A stretch of 64,000 bases of DNA from contig CABZAV010000003.1 in assembly GCA_902523885.1 (NCBI GenBank), positions 11,527-75,526 of the forward strand. The letters are read 5' to 3'. The position numbers and the translations under genes were made by a program. The notes beneath the pieces are model-generated. The model was not told the origin of the DNA. It saw nothing but the letters and a program-made list of their open reading frames with translations, and made no database searches. Source of the DNA: an uncultured SAR86 cluster bacterium. GTDB taxonomy: Bacteria; Pseudomonadota; Gammaproteobacteria; Magnimaribacterales; AG-339-G14. Every line of letters starts with the position of its first letter. Within the stretch, counting starts at the first letter, position 1. Shown one piece after another: positions 1-64,000 of the stretch.

Positions 1-652
1 CAGTAATTGAATCAATTACTTTTTTTTCTCGATACATTCGATGACCAACAATCCAATCAACTACTGAATGAGGATTTTCCATAACGTTACCATGTCCAGG
101 CGCAATATATTTTAGATCTATTTCTTTCAGCAATTCTAGAGAATCAATATATTGTTTCATATTTCCATCTGGTGGAGCTATGACTACAGTTGATCCATCC
201 ATAATATGATCGCCAGTAAAAATTAACTTTTCTTCTTCAAGCAAAAAACAAAGATGATTGGAAGCATGCCCGGGAGTGTGAATAACTTTCAAAGTATATT
301 CTGCTTCATTAATTTCATCGCCATGTTTCAATTCTTTTTTTGTTTTGAAAGTAGGATCTTGCATTTCCTTGTGAAGAGGATACATCCCCATAATAGGTGC
401 AGCTGTCCTTTGATGAAGTAATTTTGCGCCCGGAGAATGATCATTGTGAGTATGAGTAACTAAAATTTGTTTTATATCTTCTCCACAAATCTTTGCGATA
501 TTTTCTACATGCTCTGTTGATGCAGGGCCTGGATCGATGACTGTAATTTCTTGATGGCCAACTAAATATGTATTAGTGCCTCCACCAGTAAATACTCCTC
601 CGTTATCAGCAGTAATTCTTCTTACCAAAGGTGATATTTCAATGATCTTCAT
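1..652 (-). CDS. MBL-fold metallo-hydrolase (3' end runs off the window)
   Basis: Not in the ORF track because it has no stop in the window. My minus-strand translation from the ATG at 652-650 reads MKIIEISPLVRRITADNGGVFTGGGTNTYLVGHQEITVIDPGP...QILVTHTHNDHSPGAK...VIHTPGHASNH...FTGDHIMDGST. It carries the HxHxDH zinc motif of the metallo-beta-lactamase fold. Its start overlaps the stop of the upstream Nudix gene by 14 nt. Confidence 0.75.
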   Translation of the reverse strand, partial: MKIIEISPLVRRITADNGGVFTGGGTNTYLVGHQEITVIDPGPASTEHVENIAKICGEDIKQILVTHTHNDHSPGAKLLHQRTAAPIMGMYPLHKEMQDPTFKTKKELKHGDEINEAEYTLKVIHTPGHASNHLCFLLEEEKLIFTGDHIMDGSTVVIAPPDGNMKQYIDSLELLKEIDLKYIAPGHGNVMENPHSVVDWIVGHRMYREKKVIDSIT

Positions 653-1508
653 AACCTTCGTCGCCTGGAAGCAAACCTATCATTTTTCCATCTTTCATAA
701 AAAATTTTGGTTCGATTGACGAAACCTCGCTTTGACACTTAACCTTATTTTCTAATAACTCATCTGTGGACGAGAATCCTACAATTGCCTCAAGATTTCT
801 AATAGTCGGCAATATTATTGGAAATTTACCTTCTTCACCGCCCCTGATCGCGTTTTCTGGAGTAATCCATGTACTTTCTACTCCTTCGCTTCCATCATGT
901 ATTGCTTTTTGATCTGATGGCGCCAAAGCAATAAAAAATCTTGTGCTATAACGCTTCATTTCCATTTTAGGTGTAATCCAATGTGATACATAAGCCAGCC
1001 TATCTACAGCTAATTTTAAATTTAATTGTTTACACAACTCTAATAAAACTGGCTCGCCTCTATTAAGTTTATCTCTATATGAAGCTAATATTTCTACCTC
1101 TTCATCATCGGAAGCTCCAAATAAATCGCCATTTTCTCTATAAGCAAGTAGCACGCCACATTCTTCAAAGCACTCTCTTATGCATGCTATCCAATAATTT
1201 AATCCACCGCTTTTAACATTGAGAATTTGTGAAGCCATCTCATCAGTTAAACCAGAACAAAAACTATTTATTTCTATTTCTTCGTCAACAGGATCAAGTT
1301 TTCCCCCAGGAAAAACCCACGCTCCCCCAAAATTTGTTTTTGCATTTCTCTTGATCATAAAAACTTCAATTTCATTTTCAAGAGCCCTAACCAACAGCAC
1401 TGTGGCTGCTGGTTTAGGATCTGAAGGTGGGGCTCCAGGCTCAGCTTTCTGAATGTTCACAGATTCTTGTTTAGACAAGATTTCAGGAAATTCTTGATCT
1501 TTTGCCAT
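639..1508 (-). CDS. Nudix family hydrolase
   Basis: 289-aa ORF with a Nudix-box-like signature, 'FPGGKLDP...' followed by 'IRECFEECGVLL' (REx2EExGU). Substrate unknown. Confidence 0.7.
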   Translation of the reverse strand: MAKDQEFPEILSKQESVNIQKAEPGAPPSDPKPAATVLLVRALENEIEVFMIKRNAKTNFGGAWVFPGGKLDPVDEEIEINSFCSGLTDEMASQILNVKSGGLNYWIACIRECFEECGVLLAYRENGDLFGASDDEEVEILASYRDKLNRGEPVLLELCKQLNLKLAVDRLAYVSHWITPKMEMKRYSTRFFIALAPSDQKAIHDGSEGVESTWITPENAIRGGEEGKFPIILPTIRNLEAIVGFSSTDELLENKVKCQSEVSSIEPKFFMKDGKMIGLLPGDEGYEDH

Positions 1509-1514
1509 TTAAAA

Positions 1515-2492
1515 CTAGGCAACGAATTTAGAAAGTCTGGCTTTTATTATTTCTTCTGCATCTGAAACAATTCTTTCAACAAGATCAGAACAAGTTGGAA
1601 TATCATGAATCAAGCCCGCAACCATTCCACAACTCCAAGCGCCTGCATCCATGGTGCCTTCCTGCATTATTTTTGGATATACTCCTGCAACTTCATCCAT
1701 GATATCTGTAATTTGAATATCATCTCCAAGAGCTTTTTCTTTCTCTAAAATTTTATCTACTGCTCCATTCGCTAAGACTCTCTCAGTATTTCTTAAAGGT
1801 CTCATAATTAACTTGGTATCAAGCTCTGATGCAGCTACTAATGCTTCTTTAACATTTTGATGAACAGGAGCTTCTTTAGTAGCAATAAATCTGGTACCCA
1901 TATTTATTCCGTCCGCTCCCATTGACAAAGCAGCTGCTAATTGTTGTCCATTACCCATGCCTCCTGATGCAACAAAAGGAATAGATAATTCCTCTGCAGC
2001 TCTTGGAAGGAGGATCATATTTGGAATATCATCTTCTCCTGGGTGCCCACCACACTCAAAACCATCGACACTTACTGCATCACATCCAATTTTTTCTGCC
2101 TTTAATGAGTGTCTAACAGAGGTACATTTATGAATTACCTTGATTCCTGCACCCTTCAAGTCCGGCATATAAGCTTCAGGACTTCTTCCAGCAGTTTCAA
2201 CTATCTTTATGCCACCTTCAACAATAGCTTGGATATAACCAGGATAATCTGGCTCCTGAAATCCCGGTAAAAAAGTTAAATTAACTCCAAAAGGTTTATC
2301 AGTCATTTCATGGCATTTTGCTATTTCCTTTGCTAAGTCTTCAGGACTTTTTTGAGTAAGGCCAGTTATGATTCCTAGCCCTCCAGCATTTGCAACTGCG
2401 GATGCCATTTCTGCAAAACCTACATAATGCATTCCCCCTTGAATGATTGGGTGTTTAATTCCAAACATTTCTGTGATTTTCGTTTTAATCAT
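1515..2492 (-). CDS. Nitronate monooxygenase / NPD-family FMN oxidoreductase (FabK-like)
   Basis: The N-terminus 'MFGIKHPIIQGGM' and the motifs 'ASGGMGNG' and 'GADGINMGTRF' are typical of the 2-nitropropane dioxygenase / enoyl-ACP reductase II TIM-barrel family. Confidence 0.8.
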   Translation of the reverse strand: MIKTKITEMFGIKHPIIQGGMHYVGFAEMASAVANAGGLGIITGLTQKSPEDLAKEIAKCHEMTDKPFGVNLTFLPGFQEPDYPGYIQAIVEGGIKIVETAGRSPEAYMPDLKGAGIKVIHKCTSVRHSLKAEKIGCDAVSVDGFECGGHPGEDDIPNMILLPRAAEELSIPFVASGGMGNGQQLAAALSMGADGINMGTRFIATKEAPVHQNVKEALVAASELDTKLIMRPLRNTERVLANGAVDKILEKEKALGDDIQITDIMDEVAGVYPKIMQEGTMDAGAWSCGMVAGLIHDIPTCSDLVERIVSDAEEIIKARLSKFVA

Positions 2493-2538
2493 CTTTTATC
2501 TCTCCAAAAAAATTAATTAGTACATTACTATATCTATA

Positions 2539-3417
2539 ATGACGAGGGTTGCAATAAATGATACAAACAACTTCAAAAAAATAATGAAAGCGAAAAAAAT
2601 AAATTCCTTAACACTTAAAAAGAAACTTACTAGATCTTCCGATGCTTATAAAGGGGAATTTGGACATGTGCTAGTTATAGGAGGGAATATTGGATTTGGA
2701 GGAGCTGGTCTACTGGCTTCCAGAGCTTCAGTAAATTGTGGAGCCGGTTTAGTATCTTTAGCAACCAGATCCAGTCATGTATCTGCCTCGTTGAATTTTT
2801 GCCCTGAAGTTATGGTCAAGCCGGTTGACTCAGGTCAGGCTCTTGAAAAATACTTGGATTCGCCATCGGTAATTTGTTTAGGTCCAGGTCTAGGGCAGGA
2901 CTTTTGGTCCGAACAAATGATATATAAATCTTTAGAAGCGGCTAAAAAAAATAATGTGCCCATGCTTATTGATGCAGATGGCCTGAATCTTTTGCCTAAG
3001 TTTATAAAAAAATTACCTCTACCGAAAAAACTAGTTCTTACCCCGCATGTTGGGGAAGCCTCAATACTTTTAAATACATCTAAAGAAAAAATAAAAAAAA
3101 ATAGAGTAATGAGCGCTAAAAGAATTTCAAAAAAATATTCAGCGGTTGTTGTTTTAAAAGGAGAAAACTCAATTATTTGTTGGAAAGATAAATATTTTAT
3201 CTGTGAAAAAGGGAACGCTGGAATGGCTACTGGAGGAATGGGAGATGTCTTAAGCGGAGTAATAAGTAGTTTTATTGCTCAAAAAATGACGTTGTTAGAT
3301 GCTGCATGTTTAGGTGTCGAATTACATGCCGAAGCTGCAGATGAATACTCCGAAGCTATTGGAATAAATAGTCTAACCCCAACCGATGTCCTAGATATTA
3401 TTAAAGAACTTATTTAA
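2539..3417 (+). CDS. nnrD: ADP-dependent NAD(P)H-hydrate dehydratase (YjeF C-terminal domain only)
   Basis: Carries 'YKGEFGHVLVIGG', 'LTPHVGE' and 'GNAGMATGGMGDVLSG'. It sits directly upstream of tsaE, as in many gammaproteobacteria. The true start may be the ATG at 2584 (MKAKK...). Confidence 0.8.
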   Translation: MTRVAINDTNNFKKIMKAKKINSLTLKKKLTRSSDAYKGEFGHVLVIGGNIGFGGAGLLASRASVNCGAGLVSLATRSSHVSASLNFCPEVMVKPVDSGQALEKYLDSPSVICLGPGLGQDFWSEQMIYKSLEAAKKNNVPMLIDADGLNLLPKFIKKLPLPKKLVLTPHVGEASILLNTSKEKIKKNRVMSAKRISKKYSAVVVLKGENSIICWKDKYFICEKGNAGMATGGMGDVLSGVISSFIAQKMTLLDAACLGVELHAEAADEYSEAIGINSLTPTDVLDIIKELI

Positions 3418-3425
3418 TAATTCTA

Positions 3426-3869
3426 ATGAAGAATAAATTAACGTTAAGCTCTTTAGAAGATACTAAGAAATTAGGTCAAGAATTAGCTAAAGAAATATTA
3501 AAAAGAAAAGGGGAAGCTGCATTTGTTGTTTTTCTTGATGGCGACCTTGGAACAGGCAAAACAACCCTAGTTAAAGAGGTTATTTTTGCCCTAGGAGTGA
3601 AAGAGAAAGTTAAAAGTCCAACATTTACCATCATTGAACCTTACGAACTTAATAATGAAAATATCTATCATGTTGATCTCTATAGAATAATTGATCCCTC
3701 TGAACTTGAAATTATTGGCCTTAGAGAATATTTGAACGAATCAAATGCAATAATATTTGTAGAATGGCCTGAGAAAAGCTACGGATATTTGAAAAAATTT
3801 GATTTAAGAATTTCCTTGAAACATTTATCTGAAAATGAAAGAAAATGCAGAATTGAACTAAATACCTAG
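3426..3869 (+). CDS. tsaE: tRNA t6A37 threonylcarbamoyltransferase complex ATPase TsaE
   Basis: 147 aa with the P-loop 'GDLGTGKTTLVK' and 'SPTFTI..YE', the YjeE/TsaE pattern. Confidence 0.85.
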   Translation: MKNKLTLSSLEDTKKLGQELAKEILKRKGEAAFVVFLDGDLGTGKTTLVKEVIFALGVKEKVKSPTFTIIEPYELNNENIYHVDLYRIIDPSELEIIGLREYLNESNAIIFVEWPEKSYGYLKKFDLRISLKHLSENERKCRIELNT

Positions 3870-4226
3870 AATTTTTTTTAAATCAGGTTTGAAATAAGTA
3901 TCAGGCTTCATGATCTTACCTACGTCGTTTTTTACAGCTTTTCCGTCAACAAATTTGCTCATGTTTGAGGATCTTACTTCCTCCCAAACTTTATTGAACT
4001 CTATGCCACAACTGGAACACATGCCCATAATTACCCACACCATATCTGCAAGCCCGTCAGCTACTTCTACCAAATCACAGTTTTCAAATGCTTCGAGCGT
4101 CTCTTTATATTCTTCCGTTATTAAATTCATATAAAGTTTTTGCTGATCTCCTTGCAGAGAAAGTTCTTTATTTATTAGTTGATCTCCTGCGCTCATAAAA
4201 TCTTCGACATCTTTTTGATAGGACAT
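3858..4226 (-). CDS. MazG-like (all-alpha) nucleotide pyrophosphohydrolase family protein
   Basis: 122 aa. The acidic metal-binding pattern 'ITEEYKETLEA ... EVADGLADMVWV' is typical of MazG / PRA-PH-like NTP-PPases. The substrate cannot be inferred. Confidence 0.55.
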   Translation of the reverse strand: MSYQKDVEDFMSAGDQLINKELSLQGDQQKLYMNLITEEYKETLEAFENCDLVEVADGLADMVWVIMGMCSSCGIEFNKVWEEVRSSNMSKFVDGKAVKNDVGKIMKPDTYFKPDLKKILGI

Positions 4227-4293
4227 GAATTCTCCTTAACTTAATTACTTTTTTTTAAATACTTCTATATTATTTCAGGTAAACAGTTAAAAG

Positions 4294-4728
4294 ATGGAAA
4301 TTATTTTAAAAGATGGTTCTTACTATGAAATTGAGCAAAGCGATTTAATTTCTTGGCAAAGAACATATCATGAGTGCAATGTTTATCATGAAATAAATGC
4401 AGCTAGAGAATGGTGTCAAGCTAATCCATCTAGAAGAAAAACCAAGAGGGGGATAAAAAGATTTCTTAACGCTTGGCTTTCTAAGGCACATAAATTAAAG
4501 GGAAGCCCCTTTATTTTTAGTAATCAGACAAAATCAAACTCTATTAAAGAATCAATGTACGATATTTCTTGGGTGGAGGAAGAAAATAAGCTAGAAATCT
4601 CCAAGTGGTATATTAAAAACAAAGGATTTTATTTTCTGGATGGCAAAAAACACACTGAGCCTTTCGGCATAAAAAAAGTAGTTAATATTTCTGAAAAAAG
4701 CAAAAGTCTAAAGAAAAATAAGAAGTAA
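4294..4728 (+). CDS. Hypothetical protein (144 aa, basic C-terminus)
   Basis: Long ORF divergent from the MazG-like gene. I recognise no family; the only notable stretch is 'AAREWCQANPSRRKTKRGIKRFLNAWLSKA'. Confidence 0.4.
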   Translation: MEIILKDGSYYEIEQSDLISWQRTYHECNVYHEINAAREWCQANPSRRKTKRGIKRFLNAWLSKAHKLKGSPFIFSNQTKSNSIKESMYDISWVEEENKLEISKWYIKNKGFYFLDGKKHTEPFGIKKVVNISEKSKSLKKNKK

Positions 4729-4787
4729 ATTCTATTTCTTAAAAAAAATTCTTCTGGTATTATGCGCCAGCATATTTTTAAAGAATT

Positions 4788-5192
4788 ATGAAAAAGGAAA
4801 CCCATCCAGAATATAGAGAAGTATTGTTCCATGACACGAGCGTGGACAAGTATTTTTTAATTCCATCAACGTTGAATACCGATCAAACCAAAGAGTGGGA
4901 AGATGGTAAAACTTATCCTTATTATCCTCTTGATATTTCATCTGCTTCTCATCCTTTTTACACAGGAAAACACAAAATTGTAGATACTGGTGGAAGAGTT
5001 GATAGATTCAAAAAACGGTTTGCTAAAACTGCATCAGCTGAACAAAAGTTAGCCGAAGCTCCAACTGAAGAAGTTGTTGAAGTTACTCAAGAAGAAATAT
5101 CTGAAGCTCCAGTTGAAGAAGTCCAAGAAGACGTATCTGAAGCTCCAACTGAAGAAGTTGTTGAAGAAGAAACACCAAAAGAAAAAGAATAA
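4788..5192 (+). CDS. rpmE2: 50S ribosomal protein L31 type B with acidic C-terminal extension
   Basis: Carries '[16 protein letters not shown]...' and '[11 protein letters not shown]...[11 protein letters not shown]' and has no CxxC zinc motif, so it is type B. About 50 extra E/V/P/A-rich residues follow the conserved core. Confidence 0.85.
5055..5166 (+). repeat. In-frame tandem-like repeats encoding the L31B acidic tail
   Basis: The 28-nt string 'gaagctccaactgaagaagttgttgaag' occurs identically at 5055-5082 and 5139-5166. A diverged copy, 'gaagctccagttgaagaagtccaagaag', lies at 5103-5130. Confidence 0.85.
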
Positions 5193-5255
5193 TCCTTAGC
5201 TAACTTTCATTAAAGTTATTCGTTTGAAGATTGCTCTTTTAAAATCTGAAATTTT

Positions 5256-7043
5256 ATGAATTCGAAAGATATAAGAAATATCGCAATTATTGCTCATGTT
5301 GATCATGGAAAAACTACATTGGTTGATAAGTTGCTTCAGCAATCAGGAACTCTTGATAGAAAAGATATTGGTTCTGAGAGAATTATGGATTCGAATGATC
5401 AGGAAAAAGAAAGAGGCATTACAATTTTGGCAAAAAATACAGCTATAAAATGGAAAGATCATAAAATAAATATTGTAGATACCCCTGGTCATGCAGATTT
5501 TGGAGGAGAAGTTGAAAGAGTTTTATCCATGGTCGACTCTGTTCTTTTGCTAGTTGATGCTGTAGATGGGCCAATGCCACAGACTAGATTTGTTACTGAA
5601 AAAGCCTTCGAACAGGGTCTCAATCCAATATTAGTTATTAATAAAATTGACAGACCTGGAGCTCGGCCTGATTGGGTTTTAGATCAGGTTTTCGATCTAT
5701 TTGACCGGCTTGGAGGAAATGACCAACAAATGGATTTCCCTGTTATTTATGCTTCTGCATTAAATGGTGTGGCGGGAAATGAGTTAGAAGATATTAAAGA
5801 GGACATGGCTCCTTTATTGGACTTAGTGCTTAAAGAAGTCAGCCCTCCAGATGTTGATACTGAAAAGCCTTTTCAAATGCAAATAAGTGCTTTAGATAGT
5901 AATAGCTATGTGGGGGTGATCGGCATTGGAAGAATTACTTGTGGAAAACTCAAACCTAACGATCAAGTAATAGTAATTGATGTAAAAAAAGATCAAAGAA
6001 AAGCAAAAATTTTACAGGTCATGAGTCACGATGGATTAGAAAGAATAGAAGTTGAAGAAGCAGAAGCAGGAGATATTGTTTGTATAACCGGAATAGAAAA
6101 CCTATATATATCAGATACTTTGTGTGATCCTGAAAAAGTTGAACCGCTTCCTCCTTTATCTGTAGACGAACCTACTGTAAGTATGACATTTCAAGTAAAT
6201 GATTCGCCTTTTGCAGGGCAAGACGGAAAGTTTGTAACTTCAAGAAATATTAAAGAAAGACTTAAACAAGAACTCTTGAGTAATGTTGCGCTTAGGGTTG
6301 AACCTGGTGAATCATCAGATAAATTTAAGGTTTCCGGTAGAGGCGAATTACATTTGTCAGTTCTAATTGAAAGTATGCGAAGAGATGGTTTTGAATTAGG
6401 CGTATCAAAACCTGAAGTAATTCAAAAAGAAGTAAATGGGGAAATTCATGAGCCTTTTGAGCAAATTGTTATCGATCTTGAAGAAGAGCATCAAGGCTCA
6501 ATTATGGAAGAAATGGGTTTAAGAAAAGCAGAACTAAAAAATATGCAGCCAGATGGAAAAGGAAGAATCAAACTTGAATTTATAGCGCCCTCGAGGGGAA
6601 TGATTGGGTTTAGGTCGCATTTCTTAACTTTAACGAGTGGCTCAGGAATTTTGACAAGTGTTTTTGATCATTATGGTCCAGCTAAAAAAGGTGAAGTTAC
6701 TAATAGACAAAATGGGGTTTTGGTATCGATGACAAATGGAAAAACTTTGTCTTATTCACTATTCAATCTTCAAAATAGGGGAAAATTATTTGTTGGTCAT
6801 GGACTTGATATTTATAAAGGGCAAATTGTCGGTCTTCATTCAAGAGATAATGATTTGCCAGTAAATCCCACTAAGGCAAAACAACTTACAAATGTCAGAG
6901 CCTCAGGCACAGATGAAAATCTAATTTTAACTCCTCATATAGAACATTCTTTGGAGCAAGCTTTGGAATTTATAGAAGACGATGAGTTGGTAGAGGTGAC
7001 TCCAAGCGCTATAAGACTCAGAAAGAAATCTTTTACTTTTTAA
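5256..7043 (+). CDS. typA: Translational GTPase TypA/BipA
   Basis: Carries '[19 protein letters not shown]', '[14 protein letters not shown]' and 'NKIDR'. The 595-aa length and overall pattern match BipA. Confidence 0.95.
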
Positions 7044-8389
7044 AGTCTCTCTAGAATAGCATGATGGATTTGATCAAATGATCCATTTGATAAGCATATG
7101 ATGTGAGTATTAGGTTCATTGAACTCAGGCAAAAAATTTAAGAATTCTCTAGTCCCGGAACAAGTTGAAAATTTTTTACTTTTTTCAGCTATTTTTTTTA
7201 TTTGATTTTGATTTTTTGAGAAAAGAAAAACGTTATCAGCGTCTTCAAGAGATTTGGGTATTGCTTCATCGTGGTATCCAGATGACATTGTGTTAGATCT
7301 CATTTCTAACAAGCAAATGATTTTCTGATCACCAACTTTTTTTCTTAAACCGTCCAAAGTGTATTTGATAGCAGTTGGATGATGAGCAAAATCATCGTAA
7401 ATGGAGATAGAGTTTTTCTCCCCAATCATTTCCATTCTTCTAGCCGTTCCTTTAAATGCTGAAAGGGACTCTGAAATTTGTTTGTTTTTAAGTCCTAAAG
7501 AGGCGGCGATAATAAAAGTTGCCAAAGCATTTTTTTTATTATGTTCTCCAATTAAATTCCAATTTATTGACCCCTTAATTTTTTTATCGAAAAAGATGTC
7601 AAATGAAGAACATTCAGGATTTTTAATTCTGGCGTGCCAGCCCTTGCTCTTACCTACTGCATCAAATGACTCTTCTTTGCAATAAACACCCATCTCTAAC
7701 AATTTTTTTATGTTTAAGTCATCAACTGGGTAAAATAGCTTTGCATCTTTAGGCAATGTTCTTAGTAAATGATGGAATTGTTTTTTAATGGCGTCTAAAT
7801 CATCAAATATATCGGCATGATCGAATTCCAAATTATTAATCAATAAAGTTGACGGGCTATAGTGAATAAACTTAGAGCGCTTATCGAAAAAAGCAGTGTC
7901 ATACTCATCGGCTTCGATAACAAAATATTTGTGTTTACCAAGATAAGCTGTTGAATCTAAATCTATTGCTCGACCGGCAATCATATAACCAATATCTAAA
8001 CCCGCATCAATCAGCACCTTAGCTAACATTGAAGATGTGGAAGTTTTGCCGTGCGTTCCACTGACTGCTATGACATGTCTATCTTCTAAAATTGATTCAG
8101 TAAGAAATTGTGGACCTGAGACAAACTTAAGTCTTCTTTTTAAGATTTCTTCCATCATTGGATTTCCTCTGGAAACAACATTTCCAATAACAAAGAGGTC
8201 GATGTCATTGGCTATATTTTTTACACTAAATCCTTGATCTACTTTTATCCCTTGTTCTGCCAGTACGTTGCTCATTGGAGGGTAAGCATTTTCATCGCAG
8301 CCAGAAACTTCAAAACCTTTTTGAACCGCTAATTGTGCAAGGCCTCCCATGAAGGTTCCACAAACTCCTAAGACGTAAATTTTCATCAT
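7040..8389 (-). CDS. mpl: UDP-N-acetylmuramate:L-alanyl-gamma-D-glutamyl-meso-DAP ligase
   Basis: Carries 'IYVLGVCGTFMGGLA' and the Mur-ligase P-loop 'VSGTHGKTSTSSM'. The 449-aa length is the Mpl pattern. Confidence 0.9.
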   Translation of the reverse strand: MMKIYVLGVCGTFMGGLAQLAVQKGFEVSGCDENAYPPMSNVLAEQGIKVDQGFSVKNIANDIDLFVIGNVVSRGNPMMEEILKRRLKFVSGPQFLTESILEDRHVIAVSGTHGKTSTSSMLAKVLIDAGLDIGYMIAGRAIDLDSTAYLGKHKYFVIEADEYDTAFFDKRSKFIHYSPSTLLINNLEFDHADIFDDLDAIKKQFHHLLRTLPKDAKLFYPVDDLNIKKLLEMGVYCKEESFDAVGKSKGWHARIKNPECSSFDIFFDKKIKGSINWNLIGEHNKKNALATFIIAASLGLKNKQISESLSAFKGTARRMEMIGEKNSISIYDDFAHHPTAIKYTLDGLRKKVGDQKIICLLEMRSNTMSSGYHDEAIPKSLEDADNVFLFSKNQNQIKKIAEKSKKFSTCSGTREFLNFLPEFNEPNTHIICLSNGSFDQIHHAILERL

Positions 8390-8436
8390 GCTGATTATAT
8401 CTTTTTCCAGAACTACTTTTTTCAGTTATATTTCTC

Positions 8437-9693
8437 ATGATGAATTCAAAAAAGAATGCTTTTTATGCCCAATCAGGTGGGGTTACTGCAGTAATTAATG
8501 CCTCAGCCTGTGGTGTCATCGAGACGGCTGCTAAATCAAAAAAGATCAGTAAAGTACTTTGCGGTGAGAATGGTATTCTTGGGGCATTAAATGAAAATTT
8601 AATTGATACCTCAAAAGAATCAAAAACTACCATTTCTAAATTAAAAAATACGCCTGGTGGTGCATTTGGTTCCTGTCGATTTAAATTGCAAGATCCAGTC
8701 AAACAAAAAAAAGAGTATGAACGTCTCTTTGAAGTTTTTGCCGCTCATGATATTAATTATTTTTTTTATAATGGCGGAGGCGATAGTCAAGACACAACCT
8801 ATAAGGTATCTGAAATGGCTAAAAAGCTAAAGTTTCCTCTTCAGTGCATTGGTATTCCAAAAACTGTAGATAATGATCTGCCCTTTACTGATTGTTCGCC
8901 TGGTTTTGGTTCGGTAGCAAAGTATGTTGCAACTTCAACACTTGAAGCCGGATTGGATGTCAAAAGTATGGCCGCAACCTCAACGAAGGTCTTTATCTTA
9001 GAAGTTATGGGTCGTCATGCTGGTTGGATAGCAGCAGCATCTTGTTTAGCGTCATCTAATTCAGAAGACCCGCCTCATATTATCTTGTTACCAGAAGTGC
9101 CCTTCGAAAAAAATAAATTTCTCACTCAAGTAAAACAGACAGTAAAGAAAAATGGCTTTTGTGTAATTGTTGCTTCAGAGGGAACTCAGATGAAAAACGG
9201 TAAGTTTCTAGCAGATTCAGGATTAACCGATGCTTTTGGCCATAAGCAACTTGGCGGAGTGGCTCCAGTATTGTCAGGGATGGTTTCAAAACTTGGTTTA
9301 AAAAATCATTGGGTTGTGGCTGATTATCTTCAACGTTCAGCTAGACACATCGCATCTAAAACAGATTTAGATCAGGCATATGCAGTAGGAGAATTTGCAG
9401 TAAAACTTGCTACTTCAGGAAAAACTGCAGTTATGCCAATTATAAAGAGAATAAGTGATGAGCCCTATAAATGGAAAATAGATACTGTATCTTTGAAGAA
9501 AGTTGCAAATGTAGAAAAAACAGTTCCAAAAAATTTTATCTCAAAAAATGGTTTTAAAATTACATCTGCAGGGAGAAAATATTTAAGTCCTTTGATTCAA
9601 GGTGAAGCCCAAACTAATTTCAATCTTGGAATTCCTGATGTAGCTTTTCTAAAGAAAAATCTATTAAAAAAGAAATTAAAAAAGTTTAATTAA
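8437..9693 (+). CDS. 6-phosphofructokinase, long (~420 aa) PfkA-family form (possibly PPi-dependent)
   Basis: Carries 'AQSGGVTAVINAS', 'YNGGGDSQDT', 'IGIPKTVDNDL' and 'MGRHAGW'. The phosphoryl-donor call (ATP or PPi) cannot be made reliably by eye. Confidence 0.8.
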   Translation: MMNSKKNAFYAQSGGVTAVINASACGVIETAAKSKKISKVLCGENGILGALNENLIDTSKESKTTISKLKNTPGGAFGSCRFKLQDPVKQKKEYERLFEVFAAHDINYFFYNGGGDSQDTTYKVSEMAKKLKFPLQCIGIPKTVDNDLPFTDCSPGFGSVAKYVATSTLEAGLDVKSMAATSTKVFILEVMGRHAGWIAAASCLASSNSEDPPHIILLPEVPFEKNKFLTQVKQTVKKNGFCVIVASEGTQMKNGKFLADSGLTDAFGHKQLGGVAPVLSGMVSKLGLKNHWVVADYLQRSARHIASKTDLDQAYAVGEFAVKLATSGKTAVMPIIKRISDEPYKWKIDTVSLKKVANVEKTVPKNFISKNGFKITSAGRKYLSPLIQGEAQTNFNLGIPDVAFLKKNLLKKKLKKFN

Positions 9694-9808
9694 ATATACG
9701 ACTTAATTTCGTTAAAATTATTAATTCCTCATTTTTTTTTCAAAGCTTAAGTGCTAATCTTTGTAGCCATTCTCAATGATGGGAATGAGGATTTCTTAAG
9801 GAGAGAAA

Positions 9809-10594
9809 ATGAGAAATATTTTAAAAATTTTATTGTCACTAACTTTACTGACGGTTTCTTCAATTTCGTTAGCTCAAGAACAAGCAAACGTAACACCAAT
9901 GGAATTTTACGCTAATTGTGAATTTCAACCTGGAAAAACAAAAGCTGATTTATATGATGTCATTGAGAAATGGAATAAATTTAACGACGACTCAAAAGAT
10001 AAGTCTTATACAGCTTTTTTATTGACTCCAATTGCAGCAAGCAACGTTGATTTTGAAAATACCCTTATTTGGATGGGTGTTTGGGATAATTTTGAAGGAA
10101 TGGGAAATAGTCTTGAGAATTATTATGAAAATGGATCTGAAATTGCTGAAAGTTTTAACTCTGTATGGAAATGTAATAGTCATTCTTTTGCTGCAAGCTT
10201 GCTTACTTATGAAGAAAATAGAAAGGATAATTACGCTGGTCCAAGAACTTCGGAGATTTTTTCTTTTTCGGATTGTTCAATTAATGATGGTGTAACATAT
10301 GCGGATCTTTTAAAAGCAGATGCTAAATACAGTGCTTTTCTAAAGAAATTAGAAAAAGAAGATCCAGTATTTAGAATTTTCCCTACGGCCGGTTTACCTC
10401 AAGATTCAGATTTTGATTTCAAAATGATGGATATAAATTCTTCTTGGAGTCAAAGAGGAAAGGAGACACAAACCTTTGTAGATAATGGCGGTCCTCTAAA
10501 GCAATTAGAAACTTATGGTTCAATGGTAAGTTGCGACAGCCCAAGAGTTTATCAAATGGAAAGGGTAAGATTAGGTAAGCCTTGGGTTAAATAA
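9809..10594 (+). CDS. Hypothetical secreted protein
   Basis: The N-terminal signal peptide 'MRNILKILLSLTLLTVSSISLAQE' is followed by a 261-aa ORF. I recognise no family. Confidence 0.5.
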   Translation: MRNILKILLSLTLLTVSSISLAQEQANVTPMEFYANCEFQPGKTKADLYDVIEKWNKFNDDSKDKSYTAFLLTPIAASNVDFENTLIWMGVWDNFEGMGNSLENYYENGSEIAESFNSVWKCNSHSFAASLLTYEENRKDNYAGPRTSEIFSFSDCSINDGVTYADLLKADAKYSAFLKKLEKEDPVFRIFPTAGLPQDSDFDFKMMDINSSWSQRGKETQTFVDNGGPLKQLETYGSMVSCDSPRVYQMERVRLGKPWVK

Positions 10595-10601
10595 TTTATT
10601 T

Positions 10602-10631
10602 AAAAAAGGCTTCTTATAGAAGCCTTTTTTA
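10602..10631. terminator. Bidirectional rho-independent terminator between convergent genes
   Basis: The sequence 'aaaaaaGGCTTCttataGAAGCCtttttt' has stem arms at 10608-10613 and 10619-10624. It is flanked by an A-run and a T-run, and it touches the stop codon of the minus-strand thioesterase gene. Confidence 0.7.
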
Positions 10632-11042
10632 TATTTTCTTTACAACTCCGCTAAAACTGAAAACAATTTCTCCATCGCAGAATATTTTACCTTCGCCAAA
10701 GACTAAGGATTTAGTTGCTCTTGTTATTGACGTATGAACTTCGGCTAATGAATGTATTTTGGCAGGAGCGATGAATTCTGATCGAAAGCTTATTGTTGCC
10801 ACATATTTATCCCTCGAAGGCATCGAGGCAGAAGCTAACGAATAATCAGCAATACTCATTAGCATGCCTCCATGAGCAACATCAGCTGAATTACAATTTT
10901 CTTTTTTAATCCAAAATGCCATTATCAGATTACCTTCTTCATCACGCCTATAAAAGCCTTCACCAATGTTACGAATATGATGTTCGGTTTGATGAATAGG
11001 TTCGAATCCTTCCGGAATGGGATATTTATTCTCTCTGGGCAT
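10629..11042 (-). CDS. PaaI-family (hotdog fold) thioesterase
   Basis: 137 aa with 'VAHGGMLMSIADYSLA', the PaaI/4HBT hotdog pattern. It sits beside an acyl-CoA dehydrogenase. Confidence 0.7.
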   Translation of the reverse strand: MPRENKYPIPEGFEPIHQTEHHIRNIGEGFYRRDEEGNLIMAFWIKKENCNSADVAHGGMLMSIADYSLASASMPSRDKYVATISFRSEFIAPAKIHSLAEVHTSITRATKSLVFGEGKIFCDGEIVFSFSGVVKKI

Positions 11043-11059
11043 GTCGATATTTTAACTCA

Positions 11060-12259
11060 ATGTGTATAATTGCTCGCAAAATTAAAAAAATTATGGATTT
11101 CAAATTAACACCAGAACAACTAGAACTACAAAAAGTTGCACGCGAATATGCGCAAAATGAGCTACCAGCTTTAGCAGATGAATTGGAAGAAACAGGCGAT
11201 CCTGTCCCTAAAGATGCCTTAATGAAAATTGGTGAGATGGGTTTTCTTGGCGTCAATACACCTGTTGAATATGGTGGTCAGGGTCTTACAAATTTAGAAG
11301 CAATTATTATTCTAGAGGAATTTGGAAAAATCTCATCAGCAGTTGGGTGGCCGGTTTTTGAAGCAAATGCTGGGCCTGTAAAAGTTCTACAGCATTTTGC
11401 AACCGATGCTTTAAAAGAAAGAGTTATACCTAAAGTTTGTAGCGGTGAAATGGTTGTAGCCGTGAGTATGTCAGAACCAGGAGCGGGCACTGGATTAACT
11501 GACTTAAAAACTAAAGCAGAAATAAAAGGTGACAAAATTGTTATAAATGGAAACAAACGTTGGTGTTCTGGGGCAGGTCACTCAGATGGATATGTAGTTT
11601 ATGCAAGAATGTCTGATGCTCCAGCGGCTAAAGGAATTGGTGCAGTTTTTGTAGATATCGATACGCCTGGATTAACCTTTGGGAATAATGAAAATCTTAT
11701 GGGCTGGCGAGGCATTCCATCTGCAGATATATACTTTGATAATGTTGAAGTGCCAATTGAAAATCTTCTTGTTGAACCTGAAGATGGCTTTAAGAAGCTC
11801 ATGGAAACTTTTGATTTAGAAAGGTGTGGTAATGCGACTATGGCTTTGGCTCAAGCTTCATCTGCATTGGACTATGTGCAAAATTATGTTCAAGAGAGAG
11901 AACAATTTGGAAAACCAATTGTTGACTTTCAAGCCGTGCAAATAAAATTAGCGGACATGTTAATGAAAGTTGAAGCTTCGCGTCTTCTCATCCATCGTGC
12001 AGTATTTAATGCAGCAAATGGATTGCCTGACATTTTGGAATCAAGCTCTGCAAAATGTTTTGCAAATGAGATTTCTAGAGAAGTTACGACAACCGCTATG
12101 CAATTAATGGGCGGCTATGGTTTTAATAAAGAATATGGCATGGAGCGCAAAGTAAGAGATTCGTTTGGCTGGGGAATTGCAGGCGGCACTATCGACGTGC
12201 AAAAAGTCAATATCGCTTCAGCTATGATTGGTCGCAGATTTAATCAAAGAGCAAAATAA
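11060..12259 (+). CDS. Acyl-CoA dehydrogenase
   Basis: Carries 'MDFKLTPEQLELQK', 'VSMSEPGAGTGL' and 'GGYGFNKEYGMERKVRD', and the length is typical of an ACAD. The likely true start is the ATG at 11093 (MDFKL...). Confidence 0.9.
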   Translation: MCIIARKIKKIMDFKLTPEQLELQKVAREYAQNELPALADELEETGDPVPKDALMKIGEMGFLGVNTPVEYGGQGLTNLEAIIILEEFGKISSAVGWPVFEANAGPVKVLQHFATDALKERVIPKVCSGEMVVAVSMSEPGAGTGLTDLKTKAEIKGDKIVINGNKRWCSGAGHSDGYVVYARMSDAPAAKGIGAVFVDIDTPGLTFGNNENLMGWRGIPSADIYFDNVEVPIENLLVEPEDGFKKLMETFDLERCGNATMALAQASSALDYVQNYVQEREQFGKPIVDFQAVQIKLADMLMKVEASRLLIHRAVFNAANGLPDILESSSAKCFANEISREVTTTAMQLMGGYGFNKEYGMERKVRDSFGWGIAGGTIDVQKVNIASAMIGRRFNQRAK

Positions 12260-12261
12260 AC

Positions 12262-12750
12262 TTAAGCAGTCCTTAATTCTTGGATAATTTCATCCATTTT
12301 TTCTATCAGAATTTTTTTGTCTTCTTCTGTTAGGAAATCTCCAATTGGCACTCTTTCGCCTTTTGATGAGATAACTATGTGCAATGGATACCAAGGATGA
12401 GTTGCCTTTTCAACAAACACATAGGCCCACTCTCTAACAAATTCTGTTGTTGTTTCTGGTCTCAATCTACCTTTTTCGATAATTAATTTTTCAGGGGTGA
12501 ATGTAAGAATCTCTTTTCTATTTGCATCTTTGAAAACAAAATATAAAGCAGTGAGAACTAGTAGAATCTCTAAACCAGCAAAAGGTAAAATAATAGGTGC
12601 TCCAACATACAAAAATCCCAAAGCTATTATGGTTAAAGGCACAGAAACTAAAAAAACGAATATTAAATTACCTCGCCAAGAAATCGAACGATTAGGGGTG
12701 ATTGAAACTCTAAAAGAATTATCAGAGTTGAGACGATCTGCTATAACCAT
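12262..12750 (-). CDS. DUF2244-like integral membrane protein
   Basis: 'ITPNRSISWRG' is followed by two TM helices and a soluble tail. The resemblance to DUF2244 is from memory and I have not run an HMM. Confidence 0.5.
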   Translation of the reverse strand: MVIADRLNSDNSFRVSITPNRSISWRGNLIFVFLVSVPLTIIALGFLYVGAPIILPFAGLEILLVLTALYFVFKDANRKEILTFTPEKLIIEKGRLRPETTTEFVREWAYVFVEKATHPWYPLHIVISSKGERVPIGDFLTEEDKKILIEKMDEIIQELRTA

Positions 12751-12803
12751 GTTTTAATATTACTTTAAAGTCATTATGACTATTCTAAAAAAAATTATAT
12801 TTA

Positions 12804-13997
12804 ATGAAAAAAAATAATTCTATTGATAGAACGGCATTGATGCCAAATTATGCCCCTGCAGAATTTATTCCTGTCAAAGGAAAAAAGTCTATTCTTTGGG
12901 ATGATAAAGGCAAAGATTATGTAGATTTTGGAGGAGGCATTGCCGTCACATGCCTCGGTCATTCTCATCCCGCGCTAAATAAAGTTCTCAAAGAACAATC
13001 AACAAAACTTTGGCATGTAAGCAATTACTTATATAACAAGCCAGCTTTAGAGCTTAGCGAAATATTAGCTAAAAAAACTTTTGCAGATAAAGTTTTTTTC
13101 TCAAATTCAGGAAATGAAGCCAATGAAGCGGCAATAAAACTAGCTAGAAAATATTATTTCGATCAAAAAAAACCTGAGAAACACGAAATTATAGTCTTTA
13201 CTAAAGCTTTTCATGGTCGATCCATGCTGAATATTACTGCAGGTGATTCTGAAATTCAGAAAACTGGATTTGGACCGCTTTTGAAAGGCTTTAAAAGAGC
13301 TATTTTCAACGACCTGAAATCAGTAAAAAAAGTAATAAGTAAAAATACTGCAGCAATTTTTGTCGAACCAATCTTAGGAGAATCGGGGATAATTAGAGCA
13401 GAAAATCCTTTCCTAGAAGGGCTAAGAAAGTTAGCTGACGCTAAGGACTGTCTTCTTATCTTTGATGAAGTTCAAAGCGGTATTGGTCGAACTGGATCGC
13501 TAATGGCATATATGGGATATGGCGTCACGCCAGATATTTCAACTTTAGCAAAGGGCTTAGGAGGGGGAATTCCAATTGGCGCAACACTCACAACTACAAA
13601 AATAGCTCAAGCTTTTCAGCCTGGAACTCACGGCAGTACTTTTGGAGGCAACCCTTTAGCCTGTGAAGTGGCTAAAAAAGTAATAGAAATAATTTCTACC
13701 AAAAAAGTCTTAACCGGAGTTGTAGAAAAAACTATTAAATTTAATAAAGAACTTAAAAGAATATCCGAAAAATATAATTTGTTTGAAGACGTAAGATCCG
13801 CTGGTCTTTGGATTTGTTGTGATTTTAAAAAATTAAAATCCGCAGATGTTATAAATGAATGCTATAAAAAAAGATTAATTCTTGTTCAGGCCTCTGGTGA
13901 TAAAACAATTAGATTAGCTCCGTCCTTAATTATCGAGAACTCAGAAATAGATGAAGGTTTTAAAAGATTTGAAAGGGCAATAAAAAAATTAGTTTAG
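12804..13997 (+). CDS. argD: Acetylornithine/succinylornithine aminotransferase (class III PLP)
   Basis: Carries 'GGIAVTCLGHSHP', 'SNSGNEANEAA', 'FDEVQSGIGRTG' and 'TLAKGLGGG', which holds the PLP lysine. Confidence 0.85.
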   Translation: MKKNNSIDRTALMPNYAPAEFIPVKGKKSILWDDKGKDYVDFGGGIAVTCLGHSHPALNKVLKEQSTKLWHVSNYLYNKPALELSEILAKKTFADKVFFSNSGNEANEAAIKLARKYYFDQKKPEKHEIIVFTKAFHGRSMLNITAGDSEIQKTGFGPLLKGFKRAIFNDLKSVKKVISKNTAAIFVEPILGESGIIRAENPFLEGLRKLADAKDCLLIFDEVQSGIGRTGSLMAYMGYGVTPDISTLAKGLGGGIPIGATLTTTKIAQAFQPGTHGSTFGGNPLACEVAKKVIEIISTKKVLTGVVEKTIKFNKELKRISEKYNLFEDVRSAGLWICCDFKKLKSADVINECYKKRLILVQASGDKTIRLAPSLIIENSEIDEGFKRFERAIKKLV

Positions 13998-14746
13998 TTT
14001 TTTATAAATTCTTTATAAGTTTCATTAAACCTCGCCAATCTTTCTGGACCTGTTGGATGAGTATCAAAAAAAGTTGACCGATCATCTCTTTCTGATTTTT
14101 GCGCCATTCTAATAATAATATTTCTTGCTTCCAGCAAATCATATCCAGAATCTTTTAAAATCAACAAAGAAAAATAATCTGCCTCTTTTTCTTGATCTCT
14201 GGAAAAAACCAAAGATCCAAACCTTGCTCCTAAGTCTGTAGTTTGAGAAATTAAATCGTCGGATCCGTCTATGACACTCCCTAAAACTCTTCCAGCCAAA
14301 CTACCCAGTAAAATATTTCTTTGTGCGTTGGCGACATGATTGCCTAAGTGATGAGCTATTTCGTGAGCAATAACAAATGCTACTTCTTCTTCAGAAGCAA
14401 CGCCATTCATTAAGCCTTTTGTATAAGTAATTGTATTTCTTCCAGATGCAAAAGCATTAAACATGTCATCATCTAGGTAATTTACTTTCCAATTACATCT
14501 GACATCAGGAATGTTATTTTCGTCACACCATTTATCTGTAACTGGTGAAATCTTTTCAATGATATCTTCGACTAATACTACGGATTCTTTTCTTGTTCTT
14601 TCAACAGGTTCATCGAGTTCTGTATTTTTTATAATCGCGATGGCTTCGTCAATTTGAGTTTGATCTAACTCCTCAAAAGTAGTTCCTGGAGCCACGCAAC
14701 TAACAAGAAAAAAAAGGATTAATGAAAGAAATAAACTCCTAATCAT
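13994..14746 (-). CDS. M48-family zinc metallopeptidase, lipoprotein
   Basis: Has the lipobox 'FLVSC', the 'HEIAHH' zinc motif and a downstream 'EKEAD'. Confidence 0.75.
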   Translation of the reverse strand: MIRSLFLSLILFFLVSCVAPGTTFEELDQTQIDEAIAIIKNTELDEPVERTRKESVVLVEDIIEKISPVTDKWCDENNIPDVRCNWKVNYLDDDMFNAFASGRNTITYTKGLMNGVASEEEVAFVIAHEIAHHLGNHVANAQRNILLGSLAGRVLGSVIDGSDDLISQTTDLGARFGSLVFSRDQEKEADYFSLLILKDSGYDLLEARNIIIRMAQKSERDDRSTFFDTHPTGPERLARFNETYKEFIKN

Positions 14747-14754
14747 TAGTTGGC

Positions 14755-15441
14755 TTATTTAAATTTTTTCCTCATATTCATTACCGCTTCCATTCCAAAA
14801 ACTGGTTTTTTACCCTCAGGCACAGTATTTCCTTTTACGATTAATTCTTCAAAGGTTGCGCCATTTTTAAACATTTCATAAAGCACTTCTATATCCATAT
14901 TCGTTCCCACTGGCTCTTCAATAAAATCCGGTGCAATATTAGATTTGAATTCATCTTGATTGCGCCAGTGCTCAAAAAATATTTCAACTAAGTGACCATC
15001 TGGATCTTTGTAGTACATTCCAGTAATCCATCCATGATTAATTGTCCAGTGCGGTTCTATGCCGTTATTTTTTGCATTTTGATAAAACTCAAACCACTTA
15101 TCTATCGGATTTAACAAATATGAAATGTGATCTAGTCCTACTGTATCTGGAAGATTTTTATTCATCCAATTTTTAACTTTAATGATTAATCTTGGGATAA
15201 ATCCAACTCTCTCCAAAACAGGAGAAGTGTTAGCAATTGCTACTCTATGATGTTCTTGATCAAAAGCTAAAAAAGTAATTTGATCGCTTTCGTAAAGTGC
15301 CTCACACCCGAATAATCTAGTGTAAAAATCTACCATTTTTTTATATTGCATTGTCTTCCAAGCAACGTGATGAAAAGCATCAGGTGGAAAATCTGATTTA
15401 TAATTTTTGTACAAATCTAAGTTTAAAACTGGTTTTGACAT
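14755..15441 (-). CDS. VOC (glyoxalase/extradiol dioxygenase-like) family protein
   Basis: The 228-aa ORF has paired beta-alpha-beta-beta-beta-type segments with 'HVAWKT...' and 'LDHISY...DPDGHLVE'. Function unknown. Confidence 0.5.
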   Translation of the reverse strand: MSKPVLNLDLYKNYKSDFPPDAFHHVAWKTMQYKKMVDFYTRLFGCEALYESDQITFLAFDQEHHRVAIANTSPVLERVGFIPRLIIKVKNWMNKNLPDTVGLDHISYLLNPIDKWFEFYQNAKNNGIEPHWTINHGWITGMYYKDPDGHLVEIFFEHWRNQDEFKSNIAPDFIEEPVGTNMDIEVLYEMFKNGATFEELIVKGNTVPEGKKPVFGMEAVMNMRKKFK

Positions 15442-15477
15442 TTACGTCTCCTTTTATTCAAAAGAGTATATCTCAAC

Positions 15478-17715
15478 TTAATTATTTTCTGGAGCAATGA
15501 CTTCAGTAGAATCCACCCTTCTGAATCCTTTTGGCAAAAAGTTTCCTTTTCTACCTCTTGTCCCGACAAAATTATTTAAATCATTTGGTTTAATAACATA
15601 GTGTTGTTTTCCACTATTCAACTTTAAAGACCCGCCCTTAGGCAAAACAACAAGATGTAACAATTCATCTTCTGCTGCTGCGTGTTTAGTTTTATCAATT
15701 GAAATTATTTTATTTCCTTTTCCTTTAGACAAAACAGGTAAATCTGCAGCTTTGATAAGAAGCATTTTTCCTTCACTCGATATAGAAACGATAAAAGAGT
15801 CTTCGATGGATTTTATAGTTTTAGGATCCAGTGGTTTGGCACCTTTAACATTTATAGCTGCCTTTCCAGATTTATTCTTTGTTTGCAAGTCGGAGATTTT
15901 GGCTATGAATCCATAGCCTGCATTAGTTGATAGGATACAAAGATCTTCGTCAGTTCCAGCCACGACTCCTGAAAAGAAAGCTCCTGATTGAGCATTGATG
16001 CTTCCTGAAACAGGATCGCCCTGACCTCTAGCACTTGGCAACTTATGAATTGGTATAGAGTAAGCTTTCCCAAAATTATCTAAAATCACTGCGTTTTGAC
16101 TATTCCTCGCTTTAGTAGAAGAGAGATATCCATCTCCTTCTCTATATTGAAGTGATTCAGCATCGACATCATGACCTTTTGCAGCTCTAATCCAGCCTCT
16201 TTGAGATAAAACTACTGTCATCGGGTCATTGGAAATTAATTCTTTTTCGTCAAACGCTTTTGATTCTTCGGCTTCCGTTAAAGAGCTGTTTCTTTCGTCA
16301 CCAAATTCTTCTAAATCTTCTTTAAGTTCTTTTTTAATCAAAGTTTTTAATCTGCTGGTCGAACTTAATGTCTTTTCAATATCTTTTGCTTCTTGAGAGA
16401 GCTCATTTTTTTCCGATAAGATTGCTTCTTCTTCAAGCTTAGCCAATTGTCTAAGCCTTATATCTAGAATCGCGTTTGCTTGAATTTCAGAAAGTTTGAA
16501 TTTCTTCATAAGTTCTTTTTTTGGCTTGTCATGTGTTCGAATAATTTTTATCACTTTATCCAAATTCAAATAAGCAACTAAAAGTCCCTCTAAAATATGC
16601 AATCGGTCGTTAACCCAATCCAAACGATTTTGAAGCCTTCTCTTGACAGTATCGGTTCTAAATTTGAGCCATTCCTTGAGTATTTTTTTTAAATCAAAAA
16701 CCTGTGGTTTACCATTCAAACCAATAGCGTTTATGTTAACTCTGATATTTTTTTCTAAATCTGTTGTAGCAAAAAGGTGACTCATTAAAGCAGTTTTATC
16801 AATCCTATTAGACCTCGGAACCACGATTATTCTTGAAGGATTATCCTCATCGCTTTCATCTCTCAAGTCATCAATCATATTTATTTTCTTGGTTTCAACT
16901 TGAGCGGCAATTTGCTCCAATATTTTTGAAGTCGAAACTTGGTATGGCAAAGCAGTAATCACAATCTCGCCTTCCTCTATTTCATAGGTAGCTCTCAGCT
17001 TTACTGAACCTCTACCAGTCGAATACATCTCCAACATCTCTTCAGGAGAAGAGATAATTTCTGCTTTTGTTGGAAAATCAGGACTCGGAATGTAAGACAT
17101 CAAATCAGAGACTGTCATTTTTGGATTATCTATTAGAGAGATAGAAGCTTTTACAACATCGGTCAAATTATGCGGCGGGATGTCGGTTGCCATTCCAACA
17201 GCTATCCCAGAAGCACCATTCAATAATACATTCGGCAATCTTGACGAGAGAAATTTTGGCTCTATTAAAGTGCCATCAAAATTTGGCATCCAATCAACGG
17301 TACCTTGAGAAATCTCACTTAACAAGGTTTGAGCATATGCCGAAAGTCGACATTCGGTGTAACGCATTGCTGCAAAACTTTTAGGATCATCCAATGAGCC
17401 GAAGTTTCCTTGACCCTCAATTAAAGGGTAACGCGTTGAGAAATTTTGTGCCATCAAGACCATTGCTTCATAGGCAGCTCCGTCTCCATGTGGATGAAAT
17501 TTACCAATGACATCGCCAACAGTTCTTGCACTTTTCTTAAATTTTGAAGTAGATTTTAGTCCCAGTTCAGACATCGCATATACAATTCTTCTCTGTACAG
17601 GTTTGAGTCCATCGCCCACAAAAGGCAAAGCTCTATCCAGAATGACATACATGGAATACTCCAAGTAAGCTTTCTCTGCGTATCCTCCAATCGGTAAACT
17701 TTCTTCTTTACTCAT
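15478..17715 (-). CDS. parC: DNA topoisomerase IV subunit A
   Basis: Carries '[10 protein letters not shown]', 'HPHGD' and 'AAMRYTE' (catalytic Tyr). The 745-aa length, short for GyrA, and the position directly downstream of parE support the call. Confidence 0.9.
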
Positions 17716-19603
17716 TCAGTGTCGCTAAATTTCCTTTTGTCTCCAACCAGTCTTTTCTGTCAGCCGCTCGTTTTTTAGAAAGCAACTTATCCATCATTGA
17801 AGTAGCTGTATTTCCTTTTTCGAGTGTTAATTTTAATAACCTTCTTCCATCGACCTGCATAGTTGTTTCTCTTAATTGAGAGGGATTCATCTCGCCAAGC
17901 CCTTTGAATCTTTGAATTTCTATTTTTTTCACTTTATTTTGTTTTGTTAATTGTTTAACTATTTGATCCTTTTCGTCTTCATCAAGGGCATAAAATACGT
18001 CTTTGCCTTGATCTATTCTAAATAAAGGAGGTTGAGCAACGAATAGGTGTCCTTTCTCTACCAATGGTCTGAAGTGTTTTAAAAATAAAGCACAAATTAA
18101 AGTTGCAATATGAGCGCCATCGGTGTCAGCATCTGCCAAAATACATATTTTCCCGTAGCGCAAACCAGTTAACTCTTTGCACCCAGGATCTAATCCAACC
18201 GCCATGGCTATATCTTTGACTTCTTGTGATTGAGTAACTGAGTCAGTATTTACTTCCCAAGTATTTAAAATTTTACCCTTTAAGGACATGACTGCTTGAA
18301 AGTTTCTATTCCTTGCTTGCTTTGCTGAGCCACCAGCTGACTCTCCTTCAACTAAAAACAGCTCTGTTTCTTCAAAATCTGATGAAACACAATCAGATAA
18401 TTTTCCTGGCAATGTAATCCCTTTAGTTATTTTTTTTCTTTCAACTTTCTGACTTACTCTTGCACGGGCTTGAGCATTTTCGATACATAAAAAGGCAATT
18501 TCTTCTGCCGCTTGGGTTTCCTGATTCAGCCAAATTGAAAATGAATCTTTTGTGATTGAAGTTGCGATGTTCTGGAAGTCTTTAGAAGACAATTTTTCTT
18601 TGGTTTGTCCTGTAAACTGCGGATCTTTTAATTTTGCTGATAAAATATACGAACAATTTTTCCAAACATCATCGGGTGTAAGTTTTACTCCCTTTGGAAG
18701 TAATTTTCTATAATCACAAAACTCTTTTATTGCATCTGTAATGCCAGTTCTCATACCTGAAACATGAGTACCGCCCTGCAATGTTGGAATAAGATTCACA
18801 TAACTTTCGCTTATGCTCTCTCTATCGCCTCTTTCCCAGATCACTGCCCAGGATAAAGCAGTTTCATTATCATTAAATTCTCCGACGATTGGCTCTCCTG
18901 GAACATATGTTCCCTCTCCTAATTCAGTAGAAAGGTAATCACCTAACCCGTCAACGAAACACCATTCTTCTTTATCGCCGCTAATTTCATTTTTAAACTT
19001 TATTTTTAGTCCAGGACAAAGGACTGCTTTAGCTCTTAAAGAGTAAGATAAAGACTTTGCAGATATTTTTTCTGTATCAAAAAAACTTTCGTCAGGTTTG
19101 AAAGTTATTTTCGTTCCTGTATTTCTTTGGCCAACTTTATCAATTTCTTTTAGCTCCTTTTTTTTAAGACTATTCGCAAAAGATATCTCAAACTTTTTTC
19201 CATCTCTTTTAATCTCTGCTTTTAATTTTTTTGATAAGGCGTTTACAACAGAGACTCCAACCCCGTGTAACCCTCCTGAAAATGTATATTCTTTATTAGT
19301 AAACTTTGCGCCGGCGTGAAGTCTAGAAAAAATTAATTCAACTCCTGGCACCTTTTCTTCTGGGTGGATATCAACTGGCATTCCTCTTCCATCATCTTCT
19401 ACGGTAACAGAGAAATCTTTGTGTAAGTTGACTAATATTTCTTTTGCAAAACCTGCTAAAGCCTCATCAACACTATTGTCAATAACCTCCATGACCAGAT
19501 GATTTGGACTTGCCGTATCTGTATACATTCCTGGTCTTTTTCTAACAGGCTCTAACCCCGTTAAGACTTCAATAGACTCGGAAGTATAATTTGATGCTGC
19601 CAA
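17708..19603 (-). CDS. parE: DNA topoisomerase IV subunit B
   Basis: Carries '[12 protein letters not shown]', '[13 protein letters not shown]' and 'DADTDGAHI'. At 631 aa it lacks the gammaproteobacterial GyrB insert. It overlaps parC by 8 nt. Confidence 0.95.
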
Positions 19604-19604
19604 T

Positions 19605-20084
19605 TTAAAGTTTCTCTAAAATATTTTCTGCACTGCTTAAATCAAATGCCCCGCCTTCTTCGGCTAATAAAGAGGTAACTGTTCCATCTTCAATAATGAT
19701 TGCAAACCTTGATGAAACTTTTCCAATCCCCATCACAGAAAGATCTAACTCAAGCTCGCATGCTTGTGCAAAGGCACCGTTACCATCGGCAAGCATGGTT
19801 ATTTTTTCACCAACGGATAAACTCTCTCCCCAGGCTTTCATAACAAAAGGATTAGTTACAGATACACAAATAATTTCATCAACGTTCTTGGATAGAATTT
19901 CATCAGCATTTTTTACAAATCCTGGCATCTGCTTCAAGGAACAAGTAGGAGTGAATGCTCCCGGTACTCCTACTAGCACAACTTTCTTACCCGAAACATA
20001 TTCCAATGAATCTATTTCATCAATGCCTTTTTCACCAACTTTAAAAAGTGATGCGCTAGGAAGTTTTTTTCCAATTTCAATCAT
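19605..20084 (-). CDS. Peroxiredoxin, Prx5 subfamily
   Basis: Carries 'VGVPGAFTPTCS', the peroxidatic Cys context of Prx5-type peroxiredoxins. 159 aa. Confidence 0.8.
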   Translation of the reverse strand: MIEIGKKLPSASLFKVGEKGIDEIDSLEYVSGKKVVLVGVPGAFTPTCSLKQMPGFVKNADEILSKNVDEIICVSVTNPFVMKAWGESLSVGEKITMLADGNGAFAQACELELDLSVMGIGKVSSRFAIIIEDGTVTSLLAEEGGAFDLSSAENILEKL

Positions 20085-20093
20085 TCTAGCCTC

Positions 20094-21878
<1,785 letters not shown>

Positions 21879-21957
21879 CTATTTTATATAGTATTTTTAC
21901 CTTTAAAAAATTAATATAGTTATATTATAAATCTTTTAACAGTTTCGGGGATTAAAG

Positions 21958-23313
21958 TTGAATATTTTTAAGTTTTTTTTACCTGTTTTTTTTACATTTT
22001 TCTCTTTAAATATTTTTTCTGAAACTTTGACACTCGCGGAAGTCTACGAAATTGCTCTTAAAGAAGATCCACAGCTAAAAATTGCGCAAGCAACCTATAA
22101 AGCTAATAAAGAGGCTAAGGCAAAAGGAATTGCTGGTCTTTTACCAACCATCACAACGCGAGCGACAACAAATTGGAACGAGTCTGAAGTAATAAAAGGT
22201 GGAAGTGTGACTTTTGACGAAGAAGGGAGCAGCGGAAATAATTCCTACTCTTATTCAGCAGATCTTGTTCAGCCAATTTTTAGATTGGATCGATGGTTTC
22301 AATTTGGTCAAGGAAGAGCAATGAGTGAGGTGGCAAAAGCTCAATTTGGTTATGCTCAACAAGAAACCATATTAAGAGTAACTGAAACATATTTTAATCT
22401 GCTGAAAGCGAAAAAAGATTTGGAAGTAGCTAAATCAGAAGAGGCGGCAATAAAAAAACAGCGTGATCGCTCGAAAAGACTTTTCGAGGAAGGTGTATCT
22501 TCTGTAACAGAATTTCAGGAAGCTCAAGCCTTTTACGATCTAGCAAAGGTTTCAACCATTGCTGGGGAAGGTCAACTTGAATTTGCTAGAGAGGCGCTGA
22601 TAGCAATTATAGGCGAAGCCCCTGAGCTGAAAGATTTAAATCAAGACTTCCCTATAAGTTCTCCCAATCCTAAATCACAAGAAGAATGGGTTGGAACAGC
22701 TTTGAGCAATAACTTCCTTTTAAAAGCTGCTCAAATGGCTACAACAGCTGCAAAAAGAAATGCACGCAGCAAACTTTCTAACCATCTTCCTGATGTAGAT
22801 TTGGTTGGAAATATTACTAGAAATACAAATAGAACAATCTCTGGCTTTTCTGGAAACGGTTTCAGCTTTGATGAAACAGAGATAGAAAACACTAGATACA
22901 GTCTTCAGTTTTCATGGCCCTTGGTGGCTGGAGGACTGGTAAGTTCTGAAAGAAGAGAAGCGTATGCGCTATTGGAAAAAGCAAAGCAAGAGGAAATTTT
23001 AGCTGAAAGATCTACGATTAGAGATGTAAAATCAAGATACTCTTCGGTCCTAACTAACCTTGCAAATGTTAAAGCAAGAAATCAAGCATTAATTTCATCG
23101 GAATTGGCCTTAAAAGCCACTAGGTTTGGATATGAGTCAGACACAAGGAATATTGTCGATTTATTAAATGCAGAAAAAAGTTTTTTTTCAGCACAACGAG
23201 ATTTAAATTCAGCTAGATATGATTTTATTTTGTCAGAATTTGCTTTAAAAATAGCCTCAGGCTCGCTCTCGCCTAGAGATGTTTATGATTTAAGTAATTT
23301 CATGACTGAATAA
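21958..23313 (+). CDS. tolC: TolC-family outer membrane channel
   Basis: A signal peptide is followed by 'TLAEVYEIALKEDPQLK', the repeated coiled-coil/beta pattern and 'DLLNAE'. It has a TTG start according to the ORF track. Confidence 0.85.
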   Translation: MNIFKFFLPVFFTFFSLNIFSETLTLAEVYEIALKEDPQLKIAQATYKANKEAKAKGIAGLLPTITTRATTNWNESEVIKGGSVTFDEEGSSGNNSYSYSADLVQPIFRLDRWFQFGQGRAMSEVAKAQFGYAQQETILRVTETYFNLLKAKKDLEVAKSEEAAIKKQRDRSKRLFEEGVSSVTEFQEAQAFYDLAKVSTIAGEGQLEFAREALIAIIGEAPELKDLNQDFPISSPNPKSQEEWVGTALSNNFLLKAAQMATTAAKRNARSKLSNHLPDVDLVGNITRNTNRTISGFSGNGFSFDETEIENTRYSLQFSWPLVAGGLVSSERREAYALLEKAKQEEILAERSTIRDVKSRYSSVLTNLANVKARNQALISSELALKATRFGYESDTRNIVDLLNAEKSFFSAQRDLNSARYDFILSEFALKIASGSLSPRDVYDLSNFMTE

Positions 23314-24134
23314 TGCCCGAGCTCCCCGAAGTAGAAACAACTTTGAGAGGAATATCTAATGGAATTCTTCATAAAAAAATTAAATCTTTCGACTGCCGAG
23401 ATAGGAGCTTAAGATGGCTTATTCCCAAGGACATGAGTTCTTTTTTAAAAAATGAAAATTTTGAAAGCGCTTATCGAAGGGGAAAATATATTATTCTTAA
23501 TTTGGCAAATAAAAAAGGCTCTGTATTAATTCATCTTGGAATGTCAGGAAAATTAAGAATTTCTCCTAATTTAAAACAACCGGTTAAACATGAACATTGG
23601 GACATCAATTTTGCTGATGGCTGGACTTTAAGATATACGGACATAAGAAAATTTGGAGCTTTACTAAAAACAAGACAAGATCCTGCAAATCATGTGTTGA
23701 TCAAAAATTTAGGCCCTGAACCTCTAGGGAATGGATTCAGTGGTGAATATTTATTTAAAAAATCTAGAAAAAGAACTTTACCAATTAAGAACTTCATAAT
23801 GGATTCTAAAATTGTGGTCGGGGTAGGAAATATATACGCGAACGAAGCCTTATTTATGGCTGGAATAAGGCCAACTAGAAAATCTGGTTCGATAAGTAGA
23901 GCCAAGTATGATCTGCTCAGTCGCTCAATTGTAATGACTTTAAAAGAAGCAATTGAAGTTGGAGGAACAACACTTAAGGACTACACAAATGTTGAAGAGG
24001 CTCCTGGTTATTTTAAAAAAGAATTGAAAGTTTACGATCGAGCTGGAGAACCCTGTTTAACATGTGGCAAAGCTCTTAAGGAAATTAGACAATCAAATAG
24101 ACAAACCGTTTATTGCACAAATTGTCAGAGTTAA
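23313..24134 (+). CDS. mutM: Formamidopyrimidine-DNA glycosylase
   Basis: Has the 'MPELPEVET' N-terminus and the C-terminal zinc finger 'CLTCG...YCTNCQ'. Confidence 0.95.
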
Positions 24135-24610
24135 CCATATTTTCTCTTTAACTCCGATAGTGAAATAGGATCAACAAACTCAGAAACATCCCCGCCCATC
24201 TTGCAAATTTCTTTTACTAAGGAAGAAGAAATATAGCTGTACTGCTCTTTAGGAGTTAAAAACACACTTTCTAATTCTGGCATCATAGCTCTATTCATAT
24301 TGGCTAATTGAAATTCATACTCAAAATCAGCAACGACTCTTAATCCGCGAATTAAAATTTTTGCATCATTATCTTTTGCTAGATCTACTAATAATCCAGA
24401 AAAACCGACTACTTTAACTTTGTCATTGCTTTCAAAAATCTTTTCGGCAATTTGAATTCTTTCATCTAAGGTGAAAAGCGGATTTTTTGCTTCGCTAGCT
24501 GCTATAGCAATAACTATTTCGTCAAAAAGTTTACACGCTCTTTCAATGAGATCTACGTGTCCCTTTGTCATTGGATCAAAAGTGCCAGGATAAATTGCTC
24601 TCTGAGTCAT
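24131..24610 (-). CDS. coaD: Pantetheine-phosphate adenylyltransferase
   Basis: Carries '[21 protein letters not shown]'. 159 aa. Confidence 0.95.
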
Positions 24611-24692
24611 ACAAACATTATATTCTAAAAATACAGCCTAAAGTTTAGAAACCTATCTATAATTAATATCTAAAATAAAAGAATTTTTTAAA

Positions 24693-24914
24693 ATGGATGT
24701 TTGCCTCTATGAGCTTCTAAGCGAAACTAATCGACCAGAAATTGTCTACGCAAGCTCTTTAAAGGAAATAGAAAAATACGCTAAAGAAAATAACTTGGAA
24801 GTTGGCGAAGAAATTAAATCTTACTCTCCAGCAATGTTATTGAAATACTACAAATGGGTGGGATCAGGAAATAACCCTTGTGTAGTTTCCAGACCATGGA
24901 AATATGATAAATAA
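24693..24914 (+). CDS. Hypothetical protein (73 aa)
   Basis: It is the only sizeable ORF in this gap. I recognise no family. Confidence 0.3.
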   Translation: MDVCLYELLSETNRPEIVYASSLKEIEKYAKENNLEVGEEIKSYSPAMLLKYYKWVGSGNNPCVVSRPWKYDK

Positions 24915-25796
24915 TTAAACTCTTACTCTTAATTTATTTATTTGCTTCTTATTTGCTGACGAAACAGTAAATTTTATTTTTTCCAATTTAATCGATTCAT
25001 TTACAACTGGGAACTTTCCAAATTTATTCATGACATAGCCCGCAATGGTATCGAAATCTGTATCTTCAAAAGTAGTGTTAAATTTTTCATTAAATTCTTC
25101 TATTTCGGTTAAACCGGAAACACTATATTCATGACTTGAGATTTGAGTGATTTTTTGATCATCTGCTTGATCGGTCTCGTCTTCTATTTCGCCCACAATT
25201 TCTTCTAAAACATCTTCAATTGTCACTAAGCCACTCACCTCACCAAATTCATCCACTACCAAGGCCATATGACTTCTATTTGACTTAAATTCTTCTAAAA
25301 GAATATTTATTTTTTTACTTTCTGGTATGTGTTTTACTGGTCTGATAATTTTAGTTAATTCAAATTCCTGACTATCAAACTCATCTTTTATAAGTCCAGG
25401 AGCAAATTTTAAGAGATCTTTCGCAAGTAAAATGCCAACTATGCTATTTTTGGCTTCGTCTAAAACTGGAAATCTTGAATGAGAAGATTCAACGACTTTT
25501 TTTAACAAAATGTCTAAAGAGTCATTGTCATTTATTAAAATCATTTGAGATCTTGGCACCATTACGTCCCTGACAGGAATGGAAGAGAACTCAATTGTTT
25601 CCTCAATCATACCCAAGATACCTTTATCAATGACATTGTTTTCTTCTGCATCTCTAAGTACAGAAGTAAGTTCTTCTTGGTCCAAAGGTTTATAGGAAAG
25701 CTTAATATAAAGCTCCCTAAAATAATTTTTGATTTTTTTTACTAAGCCCAACTTTATTTCAGATTGAGCCTCTGTACTTGGAGGTTCTTCTCTCAT
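24915..25796 (-). CDS. corC: CBS-pair / CorC-HlyC domain magnesium-cobalt efflux protein
   Basis: CBS-pair region 'VRDVMVPRSQM...' plus the C-terminal transporter-associated domain. It occupies the canonical position after ybeZ-ybeY. Confidence 0.85.
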   Translation of the reverse strand: MREEPPSTEAQSEIKLGLVKKIKNYFRELYIKLSYKPLDQEELTSVLRDAEENNVIDKGILGMIEETIEFSSIPVRDVMVPRSQMILINDNDSLDILLKKVVESSHSRFPVLDEAKNSIVGILLAKDLLKFAPGLIKDEFDSQEFELTKIIRPVKHIPESKKINILLEEFKSNRSHMALVVDEFGEVSGLVTIEDVLEEIVGEIEDETDQADDQKITQISSHEYSVSGLTEIEEFNEKFNTTFEDTDFDTIAGYVMNKFGKFPVVNESIKLEKIKFTVSSANKKQINKLRVRV

Positions 25797-25799
25797 TTA

Positions 25800-26261
25800 C
25801 TAATAAGGTTCTCCCGCTGATATGATATCCATTATATTTTTTTCGATATTTTCCATTTTTATTCTTTCATGCTTTGCTTCATGATTAAAGTTCAAAAGAT
25901 GTAAAAAGCCGTGAATTATCATATGTTTTAGTCTATTTTCAAAGTCTTTTGAATATTCTCTGGCCTCTTTTTTGATAATTTCGATACATAAAACTATATC
26001 GCCAATTAAAAGGTTCTTTGTTAGTAGTTCATCAACGCCAAATGATAAAACATTGGTCACTTCATCTTTTCCTCTATATTTTTTATTGAGAAGTTTGATT
26101 TCTTTCTTTGAAACACAAGAAATACTCAACTCTTTGTCTGTAAATTCTTCTTGTTTAAAGCCTGCCTCTTCAATTGTCTTATTCAAAATAGTTGCTACTT
26201 GATTTTTAGTGATTGATGAAGGTGAATTTTCAAAACTATTAAGAAATATTTTCATCGCCAA
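25800..26261 (-). CDS. ybeY: rRNA maturation endoribonuclease YbeY
   Basis: Has the zinc motif 'HGFLHLLNFNH'. 153 aa. Confidence 0.9.
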   Translation of the reverse strand: MAMKIFLNSFENSPSSITKNQVATILNKTIEEAGFKQEEFTDKELSISCVSKKEIKLLNKKYRGKDEVTNVLSFGVDELLTKNLLIGDIVLCIEIIKKEAREYSKDFENRLKHMIIHGFLHLLNFNHEAKHERIKMENIEKNIMDIISAGEPY

Positions 26262-27226
26262 GAATTTTTTTCATAAGCTTCGATAATCTTTTGAACTAGG
26301 CCATGTCTTACAACATCTTCTGGATGAAAGTAAAAAAATGAAATTCCTTTTTCCTTTTCCAAAACCTTAATTGCGTCGGATAAACCTGATGTGGAGCCTT
26401 TTGGGAGATCAGTTTGCGTAATATCTCCTGTTACTACTGCTGTTGAACCGAATCCTATTCTGGTAAGAAACATTTTCATTTGAGCGGGTGTACAATTTTG
26501 TGCTTCATCAAGGATTAAGAAAGCGTCATTCAGAGTTCGGCCTCTCATATAGGCTAGCGGTGCCACTTCAATTTTTCCGTTTTCTACCAATCGGTTCACT
26601 TTTTCCATACCCATCATCTCGTAAAGAGCATCGTATAAAGGTCGCAAATAAGGATCGATTTTTTCAGAAAGATCTCCAGGTAAAAAGCCTAGATGTTCTC
26701 CTGCTTCAACTGCTGGTCTAGTTAAAATTATTTTGTTTACTTTGTCCTCCATAAATTGATTTACAGCTGCTGCAACAGCTAAATAAGTTTTCCCAGTACC
26801 TGCAGGACCGATTCCAAATGCGATATCTTTTTCATAAATGGAGGAAAGAAATTCTACTTGTGACTTATTTCTAGGAGAAACGTAAAGTTTGGGAGTCTGA
26901 ATAGTTAAATCTTTTTCTTTTTTTAATTCAAAAATTTGTCCACTGTTATCTTTAGTAACTCCATTTAATGCCCGTCTGATGGAAAAGTGTACTTCATCAG
27001 CACTCACCGAATCTCTAGATTTGGCTAACGTAGCTAAATCTTCAATTATTAATCTACTTTTTATGACGTTATTTTTTTCTCCTGAAATAGAAAAGCTATT
27101 TCCTCTACTTTTAATTTTTACTTCGAGAGATTGTTCAATTTGATTTAGATTTGTGTTTACTGGTCCACAAAGTAAAGAAAGGTTTTCAGATTCTATGGCG
27201 GGAAGTTTAAATTTTAGTTTTGGCAT
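26252..27226 (-). CDS. ybeZ: PhoH-like ATPase
   Basis: Carries '[13 protein letters not shown]' and 'ILDEAQN'. It sits in the miaB-ybeZ-ybeY-corC order. Confidence 0.9.
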
Positions 27227-28554
27227 AAATTAGTTTCAGTTTTTATCTTACCTCTCAAACAGTTGGTTAATTGATCGACTATTTCAATATCTACGAATTC
27301 TCCTATCAATTTAGCACTTGAAGGGAAGTTCACAACTCTATTATTTTCAGTTCTTGCTTGCAATTCGCCAGGATTTTTTTTAGAAATTCCGGTTACTAGA
27401 CATCTTTCTATTGTGCCAACCATTTTTCTACCGATATTAAATGCATGATGATTGAGTCGGTTTTGTAAGATTGCTAACCTTTCTTTTTTTTCTTCTGGAC
27501 TAACGTTATCCTCCATCTGAGCTGCAGGCGTATTTGGCCTTGGGCTATAAATAAAACTAAATGATTCATCGTATTTAATTTCATCTATAACAGATAAAGT
27601 ATCTTCAAAATCCCGCTGAGATTCATTCGGAAAGCCTACGATGAAATCAGAAGATAAACTTATATTGGGTCTATTTTTTTTCAATCTAGAAACTAAATCT
27701 AGATACTTTTCAACAGTATATCTTCGTCTCATTAACTTAAGAATTCGATCCGAGCCACTTTGAATTGGCAAATGCACATGACTTACTAATTCTGGCAGGT
27801 GTGCATAAAGTTCTACCAAATCGTTACGAAACTCAAATGGGTGGCTCGTGGTATATCTTATTCGGTCAATACCATCGATTTTTGCTGTTCTTTCAATCAA
27901 AAAGGCTAGGGATTTTTTTTCTCCGCCCTCTATGCCTTTGTAGTTGTTTACATTTTGACCTAGCAGATTGATCTCTCTTACTCCTTGATCAGCTAGGTTT
28001 TTAATTTCTTCGATAATATCTTGAACCGGCCTACTTACTTCATGACCCCTTGTATGAGGCACCACACAAAAGGAGCAGTATTTATTACAGCCTTCCGCTA
28101 TAGAAACAAAAGCAGTTGGTTCATCTGTTTTTGTATCAGGAAGATGGTCAAATTTTTCTATTTTTGGAAATGATATATCTATTTGATTTTTTTCTTCCTT
28201 CACTGCATTTCTGTACATGTTGGGAAGTCTATGCAAGGTTTGAGGCCCAAACACTATATCGACGGCAGGTGCTCTCTTAGTAATTTGTTGACCTTCTTGA
28301 CTAGCCACACAACCTCCAATGGCAATTTTCAAATCAGGATTTTTCTCTTTTAATTTTTTCCATCTGCCTACTTGGTGAAATACTCTTTCTTGAGCTTTTT
28401 CTCTTATCGAACAAGTGTTTAATACCAGAAGATCTGCTTCGTCTTGATTTGTGGTTTGAATAAATTTTTCTTCCAAAGACAACATATTCAGCATTTTTTC
28501 TGAATCATATTCGTTCATTTGACAGCCATGTGTCTTGATAAAAACTTTTTTCAT
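27214..28554 (-). CDS. miaB: tRNA-2-methylthio-N6-dimethylallyladenosine synthase
   Basis: Carries '[12 protein letters not shown]' and the radical-SAM motif '[13 protein letters not shown]', with a TRAM C-terminus. Confidence 0.95.
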
Positions 28555-28596
28555 TTTCTAAATTTAGAGAGCGGAATTATAAAGAATATCCAGATA

Positions 28597-29142
28597 TTAG
28601 CTAGATTGAGCAAAGATTGTATCCCTATAAAATCTCAATTCGTTGATGGATTCATAAACATCAGCTTCGGCCCTGTGAACAGCATTTTTCTGAGCATGTT
28701 GAATATTTATATCAGGCCTCCATCTTTTTGTTAATTCTTTAACCGAGCTAACATCTATACAACGATAATGAAAATAGTCTTCAAGCTCTGGCATGTAGAG
28801 ACTTAGAAATTTTCTATCGTGCCAGACAGTATTTCCACATAGTGGTGATTCATTTTTGCCGACGTGTTGCTTTATGAACTCTAAAGTTCTTTGCTCGGCC
28901 TCTTGTTCAGAGATCTTGCTTGCCAAAACTTCATCAATCAGGCCTGAAGCTAAGTGATGTTCTTGATTCCACTCGTCCATTCCATCTATCAATTCTTTTG
29001 ATTGAGAAATAACCATTCCTGGGCCCTCAATTATTTCGGTGAGATCTTCGTTAGTTATGCAAGTGTAAATCTCAATGATTCTTTCTGCATTCGGATCTAA
29101 GCCCGTCATTTCTAAATCTAGCCAGATTAATTTTTTTTCCAT
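28597..29142 (-). CDS. orn: Oligoribonuclease
   Basis: Carries 'LIWLDLEMTGLDP' and 'HRAEADV' (DEDDh). 181 aa. Confidence 0.95.
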   Translation of the reverse strand: MEKKLIWLDLEMTGLDPNAERIIEIYTCITNEDLTEIIEGPGMVISQSKELIDGMDEWNQEHHLASGLIDEVLASKISEQEAEQRTLEFIKQHVGKNESPLCGNTVWHDRKFLSLYMPELEDYFHYRCIDVSSVKELTKRWRPDINIQHAQKNAVHRAEADVYESINELRFYRDTIFAQSS

Positions 29143-29179
29143 GTGTTTACTTTACAATACTACTATCTAAAAAAATATT

Positions 29180-29932
29180 ATGAACGACAAAAGTGAAAAA
29201 GAAGCCGATTTTGGTTATAAAAAGGTTAATCCTAATGAAAAACCTGACTTGGTGAAAGGAGTTTTTGATTCCGTCGCAAGTAAATACGATCTGATGAATG
29301 ACTTAATGTCTGTCGGAATCCATAGACTCTGGAAGAAAGCTACTGTTCAAATGAGTAATCTCAAAGCAAACGGCTCAGTATTAGATGTTGCCGGTGGCAC
29401 AGGTGATTTAGCTATTTTATTTTCAGAAATAGTTGGAAACCAAGGAGAAGTTTTTCTCACTGACATAAATGAAAAAATGTTAGAAATAGGTCGTGATCGA
29501 GTTTTAGATTCGGGCCTCTTGAATGTCAAAAGTCTAGTTGCCGATGCCGAAGACTTGCCTTTCCCCGATAATTCTTTTGATTGTATATCAATTGCTTTTG
29601 GGATCAGGAATGTGACTAACAAAGACAAAGCCCTTGAAGAATTTCATAGATGCTTAAAGCCAAAGGGAAGGTTGTTGGTCTTGGAGTTTTCCAAACCTGA
29701 ATCCAATTTATTATCTGATTTATACGATCTTTATTCATTTAATGTCTTGCCCCATTTGGGCCAATGGATTGCAGGAGATGCTGATAGTTACGAGTATTTA
29801 GCTGAATCTATTCGCATGCACCCAAACCAAGAAGAATTTTTAAAACTCATGAATGTGGCAGGATTTCAAAACGCCGAATATCAAAATATGACCGGTGGCA
29901 TTGTAGCTCTTCATTATGGGGATAAATCCTAG
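29180..29932 (+). CDS. ubiE: Ubiquinone/menaquinone C-methyltransferase
   Basis: Carries 'FGYKKV', '[19 protein letters not shown]' and the SAM motif '[12 protein letters not shown]'. Confidence 0.95.
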
Positions 29933-31477
29933 ATGCCTTTCCTCAAGCTTGCCAGAATAATTTTTATCTTTTTAAGATTTCGTTTGAATGAGATATTTCC
30001 CAAAGAAATCTTGCCATTTTGGCTAAAAATAGTTTTTTTCTTATCGCCTTTCAACTTGATTCCAACCAATAAAAAACTTGGTATCAGATTAGCAGAGGCT
30101 TTGGAGATAGCTGGTCCAATTTTTGTGAAATTTGGACAACTTCTCTCAACTAGGCCTGATTTTCTTGATGAAGATGTGATTCAAGAACTGCAAAAATTTC
30201 AAAATAATCTGAAACCATTTCCCTCTGAAGAAGCTATAAAAATAATAGAAAAAGATTTGGGTCACCCAATCAATGAGTTATTTGCACAATTTAACGAGTC
30301 TCCTTTAGCAGCTGCTTCGATTGCACAAGTGCATGAGGCAACTTTAAAGAGTGGCGAAAATGTTGTTGTAAAAGTTGTTAGACCAAATTTGGATAAAAAA
30401 ATTAAAGACGATGTATCCATCTTAAAAATAATTGGGAAAGTCGCTAACACCTTTGATGCCGATGCCAGAAGACTTCAGCTGTTAGAAATGATTCGTGAAT
30501 ACGAATACGTAATCACCTCAGAGGTTGATTTAAAAAAAGAAGCAGGAAATACCATTCAAACTGCAAAATTTTTTGAAGATTCGAATCTGCTTTATGTACC
30601 AAAAGTCTATCTTGAGTATTCAAGCAACAAAACTTTGACTTTGGAAAAAATTGAAGGAATTCCTGTCACCGATCTTAAAGTTTTAGAAGATAAAAAAGTG
30701 GATCTGAAAAAATTATCTGAACGAGGAGTGAGTATATTTTTCAAACAACTCTTTGATGATAATTTTTTTCATGCTGATATGCATCCAGGTAATATTTTTG
30801 TTAGTGCTGAAAATCCAGATGAGCCTACATATGTAGCAGTCGATTATGCTATCTGCGGCAGTTTGTCAGAAAAAGAACAACTGCTAATAGGAAAAATGTT
30901 AGCTGATATGTTCAGTCGAAATTATTCGGGCGTCGCCAAAACAATGATCGATGCTGGCTGGGTATCAAACTCGACTAAACCCATAGAATTGGAAGTCACA
31001 ATCCGTACAGCCATTGATCCAATTTTTGAAAAACCGTTCAGTGAAATCAATTTTGGAGAAATGCTTCTTTTCTTGTTCGAAGAAACCAGAGCTTATGAGC
31101 TTTCCCTACCGGCCTCGCTTTTATTGCTTCATAAAACATTAATTAATATTGAAGGTTTGGGCCGTCAAATTTATCCCGATTTAGATTTGTGGACTACGGC
31201 AAAGCCATTCATACAAAATTGGATTTCAAAGCGGTACAACCCTAAAAATATAATGGAACAGCTAAAAAATAATACTGGTGATTTTGCTGAGAAGGCTTAC
31301 GAATTGCCAGATAAACTTGAATCAATTTTCAACAATCTTGCGAATTTAGATGAATTTAATGATGAAATTAAGAGTCTAAGAAGGGACATGTCTAAACAAA
31401 AACAAAACTCAAGATTTTTGTTTATTTCATCAACTGCAGCAATTATCGTTATAATTTCTACAATAATTTTTTTATGA
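29933..31477 (+). CDS. ubiB: Ubiquinone biosynthesis protein kinase-like UbiB
   Basis: Carries 'GPIFVKFGQLLSTRPD', 'AAASIAQVH' and 'HADMHPGNIF', with C-terminal TM helices. Confidence 0.9.
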   Translation: MPFLKLARIIFIFLRFRLNEIFPKEILPFWLKIVFFLSPFNLIPTNKKLGIRLAEALEIAGPIFVKFGQLLSTRPDFLDEDVIQELQKFQNNLKPFPSEEAIKIIEKDLGHPINELFAQFNESPLAAASIAQVHEATLKSGENVVVKVVRPNLDKKIKDDVSILKIIGKVANTFDADARRLQLLEMIREYEYVITSEVDLKKEAGNTIQTAKFFEDSNLLYVPKVYLEYSSNKTLTLEKIEGIPVTDLKVLEDKKVDLKKLSERGVSIFFKQLFDDNFFHADMHPGNIFVSAENPDEPTYVAVDYAICGSLSEKEQLLIGKMLADMFSRNYSGVAKTMIDAGWVSNSTKPIELEVTIRTAIDPIFEKPFSEINFGEMLLFLFEETRAYELSLPASLLLLHKTLINIEGLGRQIYPDLDLWTTAKPFIQNWISKRYNPKNIMEQLKNNTGDFAEKAYELPDKLESIFNNLANLDEFNDEIKSLRRDMSKQKQNSRFLFISSTAAIIVIISTIIFL

Positions 31478-31803
31478 GCGAAAAAAAAGATATTCTTGAA
31501 AGACTCAGCAGCCTACTAATTGAAAGGAAAAATTATGCTGAAGACAACTCATACACAAATCAGTTGTATAGTGCAGGAAATGTCAAGATTCTTAAAAAGA
31601 TCGAAGAAGAAGCATCTGAATTAATAGAAGCAGGTTCTGAAGAAAGAGTAATAAAGAAAGAAATTGTTCACGAAGCGGCCGATCTCTGGTTTCACACCAT
31701 GGTATTATTAGCTTTTAACGAAATTAATCCTTTGGAAATATTAAACGAATTGGAACGCAGAGAAGGAGTTTCAGGCATAGAAGAAAAGTCTAGGAGGTCT
31801 TAA
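31474..31803 (+). CDS. hisE: Phosphoribosyl-ATP pyrophosphatase
   Basis: 109 aa with 'SYTNQLY..G..KI.KK..EEA.E' and 'EAADLWFH'. hisI is not adjacent. Confidence 0.85.
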
Positions 31804-32033
31804 TGGGATTTGGCGGAATAAGTATTTGGCAATTATTGATAATTCTAGCGATTATCATTTTAATTTTTGGCACCAAAAGGCTCAGAAATATGGGTGGAGA
31901 TTTAGGTTCAGCCTTCAAAGGCTTCAAGAAAGCAGTCAATGACGATTCAGAAAAATCGTCTCCTTCATCTGCAGTTGATGATGCAGCCGAAGTAATGTCA
32001 GAAACAGCCAAAAAAGAAGAGGAAGACTCTTAA
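31803..32033 (+). CDS. tatA: Twin-arginine translocase subunit TatA
   Basis: The sequence '[44 protein letters not shown]' gives a TM helix plus an amphipathic helix. Confidence 0.9.
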
Positions 32034-32045
32034 CTTAAAGTTTCA

Positions 32046-32240
32046 ATGTTTGGTATTGGGTTTTTCGAACTTCTACTAATTTGTGTAATTTCTTTATTAA
32101 TTTTAGGGCCAACCAGACTGCCTCAATTCATCACAATGGTTGAAGAGCTTTTTATAAAAAGTCGCAATGGGATAAATCGTCTCAAGCAAGAATTTTACTC
32201 CGAGGGTTTCGAGAAGCGGGAAAAAGAAAAAGATGAGTGA
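32046..32240 (+). CDS. tatB: Twin-arginine translocase subunit TatB (short, 64 aa)
   Basis: Carries 'MFGIGFFELLLICVISLLILGPTRLP' and sits between tatA and tatC. It is much shorter than enterobacterial TatB. Confidence 0.7.
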   Translation: MFGIGFFELLLICVISLLILGPTRLPQFITMVEELFIKSRNGINRLKQEFYSEGFEKREKEKDE

Positions 32241-32943
32241 GAACAGCTCCATGTTGGAACAATTGGGATTGCTTCGTAATTTACTTCTAAGGGTTCTAGG
32301 TGTAACGATCTTGATCTTTATTTGTTTAGCCTTCTTTCAAGATTCAATTTATTTATCTATTTCTGAACCTTTAATACGTTTTCTTCCAGATAACTCTTCT
32401 ATGATTGCAACTGAAGTTACCTCGCCCTTTTTAACGCCATTAAAATTGACTTTTTATATGGCTATCTTCGTTGCAATACCATATCTAATGTTTGAACTTT
32501 GGAGATTTGTTACTCCTGGCCTCTTTAAATCTGAAAAAATTTATACCATTGGTTTAACTGGCTTGAGTACTCTCTTATTTTACCTTGGAACTTTTTTCGC
32601 TTTTTATGCGGTCTTTCCTTTAATTTTTTCTTTTTTCATTAACGCTGCTCCCGAGGGGGTAGCAGTTATGACCGATATTTCTAGTTATCTAAACTTTGTA
32701 ATCAAACTTTTAGTAGCTTTTGGTCTGGCTTTTCAAATGCCGATCGTAATATTTACCTTGGTAAAAAGTGAAATCACCTCAGTAGCTACTCTTTCAAATG
32801 CAAGACCATATGTAGTTATTGGTTGTTTTGTAGTTGGGATGCTTTTAACTCCGCCAGATATAATTTCGCAAACGCTTTTAGCTATTCCAACATGGATTTT
32901 ATTTGAACTAGGTTTGTTTGGAGCGAAGTTAATTAAAAAATAA
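32233..32943 (+). CDS. tatC: Twin-arginine translocase subunit TatC
   Basis: Six-TM pattern with 'PFLTPLKL' and 'LLTPPDIISQ'. Confidence 0.9.
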   Translation: MSENSSMLEQLGLLRNLLLRVLGVTILIFICLAFFQDSIYLSISEPLIRFLPDNSSMIATEVTSPFLTPLKLTFYMAIFVAIPYLMFELWRFVTPGLFKSEKIYTIGLTGLSTLLFYLGTFFAFYAVFPLIFSFFINAAPEGVAVMTDISSYLNFVIKLLVAFGLAFQMPIVIFTLVKSEITSVATLSNARPYVVIGCFVVGMLLTPPDIISQTLLAIPTWILFELGLFGAKLIKK

Positions 32944-32945
32944 AT

Positions 32946-33956
32946 TTAATTTTCTAACTCCTTTTGCCATTCACCTTTGCTAGCGAGTCGGTTCATTGAA
33001 GCTCGGTGACTGAAAGCCTTTTGAGCTGCCTCTTTATTATCGCTTTGTCCCATCCAAGCTTTTAAAGCAGGTTGTTGCAAAGCTCTTCCATAAGAAAAAC
33101 TCAAAGGCCAAGGCAATCCACCGATTTTATTCATCGCATCTAAATGCTCTGTGGCCAAAAGATCTGATTGCCCGCCAGATAGAAAAGCAATTCCTGCCAA
33201 CTCAGAAGGAACATTTTCTTTTAATACCTTAAGAGTTAATTCAGCAACTTCTTGCACGCCCGCTTGCACAGGAGCTTCGGTTCCAGAGACAACCATGTTG
33301 GGTTTTAAAATCGTACTTCTAATATTTACTCCATTTGCTGCCAACATTGAAAAAAGTGTTTTTAAACAGTTGGCAGTAATGTCAAAACAGTTTTGAGCTG
33401 AATGTTCGCCATCCATTAGTACTTCAGGTTCAACCATAGGAACCATCTTGTTGTCTTGAACAATTTTTGCATAATCTGCTAATGCCTTCATATTTGCATC
33501 AATACATTCTTGAGTAGGAATGCCCTCACCAATTTTTATCACCGCGCGCCACTTGGTAAATTTTGCGCCTAACGAGAAATATTCAGCACATCTTTCGTCA
33601 AGATCCTCAAGACCGCCTGTTAAAACTTCATCTGAGTCGTTGAAAGGACTAATACCTTTGTCTACCTTGATACCCGGTAAAGCTCCGGTTGAATTTATTA
33701 AATCTTTGAGTAGTGTGCCATCTGCAGCACTTTGTCGAAGCGTCTCGTCAAATAATATAACGCCACCAATATTATCCTGCATGCCTTCCGCTCTGAATAA
33801 CAATTCTCGATAGTCTCTTCTTGAGTCTTCAGTTGATTCTGTATTTATCGCATCGAATCTTTTACCAATTGTCCCTGTGCTCTCATCTGCAGCTAAAAAT
33901 CCTTTTCCGTCTGATACCAAATAAGCTGCTATTTCTTCTAATGATGACAATGACAT
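32946..33956 (-). CDS. fba: Fructose-bisphosphate aldolase, class I
   Basis: Carries 'GKGFLAADES.GT', 'LKPNMV' (Schiff-base Lys context) and 'FLSGGQS'. It lies downstream of pgk. Confidence 0.9.
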   Translation of the reverse strand: MSLSSLEEIAAYLVSDGKGFLAADESTGTIGKRFDAINTESTEDSRRDYRELLFRAEGMQDNIGGVILFDETLRQSAADGTLLKDLINSTGALPGIKVDKGISPFNDSDEVLTGGLEDLDERCAEYFSLGAKFTKWRAVIKIGEGIPTQECIDANMKALADYAKIVQDNKMVPMVEPEVLMDGEHSAQNCFDITANCLKTLFSMLAANGVNIRSTILKPNMVVSGTEAPVQAGVQEVAELTLKVLKENVPSELAGIAFLSGGQSDLLATEHLDAMNKIGGLPWPLSFSYGRALQQPALKAWMGQSDNKEAAQKAFSHRASMNRLASKGEWQKELEN

Positions 33957-33958
33957 AT

Positions 33959-35122
33959 CTAATTCCCCAATTTCTTATTTTTTATCACTTCTATACAAGG
34001 TAATGTACCTAATTCTATATATTCTAGAAAGGCTCCTCCAGCCGTAGATGCGTAATCAACGCAATCCATCATATTTAAATTTGAAAAGGAAGCCAAAGTC
34101 TCACCGCCGCCAATGATGCTATAGCCTTTTGATTCAGAAATTTTAACGGCTATTCCTGCTGTGCCTTGAGCAAACCTTTCCTCTTCGAAATATCCCATAG
34201 GTCCGTTCCAGATTATCGTTTTTGCAGAATTTATGTATTTAGAAAAATCCTCAATTGAAGTTTGGCCAACATCAAAAATTATGTCATCGTCGTCAACCAG
34301 ATCAACGTGTTTTTCTTCTAAATCTGAATCTCTGCCTTTAGTAACGACAACATGTGAAGGCAATAGTATTTTTTTATTTTTTATAATTGTCTTTGCAAGC
34401 TCGATGAAATCTTTTTCGTACAAAGACTTGCCAATATTTTTTCCTAATGCTTTAAGGCAAGTATTAGCTAAAGCACCACCAATAATTAAATGATCAACAT
34501 GCTTCGTCAAAGACTCTAACACCTTCATTTTAGTTGATATTTTTGAACCACCAATTATTCCTAAAAGAGGCTTTTCAGGAGAATCTATTATCCTTTTTAA
34601 AGCTTGTAATTCTTCTTCTACTAAAAAACCTACACATGCTTCTTTTATGAAACTTGTTACGCCATAAGTTGAGGCTTGTTTACGATGCGCTGTACCAAAA
34701 GCATCCATGACAAACACATCGGCTGTATCTGCCAAGGCCTTGGAGAGTTTTTCTTCGTTTTGTTTCTCGCCTTTATAAAACCTTATATTTTCTAGCATAG
34801 AAATGTTATCCAAAGACTTTAATTCTTTTATTGAGTTCACAAGTTTTACTTCTTTTTGTAACAATTCGCCAAGTTTTTTTGCCACAGGCTTCAGTGAAAA
34901 CTTATCTTGCACAAGACCTGTTTCTTCTGGCCTGCCAAGATGAGAAATGATTTTTAAAGATCTTGCTTTTTTCGCAAGAAATTTAATAGTGGGTAACGCT
35001 CTTACGAGTCTTTCGTCGTCTAAGAGTTCATTTCCTTTCAAAGGAACGTTGAAATCAACTCGCAATAAGACGCTTTTATTGGTTAAGTCTAAAGAGCTGA
35101 CAGAGTTTTCAATTTGACTCAT
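33959..35122 (-). CDS. pgk: Phosphoglycerate kinase
   Basis: Carries '[10 protein letters not shown]', 'SHLGRP', 'GGSKISTK' and 'STAGGAFLE'. Confidence 0.95.
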
Positions 35123-37098
35123 TTTCCTAAGACTTTTTTACAAGTCTCTACAACCTTTTCATTGGTAAAGCCAAAATGCTTAAGCAGATCTTTTAAAGGC
35201 GCAGACTCACCAAAACAATCCAACCCAATTACTTCATCTCCTACATTTAAATATTTATACCAAAAATCTTTTGAGCCCGCTTCGATAGCAATTTTTGGCT
35301 TAGTTCCTAGGACCTGAAGTTTGTACTCTTCAGATTGCGAATCGAATAATTCTGTACACGGAATAGAAACCACTTTTACTTTGATGTCTTCAGCTTGAAG
35401 AAGTTCAGCAGAATTTATGGCTAATTCAACTTCTGAGCCGGTAGCAATAATGACAAGATCTTCGTCTTCTGCTTCTAGTAGAACGTAACCGCCCTTAGCA
35501 ATCAATCCGGAATCGTTTCTATTTTGTGGCGGTAAGTTTTGTCTGGACAGTATTAAAGCGGTTGGCAAATCCTCTGATTCTAGGGCATGCTTCCAAGCAT
35601 AAGCAGTTTCAACTCCATCACAAGGTCTCCAAGTGTTTATTCCAGGCGTGGCTCTTAACATTGATATGTGTTCGACTGGTTGATGAGTTGGACCATCTTC
35701 ACCAACACCTATTGAATCATGGGTGTATACGTAAACTACTGGAAGTTTCATCAACGCAGACATTCTTACTGCATTTCTTGCATAATCAAGAAAAGTTAAA
35801 AAAGTGCCGGCATAAGGTCTGATACCGCCATGTAATATTAAGCCATTCATTATTGCGGACATGCCAAATTCTCTCACTCCATAATTAAGATAATTTCCTG
35901 TGCCATCTGAACTTAGTTGTTCAGCTCCTTTCCATTGAGTATTGTTGGATGGAGTTAGATCAGCAGAGCCGCCTATCAACTCAGGCATGACTGGCCCTAT
36001 ACTATCTAAACAAATTCCTGAACACTTTCTGCTAGCGTAATCCGACTCGTCTGTTTCAAAACTTTTGATTAAATCTGAAATTGTGGATTCAAATTCAACT
36101 GGTAGGTCGCCGGATACAAGTCTCTCAAATTCTTTGGCTTCACTTGGGTGATTTTTTGCATATTCATTTAATTTTTCTAGCCACTGATCTTCGATATTTT
36201 GACCGATGCTTTTATGATCCCAGTCATTGTAAATATCTTCTGGAATGAAAAAAGGCTCATGCGGCCAATTTATGTTTTCTCTTGTGAGAACGATTTCATC
36301 ATCGCCAAGTGCAGCTCCGTGTGCATCCGCTGAGCCTGCCTTGTTTGGTGAGCCTTTGCCTATTTCAGTCTTGCAACAGATCAGAGTTGGTTTATCGGAC
36401 TTCTTAGCTTCTTTCAAAGCTTGATCTATGCTTTCAAAATTATGTCCATCAATTTCTCTGATTACTTTCCATCCATAACTTTCAAATCTACCAGGCGTAT
36501 CATCAGTGAACCAGCCTTCTACTCTGCCATCAATGCTTATTTCATTATCATCATAGAGCATTATGAGTTTGTTGAGTTTTTGAGTGCCTGCAAAAGAACA
36601 TACTTCATGAGAAATGCCTTCCATTAGACAACCGTCGCCACAAAAAACATACGTGTAATGATCAATCAAATCCGTTTCTTTTTTATTGAATTTTTTAGCT
36701 AGAATCTTTTCTGCCATAGCCATTCCAACAGCATTTGCAATGCCTTGTCCTAACGGACCAGTTGTTGTTTCAACACCTGGCGTCACATCGCATTCTGGAT
36801 GTCCTGGGGTTTTAGACCCCAATTGTCGAAAAGCTTTCAATTCAGCCATTGGTAAATCAAAGCCTGTAAGATGCAACAAAGAATAGAGCAGCATCGAGCC
36901 GTGGCCATTCGATAGAACGAATCGATCTCTATCAAACCAGTCTGGATTGTTGGGGTTATATTTTAAGTGTTTTTTCCAAAGAACCTGCGCTATGTCAGCC
37001 ATACCCATGGGCATTCCAGGATGTCCGCATTTAGCAGCTTGAACAGCATCCATGGAAAGAGCTCTTATTGCGTTTGCTAAATCTTGTTGGTTGGCCAT
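35119..37098 (-). CDS. tkt: Transketolase
   Basis: Carries '[14 protein letters not shown]', '[11 protein letters not shown]', '[12 protein letters not shown]' and 'EDGPTHQP'. Confidence 0.95.
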
Positions 37099-37173
37099 GA
37101 ATTTTTTTGCCTATTTTCTACTATTTCTTATTCACTTCATAGTAGAATTCAATCCGTTTAAAAAAATTAGATC

Positions 37174-38334
37174 ATGTCCGAATACAAAACTTTTACTTCC
37201 GAATCCGTTTCTGAAGGACACCCTGATAAAATGTCAGATCAGATTTCAGATGCCATTTTGGATGCTTTTTTAAAAGATGATCCTGAGTCAAGAGTCGCTT
37301 GTGAAACCCTTGTAAAAACTGACTTAGTAGTTATTGCTGGAGAAATAACCTCCAATGCGGAGCCCAATTTAGAAGAAGTCGTTAGAAAAGTTATAAATGA
37401 TATTGGTTATGACAATGACGAAGTCGGGTTTAACGGATCAAAAGTAGAAATAGTTAACGCAATTGGTATGCAATCAAATGATATTGCTCAAGGCATTGAT
37501 GAAGGGACTGGTACCGACGAAAGTCAAGGTGCTGGAGATCAAGGGTTAATGTTTGGTTATGCCAACAACGAAACAAGTGTTTTGATGCCTGCACCTATTA
37601 CTTACTCACATCTTTTGGTAAAAAAACAAGCTGAAGTAAGAAAATCTGGATTATTGCCTTGGCTGCGTCCAGATGCTAAAAGTCAGTTAAGTTTTGTTTA
37701 TGATGAATTGGGCAGACCAAAATATATTTCTGCAATAGTTTTGTCTTCACAACATAGCCCTGAAATTTCCCAAAAAGATCTGGAAGAAGGAATCAGAGAA
37801 GAAATTATCAATAAAACTATCCCTTCTGAATGGATAACTGACAAAACTAAAATTTATATAAATCCAACAGGCAGATTTGTCATCGGTGGACCAGTTGGAG
37901 ATTGTGGTTTGACGGGTAGAAAAATTATTGTCGATACTTACGGCGGTATGGCGCGTCATGGAGGCGGAGCATTCTCTGGAAAAGATCCTTCAAAAGTAGA
38001 TAGATCAGCTGCTTATGCAGGACGTTATGTTGCTAAAAATATAGTGGCAGCAAATTTAGCGGAAAAATGTGAAATCCAAGTCTCCTATGCAATTGGAGTT
38101 GCCGAACCCACTTCGATCAGTATTAATACTTTTGGAACTGGAAACGTATCCGATGAAGAGATTGCAAATATTGTCAGTGACAATTTTGAACTTAAACCAA
38201 AAGAATTAATCCAAATGTTGGATTTAAAAAAACCTATTTATCAAAATACTGCGGCGTATGGTCACTTTGGTAGGGAAGATGTCGATTTCTCTTGGGAAAA
38301 AACAGACAAATCAAGTACGATTAATAAAAGTTAA
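37174..38334 (+). CDS. metK: S-adenosylmethionine synthase
   Basis: Carries '[19 protein letters not shown]', '[12 protein letters not shown]' and '[16 protein letters not shown]'. Confidence 0.97.
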
Positions 38335-38343
38335 AGGAAAATT

Positions 38344-39717
38344 ATGGATTTTAAAGACTACAAAGTAGCGGATATCTCTTTAGCAGAATTTGGAAGAAAA
38401 GAGATTGCTTTAGCAGAATCTGAAATGCCTGCACTGATGAAATTGAGAGAGAAATATGGTTCTTCTCAACCTCTAGCAGGAGCCAAAATTATGGGGTGCA
38501 TACACATGACAGTCCAGACCGCTGTTTTGATAGAAACTTTGGTGGCATTGGGCGCTTATGTTCGTTGGTCTTCATGTAATATCTTTTCAACTCAAGATCA
38601 TGCTGCTGCTGCAATTGCAGCTGCTGGTATCCCAGTTTTTGCATGGAAAGGAATGAACGATGAAGAATTTGATTGGTGTATTGAACAAACTATTTTATCA
38701 GATGGCTCGCCCTGGGATGCAAACATGATTCTTGATGACGGAGGTGATTTAACTTCTATGGTTCACACAAAATTTCCTGAAATGTTAGCTAATATTCATG
38801 GTATCTCCGAAGAGACCACAACAGGTGTTCACAGGTTGTGGGAAATGTTAGAAAAAGGAGAATTAAAAGTTCCAGCGATCAACGTAAATGATTCCGTTAC
38901 TAAATCTAAAAATGATAATAAATATGGCTGTCGTCATAGTCTAAATGACGCTATCAAAAGAGGAACCGATATTCTTATGGCTGGAAGAAAGGCTTTAGTG
39001 GTTGGTTACGGCGATGTGGGTAAAGGCTCAGCCATGAGCTTAAAACAGGAAGGAATGATTGTAAGAATTACTGAAATAGACCCTATATGTGCAATGCAAG
39101 CTTGCATGGACGGCTTTGAAGTAGTTTCTCCTTATATTAATGGAGAAAATAAAGGCAATGACGAATGCATTAATAAAACACTTTTAGAAGATACGGATTT
39201 GATTGTTACGACAACCGGAAATATAAATGTTTGTGACAAATTTATTTTAAATAATCTGAAAGCAGGCTCAACCGTTTGTAATATTGGTCATTTCGATAAT
39301 GAGATTGACACACAATACATGCGAGATAATTGGCAATGGGAAGAGGTTAAGCCTCAAGTTCACAAAGTCTCTAGATCAGATAAAGCTGGAGATTACTTGA
39401 TCCTTTTAGCTGAAGGAAGATTGGTTAATCTGGGGAATGCTACGGGTCACCCTTCTAGAATAATGGATGGTTCATTTGCTAATCAGGTGTTAGCTCAGAT
39501 GTTTCTTTATAAACAAGCATTTGCAACTATTAACGATGAGGAAACAAAAAAAGAATTATTAAAAATAGAAATCTTGCCAATGGAACTCGATGAAGAAGTC
39601 GCCTCTTATATGGTAGAGGGATTTGGAGGAGTTGTTACGAAACTAACTAAAGATCAAGCCAAATATATCAATGTAAAAGTTGAGGGCCCTTTTAAACCAG
39701 AGAGCTACAAATATTAA
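38344..39717 (+). CDS. ahcY: Adenosylhomocysteinase
   Basis: Carries '[21 protein letters not shown]', '[10 protein letters not shown]' and '[10 protein letters not shown]'. Confidence 0.95.
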
Positions 39718-41102
39718 TGGCAAAAAAAAATACTAGCTGGGGTGGCCGTTTTAAAAAACATACAGCAAAAAAAGCTCAAGAATTTTCTTCATCCATAGAC
39801 ATCGACAACAAACTTTATAAAGAAGACATTCTTGGTTCGATTGCTTATGCAGAAGCCTTGCAAAATGCCGGAGTTCTCAATAAAAGCGAACTATCAAAAA
39901 TTAAATCCGGACTGAAGCAAATAAAACAGAAAATTGAATCCGGTAAATTTAATTGGCAAGAGGCTCTTGAAGACGTTCACATGAATATTGAATCTTCTCT
40001 AGAGAAGATAATTGGCTCTACTGCAAAAAAACTCCACACAGGCAGATCTCGAAACGATCAAGTGGTGACAGATCTAAAGCTTTATCTTTTGGGAAAATCA
40101 AAAGATATACAAATCTGTCTCACAGATCTTTTAGAAATAATCGTTTTGAAAGCTGAATCAGAGGTAGAAACTTTAATGCCTGGTTTTACTCACATGCAAA
40201 TAGCTCAGCCCATAACTCTCGGTCATCACCTAATGGCTTGGTATGAGATGTTATCTAGAGATCTAGACAGATTTAAAGAATGTGAAAGTCGCTTAAAGAT
40301 AAGTCCCTTAGGTTCTGGCGCATTAGCAGGAAATAAATTTAAGATAAACAGAAAAAAGTTGGCTAAATCTTTAGGTTTCACAGAAGTTACCAATAATTCT
40401 ATAGATGCCGTTAGTGATCGTGATTATGTTATAGAAATGATGTTTAACATTAGTCTAATGGGGGTACATCTATCTAGAATTGCAGAAGAATTGATTATTT
40501 GGTCCTCTTCGCAATTTGATTATGTCGACCTACCCGAAGAATTATGTACTGGATCTTCAATAATGCCCCAGAAAAAAAATCCTGATATGGCGGAATTAGT
40601 AAGAGGCAGATCAAGCAAAACGATTGGTAATTTGGTTTCTCTTCTGAGTTTGATTAAAAATCAGCCACTTTCTTACAATAGAGACAACCAAGAGGATAAA
40701 GGACCTCTTTTTGACTCCATCGACTACGCTCTGGGGTCACTAGATATCACAGCGGCAATGGTTGCAGGAGCTGAATTTAATAGAGACTCAATGTTGACTG
40801 ATGTATATGACGGTCATATTTGTGCTACTGATTTAGCTGAGTATTTAGTGATGAAGGGTATACCTTTTAGAGATGCCCATGCCATATCAGGAAAAGCCGT
40901 TCAACTGGCAGAATCAAAAGATTTTTTATTATCTGAGTTATCATTAAAAGAATTAAAAAAATTAAATACATTAATTGAGAAAGATGTTTTTAAACACTTG
41001 GACCCTTTGAAGTCAATTTCTTCAAAAAGCAGTATTGGTGGAACAGCTCCAAGTCAAGTTTCAAAACAAATAATTCAAGCTAAAAGTAAATTAAAAATTT
41101 AA
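39717..41102 (+). CDS. argH: Argininosuccinate lyase
   Basis: Carries 'WGGRF', 'TGRSRNDQV' and 'GSSIMPQKKNPD'. Confidence 0.95.
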   Translation: MAKKNTSWGGRFKKHTAKKAQEFSSSIDIDNKLYKEDILGSIAYAEALQNAGVLNKSELSKIKSGLKQIKQKIESGKFNWQEALEDVHMNIESSLEKIIGSTAKKLHTGRSRNDQVVTDLKLYLLGKSKDIQICLTDLLEIIVLKAESEVETLMPGFTHMQIAQPITLGHHLMAWYEMLSRDLDRFKECESRLKISPLGSGALAGNKFKINRKKLAKSLGFTEVTNNSIDAVSDRDYVIEMMFNISLMGVHLSRIAEELIIWSSSQFDYVDLPEELCTGSSIMPQKKNPDMAELVRGRSSKTIGNLVSLLSLIKNQPLSYNRDNQEDKGPLFDSIDYALGSLDITAAMVAGAEFNRDSMLTDVYDGHICATDLAEYLVMKGIPFRDAHAISGKAVQLAESKDFLLSELSLKELKKLNTLIEKDVFKHLDPLKSISSKSSIGGTAPSQVSKQIIQAKSKLKI

Positions 41103-41129
41103 AAGAGTTTCAAATTTTAGGAGAACATT

Positions 41130-42224
41130 ATGAAATCTTTATTTAAACCAATAACAATCAATAAACTAGAGGTGCCCAATAGGATTGCGATGGCTCCGAT
41201 GACTCGCATGATGTCTCCAGATGGCATACCTGGAGAAAATGTTAAAGATTATTACCAAAGACGTGCTGCAGGAGAGGTGGGCTTGATAATTACCGAGGGT
41301 GTTGAAGTCAGTCACCCGTCATCAAGTGGTTACCCAAATGTACCTGGATTTCAGGATAAAGCAGATGAAGGTTGGAAAAAAGTAATTGAAGTAGTGCAGG
41401 CCGAAGGTTCAAAAATTTTTCCACAACTTTGGCATGTCGGTGCTATGAGAAAAGAAGGCATGGCTCCAGATCCAAAAGTGCCCGGTTACACCCCATCTGG
41501 TTTGGTTAATACCAACAAACAAGCTGCTCATGCAATGACAGCTGATGAGGTTGAAATGTTGATTGAGTGTTTCGTCAAAGATATTTTAAAAATCAAAGAT
41601 CTTGGCTTTGATGGTGTTGAATTGCATGGTGCGCATGGTTATCTGATTGATAATTTCTTCTGGGAAGGCACCAATCAAAGAGATGATACTTACGGAGGCG
41701 AAATCGACAAACGAACAAAATTTGCTTGTGAAATTATCAAAAGAGCGAGAAAAGAAATAGGAAGAGATTTCCCAATTGCAATTAGATTTTCTCAGTGGAA
41801 GCAACAAGACTACGAAGCAAAATTGGCACACACCCCGGATGAATTAGAAAAATTTCTCATGCCTCTTGTTGATGCCGGCGTCGATGTTTTTCATGCAAGC
41901 AATAGAAGATACTGGGAACCTGAATTTGAAGGTTCGGACCTTAATCTAGCGGGTTGGACAAAGAAGATTTCCGGCCTACCGACGATCACCGTAGGAAGTG
42001 TCGGCTTAAAATCAGATTTTATTGGTCTATATGCGGGTGAGGATGCAGTAGAAAGTGCGCCGATAGATGAGCTCGTCAGCAGGTTAGATGCCGAAGAATT
42101 TGACATGGTCGCCGTCGGTCGAGCTCTGTTGTCAGACCCTGACTGGGTTAAAAAAATTAGAGAAGAACGCTTTGATGAAATAATTCCTTTTGAAAGTAAA
42201 TATGCTCAGTCTGTTTATTATTAA
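41130..42224 (+). CDS. NADH:flavin oxidoreductase, Old Yellow Enzyme family
   Basis: Carries 'NRIAMAPMTR' and 'GFDGVELHGAHGYLIDNF'. 364 aa. Confidence 0.85.
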   Translation: MKSLFKPITINKLEVPNRIAMAPMTRMMSPDGIPGENVKDYYQRRAAGEVGLIITEGVEVSHPSSSGYPNVPGFQDKADEGWKKVIEVVQAEGSKIFPQLWHVGAMRKEGMAPDPKVPGYTPSGLVNTNKQAAHAMTADEVEMLIECFVKDILKIKDLGFDGVELHGAHGYLIDNFFWEGTNQRDDTYGGEIDKRTKFACEIIKRARKEIGRDFPIAIRFSQWKQQDYEAKLAHTPDELEKFLMPLVDAGVDVFHASNRRYWEPEFEGSDLNLAGWTKKISGLPTITVGSVGLKSDFIGLYAGEDAVESAPIDELVSRLDAEEFDMVAVGRALLSDPDWVKKIREERFDEIIPFESKYAQSVYY

Positions 42225-42355
42225 CTGAATTGAAAAAAACTTCTAAAAAATCTAAAAAAGTAAGAACAAAATCCAAGCAAGAAAAGTCTAAACACGACTT
42301 TGATCCTATACAATATGAGAAACCGCCTCATCATTGAATAGAGAGGATTTTAAAA

Positions 42356-42469
42356 ATGAAAAAAATAGCTGTATTTACTTTTCTCGTTCTAATATCTTTC
42401 TCCGCTTGCGGTGTAAAAGGACCTTTGTCATTACCAACAGAAAACTTTATCAACCATGAGACCAGATAA
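42356..42469 (+). CDS. lptM: Small lipoprotein LptM/YifL (37 aa; not in ORF track)
   Basis: My translation is MKKIAVFTFLVLISFSACGVKGPLSLPTENFINHETR. It has the lipobox 'FSAC', the YifL-type 'CG.KGPL..P' core and the SD-like 'gagagga' at 42341-42347. It sits immediately upstream of lysA-dapF, as yifL does in enterobacteria, and overlaps the lysA start by 14 nt. Confidence 0.65.
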   Translation: MKKIAVFTFLVLISFSACGVKGPLSLPTENFINHETR

Positions 42470-43676
42470 TTTCACTTTTAGAGAAGGAAAATTATTCCTT
42501 GAAGATGTTTCAATTGAGGAAATAACAAGAGAAATTCCTACTCCTTTTTATCTATATTCAAAAGCTAGCTTAGATGCCTCGAGCAAAGCTTACATGTCAA
42601 ATATGGATTCTTCTGACCTGGTTTGTTACTCGGTGAAAGCTAACAACAATCTAAATATATTAAGAAATTTTGTAGATAAAGGATTGGGGTTTGATGTTGT
42701 TTCCGGTGGAGAGTTACAAAAGGTAATTAAGGCAGGGGCTAATCCAAAAAAAATTGTCTTTTCAGGGGTTGGCAAAACTAGGGCGGAGTTAAAATTAGCT
42801 GCTGACTTAAACATTTACTCTATAAATGTGGAATCTGCTTTTGAATTGAAAAACATAATTGATTTAAATAAAAGTCCTAGGATTTCTTTTCGAATCAATC
42901 CAGATATGGAAGGCGACACTCATCCCTATATTGAAACAGGGAGGGCAGATTGCAAATTTGGTATGTCAGAGGAAGAAGCATTGCTTTTAGCAAAACAATT
43001 TTCAAAGGAACAAATTAATTTGGTTGGATTGACAGCTCATATTGGCTCGCAAATAACTGATACAGAACTCTATTTAGAGCTATTGGCAAAATTGCAAGGC
43101 CTTGCAAGTAAAATGGAGGCTCTGGGTCACCCTATTGATCATTTAGACGTTGGCGGTGGGTTGGCAATTGATTACGAAATGCAAACTAATTTTGATCCCT
43201 CAGAACTTGTTAAAAAAATTAAAAATAAAGCAGGAAAATATGATCTTCTTTTAGAACCGGGAAGATCAATGATTGCTCAGGCTGGAGCACTCATCACTAA
43301 AGTAATAGGTATTAAAGAAAATGGTCAAAGAAAATTTATAGTTGTTGATGCAGGCATGAACGATCTCATGCGCCCTTCTCTTTATAATGCCAGACACAAA
43401 ATAGAAAATATTTCTTCCAGTGAAAATGAAGATGATATCTTCTCCATAGTCGGTCCGGTGTGTGAAACCGCTGATTCTTTTGGGGACGATTTTTCTATCT
43501 CAGCTAAAGAAGCCGATCATCTAGTTATATATTCCTCTGGTGCATACGGATCGAGCATGAGTTCGAATTATAATTTGCGCCTAAAGCCGGCAGAAATATT
43601 AGTTTCAGGAACTAACTTTTCTGAGATAAGAAAAGCGGAGAGTTTTGAGGATACTTTACAATTAGAGGATATTTGA
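42456..43676 (+). CDS. lysA: Diaminopimelate decarboxylase
   Basis: Carries 'CYSVKAN' (PLP Lys), 'HIGSQ', 'GGGL', 'EPGRS' and 'GAYG.SMSSNYN'. Confidence 0.95.
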   Translation: MRPDNFTFREGKLFLEDVSIEEITREIPTPFYLYSKASLDASSKAYMSNMDSSDLVCYSVKANNNLNILRNFVDKGLGFDVVSGGELQKVIKAGANPKKIVFSGVGKTRAELKLAADLNIYSINVESAFELKNIIDLNKSPRISFRINPDMEGDTHPYIETGRADCKFGMSEEEALLLAKQFSKEQINLVGLTAHIGSQITDTELYLELLAKLQGLASKMEALGHPIDHLDVGGGLAIDYEMQTNFDPSELVKKIKNKAGKYDLLLEPGRSMIAQAGALITKVIGIKENGQRKFIVVDAGMNDLMRPSLYNARHKIENISSSENEDDIFSIVGPVCETADSFGDDFSISAKEADHLVIYSSGAYGSSMSSNYNLRLKPAEILVSGTNFSEIRKAESFEDTLQLEDI

Positions 43677-44495
43677 ATGTTGGTAGTTCAATATATGGAG
43701 TCTCTAGGAAATGACTTCGTTGTTATCGATGGGGTTACTCAATTCTTCGAACCAAGTTCTAAAGAAATTTCCAAAGTATTGAATTTTGATCATGACTTTT
43801 CGATCGATCAAATTATGCTCATCTTACCTCCTAGTAATAGTAAATTTGATTTTCAAATTAAAATTTTCAATCAAGATGGAAGTGAGGCAGAAAACTGTGT
43901 AAATGGTATTCGCTGCATATCTAAATATATTTTTGATCAAAAATTAGTTTTTTCTGATCAAATAAATTTTATGGTTGGAAACGATCTTGTCATTGTTTCC
44001 AATACGAAAAAAAATCAATTGAAAGTTGATATGTTCAACATTAGTTTTGAATCTGAAGATATTGGAATCAAAAATGACGACATTAATTCTTTTAGTTTTA
44101 ATGACAAAGAAATATTTTTTGACGCGGTTTCCGTGGGCAATCCTCATGCAGTAATTTTCAATTACGATAAAGAGCTCAATGTGCCAGAAGTTGGGGCGGC
44201 GTTACAGAAAAGTGGAATTTTTAAAGACGGTGTCAATGTAGGCTTTGCCAACAGCATAAATGATTCTGAAATAAACCTGAGAGTTGTCGAAAGAGGTGTT
44301 GGCGAAACCCAAGCTTGTGGAAGTGGTGCTTGTGCTGCTGCGATAATTGGGCGAAAAACAAGGAATTTGAGTCATAAAATCAAAGTAAATTTCAACGAAG
44401 GATTTTTAGAAACCGAAACGGATTTATCTTCTGGAAAAGTTTCTCTAACCGGCACTGCGAACTACAGAGCAAAAGCGGTAACATTGAATATATGA
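43677..44495 (+). CDS. dapF: Diaminopimelate epimerase
   Basis: Carries 'GNDFVVIDG', 'SVGNPHAV' and 'ACGSGACAAA', which holds the catalytic Cys. Confidence 0.9.
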   Translation: MLVVQYMESLGNDFVVIDGVTQFFEPSSKEISKVLNFDHDFSIDQIMLILPPSNSKFDFQIKIFNQDGSEAENCVNGIRCISKYIFDQKLVFSDQINFMVGNDLVIVSNTKKNQLKVDMFNISFESEDIGIKNDDINSFSFNDKEIFFDAVSVGNPHAVIFNYDKELNVPEVGAALQKSGIFKDGVNVGFANSINDSEINLRVVERGVGETQACGSGACAAAIIGRKTRNLSHKIKVNFNEGFLETETDLSSGKVSLTGTANYRAKAVTLNI

Positions 44496-45178
44496 GTATC
44501 TTTGGTAAAAAAATATCTGAAAGTGAAGTTGTTAAATATTTAAGCGAAAACCCAGACTTTTTTTTAAAGAATCCAGATTCTTTAGAAGACTTAGACATAA
44601 AGCACGAAAGCGGCGAGGCTGTGTCTTTGATTGAAAAACAAGTTGAAATAATCAAAAAGAAAAGTTTGCATACAAATTCTAAGTTAAGTGAATTTCTGAC
44701 AAACGCTGAATTTAATCAAAAATTATTTATCAAAGTTCAAAAATTAATTTTGGTAATTCTTAAAGCAAAGAACTTAGACAATCTTAGCGATCAAGTTGAG
44801 TTATTTTTTAAAAAAGAATTTGGTACAGAAAAATGTAAGTTATTTTTTTTCACCCAGGAAGAGCTTTATAATTTATCTGCGGAGAAAATAATCTCTCCAG
44901 AAATAGCTACTCCTATTTTTTCAAAGGTATTCAAAGAAAATACGATTTATTTGGGAGGCTTAAAGTCTGAACTTTCGGCATTGGTTTTTGGAAGCAAAGC
45001 AATGGTTGAAGAAGGCGCAATTTGTAAGTTTTCTTCCGATAAAATTGCAGGTACTTTAGCTCTGGGAAGTACGAAAAAAGGTAAATTTACTGAAGACAGT
45101 GAAACTTTATTCTTAGAATTTGTATTAGTTGTTTTGAGCCATCAGATTGACTCTCTTTTAGGTGAGATTGATGCATAA
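44492..45178 (+). CDS. yigA: DUF484 (YigA) family protein
   Basis: Carries 'YLSENPDFF..NPD.L' followed by 'AVSLIEKQV', and has the conserved position between dapF and xerC. Confidence 0.7.
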   Translation: MSIFGKKISESEVVKYLSENPDFFLKNPDSLEDLDIKHESGEAVSLIEKQVEIIKKKSLHTNSKLSEFLTNAEFNQKLFIKVQKLILVILKAKNLDNLSDQVELFFKKEFGTEKCKLFFFTQEELYNLSAEKIISPEIATPIFSKVFKENTIYLGGLKSELSALVFGSKAMVEEGAICKFSSDKIAGTLALGSTKKGKFTEDSETLFLEFVLVVLSHQIDSLLGEIDA

Positions 45179-46052
45179 AGATATTAGAAACTTTTTAAAT
45201 TATCTTAAGAATGCCAAAAACTACTCTGACCATACTATAAAAAGCTATGAAAATGACTTGCTTAAATTTGATAATTTCCTTGCTGAAAAAAAATTTTCCT
45301 CTTGGTCGGATTTAAAACAAGCGGATATCAGAAACTTCATTGGGGCCTACAGACGTCAAGGACTAAGCCCAAGAAGTGTTGCTAGGATCTTATCTTCATT
45401 AAGAAGCTTCTATAAGTATTTAAGCCTTGAGGGTTTAACAAAAGAAAACCCCATACTTGGTATCTCTGCGCCTAAATTGAATTCACTTTTACCAAAAGCT
45501 TTGGATACAGATATGGTAAAAAAATTGTTGCAATTCGAACCCAAAACTTGGGGCGACTACAGAGACAAAGCTATTGCTGAATTATTGTATTCTTCTGGTT
45601 TGAGGCTTTCTGAATTATGTCAGTTGGATATGAACGATCTTTCCATAGAAGGTCAAATGTGCAGAGTCTTAGGAAAAGGGCAAAAAGAAAGAGAAGTCCC
45701 AATCGGTTCAAAAGCTATAGAAGCTATCAAAATTTGGTTCAAACATCGTGATACTCGAGTTGAGAACAAAGAGAGAGCAATATTTATTAATAATTTAGGA
45801 AAGAGGCTAAGTCAAAGGTCAGTGCAAAATGGCTTGAAAAAAATGAGTAGCAAGATGGGGTTGCCATATATTCATCCCCACATGCTGAGACATTCTTTTG
45901 CCTCTCATATTCTGGAATCAAGTGGTGATTTAAGAGCTGTACAAGAACTTCTTGGCCATGCTAATTTATCCACTACCCAAATTTATACAAAATTAGATTT
46001 TCAGCATTTGGCTAAGGTTTATGACAAAAGCCATCCTCATGCCAAAAAATAA
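45162..46052 (+). CDS. xerC: Tyrosine recombinase XerC (chromosome dimer resolution)
   Basis: Carries 'SDHTIKSYENDL', 'GLRLSEL', 'HPHMLRHSFASHIL' and 'LGHANLSTTQIYT'. It sits in the dapF-yigA-xerC-yigB context, so it is a core gene and not an MGE integrase. Confidence 0.9.
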   Translation: MRLMHKDIRNFLNYLKNAKNYSDHTIKSYENDLLKFDNFLAEKKFSSWSDLKQADIRNFIGAYRRQGLSPRSVARILSSLRSFYKYLSLEGLTKENPILGISAPKLNSLLPKALDTDMVKKLLQFEPKTWGDYRDKAIAELLYSSGLRLSELCQLDMNDLSIEGQMCRVLGKGQKEREVPIGSKAIEAIKIWFKHRDTRVENKERAIFINNLGKRLSQRSVQNGLKKMSSKMGLPYIHPHMLRHSFASHILESSGDLRAVQELLGHANLSTTQIYTKLDFQHLAKVYDKSHPHAKK

Positions 46053-46752
46053 TATGACCATTAAAGCAGTTACTTTTGATCTAGATGACACCTTATGGCC
46101 TCTCTATGACGTCATTATGAATTCTCATAAACTTTCAAATGATTGGTTGATCGAAAAACATCCTCAAATGGATGGAATCCTTTTTAGTAAAAAAGAAAGA
46201 GAAATGTGGCAAACGCTAATTAAAGCTGAGCCCTCCTTAGCAAACAGATTGTCCGAGTTAAGAAAAAAAGTTATTGAGACATTGTTGCTGGAAAATGGTG
46301 TTGAAAGTTCAGCTGCTTTGAAAGATTCTGAAGAGGCTTTTAAAATTTTTTTAGATGAGCGCCATAAGGTAACTTATTTTGATCATGTGCTGGAAGTTTT
46401 AAAAAAATTAAAAGAGACTTACCAGCTGGGAGTTTTGACTAACGGCAATGCTAGTATCAAAACTTTAGGTATCGATCATTTGTTTGATTTTTATTTAAAT
46501 GCAGAAATGGTCAATGACAGTAAGCCTGGTGCCAAAATGTTTGAAGAAGCTATGTCGATCACAAAACTCAAAGCGAATGAAATTTGTCATGTGGGTGATC
46601 ATCCTGTGAATGACATCGAAGGAGCGCTTAATGTTGGGTTCAAAGCAATATGGCTTAATGCTTTGAAGAACTCTTGGCCTGACGGACAAAAATGCCATGT
46701 CCCAGAGGTTAGAAATTGGAAAAACTTAGAATCTACAATTGCTGCTTTTTAA
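46021..46752 (+). CDS. HAD-superfamily hydrolase (YigB-like)
   Basis: Carries 'AVTFDLDDTLW' and 'VGDHPVNDIEGA'. The likely real start is the ATG at 46054 (MTIKAV...), just after the xerC stop. Confidence 0.75.
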   Translation: MTKAILMPKNNMTIKAVTFDLDDTLWPLYDVIMNSHKLSNDWLIEKHPQMDGILFSKKEREMWQTLIKAEPSLANRLSELRKKVIETLLLENGVESSAALKDSEEAFKIFLDERHKVTYFDHVLEVLKKLKETYQLGVLTNGNASIKTLGIDHLFDFYLNAEMVNDSKPGAKMFEEAMSITKLKANEICHVGDHPVNDIEGALNVGFKAIWLNALKNSWPDGQKCHVPEVRNWKNLESTIAAF

Positions 46753-47393
46753 AGCTGTGAAAGGTACTCGTCTAGACGATTGGTATTTGAAACAAAAATA
46801 GATTTTTTCTGACTAGCTTCTGCTTTTACTGTATCCAAATTCACAGCATCGCCAACTTGAATGACACCAACCATAGCCATCATGGCATGAGGCGTGCATT
46901 GGTAGACATAAACTCCTTCCTTAGTAAAAGTAATGCTAATGTCTTGACTCAAAGCTCCGTTCCAAGAATTTGCTCCTGCTGGAATCATGCCATCAAGAGA
47001 TGCAGAATTATGAGACATATCTGTTGCTACAAAATTTACTGTATCGCCTTTGGAAATTTTTATCACTGCTGGTTCGAAAACCATTATTCCATCCGCTCCT
47101 GAATTAAGCATTTTAACTTCATGTACAGGACCCTCCGATAAGGCAATTTTATTAGAACTTACTTCAACCGGTGCGCCAGTCATCGCAGCTAAAGGATTGA
47201 CTTTATAACCAGGGCCAGCGCTTGAGATTCCACAGCCATCGCCTTTTAGACATATTGAACCCATAGGTTTGGTTCTTTCTTCAATTGCGGATTCGCGCAT
47301 ATCAGAAGACATCGCAAGGCTTGCAAAAAAAATTGACAGAATTAATAGTTTCTTTGGAGAAGTCATTTGAAGGGCATTATAAAGGTAGTCCAA
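46749..47393 (-). CDS. Pseudoazurin-like type-1 copper protein with N-terminal extension
   Basis: The cupredoxin core reads 'HEVKMLNSGADGIMVFEPAVIKISKGDTVNF...MSHN...YVYQCTPHAMMAMVGVIQVG', giving His/Cys/His/Met ligand spacing. The probable start is the ATG at 47366, with signal peptide 'MTSPKKLLILSIFFASLAMS'. Confidence 0.75.
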   Translation of the reverse strand: MDYLYNALQMTSPKKLLILSIFFASLAMSSDMRESAIEERTKPMGSICLKGDGCGISSAGPGYKVNPLAAMTGAPVEVSSNKIALSEGPVHEVKMLNSGADGIMVFEPAVIKISKGDTVNFVATDMSHNSASLDGMIPAGANSWNGALSQDISITFTKEGVYVYQCTPHAMMAMVGVIQVGDAVNLDTVKAEASQKKSIFVSNTNRLDEYLSQL

Positions 47394-47400
47394 GTTATTA

Positions 47401-48594
47401 TTAAATAATATTTTCTTCTTTTAGCTCTGCTATCTGCTCGTCAGTCATTCCCAACCAATTGTTAAGAATTTCAGCAGAATGTTCGCCTAATTCTGGAGAA
47501 CTTTTATATTCTGTTTTGGCATCTCCTATCTTTAGAGGGTTGCCAGGCATTTTGACTGCTTTTCCTGAAGGTTGTATGACTTCAGCAATCATCTCTCTTT
47601 TGATCAAATCTGGATCATTAAAAACCTCGGACAATTTATTTACCGGCCCGCAAGGTACTCGATGATCATTTAATATCTTTAACCAATGATCGGACGAATT
47701 AGTAATGAATATCTTTTGCAGTACTGAGTCTATTTTGGCTCTATCTTTTGACCTACCAGTAGCAGACTTATACTCCTCTTTGTCTAAATCTTTCAAGTCT
47801 AAAGCTTTGACTAGGTTGGGCCAAAAATCCTCGTGTACGACGCTCAAAATTATAAAACCATCGGCAGTCTGGTATGAATTAAAAGGGGTATGCACAGGAT
47901 GTTCGTTTCCAATAGGCTCTGGATCTTTCCCAGAAATTAAATGCATAGTGGCCATGTAATTCAATAAACTAGCCTGACAATCCAACATAGATATATCAAT
48001 TTTCTCGCCAATTCCAGTTGCTTCTTTTTTTCTAAGAGCTGTCAATATACCAATGATGGCAAAGAGCCCAGTCGATAAATCACTTATTGGAACTCCTGAC
48101 TTTACTGGATTTTCTGAATTCAAACCGGTTAAAGACATCAAACCACTCACACCTTGGATAACATTGTCATATGCGGGTCTATTTGACTCAGCATCTTCGC
48201 CAAAACCACTAATCGAGCAAGAAATAATTTTCTCATTGTGGGTCTTTAAAGTTTCGTGATCAATTTTAAGTCGTTTCGTAACGCCTGAGCTGAAGTTATC
48301 AATGACAACATCAGCCTTTTTTACCAATTGATAAAAAATATTCTTTCCTGGATCGGATTTTAGATTCAAGGTTAAGCTTTTTTTATTTCTTCCAAGTGTT
48401 AAATGATAAGCGCCCACGCCATCTACAGAATAATCTGGATCATTTATTAAAAGGTTTCTTGTTATCTCTCCTTTTAATGGGGGCTCAATTTTTATAATCT
48501 CTGCACCAAGATCAGCCAAAACCATAGTCCCATAAGGACCAGCCAACATGTGCGTTAAATCGAGAACTTTAATTCCTTTAAGGGGTGACGACAT
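47401..48594 (-). CDS. Family III CoA-transferase (CaiB/BaiF)
   Basis: Has the N-terminus 'LKGIKVLDLTHMLAGPYGT..LADLGAE.IKIE'. 397 aa. Confidence 0.85.
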   Translation of the reverse strand: MSSPLKGIKVLDLTHMLAGPYGTMVLADLGAEIIKIEPPLKGEITRNLLINDPDYSVDGVGAYHLTLGRNKKSLTLNLKSDPGKNIFYQLVKKADVVIDNFSSGVTKRLKIDHETLKTHNEKIISCSISGFGEDAESNRPAYDNVIQGVSGLMSLTGLNSENPVKSGVPISDLSTGLFAIIGILTALRKKEATGIGEKIDISMLDCQASLLNYMATMHLISGKDPEPIGNEHPVHTPFNSYQTADGFIILSVVHEDFWPNLVKALDLKDLDKEEYKSATGRSKDRAKIDSVLQKIFITNSSDHWLKILNDHRVPCGPVNKLSEVFNDPDLIKREMIAEVIQPSGKAVKMPGNPLKIGDAKTEYKSSPELGEHSAEILNNWLGMTDEQIAELKEENII

Positions 48595-48599
48595 AAAAT

Positions 48600-49427
48600 C
48601 TAGTCTTCGTTTTCTTCTTCTCCAAGAGAAATTTTGAGCCTCATAGCCTCAGCTATTGGCTCATCAACCATTTGGCCATCAATCTTAACTGCACCCCCGC
48701 CTGATTTTTGATACTCTTCTAAGACTTTTTTACCTTCAGCAATTTCTTCTGAAGTAGGGGCAAAAGATTCATTAATAAAATCAATTTGATCAGGGTGGAT
48801 GGCTGCTTTGCCTGTAAAGCCTAAATTTTTAACTGCTTCTGCTTCTTTTTTTAATCCTTCTTTATCATCGATATAAAAAAACGGCGCATCGATGGTAAAT
48901 AAATTATACATTGCAGCGGCTAGCACTACTTTTTGTCTAGCATATAACAAAGGCTCCCAAGCAAGCTTGCATCCCAAGCTAGCCGAGGAATCGGCAGCTC
49001 CAAAAAATAATCCAACGACATCTTTGAAAGCAGCGATTTGCGTTACGGTGTCAATTGCTCTTGGGGTTTCGATTAAGGGCACCAATTTATTTGAAAAATC
49101 AATCATTGGAGCTAAGGTTGCTAAGAAATCAAAACTTTGAGTTTTAGGAAGAATTATTGCTTCTATTTGATCTTGATATGGAGAAATGGCATCGATATCT
49201 TCTCTTCCGATGGCATCCATCGCATCATTGACTCTAATAAAAACTGGTTTGGTAAAAGCATTTTCTTTAAGAAGATTGATTAGTTCTTCTCTTGCTAATA
49301 CCTTTTTATCAGCAGGACAACCATCTTCTAAGTCGATAATTAAGGCATCGGCATTGCTGTTTAAGCCACGCTCCAGTCGGTCAAGAGTGTGCCCCGGAAT
49401 GAACAGGTTCGACTTGTATTTACTCAT
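48600..49427 (-). CDS. CitE-like (HpcH/HpaI fold) acyl-CoA lyase
   Basis: Carries 'LFIPG......' and 'DALIIDLEDG' followed by 'GFTGKAAIHP.Q', the citrate lyase beta / malyl-CoA lyase pattern. Confidence 0.8.
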   Translation of the reverse strand: MSKYKSNLFIPGHTLDRLERGLNSNADALIIDLEDGCPADKKVLAREELINLLKENAFTKPVFIRVNDAMDAIGREDIDAISPYQDQIEAIILPKTQSFDFLATLAPMIDFSNKLVPLIETPRAIDTVTQIAAFKDVVGLFFGAADSSASLGCKLAWEPLLYARQKVVLAAAMYNLFTIDAPFFYIDDKEGLKKEAEAVKNLGFTGKAAIHPDQIDFINESFAPTSEEIAEGKKVLEEYQKSGGGAVKIDGQMVDEPIAEAMRLKISLGEEENED

Positions 49428-50060
49428 TTATTGTTTTCTTTCTTTCGCTATTAAAAAATCAACTACATCAAGTAAATCCTTTGTTCCAATCTCGCGATTT
49501 CCAGAAACAGCGTATTTACCATTCACAATGAAAGTTGGGACGCCTTTTATACCGTATTTTTGACCAAAAAGATCGGCTTTTTTAACATTATTTTTCAAAC
49601 CAAAGGAATTTATTAAGCCAACATACTGATCTTCTGAAACTCCATAGGTCTTAATAAAAGGAATAATCTCCTTATCTGAGGCGAGCATTTTTTGTTGAAT
49701 ATGAATGGCAGAGAAAACACCATCAATTATCTCTGGTTTGTTTAGAGCCTCAGCAATAAAAAATAGCTTTCCATGAGTTTCAACCATTTTATTCCAGATG
49801 ACAGGATACCTGTAAAAATCAACTGAACTAGGTAGTTCTTTTTTCCAATCGGTCAGAGAGCCTTCCAAGGTAAAGCAATGGCCACAGCCAAACCAAAAAA
49901 ATTCTATGACTTCGACTTTGGAATTGTCTCTGGTTAAAACTGGCTGCGATAAAACCTCATAATGCCTGCCAGGCTTATACTTATCCGCCGCTTCAGAGCA
50001 CTGAGCGCTTAGAAGAAAAATTAAAGAAAAGGCGAAAAGTTTAGTAAAGACCTGAGACAT
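49428..50060 (-). CDS. dsbA: Thiol:disulfide interchange protein DsbA
   Basis: A signal peptide is followed by 'EFFWFGCGHCF' (the CxxC motif) and 'GVPTFIVNGKY'. Confidence 0.85.
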   Translation of the reverse strand: MSQVFTKLFAFSLIFLLSAQCSEAADKYKPGRHYEVLSQPVLTRDNSKVEVIEFFWFGCGHCFTLEGSLTDWKKELPSSVDFYRYPVIWNKMVETHGKLFFIAEALNKPEIIDGVFSAIHIQQKMLASDKEIIPFIKTYGVSEDQYVGLINSFGLKNNVKKADLFGQKYGIKGVPTFIVNGKYAVSGNREIGTKDLLDVVDFLIAKERKQ

Positions 50061-50733
50061 AATTAGCCACTGCTTGAATTTCTTCTAAAGTAAGTCTGGC
50101 AGCTATTCCTTGCATTGATTTTCCCTTGGTATCGTGTCCTCTGTTGCCATTTTGATAAGCAATAAGAGAAGTAACTACGTATTCAGCCTTTTGACCACCC
50201 AACATTGGATATCCAGCAGACTCTATGCCTTTTCCTTTGGCACCGTGACAACCCGTACAAGCAGGAACGCCTGAATTTATATTTCCTGCCCTGTAAATTT
50301 TTTCCCCAAGCGCTAGATTTTCTTTATCCGCTTGTCCAACCTTCATTTGTTGTGCTGCATAGTAAGCCGCCATATCTCTTAGATCATCGTAATCATATGC
50401 ATCCAATAATCCCATCATCGAAGCAATCACCCTTTCGCCATCCTTTATGTGTTCAAGTTGATCGAACAGATAGCTTTCCCGTTGTCCTGCTAGAGTTGGC
50501 CACTGGCCAACCACACTATTGCCATCTACTCCGTGACAACCGGCACAAACCATAACTTTTCCCTCGCCAGCAATAGGGTCGCCTCTAAGAGGGGCTTTGG
50601 CTACTTTGCTTGCATCAGCTGCTGATGCTGCATGGAATAAGGGCGCTAGAAGTAAAATAAAAGCTGAAAAAATTAATTTTTTTATCATTTTTGTTCTATA
50701 TTGCGGGCTATGCGAGCGTGAATTATATACCAT
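50041..50733 (-). CDS. cc4: Dihaem cytochrome c4
   Basis: It has two haem motifs, 'CAGCHG' and 'CTGCHG'. The signal peptide 'MIKKLIFSAFILLLAPLFHAASA' suggests a probable start at 50688. The cc4-dsbA adjacency next to engB/polA matches Pseudomonas. Confidence 0.85.
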   Translation of the reverse strand: MVYNSRSHSPQYRTKMIKKLIFSAFILLLAPLFHAASAADASKVAKAPLRGDPIAGEGKVMVCAGCHGVDGNSVVGQWPTLAGQRESYLFDQLEHIKDGERVIASMMGLLDAYDYDDLRDMAAYYAAQQMKVGQADKENLALGEKIYRAGNINSGVPACTGCHGAKGKGIESAGYPMLGGQKAEYVVTSLIAYQNGNRGHDTKGKSMQGIAARLTLEEIQAVANYVSGLY

Positions 50734-50754
50734 AGCAATTGAATTTACCCTGTT

Positions 50755-51372
50755 TTGGAGATGAATAGAAAAAGTAGTTATTTGAATATAGAGTTTTTAT
50801 CAGCATGCACTGAAGCCAAGCTCTATCCTAAGGATTTTGGTAGCGAAGTTGCCATTTGTGGCCGCTCAAACTCAGGTAAATCAAGCATTATCAACGCTCT
50901 AGCTAACTCCAAAAAACTAGCGAAAACCTCCAATACCCCAGGTCGAACTCAGTCCATTAATTTCTTCAGCATCAATAGTGACGTTGACTATAAACTCGTT
51001 GACCTGCCAGGTTATGGTTATGCCAAAGCATCAAAAAAAATGCAAAAAGATTGGGGTCGGCAGATTACGAATTACATGAATTCAAGAGAATCTCTTCGCG
51101 GCATTATTTTGATTATGGATATCAGACACCCCTTCCAAAAAGCTGACCAAGATTTTTTAGCTTGGTGCAGGCAATATCATCTCCCAGTTCAGTTACTGCT
51201 GAACAAGGCCGATAAACTATCTCGCAACCAAGGATTGAATATTCTCTCGACGAGCAAAAAAGAATTGATAAATTTAGAGTTGCTCAATGAACCACTATTA
51301 TTTTCTGCTAAGACACATGATGGCGTGGAACAGCTGACAAAGAACATTTTATCTTGGGTGGAATCCGCCTAA
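50755..51372 (+). CDS. engB: Ribosome biogenesis GTPase EngB/YihA
   Basis: Carries 'GRSNSGKSSIINAL', 'DLPGYGYA' and 'NKADK'. Confidence 0.9.
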   Translation: MEMNRKSSYLNIEFLSACTEAKLYPKDFGSEVAICGRSNSGKSSIINALANSKKLAKTSNTPGRTQSINFFSINSDVDYKLVDLPGYGYAKASKKMQKDWGRQITNYMNSRESLRGIILIMDIRHPFQKADQDFLAWCRQYHLPVQLLLNKADKLSRNQGLNILSTSKKELINLELLNEPLLFSAKTHDGVEQLTKNILSWVESA

Positions 51373-51415
51373 GCGCCCATTGACAAAAAAGGAGGAGAGA
51401 GAGTATCAATGGGCT

Positions 51416-51440
51416 CTAAGGAAGAATCCTTAGTTTTCTT
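51416..51440 (+). terminator. Rho-independent terminator after engB
   Basis: The hairpin 'CTAAGGAagaaTCCTTAG' (51416-51433) is followed by 'ttttctt'. A second inverted repeat precedes it, GCCCATTGA (51375-51383) / TCAATGGGC (51406-51414). Confidence 0.55.
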
Positions 51441-51485
51441 AGGAGAAAGTCTTTAGACATAGCTCCTTCGAAAAAAGTTCACTGC

Positions 51486-54227
51486 TTAGTGTGCTTCGCC
51501 CCAATTATCGGCAATGCCGCTCTCAACTTCCAAAGGCACGCTCAGTTTGGCTGCCTTCGACATAATTTCTGAAATTTTTGTTGCCACCGAATCAGCCTCC
51601 TTGGTGGCTACTTCTAAAATAACTTCATCATGCACCTGCAGTATCATTTTTGCTTTTATATTTTCTTTTTCCAACCAATCTTGAATATTAATCATGGCAA
51701 TTTTCATAATATCTGCTGCCGTACCTTGCATCGGCGCGTTAATTGCCGCTCTTTCTGCCGCTTGTCTCGTTCTACCACTATGAATGCCTGGTAAATATAG
51801 CCTGCGTCCAAACAAAGTTTCGACAAAGCCTTTTTCTCGAGCGATTTCTTTGGTTTGTTCCATATACAACTTCACACCAGGATACTTGGCAAAGTAAGAG
51901 TCTATATATTCTTGCGCCATGTTCCTTGGGATCCCCAATGCTTTGCCTAAGCCAAAGGCAGACATGCCATAGATAAGACCAAAGTTTATGGCTTTGGCGC
52001 TGCGTCTATCTTCTTCAGAGGCGCCCTCACCAGGATTACCAAAGACTTCTGCAGCTGTTGCCGAGTGAATGTCTTCACCATTTTGAAATGCATTTATCAT
52101 ACCTTCATCTTTAGAAAGATGAGCCATAATCCTTAATTCAATTTGAGAGTAGTCAATTGATAAAAGTTTTTGTCCTTTGGGCGCCACAAAAGCGTTACGA
52201 ATCATTCGTCCCTCTTCGGTTTTAATAGGAATATTTTGTAAGTTTGGATCTGCTGAAGATAATCTTCCGGTTGTTGTAACAGCTTGTAGATAAGAAGTAT
52301 GTATGCGGCCTGTCTTTGATGAAATCTGCTCCGGCAAACTATCGGTATAAGTATTTTTGAGTTTTGCTAGTGTTCTATGTTCCAACAAAATTTTGGGTAG
52401 TTCATATTCTCTGGCCAGATCTTGCAATACCGATTCATCGGTGGATGGCTGACCGCCAGGCGTTTTCTTCATCACCGGCATGTTCATTTCTTCAAAAAAG
52501 ATTTCTCTTAAATCTTTGGTAGATGCCAAATTGAATTCTTTACCAGCTTCACTAAAAGCTTTTTCTTCCAAACCGCTGATGCGTTGCCCTAAATTATTAG
52601 ATTGAATTCTCAGAACTTCTGGATCGATCAAAGCCCCATTTTGCTCTACCTCTGATAAGACTTTAATCATTGGCAGATCTATTTCAGAAAGCACTTTTTC
52701 TAACTCGGGTTTTTGGGAAAGCTTTTCTTTTAATAATTCGTAACAACGAAAAGTAATGTCGGCATCTTCTGCAGCATAATGGCTGCCACTCTCTAAATTC
52801 ACTTGGTTAAATGTGATTTGTTTGACACCTTTGCCAGCAACTTCTTCATAAGTAGTTGTCTCGTAATTTAAATAAAACTTAGCCATCGCATCTAAATTAT
52901 GTCGAGTTGCCGTTGAATCAAGGACATAGGACATCAACATGCTGTCGCTCCCAATGTTATTTAATTCTAGGCCGTGCTGAGCCAGCACGTTGCGATCAAA
53001 CTTTATATGTTGACCAACCACTGGTACTTTTTCCAATAAAGGTTTTAATTTTTCAATCACCATTTTTTTTGAAAGTTGTTTAGGAGCACCTTCATAGTCG
53101 TGCTGGATTGGAATATATGCTGCTTCGCCAGCTTTGGCTGAAACTGAAATACCAATTAAATTTGCCACAGTAAAATCAAGTCCATCTGTTTCGGTATCAA
53201 GGGCAAGTATTTTTGCTTTGGATAATTTTTTTATCAAAGCATCAAGATCTTTCTCCGTTAAAATGCATTGATATTTCGAATCGACAGCTTTTGGTGGCAC
53301 ATGCTGTTCTGCTAGTGGTGCGACGTATTCTTTTTTTGTTGCTTTGGCTTTATCTTTAGCAGTAGCACTTTTAATAAGAGTTTTAAATTCCAAGTCAGTG
53401 AAAAGCTTGTGTAATTGATCTGTATCTCTTTTACCAACTTTCAAATCATTAATGCCAAAATCCAATTCCACATCTTTTTTTATGGTCGTAAGTTGTTGGG
53501 AGAGTTTCAATTGTTCAATGCCTTCGCGTAAATATTCACCAACCTTGCCTGAAATTTCTTCAGCATTGGCAATGATATTCTCAACAGTTTCATATTTGGT
53601 CAGCCAGTTCACCGCTGTTTTAGGGCCAACTTTTTGAACACCGGGAATATTATCTGAGGTATCGCCAACTAAAGCTAAATAGTCGATGATTTGATTGGGT
53701 TTGACGCCAAATTTCTTCATGACACCCGCTTCATCCAAAACTTCGTTGCTCATGGTATTAACCAAACGAATATTTTTAGTGACTAATTGAGCAAGATCTT
53801 TATCGCCTGTTGAAACCACTGTCTCGATGCCTTGCGCTTCGGCTTGAGTGGCTAGAGTACCGATTACATCGTCGGCCTCGACATTATCAACAACAAAAAT
53901 TTTTAGCCCCAAAGCTTCACAGATGTCATAAATAGGTTGGATTTGTGGACGCAAATCGTCGGGCATAGGTGGCCGGTTGGCTTTGTACTGATCGTACATA
54001 TCGTGTCGAAAGGTACTACCTTTTGCATCAAAGATCATGCCCACTGGGCTGTCAGGATGATCTTCTAAAATTCGCATCACCATAGTGGTGACACCTCTGA
54101 CTGCACCAGTTGGTTGCCCAGTCGAAGTCGAAAGCGGTGGTAAAGCGTGATAAGCGCGATATACATAAGATGAACCATCCACCAAAATGACGGAGTTGTT
54201 ATCTGAAGTGCTTTCTGGTCTGGCCAT
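51486..54227 (-). CDS. polA: DNA polymerase I
   Basis: 913 aa comprising a 5' nuclease, a 3'-5' exonuclease and a polymerase domain with 'DYSQIELRIMAH' and 'LQVHDEV'. Confidence 0.97.
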   Translation of the reverse strand: MARPESTSDNNSVILVDGSSYVYRAYHALPPLSTSTGQPTGAVRGVTTMVMRILEDHPDSPVGMIFDAKGSTFRHDMYDQYKANRPPMPDDLRPQIQPIYDICEALGLKIFVVDNVEADDVIGTLATQAEAQGIETVVSTGDKDLAQLVTKNIRLVNTMSNEVLDEAGVMKKFGVKPNQIIDYLALVGDTSDNIPGVQKVGPKTAVNWLTKYETVENIIANAEEISGKVGEYLREGIEQLKLSQQLTTIKKDVELDFGINDLKVGKRDTDQLHKLFTDLEFKTLIKSATAKDKAKATKKEYVAPLAEQHVPPKAVDSKYQCILTEKDLDALIKKLSKAKILALDTETDGLDFTVANLIGISVSAKAGEAAYIPIQHDYEGAPKQLSKKMVIEKLKPLLEKVPVVGQHIKFDRNVLAQHGLELNNIGSDSMLMSYVLDSTATRHNLDAMAKFYLNYETTTYEEVAGKGVKQITFNQVNLESGSHYAAEDADITFRCYELLKEKLSQKPELEKVLSEIDLPMIKVLSEVEQNGALIDPEVLRIQSNNLGQRISGLEEKAFSEAGKEFNLASTKDLREIFFEEMNMPVMKKTPGGQPSTDESVLQDLAREYELPKILLEHRTLAKLKNTYTDSLPEQISSKTGRIHTSYLQAVTTTGRLSSADPNLQNIPIKTEEGRMIRNAFVAPKGQKLLSIDYSQIELRIMAHLSKDEGMINAFQNGEDIHSATAAEVFGNPGEGASEEDRRSAKAINFGLIYGMSAFGLGKALGIPRNMAQEYIDSYFAKYPGVKLYMEQTKEIAREKGFVETLFGRRLYLPGIHSGRTRQAAERAAINAPMQGTAADIMKIAMINIQDWLEKENIKAKMILQVHDEVILEVATKEADSVATKISEIMSKAAKLSVPLEVESGIADNWGEAH

Positions 54228-54280
54228 GAATACTTTAGTTTAATGGTTAGATATAATTACTGTAAGAGTTTTTTTAAACA

Positions 54281-54745
54281 ATGAGAATCGCCCTAACTTT
54301 GATATTGATTTTTTGTCTGGCCTTACTTGGTACGGCATATTATATGGAATATGCCTTGGGCTTAGAGCCCTGCCCGATGTGCATCATACAAAGAATCGCA
54401 GTTGCTTTAGCTGGCTTAGCAGCTCTCATTGGACTGATTCACAAACAATATCCAAAAGTTTATTTTGGACTCACCGCAGTTTTTAGTGCAGGTGGCGCCG
54501 CCTCTGCCACTAGACATTTATATTTGCAATCTTTACCAGCAGATCAAGTCCCAACTTGTGGGCCAGATCTTGCTTACTTAATTGATAAATCTTATTTTAC
54601 TGATGCTTTAAGCATGCTTTTCATTGGCGATGGTAATTGTGCCGAAGTAATGTGGAGTCTTTTGGGTATTTCTATTCCAGGGTGGGTGCTTATTTGTTGT
54701 GGGCTAGTAATAATCAGCTCTACTGTTGCATACGTTCGTAGCTAA
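54281..54745 (+). CDS. dsbB: Disulfide bond formation protein DsbB
   Basis: Four-TM pattern with 'EPCPMCIIQR' and a second Cys pair ('PTCGPD ... GNCAEV'). Confidence 0.85.
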   Translation: MRIALTLILIFCLALLGTAYYMEYALGLEPCPMCIIQRIAVALAGLAALIGLIHKQYPKVYFGLTAVFSAGGAASATRHLYLQSLPADQVPTCGPDLAYLIDKSYFTDALSMLFIGDGNCAEVMWSLLGISIPGWVLICCGLVIISSTVAYVRS

Positions 54746-54998
54746 CGTTGCCAAAATAATTTTTATCCATTTTTAAAATTTCATTTTTTTTAAAAAATAT
54801 ACGTACATAATATTTTCTAACGACCGAAACTATAGTTAAAACTAAAGTTTGTACAATCGATATGTATAACGCATTGACAATACCCATGGTTAACATCAAA
54901 GCCAAAGTTGTATAAGACAAAAACCAGGCTATTGGCATGGCAATGGCCGTGTCGGTCATGGATTCTTTTAAAGTTTTTCTATCAATTTTTTTCATCAT
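54720..54998 (-). CDS. Hypothetical small membrane protein (92 aa, two predicted TM helices)
   Basis: The hydrophobic segments are 'AIAMPIAWFLSYTTLALMLTMGIV' and 'ALYISIVQTLVLTIVSVV'. It is divergent from the WYL regulator gene, and its 3' end overlaps dsbB by 26 nt. Confidence 0.4.
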   Translation of the reverse strand: MMKKIDRKTLKESMTDTAIAMPIAWFLSYTTLALMLTMGIVNALYISIVQTLVLTIVSVVRKYYVRIFFKKNEILKMDKNYFGNVSYERMQQ

Positions 54999-55032
54999 AC
55001 TTTTGAAAAGGACAAAATTATATTCTCTTGAT

Positions 55033-55049
55033 GCGACAAATTTTGTCGC
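55033..55049. promoter_or_regulatory. Palindromic operator candidate, copy 1 (GCGACAAAtTTTGTCGC)
   Basis: This is a perfect 17-bp palindrome 40 bp upstream of the WYL regulator start. It lies between a -35-like TTGATG (55028-55033) and a -10-like TATAAA (55050-55055). The same core recurs at 61532 and 62988. Confidence 0.5.
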
Positions 55050-55088
55050 TATAAATGATATAATTAATCAGTTAATCGGGGCCTAAGT

Positions 55089-56090
55089 ATGAGTAATCCA
55101 ACTTTAAGACAAATTTCCATGTTGGAATTAATTCCACGGGCTCCTCTTAAAACTTATTCGAGAGAGCTTAAAGAAAAGCTCAGCGAACGCGGCTACGAAG
55201 TTGATGAAAGGACTATTCAGCGGGATCTCGTTTCTTTAGAGAGAGTTTTGCCATTGATTTGTGACGATCGAGATAAACCTTATGGTTGGTCCTGGGCTGA
55301 GACAGGTTTAGGAATTCAAGCGCCTGCCATGGATCCTGTTGAAGCTTTGACGTTGTCACTAGCAGAACAATACCTTGAACCTATAATGCCGAATGCAAGT
55401 TTTAAAAGGATCGGATATTTTTTTAAACGAGCTAATAGCGTCTTGAAGGAAACGAGTCCCAGATTAATTAGTCGTTGGCGCGATCGCGTAAGGGTATTGC
55501 CCGAGATGTTACGTTTTAAGAATCCAATTCTTAATAAATCTGCCGAACAAGCTTTATACAAAGCAACCTTTGAAGGGCTACAAATTAAAGCCCTTTATCG
55601 AAAGCGTGGAGATAATTATTCAAGCTTGAGGCACATTCATCCTCTGGGATTGGTCATGAAAGGCAGCATTAATTACTTAATTTGCATGATGAATGAAGAC
55701 AAAGAGAATCCTCGTTACTTGCCCCTTCACCGCTTTGAACGAGTAGAAATTCTTGATGAAAAAATATGCGAACCGAAAGATTTTGATTTAGATGAATTTA
55801 CCCATGTCAATAACTTAAGTTTTGAATATTCTAAGAAACTTTATACTTTCAAAGCTTTGTTTGACTTTACCGCAGCGGCTCATTTAATGGAAACTCCTCT
55901 TAATGGAACCCAAAAAATTAAAAAGCAGCCAGATGGAAGGTTATTGGTTTCTGCCAGAATGACCGATACGTTGCAATTCGAACAATGGCTAAAAGGATTT
56001 GGTTCAGACGTTGAGATTTTAGCTCCAATAGAACTTAGAGCTAAGTTCAAAAAACTAGCAAAAGACCTGATTAAAAAATATGATGACTAA
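55089..56090 (+). CDS. wHTH-WYL-domain transcriptional regulator (YafY/BrxR/CapW/PafBC-like architecture)
   Basis: The N-terminal wHTH reads 'RQISMLELIP...YSRELKEKLSERGYEVDERTIQRDLVSLE'. The central WYL-type segment reads 'IHPLGLVMKGSINYLICMMNEDKENPRYLPLHRFERVEIL'. The C-terminal extension reads 'FEQWLKGFGSDVEILAPIELR'. 333 aa. Confidence 0.8.
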   Translation: MSNPTLRQISMLELIPRAPLKTYSRELKEKLSERGYEVDERTIQRDLVSLERVLPLICDDRDKPYGWSWAETGLGIQAPAMDPVEALTLSLAEQYLEPIMPNASFKRIGYFFKRANSVLKETSPRLISRWRDRVRVLPEMLRFKNPILNKSAEQALYKATFEGLQIKALYRKRGDNYSSLRHIHPLGLVMKGSINYLICMMNEDKENPRYLPLHRFERVEILDEKICEPKDFDLDEFTHVNNLSFEYSKKLYTFKALFDFTAAAHLMETPLNGTQKIKKQPDGRLLVSARMTDTLQFEQWLKGFGSDVEILAPIELRAKFKKLAKDLIKKYDD

Positions 56091-56097
56091 AGAATAG

Positions 56098-56994
56098 ATG
56101 AGTAATTTCTTAGACCTTTTCATTGTTTTATTATTACTAGGAATTTTTGCCTTTCTGATCTTCCTTTTCTTTAAATTTAGGACTTCGGACGAAAGTTCTT
56201 ATCAATCAAATCAAAATTTTGAGGAAAAAATTGATCTGCTTTCGAATGAAATTTCAGAAATAGAAAGCAAGCTGATTTCGGTAACGACTCCGATTAATGA
56301 ACTCAATAGATTTTTAGGTGGCAACGTTTCAGCTGGTCGTTTGGGCGAATGGAATCTTGAGTCTGTTGTAAAAGACATCATGCCTGATGGTAGTTACGAA
56401 TTTCAAAAGATTATAAATCCGGAAACAACTGAACAAGTAGATTGTGCCGTTTATAGTGCCGACGGACTAATCATTCCAATTGACTCAAAACTTTATTCGG
56501 GACAATTTAAAAATTATCAGGCTACTTCAAAAAAAATCGAACAAGAAAAAATATTGAAAGGCCTCAAAACTGCCATTCTTAAAGATGCCGACGACATTGC
56601 CCAGAAATACATTCGACAAAATACAACCTCGAATTATGCCATTCTTTATATTGCTTCAGAAAAAATGAACGATCTGGTTGATATGATCGAAGATCTACGC
56701 CAAGAATGTCTTTCAGAAAAAAATGTTTTGATTCAAGGACCGAATACCATGGCAGCTTTTTTAGATACAGTTAAAATAGGACATCATTACTTAAATTTAA
56801 ATGAAACTGCTAGTAAGGTCGCTGAAGTGGTCAGAAAAATAAACAAACAATTCAAAGCTTTTGATGAAAGCACTGTCAATGTCAAAAAAAGATTGGAAGC
56901 TTCGGTGAAAGAAGTAGACGAATTACAAACTCGAATTAATGTGCTTGGTAGAGAATTGGACAGAGGAGCTGAAGAAATGGGGAGCGAAAAATAA
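56098..56994 (+). CDS. RmuC-family (PD-(D/E)xK fold) protein, short form with N-terminal TM helix
   Basis: It has the TM helix 'LFIVLLLLGIFAFLIFLFF', a short coiled coil and the RmuC-like core 'AGRLGEWNLESVV...YEFQ...VDCAVYSADGLIIPIDSKL...YAILYIASE...VLIQGPNTMAAFL'. This parallels E. coli RmuC 'RGNWGE.QLE..L......PD.....IDAK....F..MF.P.E...........SPTTL'. It starts 7 nt after the regulator stop. Confidence 0.7.
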   Translation: MSNFLDLFIVLLLLGIFAFLIFLFFKFRTSDESSYQSNQNFEEKIDLLSNEISEIESKLISVTTPINELNRFLGGNVSAGRLGEWNLESVVKDIMPDGSYEFQKIINPETTEQVDCAVYSADGLIIPIDSKLYSGQFKNYQATSKKIEQEKILKGLKTAILKDADDIAQKYIRQNTTSNYAILYIASEKMNDLVDMIEDLRQECLSEKNVLIQGPNTMAAFLDTVKIGHHYLNLNETASKVAEVVRKINKQFKAFDESTVNVKKRLEASVKEVDELQTRINVLGRELDRGAEEMGSEK

Positions 56995-57017
56995 TCTATT
57001 TGATTTTAAAAGTAATT

Positions 57018-58394
57018 TTACGTAAAAAAATTATTTTGAAAATTTAGAACTGATTTATCAAGTTTAATATCTTTTTCAGTAATTTTAGTTTTTAAATATA
57101 AATTTTTCATCTTTTTGCATCTACTCAAGGCAACGTATACCTGGCCATGACTAAATGCTCTTTTTCCATCGCCAATATCTATTGCGCAAGAATTCAGTGT
57201 AAGCCCTTGTGATTTATGAATTGTAACTGCCCAACCTAATCTTATCGGCAATTGAGAATATTCTGCTATTTTCTCTGTAGTTATTTCTTTAGTTTTCTCA
57301 TCAAATTTGTACCTTTCAAGTGTCCATGACTCTCTTTCAAGTTCAAATTCATCACCATCGATTGAAATGTTAATTGAATTATCATTTAGTTTCTTAATTT
57401 CAGCTAAAGTTCCATTTACCCACCTTTTTTCGGTATCATTTTTAGTAATCATGACTTGAGTGCCTACCTTAAGCTCAAGTTCTGAAGGAGCAGGCAAAGA
57501 ACTTTCTTTGTTAAATTTTGTGGGATCACCTTCAGTTGAAGCCTTATAAATTTTTGAATCTGACTCAATTAATTCTATTTTATTTTTATTGATTTCATCC
57601 GCAGTTGCGGTTCTAGCACAGAGATACATTTCGACTGATTCTGGTGGATTAGGCTCATAACAATGTTTGTTTAAAATCTCTACGGTCTCTTTAACATTTT
57701 TTCCAACCCTAATATTGGAAAGAATCTTTAAAAAATTTTCGTCCTCATTCTGTCTATATGATCTCTTAAGCTCTATTGCAATTGGCTTAGAATTTGAAAG
57801 CGACTTAGCACCAAAGAAAAAATGAGAACTATACTTTGAATATATTATCTCTCTATTTTCTTCTGTAGTTACTGGTTCGAGTTGGAACAAATCTCCACAC
57901 AGAAGAAGAGAGGCTCCACCAAAAGGCTTTTTTGAATTTTTGTGAATTTTTAAACTTTCTGATATTGCGTCAAGAGTTGGAGCGTTAACCATAGAAATTT
58001 CATCGATTATTAGCAAATCTATATTCTCAATAATGAGCCCATTAATGTTATTCATCTTATGAACTTTTGGTAATGGCGAAAAATCTAATCTAAAAAGGGA
58101 GTGAATTGTTGTGGCATTAATATTCCACGCTGCCATGCCGGTTGGTGCAACAGTAACTATAGACTTGTCAATTTTATTTCTTACTAGATTAATTAAACTA
58201 GACTTTCCAGTACCGGCAGCTCCCATCAAAAGAATAACCTTTTGGTTTTCCTTAGAAATACTTTCAAGTTCAGATAATAGTTTTCTTGACTCTAAGGTTT
58301 CTTCAAAAGAATATTTGGAGGGATTTTTTTTATTTACCTTTTTATTATTTAATTCTTTTGTAAAACTTCCAAAGGTGTTACTCATTTTTTTCAC
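57018..58394 (-). CDS. Pif1-family SF1B DNA helicase
   Basis: The SF1B motifs are I 'LLMGAAGTGKSS', Ia 'VAPTGMAAWNI', II 'LLIIDEISMV', III 'LLLCGDLFQLEPV', IV 'LKRSYRQ', V 'VMITKND...WVNG' and VI 'AVTIHKSQGLT', then 'YVALSR'. Confidence 0.85.
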   Translation of the reverse strand: MKKMSNTFGSFTKELNNKKVNKKNPSKYSFEETLESRKLLSELESISKENQKVILLMGAAGTGKSSLINLVRNKIDKSIVTVAPTGMAAWNINATTIHSLFRLDFSPLPKVHKMNNINGLIIENIDLLIIDEISMVNAPTLDAISESLKIHKNSKKPFGGASLLLCGDLFQLEPVTTEENREIIYSKYSSHFFFGAKSLSNSKPIAIELKRSYRQNEDENFLKILSNIRVGKNVKETVEILNKHCYEPNPPESVEMYLCARTATADEINKNKIELIESDSKIYKASTEGDPTKFNKESSLPAPSELELKVGTQVMITKNDTEKRWVNGTLAEIKKLNDNSINISIDGDEFELERESWTLERYKFDEKTKEITTEKIAEYSQLPIRLGWAVTIHKSQGLTLNSCAIDIGDGKRAFSHGQVYVALSRCKKMKNLYLKTKITEKDIKLDKSVLNFQNNFFT

Positions 58395-58500
58395 TAATCA
58401 TAATTTTATATTGCGATTATTGTTATTCTTTTGCAAGTTTCAATACCTTTTTATTAAAGAGATAAATAGATTTCTCTATTAAAAGTTGTTATAAAAATTT

Positions 58501-61089
58501 ATGGAACTAATTTTTTTTTTACTAATAATAGTAATAGCTATTTTTGTTTTTAAAAATAACAATTCATTTTCTTTACCTCAAGAAAGTTATAAAAAAACAG
58601 AACCTGAATATATAAAAATAGAAAAAAATAATTTAATAAGATACAAAGAATTTTTTGATAATCTTTTTGAGTATTCGCTCACTCAAGATCAAAGGAAATC
58701 AATAGTTTGTGATGCCGATAGATTGCTTTCAGTTGCTTCTGCTGGATCAGGTAAAACTTCAACCCTCGTAGGTAAGTTTGCTTATCTTGTGAAATCAAAA
58801 AAGGCTAAAGAAAGTGAGATTCTTATTCTCTCTTTTAATAGGTCAGTAAAAGAGGAATTAGAAAAAAGATTGAAACAACTTGGACATAATGATGCAAAAA
58901 TAGAAACATTTCACTCTTTGGGCAGAAAGATTTTAAAATCTGCTAACGAGCCATTTCAAATAGATAAAATGGCTCTTGGAGATGGAGATTCGTTTTTAAC
59001 CTCTTTTCAAGTTAGAAGTCTTATATCAAAAGCAGAAATTAAAAGCCCTTCCATTAGATTCAAGATCGCAGAATTTACTGCTCTTACCCAATACCATTTG
59101 ATTGAAAACTTTGCAGAAGATCAAAATGAATATAATGAAGCGATATCAAGTTATCCATATAAAAGAAATAAATTTAAGTTTAATGATGAATTTAGGCCTT
59201 TGAAAATTCCAGCGCTTGATGGAAAAACTTGGGTGAGATCTCAACAAGAATTATTTATAGCAAATTTACTTGTTCTCAATGGAATAAATTTTAAATATGA
59301 AGCGCCTTTAAGTATTGGGGAGAATGATTCTATAAATCCAGATTTTTATTATCCCGATATAGATCTATGGCACGAGCATTATGCGATAGATGAGAGAGGA
59401 AAATCACCTTTTGGTGAAAAATATGAAGAAAATCATAAGTTGAAAGAAGAATTTTATAAAAGGTCGTCTATAGAAGTATTTTCAACAAATTTAAAGGATT
59501 ATTCAAGTGGAGAAATTGAGCATAAAATCTTTTCTGAATTAGAATCAAATGGATTGCAGAAAAATCCTCTATCTTTATTAGATATTGAATTTAAGTTGAG
59601 TGAAATATACACAGATTCCACTTATAGTTTAATTGCAAATTTAATAGGACTTCACAAAGAAAATAATTCATCAATATCCGAAACACTTTCTAAATTAGAC
59701 TCTTTGCATGACCAAACAAGAGCACAAAAGTTTAAAGAGATTTTTTTTCCTTTGCTTGATGCCTACCAAGAAATATTAGCAAGTAATAGAACTATTGATT
59801 TTTCAGACATGATGACAAAAGCTAATAAAATTATAGAGGGTAATAACAAAAATAATTCAGATCAGACTTCTATTCAAAACTTTAAGTATATTTTGGTAGA
59901 TGAATTTCAAGATATTTCAAAATCTAGGGAAAAGTTAATTAAAAGTATTTTATCATGTAATAAAGAGTCAAAATTGTTTGGTGTAGGTGATGATTGGCAA
60001 TCAATTTATAGATTCACTGGATCTGATATTTCTATAATGACCGATTTTAAAAATCGGTTTAATTTTAAAAAAGATAAAGTCGAAGGAGATTCAAATCAAC
60101 CTCTCTTTGAAATAAAAGAAAGGATTGAGGTAAAGAATATATCTGAAACGCATAGATTTCCAGATTCTATCGTAAAACTTTCTTCGGAGTTTATTCAAAA
60201 AAATCCAAATCAGCTTAAAAAAGAAATAAAAACAGATAAGAAAGGAGGAAGAATTTTTCTATGCAAAATAGAAAAATATAAAACTCAGGATTTAAAGAAT
60301 ATCCTTGATCATATTTCATCGGGAAAAAAAGTTTTTTTGCTCGCAAGAAAAAATCAAGACATAGATAATATTGATTTTGAAGAATTGAAACTTTATAGAC
60401 CTGACTTAGATATAAAATTTTCATCCATTCACAGAGTAAAAGGATCTGAGCGAGATGTAATAATAATTTTAGGAATGGACGGCGGTATGTTTGGCTTCCC
60501 TAGAATTTTTTCTGAAGATCCTTTAATTAGCATATATTTGCCTAAAGAAGACGAATTCAGAGATGCTGAGGAGAGGAGAGTTCTATACGTAGCCATGACA
60601 AGAGGCAGGGAAGACATTTTTTTAGTTTCTGCGCCTGGAAAAGATTATGTATTTTATAACGAACCTTCGGTATTTTATGATGAAATCAAAAGAATCTGTG
60701 AACAAGAGTTTCTGCCTGAAAATAATAAAATTTTTAATGAGTTAGATTTTACAGAGAGTATTCCTTGTAAAGTTTGTGCTAATAAAAAAATTAATCAGAA
60801 AATGAGAATAAAAACTGTCCGTAATACTAAAAAAAATATTGAAAGTGGAATTTTTCCTGGGGTTTTTATGGGTTGTTCAGGATTTTCAAAGAATATAAAA
60901 AGTCCGACTTTCTGCAATCATTCAGAAAGGAAAGCAATATGTATAAATTGTTATTCAAAAGATAAAAAAAATTTATCAGAACTTGAGGTAATTGAAGAAG
61001 ACGAAAATGGAAGAAAAAAATATTTTGTTTTTTGTAGTAATTGTAATTTTAAGAAAGATTATTTTTATTATCAGAAAATTTCAGAATAA
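58501..61089 (+). CDS. UvrD/HelD-like SF1A helicase with N-terminal TM helix, inserted Vsr/PD-(D/E)xK-like module and C-terminal zinc ribbons
   Basis: The TM helix is 'MELIFFLLIIVIAIFVF'. The helicase motifs are 'VASAGSGKTST', 'ETFHSLG', 'ILVDEFQDIS', 'GVGDDWQSIYRFTGSD', 'ETHRF', 'SSIHRVKGSERDVIIILG' and 'EERRVLYVAMTRGRE'. The insertion is 'SQQELFIANLLVLNGINFKYEAPL......INPDFYYPDIDLWHEHYAID' (nt 59230-59400). The C-terminus carries 'CKVC...FMGCSGFSKNIKSPTFCNH' and 'CINC...FCSNCNF' (nt 60766-61060). Confidence 0.8.
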   Translation: MELIFFLLIIVIAIFVFKNNNSFSLPQESYKKTEPEYIKIEKNNLIRYKEFFDNLFEYSLTQDQRKSIVCDADRLLSVASAGSGKTSTLVGKFAYLVKSKKAKESEILILSFNRSVKEELEKRLKQLGHNDAKIETFHSLGRKILKSANEPFQIDKMALGDGDSFLTSFQVRSLISKAEIKSPSIRFKIAEFTALTQYHLIENFAEDQNEYNEAISSYPYKRNKFKFNDEFRPLKIPALDGKTWVRSQQELFIANLLVLNGINFKYEAPLSIGENDSINPDFYYPDIDLWHEHYAIDERGKSPFGEKYEENHKLKEEFYKRSSIEVFSTNLKDYSSGEIEHKIFSELESNGLQKNPLSLLDIEFKLSEIYTDSTYSLIANLIGLHKENNSSISETLSKLDSLHDQTRAQKFKEIFFPLLDAYQEILASNRTIDFSDMMTKANKIIEGNNKNNSDQTSIQNFKYILVDEFQDISKSREKLIKSILSCNKESKLFGVGDDWQSIYRFTGSDISIMTDFKNRFNFKKDKVEGDSNQPLFEIKERIEVKNISETHRFPDSIVKLSSEFIQKNPNQLKKEIKTDKKGGRIFLCKIEKYKTQDLKNILDHISSGKKVFLLARKNQDIDNIDFEELKLYRPDLDIKFSSIHRVKGSERDVIIILGMDGGMFGFPRIFSEDPLISIYLPKEDEFRDAEERRVLYVAMTRGREDIFLVSAPGKDYVFYNEPSVFYDEIKRICEQEFLPENNKIFNELDFTESIPCKVCANKKINQKMRIKTVRNTKKNIESGIFPGVFMGCSGFSKNIKSPTFCNHSERKAICINCYSKDKKNLSELEVIEEDENGRKKYFVFCSNCNFKKDYFYYQKISE

Positions 61090-61427
61090 TCAGCAAAAAA
61101 ACTTAAAATGAAATTAGTAAAAGGCAATCCAAGAAATATAAGACTCAAAAAACCTATTAACAATATCAAAATGCTTTGTAACGTATCCGCGTACATCATA
61201 ACGAGAGTCATTATTGCTGAGCTCGCTAGTATTTGAGGAACAATGGAGTTCATTAAAGAAAAATCCATTTGTTCTGGAATATTTATATTATGACTTGTTT
61301 CAGTTAATGTTGGCTTAACACTATTACTGTATAGCTTTTGTAGAGGAAAAGTAGCTGCATAAGCAGTAGATGCGGTTATGAGCTTTAAACCCGTTTTTAA
61401 AAACTTTCTTCTTTCTGCGTCTATCAT
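61071..61427 (-). CDS. Hypothetical small membrane protein with twin-arginine (Tat) signal-like N-terminus
   Basis: 'MIDAERRKFLKTGLKLITASTAYAA' fits S/T-RRxFLK plus an h-region. Hydrophobic segments lie in the C-terminal half. It overlaps the helicase 3' end convergently by 19 nt. Confidence 0.4.
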   Translation of the reverse strand: MIDAERRKFLKTGLKLITASTAYAATFPLQKLYSNSVKPTLTETSHNINIPEQMDFSLMNSIVPQILASSAIMTLVMMYADTLQSILILLIGFLSLIFLGLPFTNFILSFFADYSEIF

Positions 61428-61531
61428 TTTTTAAGCTTTCTAAGGTTATTATCTTTAAGGCCCTTTAGTAAGGAGTATAAAACTAAAAGGCCTTTAGGAG
61501 AAAATATGAAAAACAACTTTAAAATAAAGAT

Positions 61532-61548
61532 GCGACAAATATTGTCGG
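61532..61548. promoter_or_regulatory. Palindromic operator candidate, copy 2 (GCGACAAataTTGTCGG)
   Basis: It has 6-bp perfect arms CGACAA/TTGTCG with a 3-nt centre. It lies in the gap between the 61554 gene stop and the 61427 gene start, and shares 'gatgcgacaaat' with copy 1. Confidence 0.45.
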
Positions 61549-61553
61549 ATTAA

Positions 61554-61757
61554 TTATTCAAATTTAGCCTCATAGAGTTTTGAATAGCCCATATAACTTC
61601 GTCTTTGTCTTCCAGTGAGGCGTCCATATTCGTCGAAAAAGTAGACCATTGCACCAGTAGGGCCTGTCATTTGAATGTGGAGCTCCCACGTACCATTTTC
61701 AAATTTTATAATGCTCTTGCTGTGATCGATGTCAATTTTTTCTAATAATTCTTTCAT
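61554..61757 (-). CDS. Hypothetical protein (67 aa from MKELLEK...)
   Basis: The track ORF is 61554-61769. The ATG at 61757-61755 forms an ATGA overlap with the TGA stop (61756-61754) of the upstream OGFr-like gene, which suggests translational coupling. I recognise no family. Confidence 0.35.
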   Translation of the reverse strand: MKELLEKIDIDHSKSIIKFENGTWELHIQMTGPTGAMVYFFDEYGRLTGRQRRSYMGYSKLYEAKFE

Positions 61758-62197
61758 GCTTCTTCCCAAAATTTCATTGTGGTTGGATTCAAAATAGTCG
61801 GATCTTTGACTAGTCTTAAAATGGCTTTGTAAAACTCATCTGCAGCTTCATCAGAAACTAAAAGTCTCAAAGATTCAATTACCCGAGTAATGCGCAACTG
61901 ATTGTGATCGTACCCCTTTTGCCAAGCATCGTTTCTACTCAAAAAAGATAGAAACCAAGCAGCCGATTTCTCAAGATTATTTATTACTTTTGGATTGTTT
62001 TTAAGTTTGTCTATTAATGCTTGATTGTTCAAAAATAGTTTATTAAAAGTTGCTTGACTTGGTTTGTTCGTAGGAAAAACTAACTGAACAAAATCATGAG
62101 TGCCTTCAATTTCATTATCTGAATATGCCCAGATTTCTTTTAAGAAACGTCCTTTAAAATCTGGACCTTGATTGGTCAAAAACTTTTCAAAATCCAT
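61754..62197 (-). CDS. Opioid-growth-factor-receptor (OGFr) conserved-region-like protein
   Basis: 'EIEGTHDFVQLVFPTNKPSQ' resembles the 'HDYIQWLFPL.E.S' core of bacterial OGFr_N-like proteins; this is from memory and no HMM was run. The start is set at MDFEKF... (62197), 4 nt after the upstream gene stop, because the longer track ORF would overlap that gene. Confidence 0.5.
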   Translation of the reverse strand: MDFEKFLTNQGPDFKGRFLKEIWAYSDNEIEGTHDFVQLVFPTNKPSQATFNKLFLNNQALIDKLKNNPKVINNLEKSAAWFLSFLSRNDAWQKGYDHNQLRITRVIESLRLLVSDEAADEFYKAILRLVKDPTILNPTTMKFWEEA

Positions 62198-62201
62198 GTC
62201 T

Positions 62202-62876
62202 TTATTTAAGTGAGCCAAGCAGTAGATCATTTTCAAGTTGCCTTTTTTGACACAATTCGACGAAGTCATGCATTGCTTGTTGAAATTCGTTACTTTCGAA
62301 GGTAAGAAGGTTGAAGCCTTCAAAATACAAATAGTATGGACTTTCAGGAGGAATGAATATGGATAGTTTTTTTACTAAAGATTCGTCTTCTTTTATTAAA
62401 TAAGCCCCTTTCTTAATATGAACCAAAAAAATATCAAATAACAAGTCATCGCTTTTTGAATGTTTTTGATAAAAATCCTGGTCTATCATGTTTTCAAATT
62501 TACTTACAAGGCGTATTTCTGAATCAACCCAATATGGTGGTTCGTCGTCAACCTGCATGACCACTCTTGTTTCATTAAGGAGATCTTCTCTTTCTACTAT
62601 GCCTTCGTGTTTTCGGAAACCCGCGGTAAAGATCTGAAAAAAAACTTCAGGTTGATCGCAATTGGGCATACTGAAAGATAAGACTAATTTATTCCAATAG
62701 GAGTGTTGATCGCTAATAGAAATGTATCCGTAGTCACCATCATTCGATTCAGATATTTCCCAGGTGGTACCAATTTCATTCAAGTAAAGGTCGGAATGAT
62801 AAATTTTATAAGTTTGGTCTTGAGCGGACATCGTTATGCCGCTCAAGAAAAATAATAAATAAAAGTTAATCTTCAT
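62202..62876 (-). CDS. Hypothetical secreted protein (224 aa)
   Basis: It has the signal peptide 'MKINFYLLFFLSGITMSAQ'. I recognise no family. It is the first gene of a three-gene minus-strand cluster. Confidence 0.45.
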   Translation of the reverse strand: MKINFYLLFFLSGITMSAQDQTYKIYHSDLYLNEIGTTWEISESNDGDYGYISISDQHSYWNKLVLSFSMPNCDQPEVFFQIFTAGFRKHEGIVEREDLLNETRVVMQVDDEPPYWVDSEIRLVSKFENMIDQDFYQKHSKSDDLLFDIFLVHIKKGAYLIKEDESLVKKLSIFIPPESPYYLYFEGFNLLTFESNEFQQAMHDFVELCQKRQLENDLLLGSLK

Positions 62877-62987
62877 TGAATAATTTCGACCAAAGTATAG
62901 TTCCGTCTAAATCAATTTCTATTTCTTCGTTGGACATATTTCTTAGACACATCAAATTCTCGTGAGTTCTAAGGTTAAGGTTTCAAA

Positions 62988-63004
62988 ACGACAAGCTTTG
63001 TCGT
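62988..63004. promoter_or_regulatory. Palindromic operator candidate, copy 3 (ACGACAAgctTTGTCGT)
   Basis: It has 7-bp perfect arms with a 3-nt centre. It lies in the divergent intergenic region between the 62876(-) and 63038(+) genes, 8 nt upstream of a TATAAA (63013-63018). Confidence 0.45.
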
Positions 63005-63037
63005 AAGAGCGTTATAAAGTTTGCCTCTGGAGAAAAG

Positions 63038-63340
63038 ATGAATAATCCTGAAATAGACAAAAAATTAAGTGGCGCGATAGATGAAGTGATTTCAATTTAT
63101 TTAGAATCAACCGATGTTGAGGTTATCGATCTTTTTAGGAGTTTAACGAGGCATGTCATATCATTAAATTACCAATATGCCTCTAATTATCGCTCTGCGA
63201 CTGCCATGATTGCACAATGTCTCAATGACGTTATGTGCGACCTACAAGAGCAAAAGATCTTTAATGACGAGTTCAAAGACAACTTAAAGAAAGGCAAAGT
63301 TACATCTGTTTTGGAAGATCATTTAAAAAAGAAGCACTAA
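63038..63340 (+). CDS. Hypothetical protein (100 aa)
   Basis: ORF with the SD-like 'ggagaaaag' just upstream of the ATG. I recognise no family. Confidence 0.4.
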   Translation: MNNPEIDKKLSGAIDEVISIYLESTDVEVIDLFRSLTRHVISLNYQYASNYRSATAMIAQCLNDVMCDLQEQKIFNDEFKDNLKKGKVTSVLEDHLKKKH

Positions 63341-63344
63341 AAAT

Positions 63345-63743
63345 TTGAAAAAGATAAAAGCAAAAAAATTTTTTCCTTACCCTTCTCAAGAAAGTTTCGA
63401 TGATGCCTTAAATATTATTGCTGAAATAAGAGCAGAAAATTACTTTTGGACAAAAAAAATTTGGTATGTTGAACAGAAAATTAAAAAATTTGCTAACGAC
63501 GATATCAATCGTGAATTTTATGTTCGGTTAAGGGATAAGTTAGACGAAAAAATTTGTAATAGTCATACTATTTATATTGATTTGTTAATGGATATTACAA
63601 AAGTAACTGGCATAAAAAAGAAAATTACAAAAAAATTTGTTCAAATGACCGATGAGCTAATTTTGCAAGACAGAAGATCTAATGATTATTTTAATATTAA
63701 AAATCAACCTTTTCCTTTTGAAGATGAATTAAACTATCGTTAA
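63345..63743 (+). CDS. Hypothetical protein (132 aa, TTG start per track)
   Basis: The ORF starts 4 nt after the previous stop. The first in-frame ATG is far downstream, so a non-ATG start is required if the gene is real. A strong terminator follows it. Confidence 0.35.
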   Translation: MKKIKAKKFFPYPSQESFDDALNIIAEIRAENYFWTKKIWYVEQKIKKFANDDINREFYVRLRDKLDEKICNSHTIYIDLLMDITKVTGIKKKITKKFVQMTDELILQDRRSNDYFNIKNQPFPFEDELNYR

Positions 63744-63751
63744 GCAATGCT

Positions 63752-63783
63752 AAAAAAAAGGGAGCCTGAGCTCCCTTTTTTAT
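63752..63783. terminator. Bidirectional rho-independent terminator
   Basis: The sequence 'aaaaaaaaGGGAGCctgaGCTCCCttttttatttt' has stem arms at 63760-63765 and 63770-63775. An A-run precedes it and a T-run follows, and it sits between convergent genes. Confidence 0.75.
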
Positions 63784-63796
63784 TTTAAGCAAAAGT

Positions 63797-64000
63797 TTAT
63801 TCCCAAGCCTTAACAGGATTGACGATTCCTCTTCTGACTATCGAACGATTTCTTCTGACCGCAGTTTGAAATTCTTTGAAATCTGGATTTTTCATATCCA
63901 ATAAATCTAAAGTTTCCATGAGTGAAGCCACATTCTGGCCGCCAATAAAAGCAAAGTGAGAAAAATCAGTTCCGGCAACAACTCTTTCAAGTCCATAAGA
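63797..64000 (-). CDS. C-terminal fragment of an unidentified protein (5' part outside window; possibly amidohydrolase-like)
   Basis: My minus-strand translation, in frame to the window edge, reads ...SYGLERVVAGTDFSHFAFIGGQNVASLMETLDLLDMKNPDFKEFQTAVRRNRSIVRRGIVNPVKAWE*. The stop codon is at 63799-63797. The family assignment is weak. Confidence 0.4.
   Translation of the reverse strand, partial: SYGLERVVAGTDFSHFAFIGGQNVASLMETLDLLDMKNPDFKEFQTAVRRNRSIVRRGIVNPVKAWE

What the first reader, a model, noticed from the sequence alone, without database searches (positions are those of the whole stretch)
54720..63796. A roughly 9-kb accessory-looking block lies between dsbB and a terminator-delimited core gene, with no mobility genes
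To the left, the polA/engB/cc4-dsbA/dsbB region has conserved gammaproteobacterial synteny. From 54720 to 63743, none of the 12 ORFs has a housekeeping assignment. The block holds three small membrane or secreted proteins, a regulator, three nucleic-acid enzymes and five unknowns. It ends at the strongest terminator in the window (63752-63783). I saw no integrase, transposase, tRNA or obvious flanking direct repeats, so how it was acquired, if it was, is unclear. Parts of it, especially 58.5-61.1 kb, look more AT-rich than the core in my spot counts. The Pif1 gene does not, at 22 and 27 G+C per 60 nt in the two lines I counted.
Basis: partly seen in the sequence, partly recalled or inferred. 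Interest (0 to 1): 0.6.

Follow-up and report, generated by a model that had tools for sequence, protein, structure and literature searches.

The report
Swappable SAR86 defence island with ssDNA-type regulator
The 9-kb block is this strain's version of a gene-swapping hot spot between two conserved genes of the marine bacterium SAR86; related strains hold restriction and other anti-virus systems there, and it probably has its own DNA-damage-type switch, with binding sites at three places inside it.

Summary
Against close relatives, homology stops at about 54700, inside the last ~15 codons of dsbB. It resumes at 63753, at a conserved two-way terminator that is the strongest in the window. The minimal state of the site is dsbB-rmuC-terminator-right gene, so rmuC is a permanent resident rather than cargo.

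Across about 60 SAR86 versions of this site the content varies. It includes type I and III restriction-modification, DISARM, Ssp/Pbe-like genes, a Mokosh-like helicase, methylase/SNF2/HNH sets and a KAP NTPase. No version in the window carries an integrase, tRNA or flanking repeats. The cargo (56995-63752) is 30.4% GC against 36.2% elsewhere.

The new point is the regulator. It is DriD/DdaA-like, not BrxR/CapW-like. The DriD box core CGACA-N5-TGTCG occurs three times in the window, all inside the block. It sits upstream of nearly every homologous regulator gene at this site. A further copy lies near the right end of all five complete islands.

The window's own cargo matches no known defence system: a Pif1-like helicase, a membrane-anchored helicase IV-like protein with a nuclease-like insert and a small Tat-signal partner, and lineage-specific small genes.

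Verdict: a real replacement-type island, a new variant of a known kind. Its defence role and the direction of regulation are inferred, not shown.

The parts
54281..54745 (+). dsbB, the left core flank. Its last ~15 codons (from about 54700) belong to the variable region.
   Evidence: Pfam DsbB on the identical protein. Homology to L064/L065/L104/L110 ends at 54699-54702.
54720..54998 (-). DUF7220 small membrane protein (2 predicted TM segments). It is transcribed divergently from the regulator and overlaps the dsbB 3' end by 26 nt.
   Evidence: Pfam PF23858, E 3.6e-9. Hydrophobic segments. Homologues sit next to the WYL gene in L001, L002, L006, L008, L019, L060, L061, L076, L105, L149 and L150.
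55033..55049 (.). DriD-type box 1 (GCGACAAATTTTGTCGC) in the 90-nt divergent DUF7220/WYL promoter region. It is followed 6 nt later by TGATATAAT, an extended -10 motif read by eye.
   Evidence: The same palindrome lies 38-45 nt upstream of the WYL start, or 23-25 nt upstream of a small leader ORF, in the other loci.
55089..56090 (+). wHTH-WYL-WCX transcription regulator of the DriD/DdaA type.
   Evidence: Pfam WYL and WCX. Best PDB sequence hits are DriD. The AF2 model's top 11 Foldseek hits are DriD at E 3e-15 to 6e-12, against 1e-7 to 1e-5 for CapW/BrxR. It has an NYL motif as in DriD.
56098..56994 (+). RmuC-family protein (PD-(D/E)xK nuclease family) with an N-terminal TM helix. It starts 8 nt after the WYL stop and is the WYL-linked allele class.
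   Evidence: Pfam RmuC, E 5e-40. TM segment 7-25. It is 62-70% identical to the core 295-aa type in all lineages and 83-97% only to L060/L006.
57018..58394 (-). Pif1/Dda-like SF1B helicase (cargo).
   Evidence: Pfam PIF1, E 7e-29. PHROG Dda-like helicase, E 7e-77. Present only in the near-identical L140 and, at 44%, in L060.
58501..61089 (+). Helicase IV-like SF1A helicase (cargo). It has an N-terminal TM helix, an inserted PD-(D/E)xK-like domain at about residues 240-335, and C-terminal Cys-rich Zn ribbons.
   Evidence: Pfam UvrD-helicase spanning 60-520 for 271 profile positions. NF008276 helicase IV, E 3e-91, 307 bits, below the 543 cut-off. Invariant S247, E250, D281, E292, H293, K315 and 8 conserved Cys. 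AF2 pLDDT 88.5 with an alpha-beta-beta-beta-alpha-beta segment. Whole-chain hits are UvrD/PcrA/Rep.
61071..61427 (-). Small protein with a twin-arginine signal (ERRKFLK) and 2 C-terminal TM segments. It is the conserved convergent partner of the helicase IV-like gene.
   Evidence: Homologues (39-42% id) overlap the 3' end of the helicase gene in L141, L142, L144, L146, L147 and L153, and at 93% in L140. TM segments.
61532..61548 (.). DriD-type box 2 (GCGACAAATATTGTCGG), 106 nt upstream of the Tat-signal gene and 6 nt downstream of the o67 stop. It could also act as a weak hairpin.
   Evidence: (repeat D3). A one-mismatch copy lies at the same place in L140. A degenerate copy lies upstream of the homologous operon in L144/L153. 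It is also listed as terminator-like.
   Evidence: 61% identical homologue in the same arrangement in L149. ATGA overlap.
61754..62197 (-). OGFr_N-like protein (147 aa after start refinement).
   Evidence: Pfam OGFr_N, E 2.6e-4, just below cut-off. 69% identical 147-aa homologue in L149 annotated OGFr_N (weak).
62202..62876 (-). o224, a predicted secreted protein (N-terminal signal-like segment). It is the first gene of the minus-strand operon leaving box 3.
   Evidence: No family. 47% identical syntenic homologue in L019.
62988..63004 (.). DriD-type box 3 (ACGACAAGCTTTGTCGT) in the divergent o224 / o100 promoter region.
   Evidence: An exact box lies at the syntenic divergent region in L019, L149, L150 and L153.
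63038..63340 (+). o100, a lineage-specific small protein; first gene of the right-end pair.
   Evidence: Homologues in L149/L150 (44%) and L019 (24%, syntenic). Only 6 relatives among 1.84 billion representative proteins.
63345..63743 (+). o132, a lineage-specific small protein and the last gene before the terminator. Lowest GC in the window (25.3%).
   Evidence: Homologues at the right end of L019 (42%), L149 (35%) and L150 (30%). Only close relatives found by protein search. GC z = -3.8.
63753..63787 (.). Conserved two-way intrinsic terminator, the right boundary of the variable region. It belongs to the conserved flank.
   Evidence: Present directly after whatever gene comes last in the window, L064, L065, L104, L110 and L019. 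Fold -18.6 kcal/mol, z = -3.6. Strongest in the window.
63798..64000 (-). C-terminal 67 codons of the right core flank gene, a 245-aa predicted secreted protein of unknown function in L064.
   Evidence: 99-100% identical in L064, L065 and L110.

Best explanation
**What it is.** The block is this genome's version of a replacement-type flexible island, a defence-island hot spot. The site is fixed in SAR86, between dsbB and a conserved secreted-protein gene. Its minimal state is dsbB-rmuC-terminator.

**Layout.** The window's version has three layers.
1. A left module: DUF7220 <- box -> WYL regulator-rmuC.
2. Swappable middle cargo: a Pif1-like helicase, and a membrane-anchored helicase IV-like protein with a nuclease-like insert and its Tat-signal partner.
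3. A recurring right-end module: o224-OGFr-like-o67 <- box -> o100-o132, ending at the conserved terminator.

**Turnover.** Content is most likely exchanged between strains by homologous recombination. Crossovers would fall in the conserved flanks and at the 3' edges of dsbB and rmuC. That explains why no integrase, tRNA or repeats are present. This step is inferred.

**Regulation.** The regulator is a DriD/DdaA-type wHTH-WYL-WCX dimer. It most likely binds the three CGACA-N5-TGTCG boxes. It would couple transcription of rmuC and the flanking small-protein operons to single-stranded DNA arising from DNA damage or phage replication.

**Shown versus inferred.**
- Shown: the boundaries, the variability, the defence content of sister versions, the composition, the family resemblance of the regulator, and the distribution of the box.
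- Inferred: actual binding, the ssDNA signal, the sign of regulation, and an anti-phage role for this strain's own cargo. Box 1 covers the -35 region of an extended -10 promoter, which suggests autorepression there.
For: **Hot spot.**
- The dsbB side (polA-dsbB) is conserved across the SAR86 loci, with at least 10 different contents between the flanks; the gene to the right of the terminator differs between sub-lineages.
- Sister versions carry type I R-M plus RmuC (L008), type III R-M (L101) and DISARM DrmA/DrmB/DrmMII (L006).
- Others carry SspD/PbeA/PbeC-like genes (L060, PbeA E 7e-113), an MkoA-like helicase-nuclease (L090/L074), and C5 methylase with SNF2, HNH and GHKL genes (L002/L105/L144).
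- Others carry methylase with HpaII REase and Z1 (L150), methylase with DUF4420, Z1 and GHKL (L149), and a KAP NTPase (L102).

**Breakpoints.** They lie at 54700, 56972 (against L060) and 63753.

**rmuC allele classes disagree with the host tree.** Among loci with PolA 95-98% identical to the window, RmuC identity ranges from 47% to 97%. The core 295-aa type tracks phylogeny.

**Composition and mobility.** The cargo is AT-rich. No mobility or phage hallmark genes, tRNA or Rfam family were found.

**Regulator.**
- Sequence and fold are closest to DriD. It has the NYL motif, not the RWHVR motif of CapW/BrxR (PMC11662680).
- The box equals the DriD consensus core. DriD's consensus is ATACGAC-N7-GTCGTAT, and its crystallised site contains CGACAGTTACTGTCG (PMC10853764). 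Acinetobacter DdaA target sites were predicted with the same CGAC-N7-GTCG pattern (PMC13010146).
- There are 3 exact boxes in the window, all in the block, against 0.33 expected for the 16-nt pattern with up to one mismatch.
- There are 20 exact boxes in 1.55 Mb of loci, against 0.9 expected. All lie at WYL promoters, except one at the syntenic right-end promoter of L019.
- All five complete WYL islands have a further exact box near the right end.

**Precedent.** A WYL regulator upstream of a membrane-anchored RmuC-domain defence protein is known from Shield (PMC10270631).
Against: - None of the window's own cargo proteins belongs to a complete known defence system. PADLOC gives only GajB-like and RecD-like partial hits without partners.
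- Some versions of the site carry non-defence genes, such as a TonB-dependent receptor, a HAD phosphatase and a SnoaL-like protein. The hot spot is therefore not exclusively immune.
- DriD and DdaA are regulators of DNA-damage responses, not of defence. The block could be a damage-response module.
- Only some ssDNA-contacting residues of DriD are conserved: R178, Y192 and R204 are, while K202, W206, Y168 and S172 are not.
- The regulator model is of moderate confidence (pLDDT 71.8, pTM 0.41).
- Box 2 could simply be a hairpin after o67.
- Recombination as the exchange mechanism is inferred from the breakpoints and the lack of mobility genes. It was not observed.
Confidence: 0.7

Rival explanations
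1. The block is an accessory SOS-independent DNA-damage-response module rather than an immune locus. A DriD-like activator would switch on repair and recombination enzymes (RmuC nuclease, Pif1 and helicase IV-like helicases) and small membrane proteins. DUF7220 or the Tat-signal protein could then act like the division inhibitors DidA and AciT. The restriction systems in sister strains would be unrelated neighbours.
For: - The regulator is closest to DriD in sequence, fold, motif and operator.
- DriD and DdaA regulons include nucleases, recA and small division inhibitors (PMC9186387, PMC13010146).
- E. coli helicase IV, RmuC and Pif1 are DNA-metabolism enzymes (established knowledge).
- Small membrane proteins lie next to boxes 1 and 2.
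Against: - The regulator and its regulon are absent from close relatives (L064, L065, L003), which is odd for a damage response.
- No box lies in front of Pif1 or the helicase IV-like gene.
- In sister strains the same regulator heads DISARM, R-M and Ssp/Pbe-like cargo.
- No similarity of DUF7220 or the Tat-signal protein to DidA or AciT was tested or found.
- The two readings are not exclusive. DdaA also controls a CRISPR locus (PMC13010146).
Confidence: 0.2
2. The block is the decayed remnant of an integrated mobile element, such as a prophage, satellite or integrative element, that lost its integrase and attachment sites.
For: - Composition is AT-rich.
- Pif1/Dda-like and UvrD-like helicases and DUF7220 have phage-family relatives.
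- Accessory genes of unknown function are present.
Against: - There is no integrase, recombinase, structural, packaging or replication-initiator gene, and no tRNA or flanking repeats.
- None of the fully annotated versions (L148-L150, L153) shows an integrase or other mobility gene in its Pfam lists; the other versions were annotated only in part.
- Both junctions fall inside or at the edge of conserved genes, not at att-like sites.
- The terminator is not duplicated.
Confidence: 0.05
3. The region is ancestral, and the differences between strains reflect differential gene loss during genome streamlining, with no horizontal exchange.
For: - WYL-bearing versions occur across the breadth of SAR86, with DsbB 65-97% identical to the window.
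- The right-end small-gene pair is shared at 30-44% identity, consistent with age.
Against: - RmuC and cargo types are incongruent with PolA and DsbB relatedness.
- Near-identical regulator/rmuC modules carry unrelated cargo (window against L060).
- The cargo's composition deviates from the core.
- Loss alone cannot generate more than 10 unrelated gene sets at one site.
Confidence: 0.05

Closest known systems
Core defence hot spots flanked by core genes (P. aeruginosa cDHS1/cDHS2, PMC10250203; E. coli hot spots, PMC10121019) and 'replacement' flexible genomic islands of marine bacteria (own knowledge)
   Same: - Fixed chromosomal site between conserved genes.
- Very different defence systems in different strains.
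- Lower GC than the genome.
- Not obviously part of any mobile-element class. Exchange through the conserved flanks has been proposed for these sites.
   Different: [quoted passage not shown]
- A resident rmuC gene is always inside the site.
- A DriD-type regulator with boxes at both ends frames the cargo.
- The host is an uncultured, streamlined marine lineage.
- The island is small (minimal state about 1 kb, here 9 kb).
DriD (Caulobacter) and DdaA (Acinetobacter), ssDNA-sensing WYL activators of the DNA-damage response
   Same: - wHTH-WYL-WCX architecture.
- Best sequence and fold match.
- NYL motif.
- The same palindromic box core, CGAC-N7-GTCG with an AT-rich spacer, including one in its own promoter.
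   Different: - About 18-22% identity only.
- Strain-variable rather than core.
- All known boxes lie inside an accessory island next to defence cargo.
- Box 1 overlaps the -35 region rather than lying upstream of it.
- ssDNA binding and activation are untested.
BrxR/CapW WYL repressors of defence islands
   Same: - A WYL regulator at the head of variable defence cargo.
- A palindromic site in its own promoter.
- ssDNA as the likely signal (CapW, PMC11662680).
   Different: - Lacks the RWHVR motif.
- Fold match is 7-10 orders of magnitude weaker than to DriD.
- No phmmer hit to CapW or BrxR at E <= 1.
Shield (ShdA, membrane-anchored RmuC-domain defence protein, often preceded by a BrxR-like WYL gene; PMC10270631)
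   Same: - An N-terminal TM helix plus an RmuC domain immediately downstream of a WYL regulator.
- Sits among defence systems.
- RmuC homologues are also embedded in DISARM-like operons.
   Different: - ShdA constructs extend to about 520-526 residues, and Shield has been reported only in Pseudomonas.
- Here RmuC is 298 aa and is a resident of the site even without the regulator.
- No Shield partner genes are present.
- No PADLOC hit other than a weak RT-associated RmuC model.
E. coli helicase IV (HelD) / UvrD-PcrA-Rep SF1A helicases
   Same: Helicase core motifs. NF008276 hit at E 3e-91. Foldseek top hits are UvrD/PcrA/Rep.
   Different: - Scores below the helicase IV cut-off (307 against 543 bits).
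- Has an N-terminal TM helix, an inserted PD-(D/E)xK-like domain and C-terminal Zn ribbons.
- Has a conserved Tat-signal partner gene.

Membership tests
Core-flanked defence hot spot / replacement flexible genomic island | Same conserved flanking genes in all genomes of the lineage | tested here: met
   polA-dsbB on the left in every SAR86 locus. On the right, the conserved terminator plus the secreted-protein gene, or SnoaL/SNase in one sub-lineage.
Core-flanked defence hot spot / replacement flexible genomic island | Unrelated gene content at the site in different strains, including a minimal state | tested here: met
   14 loci have the minimal dsbB-rmuC-core arrangement, and there are at least 10 other architectures. 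Window and L060 share the left module and differ completely after 56972.
Core-flanked defence hot spot / replacement flexible genomic island | Known defence systems recur in the site | tested here: met
   Type I and type III R-M, DISARM, SspD/PbeA/PbeC-like, MkoA-like, methylase/REase/Z1/GHKL sets and a KAP NTPase. This is not met for the window's own cargo.
Core-flanked defence hot spot / replacement flexible genomic island | Composition deviating from the core | tested here: met
   Cargo 30.4% GC against 36.2%. No equal-sized stretch outside the block falls below 33.9%.
Core-flanked defence hot spot / replacement flexible genomic island | Measured protection against phage | not testable with these tools
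   Needs heterologous expression and phage challenge.
DriD/DdaA-type WYL regulators | wHTH + WYL + WCX architecture, homodimer | tested here: met
   Pfam WYL and WCX. The model has an N-terminal H-H-H-E-E winged helix. Full-length Foldseek alignment to DriD. Dimerisation was not tested.
DriD/DdaA-type WYL regulators | Closer to DriD than to the repressor class (degenerate NYL motif rather than RWHVR) | tested here: met
   INYLIC aligns with DriD SNYLVA. DriD scores E 3e-15, against 1e-7 to 1e-5 for CapW/BrxR. Motif definitions come from PMC9186387 and PMC11662680.
DriD/DdaA-type WYL regulators | CGAC-N7-GTCG box with AT-rich spacer in its own promoter and at target promoters | tested here: met
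   Box 1 lies 39 nt upstream of the start. Boxes 2 and 3 are in the block. The box is conserved upstream of homologues and at right-end promoters. The consensus comes from PMC10853764.
DriD/DdaA-type WYL regulators | Binds ssDNA in the WYL domain and then activates transcription | tested here: inconclusive
   R178, Y192 and R204 equivalents are conserved; K202, W206, Y168 and S172 equivalents are not. Box 1 overlaps the -35 region, which fits repression as well as activation. Biochemistry is not available.
BrxR/CapW repressors | RWHVR motif in the WYL domain | tested here: not met
   The sequence has NYL at that position (PMC11662680).
Shield (ShdA) | N-terminal TM helix plus C-terminal RmuC domain | tested here: met
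   TM segment 7-25. Pfam RmuC covers 31-289.
Shield (ShdA) | ShdA-like length and sequence (constructs extend to about 520-526 residues); Shield partner genes ShdB-E in subtypes II-IV | tested here: not met
   298 aa, and no partner-like genes. The only PADLOC hit is RT-associated RmuC at E 8e-5. Whether that library holds a ShdA model is unknown to me.
Helicase IV (HelD, NF008276 equivalog) | Score above the curated cut-off | tested here: not met
   307 bits against a cut-off of 543. It is a relative, not an equivalog.
Gabija | GajB helicase together with GajA ATPase-nuclease | tested here: not met
   GajB-model hits on the helicase core only (E 5e-41). No GajA-like gene is in the block.
Integrative mobile element (prophage, satellite, ICE/IME, integron) | Integrase or recombinase, att or direct repeats, often a tRNA target | tested here: not met

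The most novel reading that the evidence does not exclude
The island may be a regulated cassette holder. An ssDNA-sensing DriD-type regulator with a resident RmuC nuclease sits at the left end. A box-controlled operon of lineage-specific small proteins (o100/o132, or other genes in other lineages) sits at the right end. Together they would form one co-inherited functional frame around interchangeable immune cargo.

On this reading, one of the ocean's most abundant streamlined bacteria couples a DNA-damage-type sensor to a modular, inducible immune locus. The frame proteins would themselves be a new effector or arrest module. The membrane-anchored helicase IV-nuclease with its Tat partner would be a new defence system.
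Probability: 0.25. Interest if true: 0.75.

Novelty: new variant of a known kind. Interest (0 to 1): 0.58.

Why it matters
**SAR86 biology.** SAR86 is among the most abundant uncultured heterotrophs of the surface ocean, and how its small genome handles phage pressure is poorly known. This locus offers a concrete, easily recognised site (dsbB-rmuC) where strain-level immune diversity is concentrated. It can be mined in single-cell genomes and long-read metagenomes.

**Regulation.** The site links the DriD/DdaA class of WYL regulators, so far described as activators of DNA-damage responses, to defence-island cargo. Operators lie at both ends of the island. That makes the proposed overlap between damage sensing and immunity testable in a new lineage.

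**Candidates.** It nominates uncharacterised proteins for experiments: divergent RmuC alleles, the helicase IV-nuclease with its Tat partner, and the o100/o132 pair.

**If the defence reading fails.** The locus would still be a well-delimited example of integrase-free gene replacement in a streamlined genome.

Tried and rejected
- **Flanking direct repeats at about 54.7 and 63.8 kb.** Only short AT-rich chance matches were found. No duplicated terminator or dsbB end, and no remnant of the minimal-type rmuC, was found in the block.
- **tRNA/tmRNA and Rfam.** Nothing real. One sub-threshold miRNA hit at 61451-61504 is chance.
- **Prophage reading.** PHROGs and tblastn against phages gave only helicase-family similarity and unknown-function families.
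- **Known defence systems in the window's cargo.** PADLOC gave only partial, partner-less hits: GajB, RecD-like and candidate PDC models.
- **First spacing tried for the palindrome (N6).** It found nothing relevant. The correct spacing is N5 between CGACA and TGTCG.
- **N-terminal domain of the regulator against PDB by sequence.** No DriD hit, only weak ArgR-type wHTH matches. The link to DriD over the N-terminus rests on the fold search.
- **RmuC against PDB by sequence.** No informative hit.
- **Function of o100 and o132.** Both families are tiny and lineage-specific, so no structure prediction was attempted.
- **Nuclease-like insert of the helicase.** The whole-chain fold search is dominated by the helicase core. 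The PD-(D/E)xK assignment rests on topology and invariant residues only.
- **Prediction that the o100/o132 pair would be at the right end of every WYL island.** It failed for L148/L153, where other genes flank the box. Only the second box generalises.
- **Consensus promoter/terminator scan.** It did not list the boundary terminator, so it was checked by folding.

Full report
**Where the window comes from and what the block contains**

PolA and DsbB searches place the window in the uncultured marine gammaproteobacterial SAR86 cluster. The best matches are PolA 95-98% identical in single-cell genomes and MAGs.

The block holds the following ORFs:
- A DUF7220 protein with two predicted transmembrane segments (54720-54998, minus strand).
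- A WYL+WCX regulator (55089-56090).
- An RmuC-family protein with an N-terminal transmembrane helix, starting 8 nt after the regulator gene (56098-56994).
- A Pif1/Dda-like helicase (57018-58394, minus strand).
- An 862-aa UvrD-family helicase whose best named relative is helicase IV (58501-61089). It scores E 3e-91 but falls below the family cut-off.
- A 118-aa protein with a twin-arginine signal and two C-terminal transmembrane segments (61071-61427, minus strand).
- Five ORFs with no solid family assignment.

Homologues in other loci refine two starts. The OGFr_N-like gene is 61754-62197 (147 aa). The small gene after it is 61554-61757 (67 aa, ATGA overlap).

**Checking the observation**

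BLASTN against the closest relatives with the simplest form of the site (L064, L065; PolA 97%) shows about 92% identity up to window 54699-54700. It then shows only a 69.5% match over rmuC (56277-56979), and about 91% again from 63753.

The aligned junctions show two things:
- The left break lies inside the last ~15 codons of dsbB.
- The right break lies exactly at a conserved hairpin, A-run-GGGAGC-N4-GCTCCC-T-run. This hairpin follows whatever gene comes last in every version examined.

That hairpin folds at -18.6 kcal/mol (z = -3.6). It is the strongest hairpin-plus-T-run in the window on both strands.

No mobility signature was found:
- No tRNA or tmRNA.
- No integrase, transposase or phage hallmark gene.
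- No Rfam family.
- No flanking direct repeats.

Composition deviates. The cargo 56995-63752 is 30.4% GC against 36.2% for the rest, and no equal-sized stretch elsewhere is below 33.9%. The helicase IV-like gene (28.3%) and o132 (25.3%) are the extremes. The regulator gene and rmuC are ordinary.

**The site is a hot spot**

I mapped the window's proteins onto 139 related loci and clustered the ORFs downstream of dsbB in about 60 SAR86 loci. This gives one backbone, dsbB-rmuC-terminator-core genes, and many alternatives.

Fourteen loci have the minimal arrangement, in which dsbB and rmuC overlap. The others carry extra genes between dsbB and rmuC, after rmuC, or both. Annotated examples:

| Locus | Content at the site |
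|---|---|
| L008 | Type I R-M plus a long RmuC |
| L101 | Type III R-M |
| L006 | DISARM (DrmA, DrmB, DrmMII) |
| L060, L062 | SspD-like, PbeA (E 7e-113) and PbeC/LmuB-like genes |
| L090, L074 | MkoA-like helicase-nuclease |
| L002, L105, L144 | Methylase with SNF2, plus HNH and GHKL genes in L002 |
| L149 | Methylase, DUF4420, Z1, GHKL |
| L150 | Methylase, HpaII-type endonuclease, Z1 |
| L148/L153 | ABC ATPase, DUF87, PLD operon |
| L073, L110 | Dam methylase with a DpdB-like protein |
| L102 | KAP NTPase |
| L083 | TonB-dependent receptor (not defence) |

L060 shares DUF7220-WYL-rmuC with the window at 93% nucleotide identity, up to seven codons before the rmuC stop. It is then unrelated. 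L140, from another metagenome, carries the window's cargo at 98%.

**rmuC is a resident, not cargo**

A 295-aa type is found in the minimal sites and tracks host phylogeny (75-99% identity). The window's allele is 62-70% identical to all of those, regardless of host distance. It is close only to L060 and L006 (83-97%), which also carry the regulator.

Among loci whose PolA is 95-98% identical to the window, RmuC identity runs from 47% to 97%. L076 reaches only 28%, although its DsbB is 94% identical. At least six allele classes exist.

This incongruence argues for repeated replacement rather than differential loss. So do the deviant composition and the presence of unrelated gene sets on identical flanks. 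Breakpoints lie at the edges of conserved genes and there are no mobility genes. Homologous recombination through the flanks is therefore the most economical exchange mechanism. This is an inference, as it is for the Pseudomonas core defence hot spots (PMC10250203).

**The regulator and its operator**

A repeat search found a 36-nt similarity between the WYL promoter and a site 6.5 kb away (family D3). Its core is the palindrome CGACA-N5-TGTCG. It occurs exactly three times in the 64-kb window, all inside the block:
- 55034, between DUF7220 and the regulator gene.
- 61533, between o67 and the Tat-signal gene.
- 62989, between o224 and o100.

For the 16-nt pattern with up to one mismatch, 0.33 matches are expected by chance, and none of 100 shuffles reached the observed count.

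In 1.55 Mb of related loci there are 20 exact copies against about 0.9 expected. Nineteen lie just upstream of a homologous regulator gene or its short leader ORF, amid otherwise diverged intergenic sequence. The twentieth lies at the syntenic o224-like/o100-like divergent promoter of L019. Loci without the regulator have none.

Further islands fetched afterwards behave the same way. Each has a box at the regulator gene, and L149, L150 and L153 have additional exact boxes near the right end. All five islands seen end to end (window, L019, L149, L150, L148/L153) thus have a box at both ends.

The palindrome is the published DriD box:
- The consensus is ATACGAC-N7-GTCGTAT, and the crystallised site contains CGACAGTTACTGTCG (PMC10853764).
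- Acinetobacter DdaA target sites were predicted with the same CGAC-N7-GTCG pattern (PMC13010146).

Independent evidence points the same way:
- The regulator's best PDB sequence hits are DriD, at E 5e-9.
- It has NYL where DriD has NYL, and where CapW/BrxR have RWHVR (PMC9186387, PMC11662680).
- An AlphaFold model (pLDDT 71.8) has DriD as its top eleven Foldseek hits (E 3e-15 to 6e-12). PafBC follows, and CapW/BrxR score only 1e-7 to 1e-5.

I therefore file the regulator with the DriD/DdaA type.

What I cannot decide is the sign of regulation. Box 1 is followed 6 nt later by TGATATAAT, an extended -10 motif, so it covers the -35 region. This fits autorepression, as was suggested for driD itself. 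Box 3 sits farther from the minus-strand operon. Only part of DriD's ssDNA-contact set is conserved.

**The modules inside the block**

*Helicase IV-like gene and its partner.* The helicase gene is always followed by a convergent, overlapping gene for the small Tat-signal protein. The partner is 39-42% identical in L141, L142, L144, L146, L147 and L153, where the helicase is 52-67% identical. This is a conserved two-gene module. Pif1 accompanies it only in the near-identical L140.

A 52-sequence alignment of the helicase shows invariant S247, E250, D281, E292, H293 and K315 inside a roughly 190-residue insertion, plus eight conserved cysteines at the C-terminus. The model (pLDDT 88.5) gives an alpha-beta-beta-beta-alpha-beta segment there. 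I read this as a PD-(D/E)xK-like nuclease domain plus Zn ribbons. The whole-chain fold search only recovers UvrD/PcrA/Rep, so this reading is inferred.

In other phyla the helicase sits in accessory contexts without the partner, next to GmrSD_C, Eco57I-like and toxin-antitoxin fragments.

*Right-end genes.*
- The o100/o132 pair recurs next to the terminator in L019, L149 and L150. Identity is 24-44%, and the gene order is inverted in two of them.
- The OGFr-like/o67 pair recurs in L149 (61-69%).
- In L148/L153 other genes flank the right-end box.
- o100 has six relatives among 1.84 billion representative proteins. o132 has only close relatives.

**What it most likely is**

It is a replacement-type island at a SAR86 hot spot. 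It has a resident RmuC nuclease, a DriD-type ssDNA-responsive regulator whose boxes bracket the island, and interchangeable cargo that is usually immune in sister strains.

The nearest precedent for the left module is Shield. There, a membrane-anchored RmuC-domain protein confers phage defence and is repressed by an upstream WYL regulator (PMC10270631). The SAR86 protein is much shorter than ShdA and is not a member of that family.

The main rival is an accessory DNA-damage-response module. A decayed mobile element and pure differential loss are poorly supported.

**Limits**
- Most loci are metagenome contigs or single-cell assemblies cut at 10 kb from the anchor.
- Only the neighbourhood of this site was searched for boxes, not whole genomes.
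- Binding, signal, sign of regulation, recombination and any phage protection are all untested.

Noticed in passing
L063:1-3824: Two tandem dsbB copies, 85% identical to each other, flank a two-gene module (clusters c15 and c25). The second copy is preceded by the polA-dsbB intergenic region. This could record a single-crossover integration within dsbB, or it could be a chimeric metagenome assembly.
   Followed up: partly
window 61506-61553: A 15-codon ORF (MKNNFKIKMRQILSD) with a strong AGGAG 6 nt upstream contains box 2 within its coding sequence. It was read by eye and may be coincidence.
   Followed up: no
L105:2825-4108 and L144:88-1353: A 421-427-aa protein combines RNA polymerase alpha C-terminal-domain-like repeats with several sigma-70 region 4, MarR or HTH-type segments. 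It is encoded inside the methylase/SNF2 version of the island, which is an unusual architecture.
   Followed up: no
L002:5369-6442, L008:1026-2117, L149:17437-18519: Longer RmuC forms (357-363 aa) sit in the restriction-type operons, on the strand opposite the regulator. They lie at the distal end in L008 and L149 and in mid-operon in L002. This differs from the 295-305-aa forms that follow dsbB or the regulator.
   Followed up: partly
L150:17405-17551: Two exact DriD-type boxes lie 132 nt apart upstream of the o132-like/o100-like pair. Other islands have one.
   Followed up: no
window 3001-5000 and 24001-26300: Two other low-GC stretches in the window (31.6-32.4% GC). The ORF at 25800-26261 is 28.6%, the lowest outside the block. 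Their content was not examined.
   Followed up: no
window 50755-51372: engB is a codon-usage outlier in the opposite direction (GC3 40.8%, z = +3.3; synonymous-usage z = -3.2), although it is a core gene.
   Followed up: no
window 63759-63776: The consensus terminator scan did not list the boundary terminator, although it meets the stated criteria. Folding and an independent scan did find it.
   Followed up: yes
clusters of o132 (P0241), the regulator (P0121) and the helicase (P0001): The near-identical cluster of the right-end gene o132 has 227 member sequences. The regulator's has 115 and the helicase's has 6. This fits frame genes being commoner in the ocean than this particular cargo, but the counts are not normalised.
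   Followed up: no

Follow-up and report, generated by a model that had tools for sequence, protein, structure and literature searches.

Organisation of the locus

The gene under study lies at positions 55089-56090 (+ strand) of the window, the 64,000-nt stretch of SAR86 DNA that was analysed as a whole. It codes for a 333-aa regulator composed of a wHTH domain, a three-helix linker, a WYL domain and a WCX domain (Pfam WYL 5e-10, WCX 3.4e-15). The gene of a 298-aa RmuC-family nuclease with an N-terminal hydrophobic helix (56098-56994, +; Pfam RmuC 5e-40) starts 7 nt past the regulator stop codon and is probably co-transcribed with it. An RmuC homologue is found directly 3' of the regulator, on the same strand, in 34 of 67 non-redundant loci and in 11 of 14 genome loci. 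On the opposite side, a divergent gene (54720-54998, -) encodes a 92-aa hydrophobic DUF7220 protein (Pfam DUF7220 3.6e-9), a homologue of which is encoded divergently in 17 of the 67 loci. The start codon of the regulator (ATG 55089) and the start of the 92-aa gene (54998) agree with a previous annotation made from the sequence alone (the sequence-only reading).

The gene order polA-dsbB-WYL is kept across SAR86, placing the locus in the core genome beside polA and dsbB. PADLOC gave at the locus generic WYL, helicase and weak RmuC matches only, with no known defence system, and neither PADLOC nor NCBIfam named the regulator or its small neighbours at the system or equivalog level. The cargo downstream of the regulator varies and includes a C5 DNA methylase in close relatives (loci L020-23). 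E. coli LexA and RecA, used as approximate tblastn queries, had no match in the window or in the loci examined. The gammaproteobacterial SOS box CTGT-N8-ACAG is likewise absent from the window, where the expectation is low (0.57).

A recurrent and conserved palindromic box

The region separating the two divergent genes contains a perfect 17-bp palindrome, box 1 (55033-55049), of sequence GCGACAAA-T-TTTGTCGC (GCGACAAATTTTGTCGC in full), with arms of 8 nt each and a single unpaired central T. Its core, CGACAAATTTTGTCG (55034-55048), has the form CGACA-N5-TGTCG with an AT-rich centre. The window contains 11 perfect palindromes whose 8-bp arms enclose a loop of 0-1 nt, where shuffled sequences have 3.5; such palindromes are thus frequent, and size alone does not make this one significant. 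Its significance comes from the recurrence and conservation of the core. The sequence CGACA-N5-TGTCG is found exactly at three sites of the window, 55034-55048, 61533-61547 and 62989-63003, which bears out the proposal in the sequence-only reading that the palindrome has further copies. Allowing at most one mismatch there are four matches for 0.30 expected, and none of 100 shuffles gave four. All 14 SAR86 genome loci examined have the box ahead of the orthologous WYL gene or of its operon, as do 75 of 84 non-redundant loci (44-91% protein identity); orthologous loci are not statistically independent, and the corresponding P values are overstated.

Conservation is confined to 5-6 bp per arm around a 5-nt centre, and the box sits upstream of a conserved -10 element. 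Across orthologues the CGACA and TGTCG pentamers are kept and the five bases between them change freely, with no compensatory changes, which argues for a protein-binding site rather than a stem. That such palindromes are frequent in the window would agree with a hairpin in RNA or DNA, serving in termination or recombination, or with a chance sequence devoid of function. However, the genes on either side of box 1 diverge from it, so that it stands at the 3' end of neither, and it is not followed by a run of T. This position and the absent covariation led us to reject a terminator or hairpin, and chance is excluded by the recurrence and conservation statistics; taken together, these explanations are hardly credible. 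The neighbouring WYL regulator almost certainly has its binding site at box 1, which is predicted to be occupied by a dimer. The sequence-only reading had already assigned the palindrome to this regulator and to the core promoter region, and the conservation upstream of the orthologous genes agrees with that assignment.

Two predicted divergent promoters around box 1

The sequence-only reading also proposed that the palindrome fills the spacer of a sigma70 promoter made of TTGATG (55028-55033) and TATAAA (55050-55055), the palindrome serving as a spacer operator for steric autorepression; transcription would then start near 55062. These hexamers are present on the + strand at the positions given, 16 nt apart, and match 4 of 6 and 5 of 6 consensus bases; the pattern TTGA..-16 nt-TATAA. 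is found just once in the window and TATAAA is kept in the closest relative, L028 (91% protein identity). Yet L028 has TTACTG in place of the -35, which every relative at 84-86% identity has lost as well, so that the hexamer assignment fails even among loci with 84-91% identical proteins. At the proposed -35 position only 3 of 75 orthologous loci start with TTG and 4 of 75 match TTGACA at 4 or more of 6 positions; at the proposed -10 position TATAA. is found in 3 of 75. The T at the last position of a -10 hexamer is near-invariant. A promoter scan over 4.4 kb did not report TTGATG-TATAAA because TATAAA lacks this T, and matches at the 9-of-12 level occur at chance frequency (18 in the 4.4 kb versus 16.4 +/- 3.6 in shuffles). 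The pair at 55028-55055 is thus probably not a functional promoter.

The conserved element is found further downstream. The + strand carries an extended -10, TGATATAAT (55056-55064), whose hexamer TATAAT (55059-55064) is predicted to belong to the promoter of the WYL-RmuC operon. This TATAAT had been named in the sequence-only reading as the alternative that would overturn its model, on the supposition that the palindrome would then lie upstream of the -35. The conserved -10 is indeed there, but the palindrome covers positions ~-38 to -22 of this promoter and overlaps the -35 position instead of preceding it. A second TATAAT, on the - strand (55022-55017), is the predicted -10 of the divergent DUF7220 gene. 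The + hexamer begins 10 nt beyond TGTCG and the - hexamer 11 nt beyond the mirror TGTCG half-site. With transcription predicted to start at ~55070-55072 on the + strand, which would give a leader of ~18 nt containing GGGG at 55078-81, and at ~55010 on the - strand, the centre of box 1 (55041) is found at ~-30 and ~-31 of the two promoters, respectively.

This geometry is preserved among orthologues. A TAnnnT hexamer lies 10-11 nt outside TGTCG (offset 11 or 12) on the WYL side in 69 of 75 loci and on the far side in 51 of 75; both sides of the box have a -10 at the right distance in 47 of 75. In a first, smaller set, TAnnnT was found at offset 11 or 12 after TGTCG in 33 of 44 half-sites against a background of 4%. 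The far-side -10 elements suggest that the same region serves the divergent 92-aa gene, as the sequence-only reading had it. Direct reading of the sequence leaves no room for a -35 at 16-18 nt spacing, because it would run through the fixed CGACA bases. In 32 of 75 loci the WYL start codon is located 22-27 nt past the box, that is 6-8 nt past the conserved -10; these positions imply leaderless mRNAs and are independent grounds for fixing the -10. They also misfit a -10 abutting the box, and the TTGATG-TATAAA model with its spacer operator is, in our view, improbable.

Fixed box-to-(-10) spacing together with a missing -35 is, by analogy with the systems compared below, a mark of WYL activators, and we consider an activator site more likely for box 1 than an operator of classical autorepression. 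A different assignment accepts the conserved TATAAT promoters and proposes that the WYL protein is a repressor occupying their -35 regions in unstressed cells, released by ssDNA in the manner of CapW and BrxR, with WYL-RmuC forming a Shield-like nuclease defence module. A promoter with an extended -10 is able to fire with neither a -35 nor an activator. TGnTATAAT at 55056-64 is the only one in the window (128 kb, both strands) and is kept in the closest relatives (L016, L020, L024, L028). In these loci repression by a protein at -30 is an equal possibility, since the + promoter could be active without an activator and an occupant of positions -38 to -22 would block sigma region 4. The TG extension also suggests some activator-independent basal expression of the regulator. 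Against repression, most orthologous promoters have neither a -35 nor the TG and would be very weak even if de-repressed, and occlusion does not call for a distance from box to -10 that is fixed within 1 nt, as it is in the 69 loci mentioned above, whereas contact with RNA polymerase does.

The regulator protein

A profile of the regulator family searched against the PDB gave DriD as the closest structure (4e-19 to 2e-18), followed by PafBC (7e-14 to 2e-8), while BrxR (0.06-0.13) and CapW (0.18-0.26) were barely detected. Foldseek with a model of the regulator ranked them similarly (DriD 3e-15, PafBC 1e-11, CapW 2e-8, BrxR 3e-7). The model is of middling quality (pLDDT 71.7, pTM 0.36, with low pLDDT in the linker helices) and served for this ranking and for secondary structure only; its poor domain arrangement accounts for TM-scores that are all ~0.3. 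AF2 secondary structure places the wHTH at residues 4-69, followed by helices 83-96, 106-119 and 124-133 and then by the WYL and WCX beta/alpha domains. The named members of the cluster include SAR324 and Oleiphilus proteins, and no Acinetobacter protein is among the members listed.

Within a predicted helix (residues 40-51), the stretch R41-T-I-Q-R45 carries two arginines four residues apart. Among relatives of 30-47% identity R45 does not vary and conservation of R41 is at least 90%; within SAR86, R41 is invariant too. By pattern and helix position, R41-T-I-Q/E-R45 fits R37-T38-x-E40-R41 of DriD, R47/R51 of DdaA and R46/R50 of PafB. This correspondence rests on the pattern, since a search of the N-terminal 98 residues against the PDB returned chance-level and generic ArgR wHTH matches and no DriD alignment. 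In the WYL domain, Y170 and Y196 align in the family-profile alignment to the tyrosines of the DriD stretches 'RYEGG' and 'NYL', and their spacing is that of Y173/Y200 in DdaA, which was compared by spacing and sequence pattern. Y170 is invariant throughout and Y196 within SAR86 only.

Relationship to characterised WYL regulators

DriD of Caulobacter crescentus binds the box ATACGAC(N7)GTCGTAT (PMC9186387, PMC10853764, PMC13004042). It shares with the SAR86 regulator a homodimer-type wHTH, three-helix linker, WYL and WCX architecture of ~330 aa and the recognition pattern R-T-x-E/Q-R, and is its best PDB match both by profile and by Foldseek. The half-sites CGAC/GTCG with a 7-nt AT-rich centre are identical. 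The DriD box also stands in the place of the -35, in promoters without one, with the -10 hexamer beginning 11 nt past GTCG; the -10 distance found here is that of the DriD promoter oligonucleotide labelled 'didA'. In both systems a box lies in the promoter region shared by the regulator gene and an uncharacterised operon that diverges from it; in 68 of 69 alphaproteobacteria the DriD homologue has a box in its own bidirectional promoter (PMC10853764). The two proteins are, however, only ~18-22% identical. The regulator's own gene is not induced in Caulobacter or in Acinetobacter (PMC13004042, PMC12392091), and in Caulobacter the geometry is right for the divergent operon alone, whereas in SAR86 both sides of the box often have it. 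The regulons differ as well: that of DriD comprises didA, bapE, recJ and dnaG, and box-linked genes in SAR86 code for small uncharacterised proteins, RmuC and a RecB-like nuclease-helicase, many of these targets looking leaderless.

DdaA, from Acinetobacter (ACIAD2439) and other Moraxellaceae, is a gammaproteobacterial WYL activator that recognises CGWCA-N5-TGWCG, for example CGACAATATGTGTCG at aciT, and controls a mixture of DNA repair and defence genes (PMC12392091, PMC13010146). The form of its box is exactly that of SAR86. Like the SAR86 regulator it has two recognition-helix arginines four residues apart, essential in DdaA, and two tyrosines in the WYL domain. Basal clades are reported to be self-regulated local regulators of uncharacterised neighbour genes, which is the situation in SAR86. 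In Acinetobacter, by contrast, ddaA is not autoregulated and its box is reported to lie ~50 bp ahead of the start site, whereas the SAR86 box is at ~-30 and within the promoter of the regulator itself.

The mycobacterial PafBC, which acts by sigma adaptation on a -26 element, tGTCgg(N10)tA(N3)T, is the second-best PDB match and has the same promoter grammar of TGTCG, 11 nt and TAnnnT without a -35; R46 and R50 of PafB read the guanines of GTC and the signal is ssDNA (PMC8635444). Yet PafBC is a heterodimer of two paralogues, or their fusion, and uses a single non-palindromic half-site. The SAR86 regulator is one gene, with no WYL paralogue adjacent, and its symmetric box of two half-sites could be used both ways, so that the half-site-to-(-10) geometry alone is common to both.

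The BrxR and CapW regulators, to which the sequence-only reading compared the SAR86 protein, are wHTH-WYL-WCX dimers with a palindrome in a bidirectional promoter beside their own gene and respond to ssDNA (PMC9122601, PMC11662680). In Pseudomonas, Shield II is repressed by a BrxR homologue whose gene precedes that of the RmuC-domain protein ShdA (PMC10270631). Repression by the SAR86 protein would thus be compatible with the WYL-then-RmuC order of BrxR-Shield, the membrane-anchored RmuC-domain product recalling ShdA (PMC10270631), with WYL repressors sensing the same ssDNA signal (PMC11662680), and with the variable genes, C5 DNA methylase included, downstream of the regulator. Nevertheless, BrxR and CapW are far more distant in sequence, are shorter (~290 aa) and fall outside the clade of the SAR86 regulator. 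The operators of BrxR consist of inverted repeats of 10-11 bp around a 5-bp spacer and are located downstream of the -10 (PMC9122601), while the SAR86 box has shorter arms and is that of the activators. These regulators reside in mobile defence islands; the SAR86 locus is conserved core synteny beside polA and dsbB and carries no PADLOC defence system. We regard repression of the conserved promoters as rather unlikely and the comparison with BrxR and CapW as unsupported; the architecture, box half-sites, paired arginines and box-to-(-10) geometry of DriD are all found in SAR86.

Other boxes in the window and in related loci

Box 2, CGACAAATATTGTCG (61533-61547), is followed on the - strand by a -10-like TAAAGT (61521-61516) at 11 nt. 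It would drive a 118-aa gene with a Tat-type signal (61071-61427, -), with a leader of ~85 nt inside which a hairpin (61457-61494) is found. Homologues of the 118-aa protein are encoded in box-driven operons of L007, L010 and L014. Box 3, CGACAAGCTTTGTCG (62989-63003), has nearby on the + strand a -10-like TATAAA (63013-18) overlapping a TAAAGT (63015-20) and would drive a 100-aa gene (63038-63340, +). The pairing of a box with a small gene is found also in L010 at position 16509, where the product has 32% BLASTP identity to the 100-aa protein, and a 102-aa ORF is similarly placed after the box at position 12557 of L004.

Between the Pif1-like and helicase IV-like genes of the window (58395-58500) no box is present, even when W or one mismatch is allowed, and these two genes were left unassigned to the regulon for that reason. 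Genes linked to a box across the loci encode the RmuC-family nuclease, the RecB-like nuclease-helicase (L013/L014), DUF7220 and several small uncharacterised proteins.

Proposed mechanism and significance

The explanation that we favour, and hold to be reasonably probable as a whole, is that box 1 is a DriD/DdaA-type activator box, triggered by ssDNA and common to the WYL-RmuC operon and the divergent DUF7220 gene. A homodimer of the regulator would bind CGACA-N5-TGTCG through the two recognition-helix arginines, the box standing in for the -35 of two back-to-back promoters that both lack one. We infer the binding, the signal and the activating effect by analogy. As for DriD, DdaA and PafBC, the regulator would bind ssDNA resulting from DNA damage, or possibly from phage or other foreign DNA, which would free its wHTH domains for the box. 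[quoted passage not shown] The same mechanism would apply to boxes 2 and 3.

A more extended and tentative scenario, which we find possible but doubtful, is that the symmetric box replaces the -35 of two promoters with the direction chosen at each firing, that many of the transcripts are leaderless, and that the regulator is the main switch for ssDNA and DNA damage. The choice of direction is suggested by the asymmetric assembly of activator and polymerase in DriD cryo-EM structures. It would control a membrane-anchored RmuC nuclease and a conserved group of uncharacterised small proteins, namely DUF7220 and products of 61-69, 100 and 118 aa, of which one bears a Tat signal; a new division inhibitor could be among these small proteins.

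SAR86 bacteria are among the most abundant streamlined marine heterotrophs and are mostly uncultured inhabitants of sunlit surface water. The site studied here is more likely a DriD/DdaA-type DNA-damage activator box than part of a generic autorepressed defence regulator. Actinobacteria, Alphaproteobacteria and now SAR86 share the promoter grammar of TGTCG, 11 nt and a -10 without a -35. The two-sided geometry and the many leaderless starts vary the DriD mechanism in ways that can be tested. The signature CGACA-N5-TGTCG, 10-11 nt, TAnnnT is searchable and can define the damage-response regulon of SAR86 from genomes or metatranscriptomes. It already flags a few conserved uncharacterised small proteins and the RmuC nuclease as candidates for induction by DNA damage.

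A conserved box between two divergent genes

The palindrome GCGACAAATTTTGTCGC (55033-55049), with two perfect 8-nt arms around a single central T, is not remarkable for its size: the window has 11 perfect palindromes with 8-bp arms versus 3.5 in composition-preserving shuffles. The GC-rich palindromes GTTGGCCACTGGCCAAC (50495-50511) and GCATCAGCTGCTGATGC (50612-50628), about 120 nt apart in or near overlapping ORFs, belong to the same excess. Orthologues keep only the pentamers CGACA and TGTCG, the five bases between them being variable and mostly A/T. The exact core CGACA-N5-TGTCG occurs three times in the window, at 55034-55048 (box 1), 61533-61547 (box 2) and 62989-63003 (box 3). With up to one mismatch it gives four matches against 0.30 expected, a number reached in 0 of 100 shuffles. 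Each of the 14 related genome loci has the core upstream of the WYL regulator gene or of the operon that holds it. Addition of 12 closest-relative loci and 80 from metagenomes (with identities as low as 44%) led to a set of 84 non-redundant loci, 75 of which carry CG[AT]CA-N5-TG[AT]CG in the 500 nt preceding the WYL gene. No recognisable box was seen in this interval at the other nine (L035, L047, L049, L054, L056, L057, L061, L064 and similar); either their box lies farther off or is more degenerate, or autoregulation was lost in those lineages. Conservation of the arms is at the level of sequence, without covariation, which excludes both a hairpin and a palindrome that arose by chance. The palindrome is a real and functional element.

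Two predicted back-to-back promoters

A sequence-only reading had placed the palindrome as an operator in the spacer of a sigma70 promoter formed by TTGATG (55028-55033) and TATAAA (55050-55055, 16 nt after TTGATG). Both hexamers are present as described, and so are TATAAT at 55059-55064 and the starts of the WYL gene (ATG, 55089) and of the divergent 92-aa ORF (54998). As promoter elements, the two hexamers are probably wrong. At the -35 position TTG is found in 3/75 loci and at least four of six matches to TTGACA in 4/75, the element being already gone at 84-91% protein identity, while TATAA is found at the -10 position in 3/75. A promoter scan of 4.4 kb at the 9-of-12 level yielded 18 matches, versus 16.4 ± 3.6 in shuffles, and did not list this promoter because TATAAA has no T at hexamer position 6. 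The spacer-operator model in this exact form is very improbable.

A different -10 is conserved. Of 44 half-sites in the window and genome loci, 33 have a TAnnnT that starts 11 (10 cases) or 12 nt (23 cases) beyond TGTCG, against a background of about 4%; the formal P value is overstated since orthologues are not independent, and the signal spans proteins 44-91% identical. Among the 75 loci it is present at that offset on the WYL side in 69, on the far side in 51 and on both in 47. In the window, the plus strand has the extended -10 TGATATAAT (55056-55064), 10 nt after TGTCG and the only TGnTATAAT on either strand, and the minus strand has TATAAT (55022-55017), 11 nt after the mirror half-site. 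The same -10 is fixed independently by the WYL start codon, which in 32/75 loci is found 22-27 nt beyond the box and 6-8 nt past the hexamer. About half of the box-linked genes, including several small ORFs of 61-98 aa, have an ATG 22-27 nt after TGTCG (L002, L005-L014, L016 and many of L028-L107, e.g. L006:7760-7800, but not the window copy). This implies that their transcripts would be leaderless mRNAs starting at the ATG, unusual for a gammaproteobacterium.

The box centre (55041) is at about -30 of the plus promoter (predicted start ~55071) and about -31 of the minus promoter (predicted start ~55010). Both promoters lack a -35, since at 16-18 nt spacing it would overlap CGACA, whose bases are fixed. 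Motif, conservation and geometry are all direct observations. They favour TATAAT at 55059-55064 as the -10, the outcome that the sequence-only reading had itself named as refuting the spacer position of the palindrome; the palindrome would replace the -35 rather than stand upstream of one, as its alternative had it. The main rival to activation from this position keeps the same two promoters and makes the WYL protein their repressor. We regard it as unlikely: the plus promoter of the window clade could fire unaided from its extended -10, but the -35 and the TG extension are both missing in most orthologous promoters, and the distance from box to -10 varies by at most 1 nt, as polymerase contact needs and occlusion does not.

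The regulator and its relatives

The window comes from a gammaproteobacterium of the SAR86 clade; SAR86 SAGs or MAGs are also the source of each of the 14 related genome loci. The 333-aa regulator (55089-56090) has Pfam WYL and WCX domains and hundreds of homologues in marine metagenomes, at 56-97% identity. A profile of SAR86 relatives searched against PDB at E ≤ 1 has DriD as sole WYL-family match (6e-9), next to weak arginine-repressor wHTH matches (E 0.04-0.24). The profile of a wider family (30-47% identity, 998 cluster representatives at E ≤ 1e-30) matches DriD at 4e-19, PafBC at 7e-14 to 2e-8, BrxR at 0.06-0.13 and CapW at 0.18-0.26. Foldseek gives the same order (DriD 3e-15, PafBC 1e-11, CapW 2e-8, BrxR 3e-7) with an AlphaFold2 model that is moderate (pLDDT 71.7, pTM 0.36; all TM-scores ~0.3), so that its ranking alone is usable. 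The regulator is distant from BrxR and CapW, which argues against repression. A WYL-regulator site serving both flanking genes holds, while its framing as BrxR/CapW autorepression is probably wrong, profile and Foldseek favouring DriD.

The predicted recognition helix R41-T-I-Q-R45, in which the wide family keeps R45 invariant and R41 in at least 90% with Q44 replaced by E in distant members, matches R47/R51 of DdaA (PMC13010146), R46/R50 of PafB (PMC8635444) and R37-T38-x-E40-R41 of DriD, residues that read the two guanines of the half-site (PMC10853764). Y170 and Y196 align to the Tyr of DriD 'RYEGG' and 'NYL', with a spacing as in DdaA Y173/Y200.

The DriD site, ATACGAC(N7)GTCGTAT, overlaps by cryo-EM the -35 position at a fixed distance to the -10 of promoters without a -35, and one such site is located in a bidirectional promoter between driD and a divergent uncharacterised operon (PMC13004042). 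A box in their own promoter is present for 68/69 alphaproteobacterial DriD homologues (PMC10853764). The PafBC consensus tGTCgg(N10)tA(N3)T has a grammar identical to that of the SAR86 box and -10 (PMC8635444). In Acinetobacter, the DdaA box CGWCA-N5-TGWCG, e.g. CGACAATATGTGTCG at aciT, serves activation of repair and defence genes, and basal lineages are described as self-regulated local regulators that act on adjacent genes whose function is unknown (PMC12392091, PMC13010146). BrxR operators contrast with the SAR86 box in form and place: they lie downstream of the -10, and their inverted repeats of 10-11 bp are separated by a 5-bp spacer (PMC9122601). Binding of ssDNA releases CapW and BrxR from DNA (PMC11662680). 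In favour of a repressor, driD and ddaA show no self-induction in model organisms.

Genes probably under the control of the boxes

Synteny across SAR86 keeps the order polA, dsbB, (DUF7220), followed by WYL and RmuC in the divergent direction. In 34/67 non-redundant loci the next gene after the regulator encodes an RmuC-family protein with a hydrophobic helix at its N-terminus, and a divergent DUF7220 gene is present in 17/67. Directly downstream of the WYL gene in close relatives (L016-L027), RmuC is joined by a 112- or 125-aa gene in L016 and L024, and L020-L023 have a C5 DNA methylase (PF00145) and a 283-aa gene where the window has RmuC. The regulator operon resembles a small slot for variable cargo, perhaps defence genes. 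The RmuC-family protein of the window (56098-56994) is short (298 aa), has a hydrophobic first helix and resembles the membrane-bound RmuC-domain ShdA of Pseudomonas Shield, which a WYL (BrxR-type) regulator often precedes. The BrxR homologue upstream of ShdA represses Shield (PMC10270631), a point for repression here. PADLOC gives this protein only a weak DRT-associated RmuC match (E 8e-5) and calls no defence system at the locus.

The 3' ends of dsbB (plus strand) and the DUF7220 gene (54720-54998, minus strand) overlap convergently by 26 nt (54720-54745), likewise in relatives, e.g. L024 and L025. A conserved 65-69-aa ORF (e.g. MSKDENKKIMNEILTDGRIIKEGFTG...) lies between box and WYL gene in the same operon in lineages of 55-60% identity (L006-L009, L011, L013, L014) and in L016 (~85%). 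Most 55-60%-identity SAR86 lineages also have a conserved 61-62-aa ORF, divergently transcribed.

Box 2 (61533-61547), with a -10-like TAAAGT 11 nt away on the minus strand, precedes the gene of a 118-aa protein that bears a Tat-type signal. The ~85-nt leader between them has a 13-bp hairpin (61457-61494, minus-strand RNA), the 91-nt leader including it folding at -20.3 kcal/mol (z -3.3 vs shuffles); possible roles of the hairpin are attenuation, RNA processing or, for the convergent genes upstream, termination. Box 3 (62989-63003) is upstream of a 100-aa protein gene, a pairing that recurs in L010 with a detectable homologue, L004 having a similarly placed small ORF. Box-headed operons of other SAR86 lineages encode proteins of 66, 97 and 187 aa, Tat-signal proteins, and a helicase fusion of a TM0106-type RecB-like nuclease.

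Immediately beyond the WYL-RmuC operon, genes of a Pif1/RecD-like helicase (57018-58394, minus strand) and an 862-aa helicase IV/UvrD-like protein (58501-61089, plus strand), whose N-terminus looks hydrophobic, are divergent; their shared intergenic region has no box. PADLOC has strong GajB-family matches for the helicase, and no GajA partner was seen.

Proposed mode of action

We consider ssDNA-dependent activation in three parts the best supported reading, and a rather probable one. With ssDNA in its WYL domains, a dimer of the regulator would bind the box; placed at the -35, the dimer would help the housekeeping holoenzyme to initiate at the two back-to-back promoters without -35; and at boxes 2 and 3 it would act in the same way. 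Which protein binds the box, on what signal and with what sign of regulation, we infer from homology and promoter grammar. Most likely the site represents a new addition, found throughout SAR86, to the DriD/DdaA/PafBC kind of ssDNA-responsive activator systems, with two modest twists relative to those known: one box would be used both ways, and its targets would often be leaderless.

Follow-up and report, generated by a model that had tools for sequence, protein, structure and literature searches.

SAR86 bacteria are among the most abundant uncultured marine bacteria. The locus considered here raises the question of which protein reads a palindrome that recurs in a 64-kb stretch of SAR86 DNA (hereafter the window, meaning the whole stretch that was analysed), and how its copies might act on the genes beside them. 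An earlier note on this DNA had taken the copies for operators of a dimeric transcription factor with a small local regulon, and had named the WYL protein encoded beside the first copy as the candidate binder. Both proposals are supported as predictions, since the boxes are conserved, clustered by the regulator and equal to the DriD/DdaA box, a box precedes the WYL gene in 14/14 other SAR86 loci, and DriD is the closest solved relative of the protein. We consider it likely that the three palindromes are operator boxes for a homodimer of this regulator, a predicted ssDNA-sensing activator of the DriD/DdaA group. The window most likely holds a further example of a known regulatory system, whose regulator, from a marine SAR86 bacterium, is related to DriD and DdaA, both DNA-damage activators.

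Palindromic boxes and the genes around them

The palindrome CGACAANNNTTGTCG, i.e. CGACAA-N3-TTGTCG, has exactly three exact matches in the window, as against a chance expectation of 0.00 from 100 dinucleotide-preserving shuffles of the same DNA, and all three are intergenic by the ORF list (Table 1). The three copies, their sequences and the flank GATGCGACAAAT common to copies 1 and 2 had been described in the earlier note, along with the statement that no copy lies in a coding region, and re-reading of the DNA bore out each of these points. Allowing up to two mismatches adds three further matches in the window, each within a long ORF, and the relaxed core CGACANNNNNTGTCG with at most one mismatch adds a single match, within polA.

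Box 1 lies between the DUF7220 and WYL genes and is a shared predicted operator for a divergent promoter pair, with the WYL-RmuC operon on its right and the DUF7220 gene on its left. The RmuC gene, which probably belongs to one operon with WYL, directly follows it in 10 of the 14 fetched loci, in strains L135/L136 and in the window, and stands one gene further away in L004 and L009. The DUF7220 gene (family F9) occupies the same position in loci L001-L005, L011 and L014. The probable target of box 2, judging by gene arrangement, is the 118-aa membrane gene, whose F20 homologues in L007, L010 and L014 stand at the distal end of box-headed operons; that of box 3 is probably the two-gene operon to its right, with F37 homologues downstream of a box in L004 and in the metagenome contig L019.

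The regulator belongs to the syntenic core of the SAR86 loci (polA-dsbB-DUF7220 / WYL-RmuC), while beyond RmuC there is a hypervariable island that differs in each genome and includes helicase and nuclease genes, with a Dnd-like system in the island of a 94%-identical strain. The strain-to-strain break point is the RmuC stop and not a box. In tblastn searches of the window and the fetched SAR86 loci (about 20 kb around each WYL gene), none of recA, lexA, ssb and uvrA was found. The sole SSB match was on L082, a metagenome contig of unclear origin.

Table 1. Positions of the boxes, genes and promoter elements in the window
Feature	Position	Strand	Basis and remarks
Box 1, CGACAAATTTTGTCG	55034..55048	none	Exact match; kept in place in 14/14 SAR86 loci and strains L135/L136
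Box 2, CGACAAATATTGTCG	61533..61547	none	Exact match; 105 nt upstream of the 118-aa membrane gene
Box 3, CGACAAGCTTTGTCG	62989..63003	none	Exact match; between 62202-62876 (-) and 63038-63340 (+)
92-aa two-helix membrane protein, DUF7220	54720..54998	-	Pfam DUF7220; divergent from box 1
WYL regulator (wHTH, helical linker, WYL, WCX)	55089..56090	+	Pfam WYL and WCX; proposed box binder
RmuC-family gene	56098..56994	+	Pfam RmuC 5e-40; 8 nt past the WYL stop
118-aa membrane protein, Tat-like N-terminus, family F20	61071..61427	-	ORF; no Pfam match
Two small genes (100 aa, 132 aa)	63038..63743	+	ORFs; no Pfam match
-10 TATAAT, divergent DUF7220 gene	55017..55022	-	11 nt from the other end of box 1
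-10 TATAAT, WYL-RmuC operon	55059..55064	+	10 nt past the end of box 1; TG-A before the hexamer
-10-like TAAAGT	61516..61521	-	Weak (4/6 matches); 11 nt from box 2, toward 61427
-10 TATAAA	63013..63018	+	9 nt past box 3; kept in L004

Conservation of the box and promoter layout

The box was compared across 14 other SAR86 loci, covering about 20 kb around each WYL gene, in which the regulator is 54-89% identical to that of the window. It lies directly upstream of the WYL operon in all 14, with diverged flanks, and these orthologous loci share an invariant core CGACA-N5-TGTCG (CGAC-N7-GTCG) with an AT-rich centre. Thus, of the 6+6 core initially described, the CGACA and TGTCG arms hold, and the sixth A and the tenth T are merely preferred. 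Phylogenetic footprinting, one of the checks named in the earlier note, retains box 1 at every locus, and also box 3, which has an orthologue in L004 at 14557 in the same gene-family context (F35 / box / F36-F37). Box 2 matches the box that heads an F11-F28-F27-F20 operon in other genomes; its 'GTCGcat' side faces the F20 gene, and the same side faces the F11/F27...F20 operon in L008, L010 and L013.

A motif scan of related loci for intergenic against coding occurrence, a check likewise named there for whole genomes, agrees with this picture: 320 kb of SAR86 DNA contain 26 matches to CGAC-N7-GTCG, with 0.5 expected under a first-order Markov model. The conserved core genes (172 kb) hold none of them; 15 lie within 500 nt upstream of WYL, and the other 11 in the 141 kb that comprise WYL, RmuC and the variable island to their right. 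Despite about 90% coding DNA, no fewer than 23 fall between genes, and the other three are in doubtful short ORFs. Over the 52 half-sites, GTCG is present in 52 and the preceding T in 48, giving the logo w-T-t-T-G-T-C-G-c, and the spacer is variable; an invariant half-site with a varying spacer argues for readout by a protein and not for RNA pairing. In an independent metagenome scan, the box together with a -10 element was found beside HTH-WYL genes in 24 of 120 contigs from several taxa.

The boxes are also fixed in relation to promoter elements. The hexamer TANNNT lies 10 or 11 nt from the box end in 35 of the 52 flanks, against 0-7 at other offsets, and most boxes have a -10 hexamer on both sides, so that one box can serve two divergent promoters. 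At box 1, the WYL side has a -10-like hexamer in 15/15 loci and the DUF7220 side in 13/15, the exceptions (L010 and L012) being without a divergent gene there; the promoter at box 2 is the weakest of the three in the window. With the -10 at 10-11 nt from its end, the box sits at the -35 position of predicted promoters that have no -35 element and are often divergent, taking up the span from -37 to -23. The distal half-site GACA, at 20-21 bp from the -10, would be too far away to act as a -35.

The WYL regulator and the likely function of the boxes

The protein encoded beside box 1 is about 330 aa long, with the Pfam domains WYL at 154-221 and WCX at 252-327. Its AF2 model has three N-terminal helices and a beta wing, followed by helices and a beta-rich C-terminal part; the model is only moderate (pLDDT 70.5), and the Foldseek TM of about 0.26 reflects the uncertain domain arrangement. 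With this model as the query, the best Foldseek match was DriD (8tp8, E-value 2.6e-15) over a full-length alignment, with PafBC (5e-12), CapW (4.6e-8) and BrxR (9e-7) at lower ranks. A phmmer search against the PDB also gave DriD as the best match (5e-9), and BrxR and CapW were absent from its matches at E-values up to 1. Neither search places BrxR or CapW closest to the protein, and the family likeness, for which the earlier note had cited BrxR, CapW, PafBC and DriD-type proteins alike, is corrected to the DriD/DdaA activators, to which the box points as well. For the N-terminal domain, no significant similarity to DriD emerged at the sequence level.

Two arginines, R41 and R45 (ERTIQRDL), lie on the predicted recognition helix (40-51) and are invariant in 18 SAR86 sequences; in a family alignment of 148 sequences (146 family representatives, the window protein and L109) they are found in 146 and 148, respectively. 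By spacing and helix position, and not by direct alignment, they are the counterparts of DriD R37/R41, DdaA R47/R51 and PafB R46/R50. Candidates for the ssDNA-contacting residues of the WYL domain (Y192 and R204 in DriD) are Y170 and Y196 (NYL motif), which correspond by spacing to DdaA Y173/Y200 and are present in 146/148 and 141/148 of the family alignment, and R209, present in 81/148. The phmmer alignment places the NYL motif opposite NYL of DriD and R209 opposite R204, with DriD K202 and W206 being N207 and L211 here. Position 212 is Pro in SAR86 where DriD has Arg, the first of two arginines of the beta4 strand and the beta4-beta5 loop, and where DdaA has Ala, so that ssDNA sensing could differ from that of DriD and DdaA. 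The DdaA cluster is defined by a residue other than Arg at this place; of the 148 sequences, 93 have Ala in this column, 21 Val, 15 Pro and none Arg.

We infer that the protein binds the boxes and, by analogy with its relatives, that it is probably an ssDNA-triggered activator rather than a repressor of the BrxR/CapW type. In the proposed mechanism, ssDNA arising from DNA damage, phage attack or DNA uptake would bind the WYL-WCX part, and the two winged-helix domains would then read both GTCG half-sites through R41 and R45. The dimer, bound at the place of the -35 and 10-11 bp from the -10, would recruit the housekeeping RNA polymerase to the -35-less promoters. Box 1 would serve the WYL-RmuC operon and the DUF7220 gene, box 2 the 118-aa gene and box 3 the 63038-63743 operon, which together form the predicted regulon. 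As DriD in Caulobacter does not activate its own promoter, activation on the WYL-RmuC side is uncertain. The earlier idea of an operator that ties these genes together stands as regards the shared box, but the element is not merely an operator, for the promoter architecture with its fixed -10 is shared too.

The same protein might instead act on the same boxes as a repressor like BrxR/CapW, with the island promoters released upon ssDNA binding. The boxes cover the core promoter from -37 to -23 and could occlude RNA polymerase, an overlap compatible with repression; the WYL-side promoter of box 1 combines a perfect TATAAT with a TG two bases ahead of it and might need no activator; and the stretch following RmuC is a hypervariable island with helicase and nuclease genes and, in the 94%-identical strain, a Dnd-like system, the kind of island in which WYL repressors are typical (PMC9122601, PMC11662680). 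We nevertheless regard repression as unlikely, because the protein is nearer in structure and sequence to DriD and PafBC, both activators, than to CapW and BrxR, because the box equals that of two activators, DriD and DdaA, and because strict phasing of 10-11 nt on both sides without a -35 is the layout of activator-dependent promoters, whereas a repressor needs no fixed phasing.

Two further readings have much lower probabilities. That the boxes are bound by another transcription factor encoded elsewhere, the adjacency of the WYL gene being incidental, might be entertained because the inspected DNA is only about 20 kb around each WYL gene. It appears very improbable, given that the box stands upstream of the WYL operon in 15/15 SAR86 loci spanning 54-97% protein identity, that the same box with its -10 is found beside unrelated HTH-WYL genes in other taxa, and that the box is experimentally the site of two WYL proteins (DriD and DdaA). 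The least plausible reading makes the palindromes structural or recombination elements such as hairpins, terminators or cassette junctions. Each copy can form a hairpin of 6-7 bp, copy 2 is listed as terminator-like by a consensus scan, and boxes 2 and 3 are in the strain-variable region; against this, a T-run is missing after copies 1 and 3, all three copies lie upstream of gene starts and not after gene ends, the stem sequence is invariant rather than co-varying, box 1 is in the conserved, syntenic part of the locus, strains diverge at the RmuC stop and not at a box, and an Rfam search gave no match.

Within the preferred reading, the boxes as operators of an ssDNA-sensing activator, a bolder extension is offered tentatively: a single symmetric box may act both ways, as the -10 elements equally spaced on its two sides suggest, and may serve as a portable promoter module that wires island cassettes to an ssDNA alarm of the host. 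If so, mobile cassettes (F11-F28-F27-F20, F36-F37, an SNase nuclease and others) would each bring their own box, and the hypervariable island would be a damage- or infection-inducible toolbox. If the clade has no LexA, its master switch for DNA damage would be the WYL protein.

Comparison with known WYL regulators

BrxR and CapW (PMC9122601, PMC11662680) resemble the SAR86 regulator in the wHTH-WYL-WCX arrangement, the inverted repeat in the promoter and the location at the edge of a variable, defence-type island, and CapW senses ssDNA, as proposed for SAR86. They differ in being repressors, in their greater structural distance (Foldseek E-values on the order of 1e-7 to 1e-4 vs 1e-15 for DriD) and in gene context, the SAR86 regulator being paired with RmuC and not tied to one defence system. 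Nor does the gene stand immediately upstream of one defence system such as BREX or CBASS as its dedicated regulator; it belongs to the syntenic core, and the island varies by genome.

PafBC of mycobacteria (PMC8635444, PMC11804915) is likewise an ssDNA-triggered WYL activator of promoters without a -35. Its motif is tGTCgg-N10-tANNNT (PMC8635444), so that a GTCG element lies 11 nt from TANNNT, a spacing shared with the SAR86 boxes, and two arginines read the G bases. However, PafBC is a heterodimer of two paralogues that recognises a half-site without palindromic symmetry and depends on RNA polymerase for DNA binding, whereas SAR86 has one gene and a full palindrome. No tandem paralogue of the WYL gene was found in the window or the SAR86 loci, and the single gene and the symmetric palindrome set the SAR86 system apart from PafBC.

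DriD of Caulobacter crescentus (PMC9186387, PMC10853764, PMC13004042) is the closest solved structure. Its box is ATACGAC-N7-GTCGTAT, the spacer being AT-rich, and the protein was crystallised on ATACGACAGTTACTGTCGTAT (PMC10853764). This box shares CGAC-N7-GTCG with those of SAR86, and one copy likewise lies between the regulator and a divergent gene without an assigned function; in both proteins the WYL motif takes the form NYL. DriD binds where a -35 would be, with constant spacing to the -10, in promoters that are bidirectional and have no -35 element (PMC13004042). On the other hand, identity is only about 19-22%, the N-terminal domains are not alignable by sequence, DriD has Arg at the beta4 position and ATA/TAT bases flanking its box, and DriD activates the divergent operon only and not its own gene, whereas the SAR86 -10 hexamers are equally placed on both sides.

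DdaA of the Moraxellaceae (Acinetobacter; Song et al. 2025, Ellison et al. 2026) is, like the SAR86 protein, a single-gene wHTH-WYL-WCX regulator from the Gammaproteobacteria. Its boxes are CGACAATATGTGTCG and CGWCA-N5-TGWCG (PMC13010146, PMC12392091), the former, at aciT, differing from copy 2 of the window solely in the spacer, and the pair of arginines in its recognition helix and the pair of tyrosines on which its ssDNA response depends have counterparts by spacing in the SAR86 protein. The differences are the Ala in place of the SAR86 Pro, the dual -10 elements flanking one box, which are not described for DdaA (PMC12392091, PMC13010146), and the scale of the regulon, which in Acinetobacter is a genome-wide DNA-damage regulon (recA, ssb, uvrA and others) and in the SAR86 view is local only. 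DdaA also activates defence genes (CRISPR, RM) (PMC12392091, PMC13010146). Outside the Moraxellaceae, DdaA homologues appear to regulate various genes without assigned function beside ddaA (Song et al. 2025, PMC12392091), which is the pattern seen in SAR86.

Palindromic boxes and their promoter geometry

The palindrome CGACAANNNTTGTCG has exactly three matches in the 64-kb window and none in each of 100 dinucleotide-preserving shuffles. The earlier note had reported three copies, with their sequences and a flank (GATGCGACAAAT) common to copies 1 and 2, all of them intergenic; a pattern search with re-reading of the sequence bore out the former, and the ORF list of the window the latter. Exact searches with the relaxed cores CGACANNNNNTGTCG and CGACNNNNNNNGTCG recovered the same three sites only, and the mismatch-tolerant scan proposed in that note, run over the window, added just three matches with up to two mismatches, each within a long ORF. 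The positions of the boxes (CGAC-N7-GTCG or, more fully, CGACA-N5-TGTCG) and of the associated features are listed below.

Boxes, -10 elements and neighbouring features in the window
Feature	Position	Strand	Context and predicted regulon
Box 1	55034-55048		between the 92-aa DUF7220 membrane gene (-) and the WYL gene (+); predicted regulon WYL-RmuC and the DUF7220 gene
-10 of box 1, perfect TATAAT	55059-55064	+	
-10 of box 1, perfect TATAAT	55017-55022	-	
WYL gene	55089-56090	+	
RmuC-family gene	56098-56994	+	
Box 2	61533-61547		105 nt upstream of the 118-aa membrane gene (-); predicted regulon the 118-aa membrane gene
-10-like element of box 2, weak TAAAGT			on the side of the 118-aa membrane gene (family F20)
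Hairpin	61451-61504		in the 105-nt leader from box 2 to the 118-aa gene
15-codon ORF	61496-61553	+	through box 2, on the strand opposite the F20 gene
OGFr-like ORF	61754-62323	-	
224-aa signal-peptide gene	62202-62876	-	
Box 3	62989-63003		between 62202-62876 (-) and 63038-63340 (+); predicted regulon the 63038-63743 operon
-10 of box 3, TATAAA	9 nt from box	+	

All 52 box flanks were aligned on the box end. TANNNT occurs at an offset of 10 in 10 flanks and of 11 in 25, the counts at every other offset lying between 0 and 7. A -10-like hexamer is present on the WYL side in 15 of 15 loci and on the far side in 13, the exceptions (L010 and L012) being the two loci that have no divergent gene. 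The spacing to the -10 thus makes the box cover about -37 to -23, the place of a -35 hexamer, and no -35 hexamer was found at the box promoters. A sigma-70 consensus scan misses these promoters because it requires the -35 hexamer.

The leader downstream of box 2 carries a hairpin with a 13-bp stem (GGCCCTTTAG...CTAAAGGCC) and an RNA fold z-score of -3.3, for which Rfam returned a sub-threshold chance match only; an attenuator, a processing site and an insertion scar are candidate explanations. The 15-codon ORF (MKNNFKIKMRQILSD) has a canonical AGGAG 5 nt upstream and is probably due to chance. Further along, 122 nt are shared by the OGFr-like ORF and the signal-peptide gene. The TTG start assigned to the former is probably too far upstream, an internal ATG being the more likely true start.

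Conservation of the box and the strain-variable island

A scan of genome collections yielded 14 loci, mostly from SAR86 single-cell genomes or MAGs, in which the WYL protein has 54-89% identity; these were compared by means of crude gene calls and protein clustering. Footprinting of orthologous loci, also proposed earlier, placed the palindrome closely upstream of the WYL gene, or of the preceding F26 (a small gene ahead of the WYL gene in a more distant SAR86 subclade), in all 14 loci and in the contigs L135 and L136. CGACA-N5-TGTCG is the invariant part across the loci, the flanks having diverged.

In 320 kb of SAR86 sequence the exact CGAC-N7-GTCG is found 26 times, where first-order Markov simulations gave 0.5 copies on average and no more than 3. 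The conserved genes to the left of the regulator, 172 kb in all, are free of it; 15 copies lie at most 500 nt upstream of the regulator and 11 in the 141 kb to its right, where they are 4.5-10.4 kb away from the WYL start. About 90% of this DNA is coding, yet at least 23 of the 26 copies are intergenic, and the remaining three fall in doubtful short ORFs.

The boxes of the island recur ahead of the same gene families across genomes. Copy 3 of the window has an orthologue in L004, where the box stands between F35 and F36-F37, the same gene families as in the window. Copy 2 is the counterpart of the box heading the F11-F28-F27-F20 operon in L007, L010, L013 and L014, and in each case the 'GTCGcat' side is turned towards the operon. 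Most target families are without a Pfam match. Several genes of the island regions nonetheless carry domains of DNA metabolism. In L006 an SNase-type nuclease gene immediately follows a box, and genes for a PNKP-type phosphatase, a PD-(D/E)XK nuclease and a large helicase-nuclease, together with a weak UDG-like match below the Pfam threshold, are found nearby.

The order DsbA, cytochrome c4, EngB, PolA, DsbB, small divergent gene, box, WYL and RmuC forms a conserved syntenic block, beyond which the gene content varies from genome to genome. Window 47399-56975 is matched at 94% identity by the metagenome contig L135, from a closely related strain. The match ends at the RmuC stop (window 56975-57000; L135 8046-8065), past which L135 carries a Dnd/phosphorothioation-like set (PAPS reductase, SMC-like, SNF2 helicase and PIF1) in place of the PIF1 and UvrD-like genes of the window. 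Therefore, window 57-64 kb, which has a low GC content of 28-33%, is a strain-variable island, at whose edge the WYL-RmuC pair is a core component. PADLOC over 54.7-63.7 kb gave no defined defence system, only generic helicase and WYL matches, and Rfam gave nothing significant. A tblastn search with E. coli RecA, LexA and SSB over the window and the fetched loci and contigs returned a single SSB, on an unrelated contig.

In seven loci (L006, L007, L008, L009, L011, L013 and L014) of the distant subclade, a gene of 65-67 aa with the motif GGDPEVF lies between the box and WYL, at about 9800-10000 or the equivalent position, and in L006 its stop codon and the start codon of WYL overlap as ATGA. 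Small protein, WYL and RmuC may therefore form a three-gene operon in that subclade.

The WYL protein and its predicted mode of action

The WYL protein has the Pfam domains WYL and WCX; its named homologues come from SAR86 cluster bacteria, and an exact sequence look-up returned no record for the window protein. It belongs to a large family, which comprises 990 representatives of 50%-identity clusters at E-values up to 1e-30. By sequence (phmmer against the PDB), the closest solved structures are DriD (E about 5e-9, over the WYL-WCX part) and next PafC, with BrxR and CapW absent from the matches at E up to 1. The N-terminal 151 aa gave insignificant wHTH-like matches only, and the DNA-reading residues are therefore without a direct alignment to DriD. 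The AlphaFold2 model (mean pLDDT 70.5, weak linker) has an N-terminal winged helix whose third helix spans residues 40-51. Foldseek ranked DriD (2.6e-15, full length) ahead of PafBC (5e-12), CapW (5e-8) and BrxR (9e-7), with low TM-scores because the domain arrangement is uncertain.

R41 and R45 of the third helix are invariant in SAR86; in the family alignment of 148 sequences (146 cluster representatives, the window protein and L109) they are kept in 146-148. Their spacing is that of the base-reading arginines R37/R41 in DriD, R47/R51 in DdaA and R46/R50 in PafB. The same degree of conservation is seen for Y170 and for Y196, which is part of an NYL motif shared with DriD; the two would correspond to Y173/Y200 of DdaA, which are required for its damage response. 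A column that is Arg in DriD and Ala in DdaA is Ala in 93, and Arg in none, of the 148 sequences and Pro in SAR86; this would place the protein nearer the DdaA cluster.

The operator reading of the earlier note, with the adjacent WYL protein as the candidate binder, appears to be essentially right. The analysis shows the boxes, their conservation, the promoter geometry and the family to which the protein is related. It is inferred that a WYL protein dimer would sense ssDNA, bind CGACA-N5-TGTCG and recruit RNA polymerase to promoters without a -35 that flank the box on one side or on both, activating them. The intergenic region common to the PIF1 and UvrD-like helicase genes has no box, so these are not predicted targets.

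The main rival to this activator reading, in which the WYL protein works as a repressor, is rather improbable: fixed -10 phasing is needed by an activator contacting RNA polymerase and not by a repressor. The boxes might also be bound by a factor other than the product of the gene that 15 of them precede, which is unlikely, or be structural or recombination elements, which is likewise unlikely. As to the latter, a terminator or hairpin was rejected on the invariant stem and the position upstream of gene starts, and cassette junctions were rejected as the strain-to-strain break is at the RmuC stop and not at a box.

Boxes outside SAR86 and comparison with known WYL activators

A scan of metagenome contigs for the box followed by N10-11 and TATAAT matched at least 120 contigs. 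Among the 120 matches listed, the SAR86 WYL profile finds an ORF in 24; the box lies within about 120 nt of this ORF in 19 of them, and the gene across the box varies (DnaQ-like exonuclease, Sir2-like, phosphoesterase). Judging from such predicted genes, the divergent partner of the regulator is widely different between taxa. In L029 (box 247) and L106 (box 2171) the box precedes a predicted DnaQ-like 3'-5' exonuclease gene, divergent from the WYL gene in L106, whose genome has a GC content of about 37%.

Twelve of the matches listed (L016, L033, L057, L076, L083, L107, L110, L113, L116, L122, L123 and L127) lie upstream of a 66-aa gene of Haemophilus parainfluenzae, with the box and -10 some 71-85 nt ahead of it. 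The product consists of an FtsK-gamma-like winged helix alone and is a candidate damage-induced factor for division or chromosome segregation; four of the contigs extend far enough, and in these a WYL gene lies 3.3-4.2 kb off. A scan of viral contigs for the box and -10 gave 25 matches, none with a WYL gene. The low-GC (0.33) viral contigs L144, L152, L154 and L155 (IMG/VR) and L059 share an identical intergenic site, CGACACATCCTGTCG, with a -10 and have no WYL gene; these sites may be phage promoters heeding a host DdaA-like regulator, or coincidence.

Routine cultivation of SAR86 is not yet possible. The locus offers a testable candidate regulon, in which a single regulator and a 15-bp box go with a defined promoter geometry and few targets, most of them of unknown function. 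The literature search found no work linking SAR86 to WYL regulators and none on DNA-damage control in SAR86, and SAR86 as a lineage with a WYL regulator is, by that search, new. Also new are the clear two-sided promoter arrangement, in which a single box would serve two divergent promoters as a clean example, and the box-bearing cassettes within a strain-variable island.

Earlier papers on Caulobacter, Moraxellaceae and mycobacteria have described the box, the family of the regulator and the rule for its promoters, and the general principle is likewise in print. Two WYL activators, DriD and DdaA, bind CGAC-N7-GTCG with an AT-rich centre (PMC10853764, PMC13010146, PMC12392091). DriD of Caulobacter, with the consensus ATACGAC-N7-GTCGTAT, was crystallised on ATACGACAGTTACTGTCGTAT, and the motif is found in the regulator's own promoter for 68 of 69 alphaproteobacterial homologues (PMC10853764). 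Upon DNA damage, DdaA of Acinetobacter and other Moraxellaceae (motif CGWCA-N5-TGWCG, aciT site CGACAATATGTGTCG) switches on recA, ssb, uvrA, CRISPR-Cas and RM genes (PMC13010146, PMC12392091). According to Song et al. (PMC12392091), the motif is also bound by homologues from Haemophilus and from other phyla, and DdaA homologues outside Moraxellaceae appear to regulate adjacent genes of unknown function. The SAR86 locus resembles the latter situation. DriD sites are found in promoters without a -35, where they overlap the -35 position and keep a constant distance to the -10; one lies within a bidirectional promoter (PMC13004042), and the SAR86 boxes match them in all of these points. In the PafBC motif, tGTCgg-N10-tANNNT, the gap from GTCG to TANNNT is 11 nt (PMC8635444), the same as in the SAR86 boxes. 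The rule common to DriD, DdaA and PafBC, by which a GTCG element and the -10 are some 11 bp apart and a -35 is absent, is thereby extended to another lineage.
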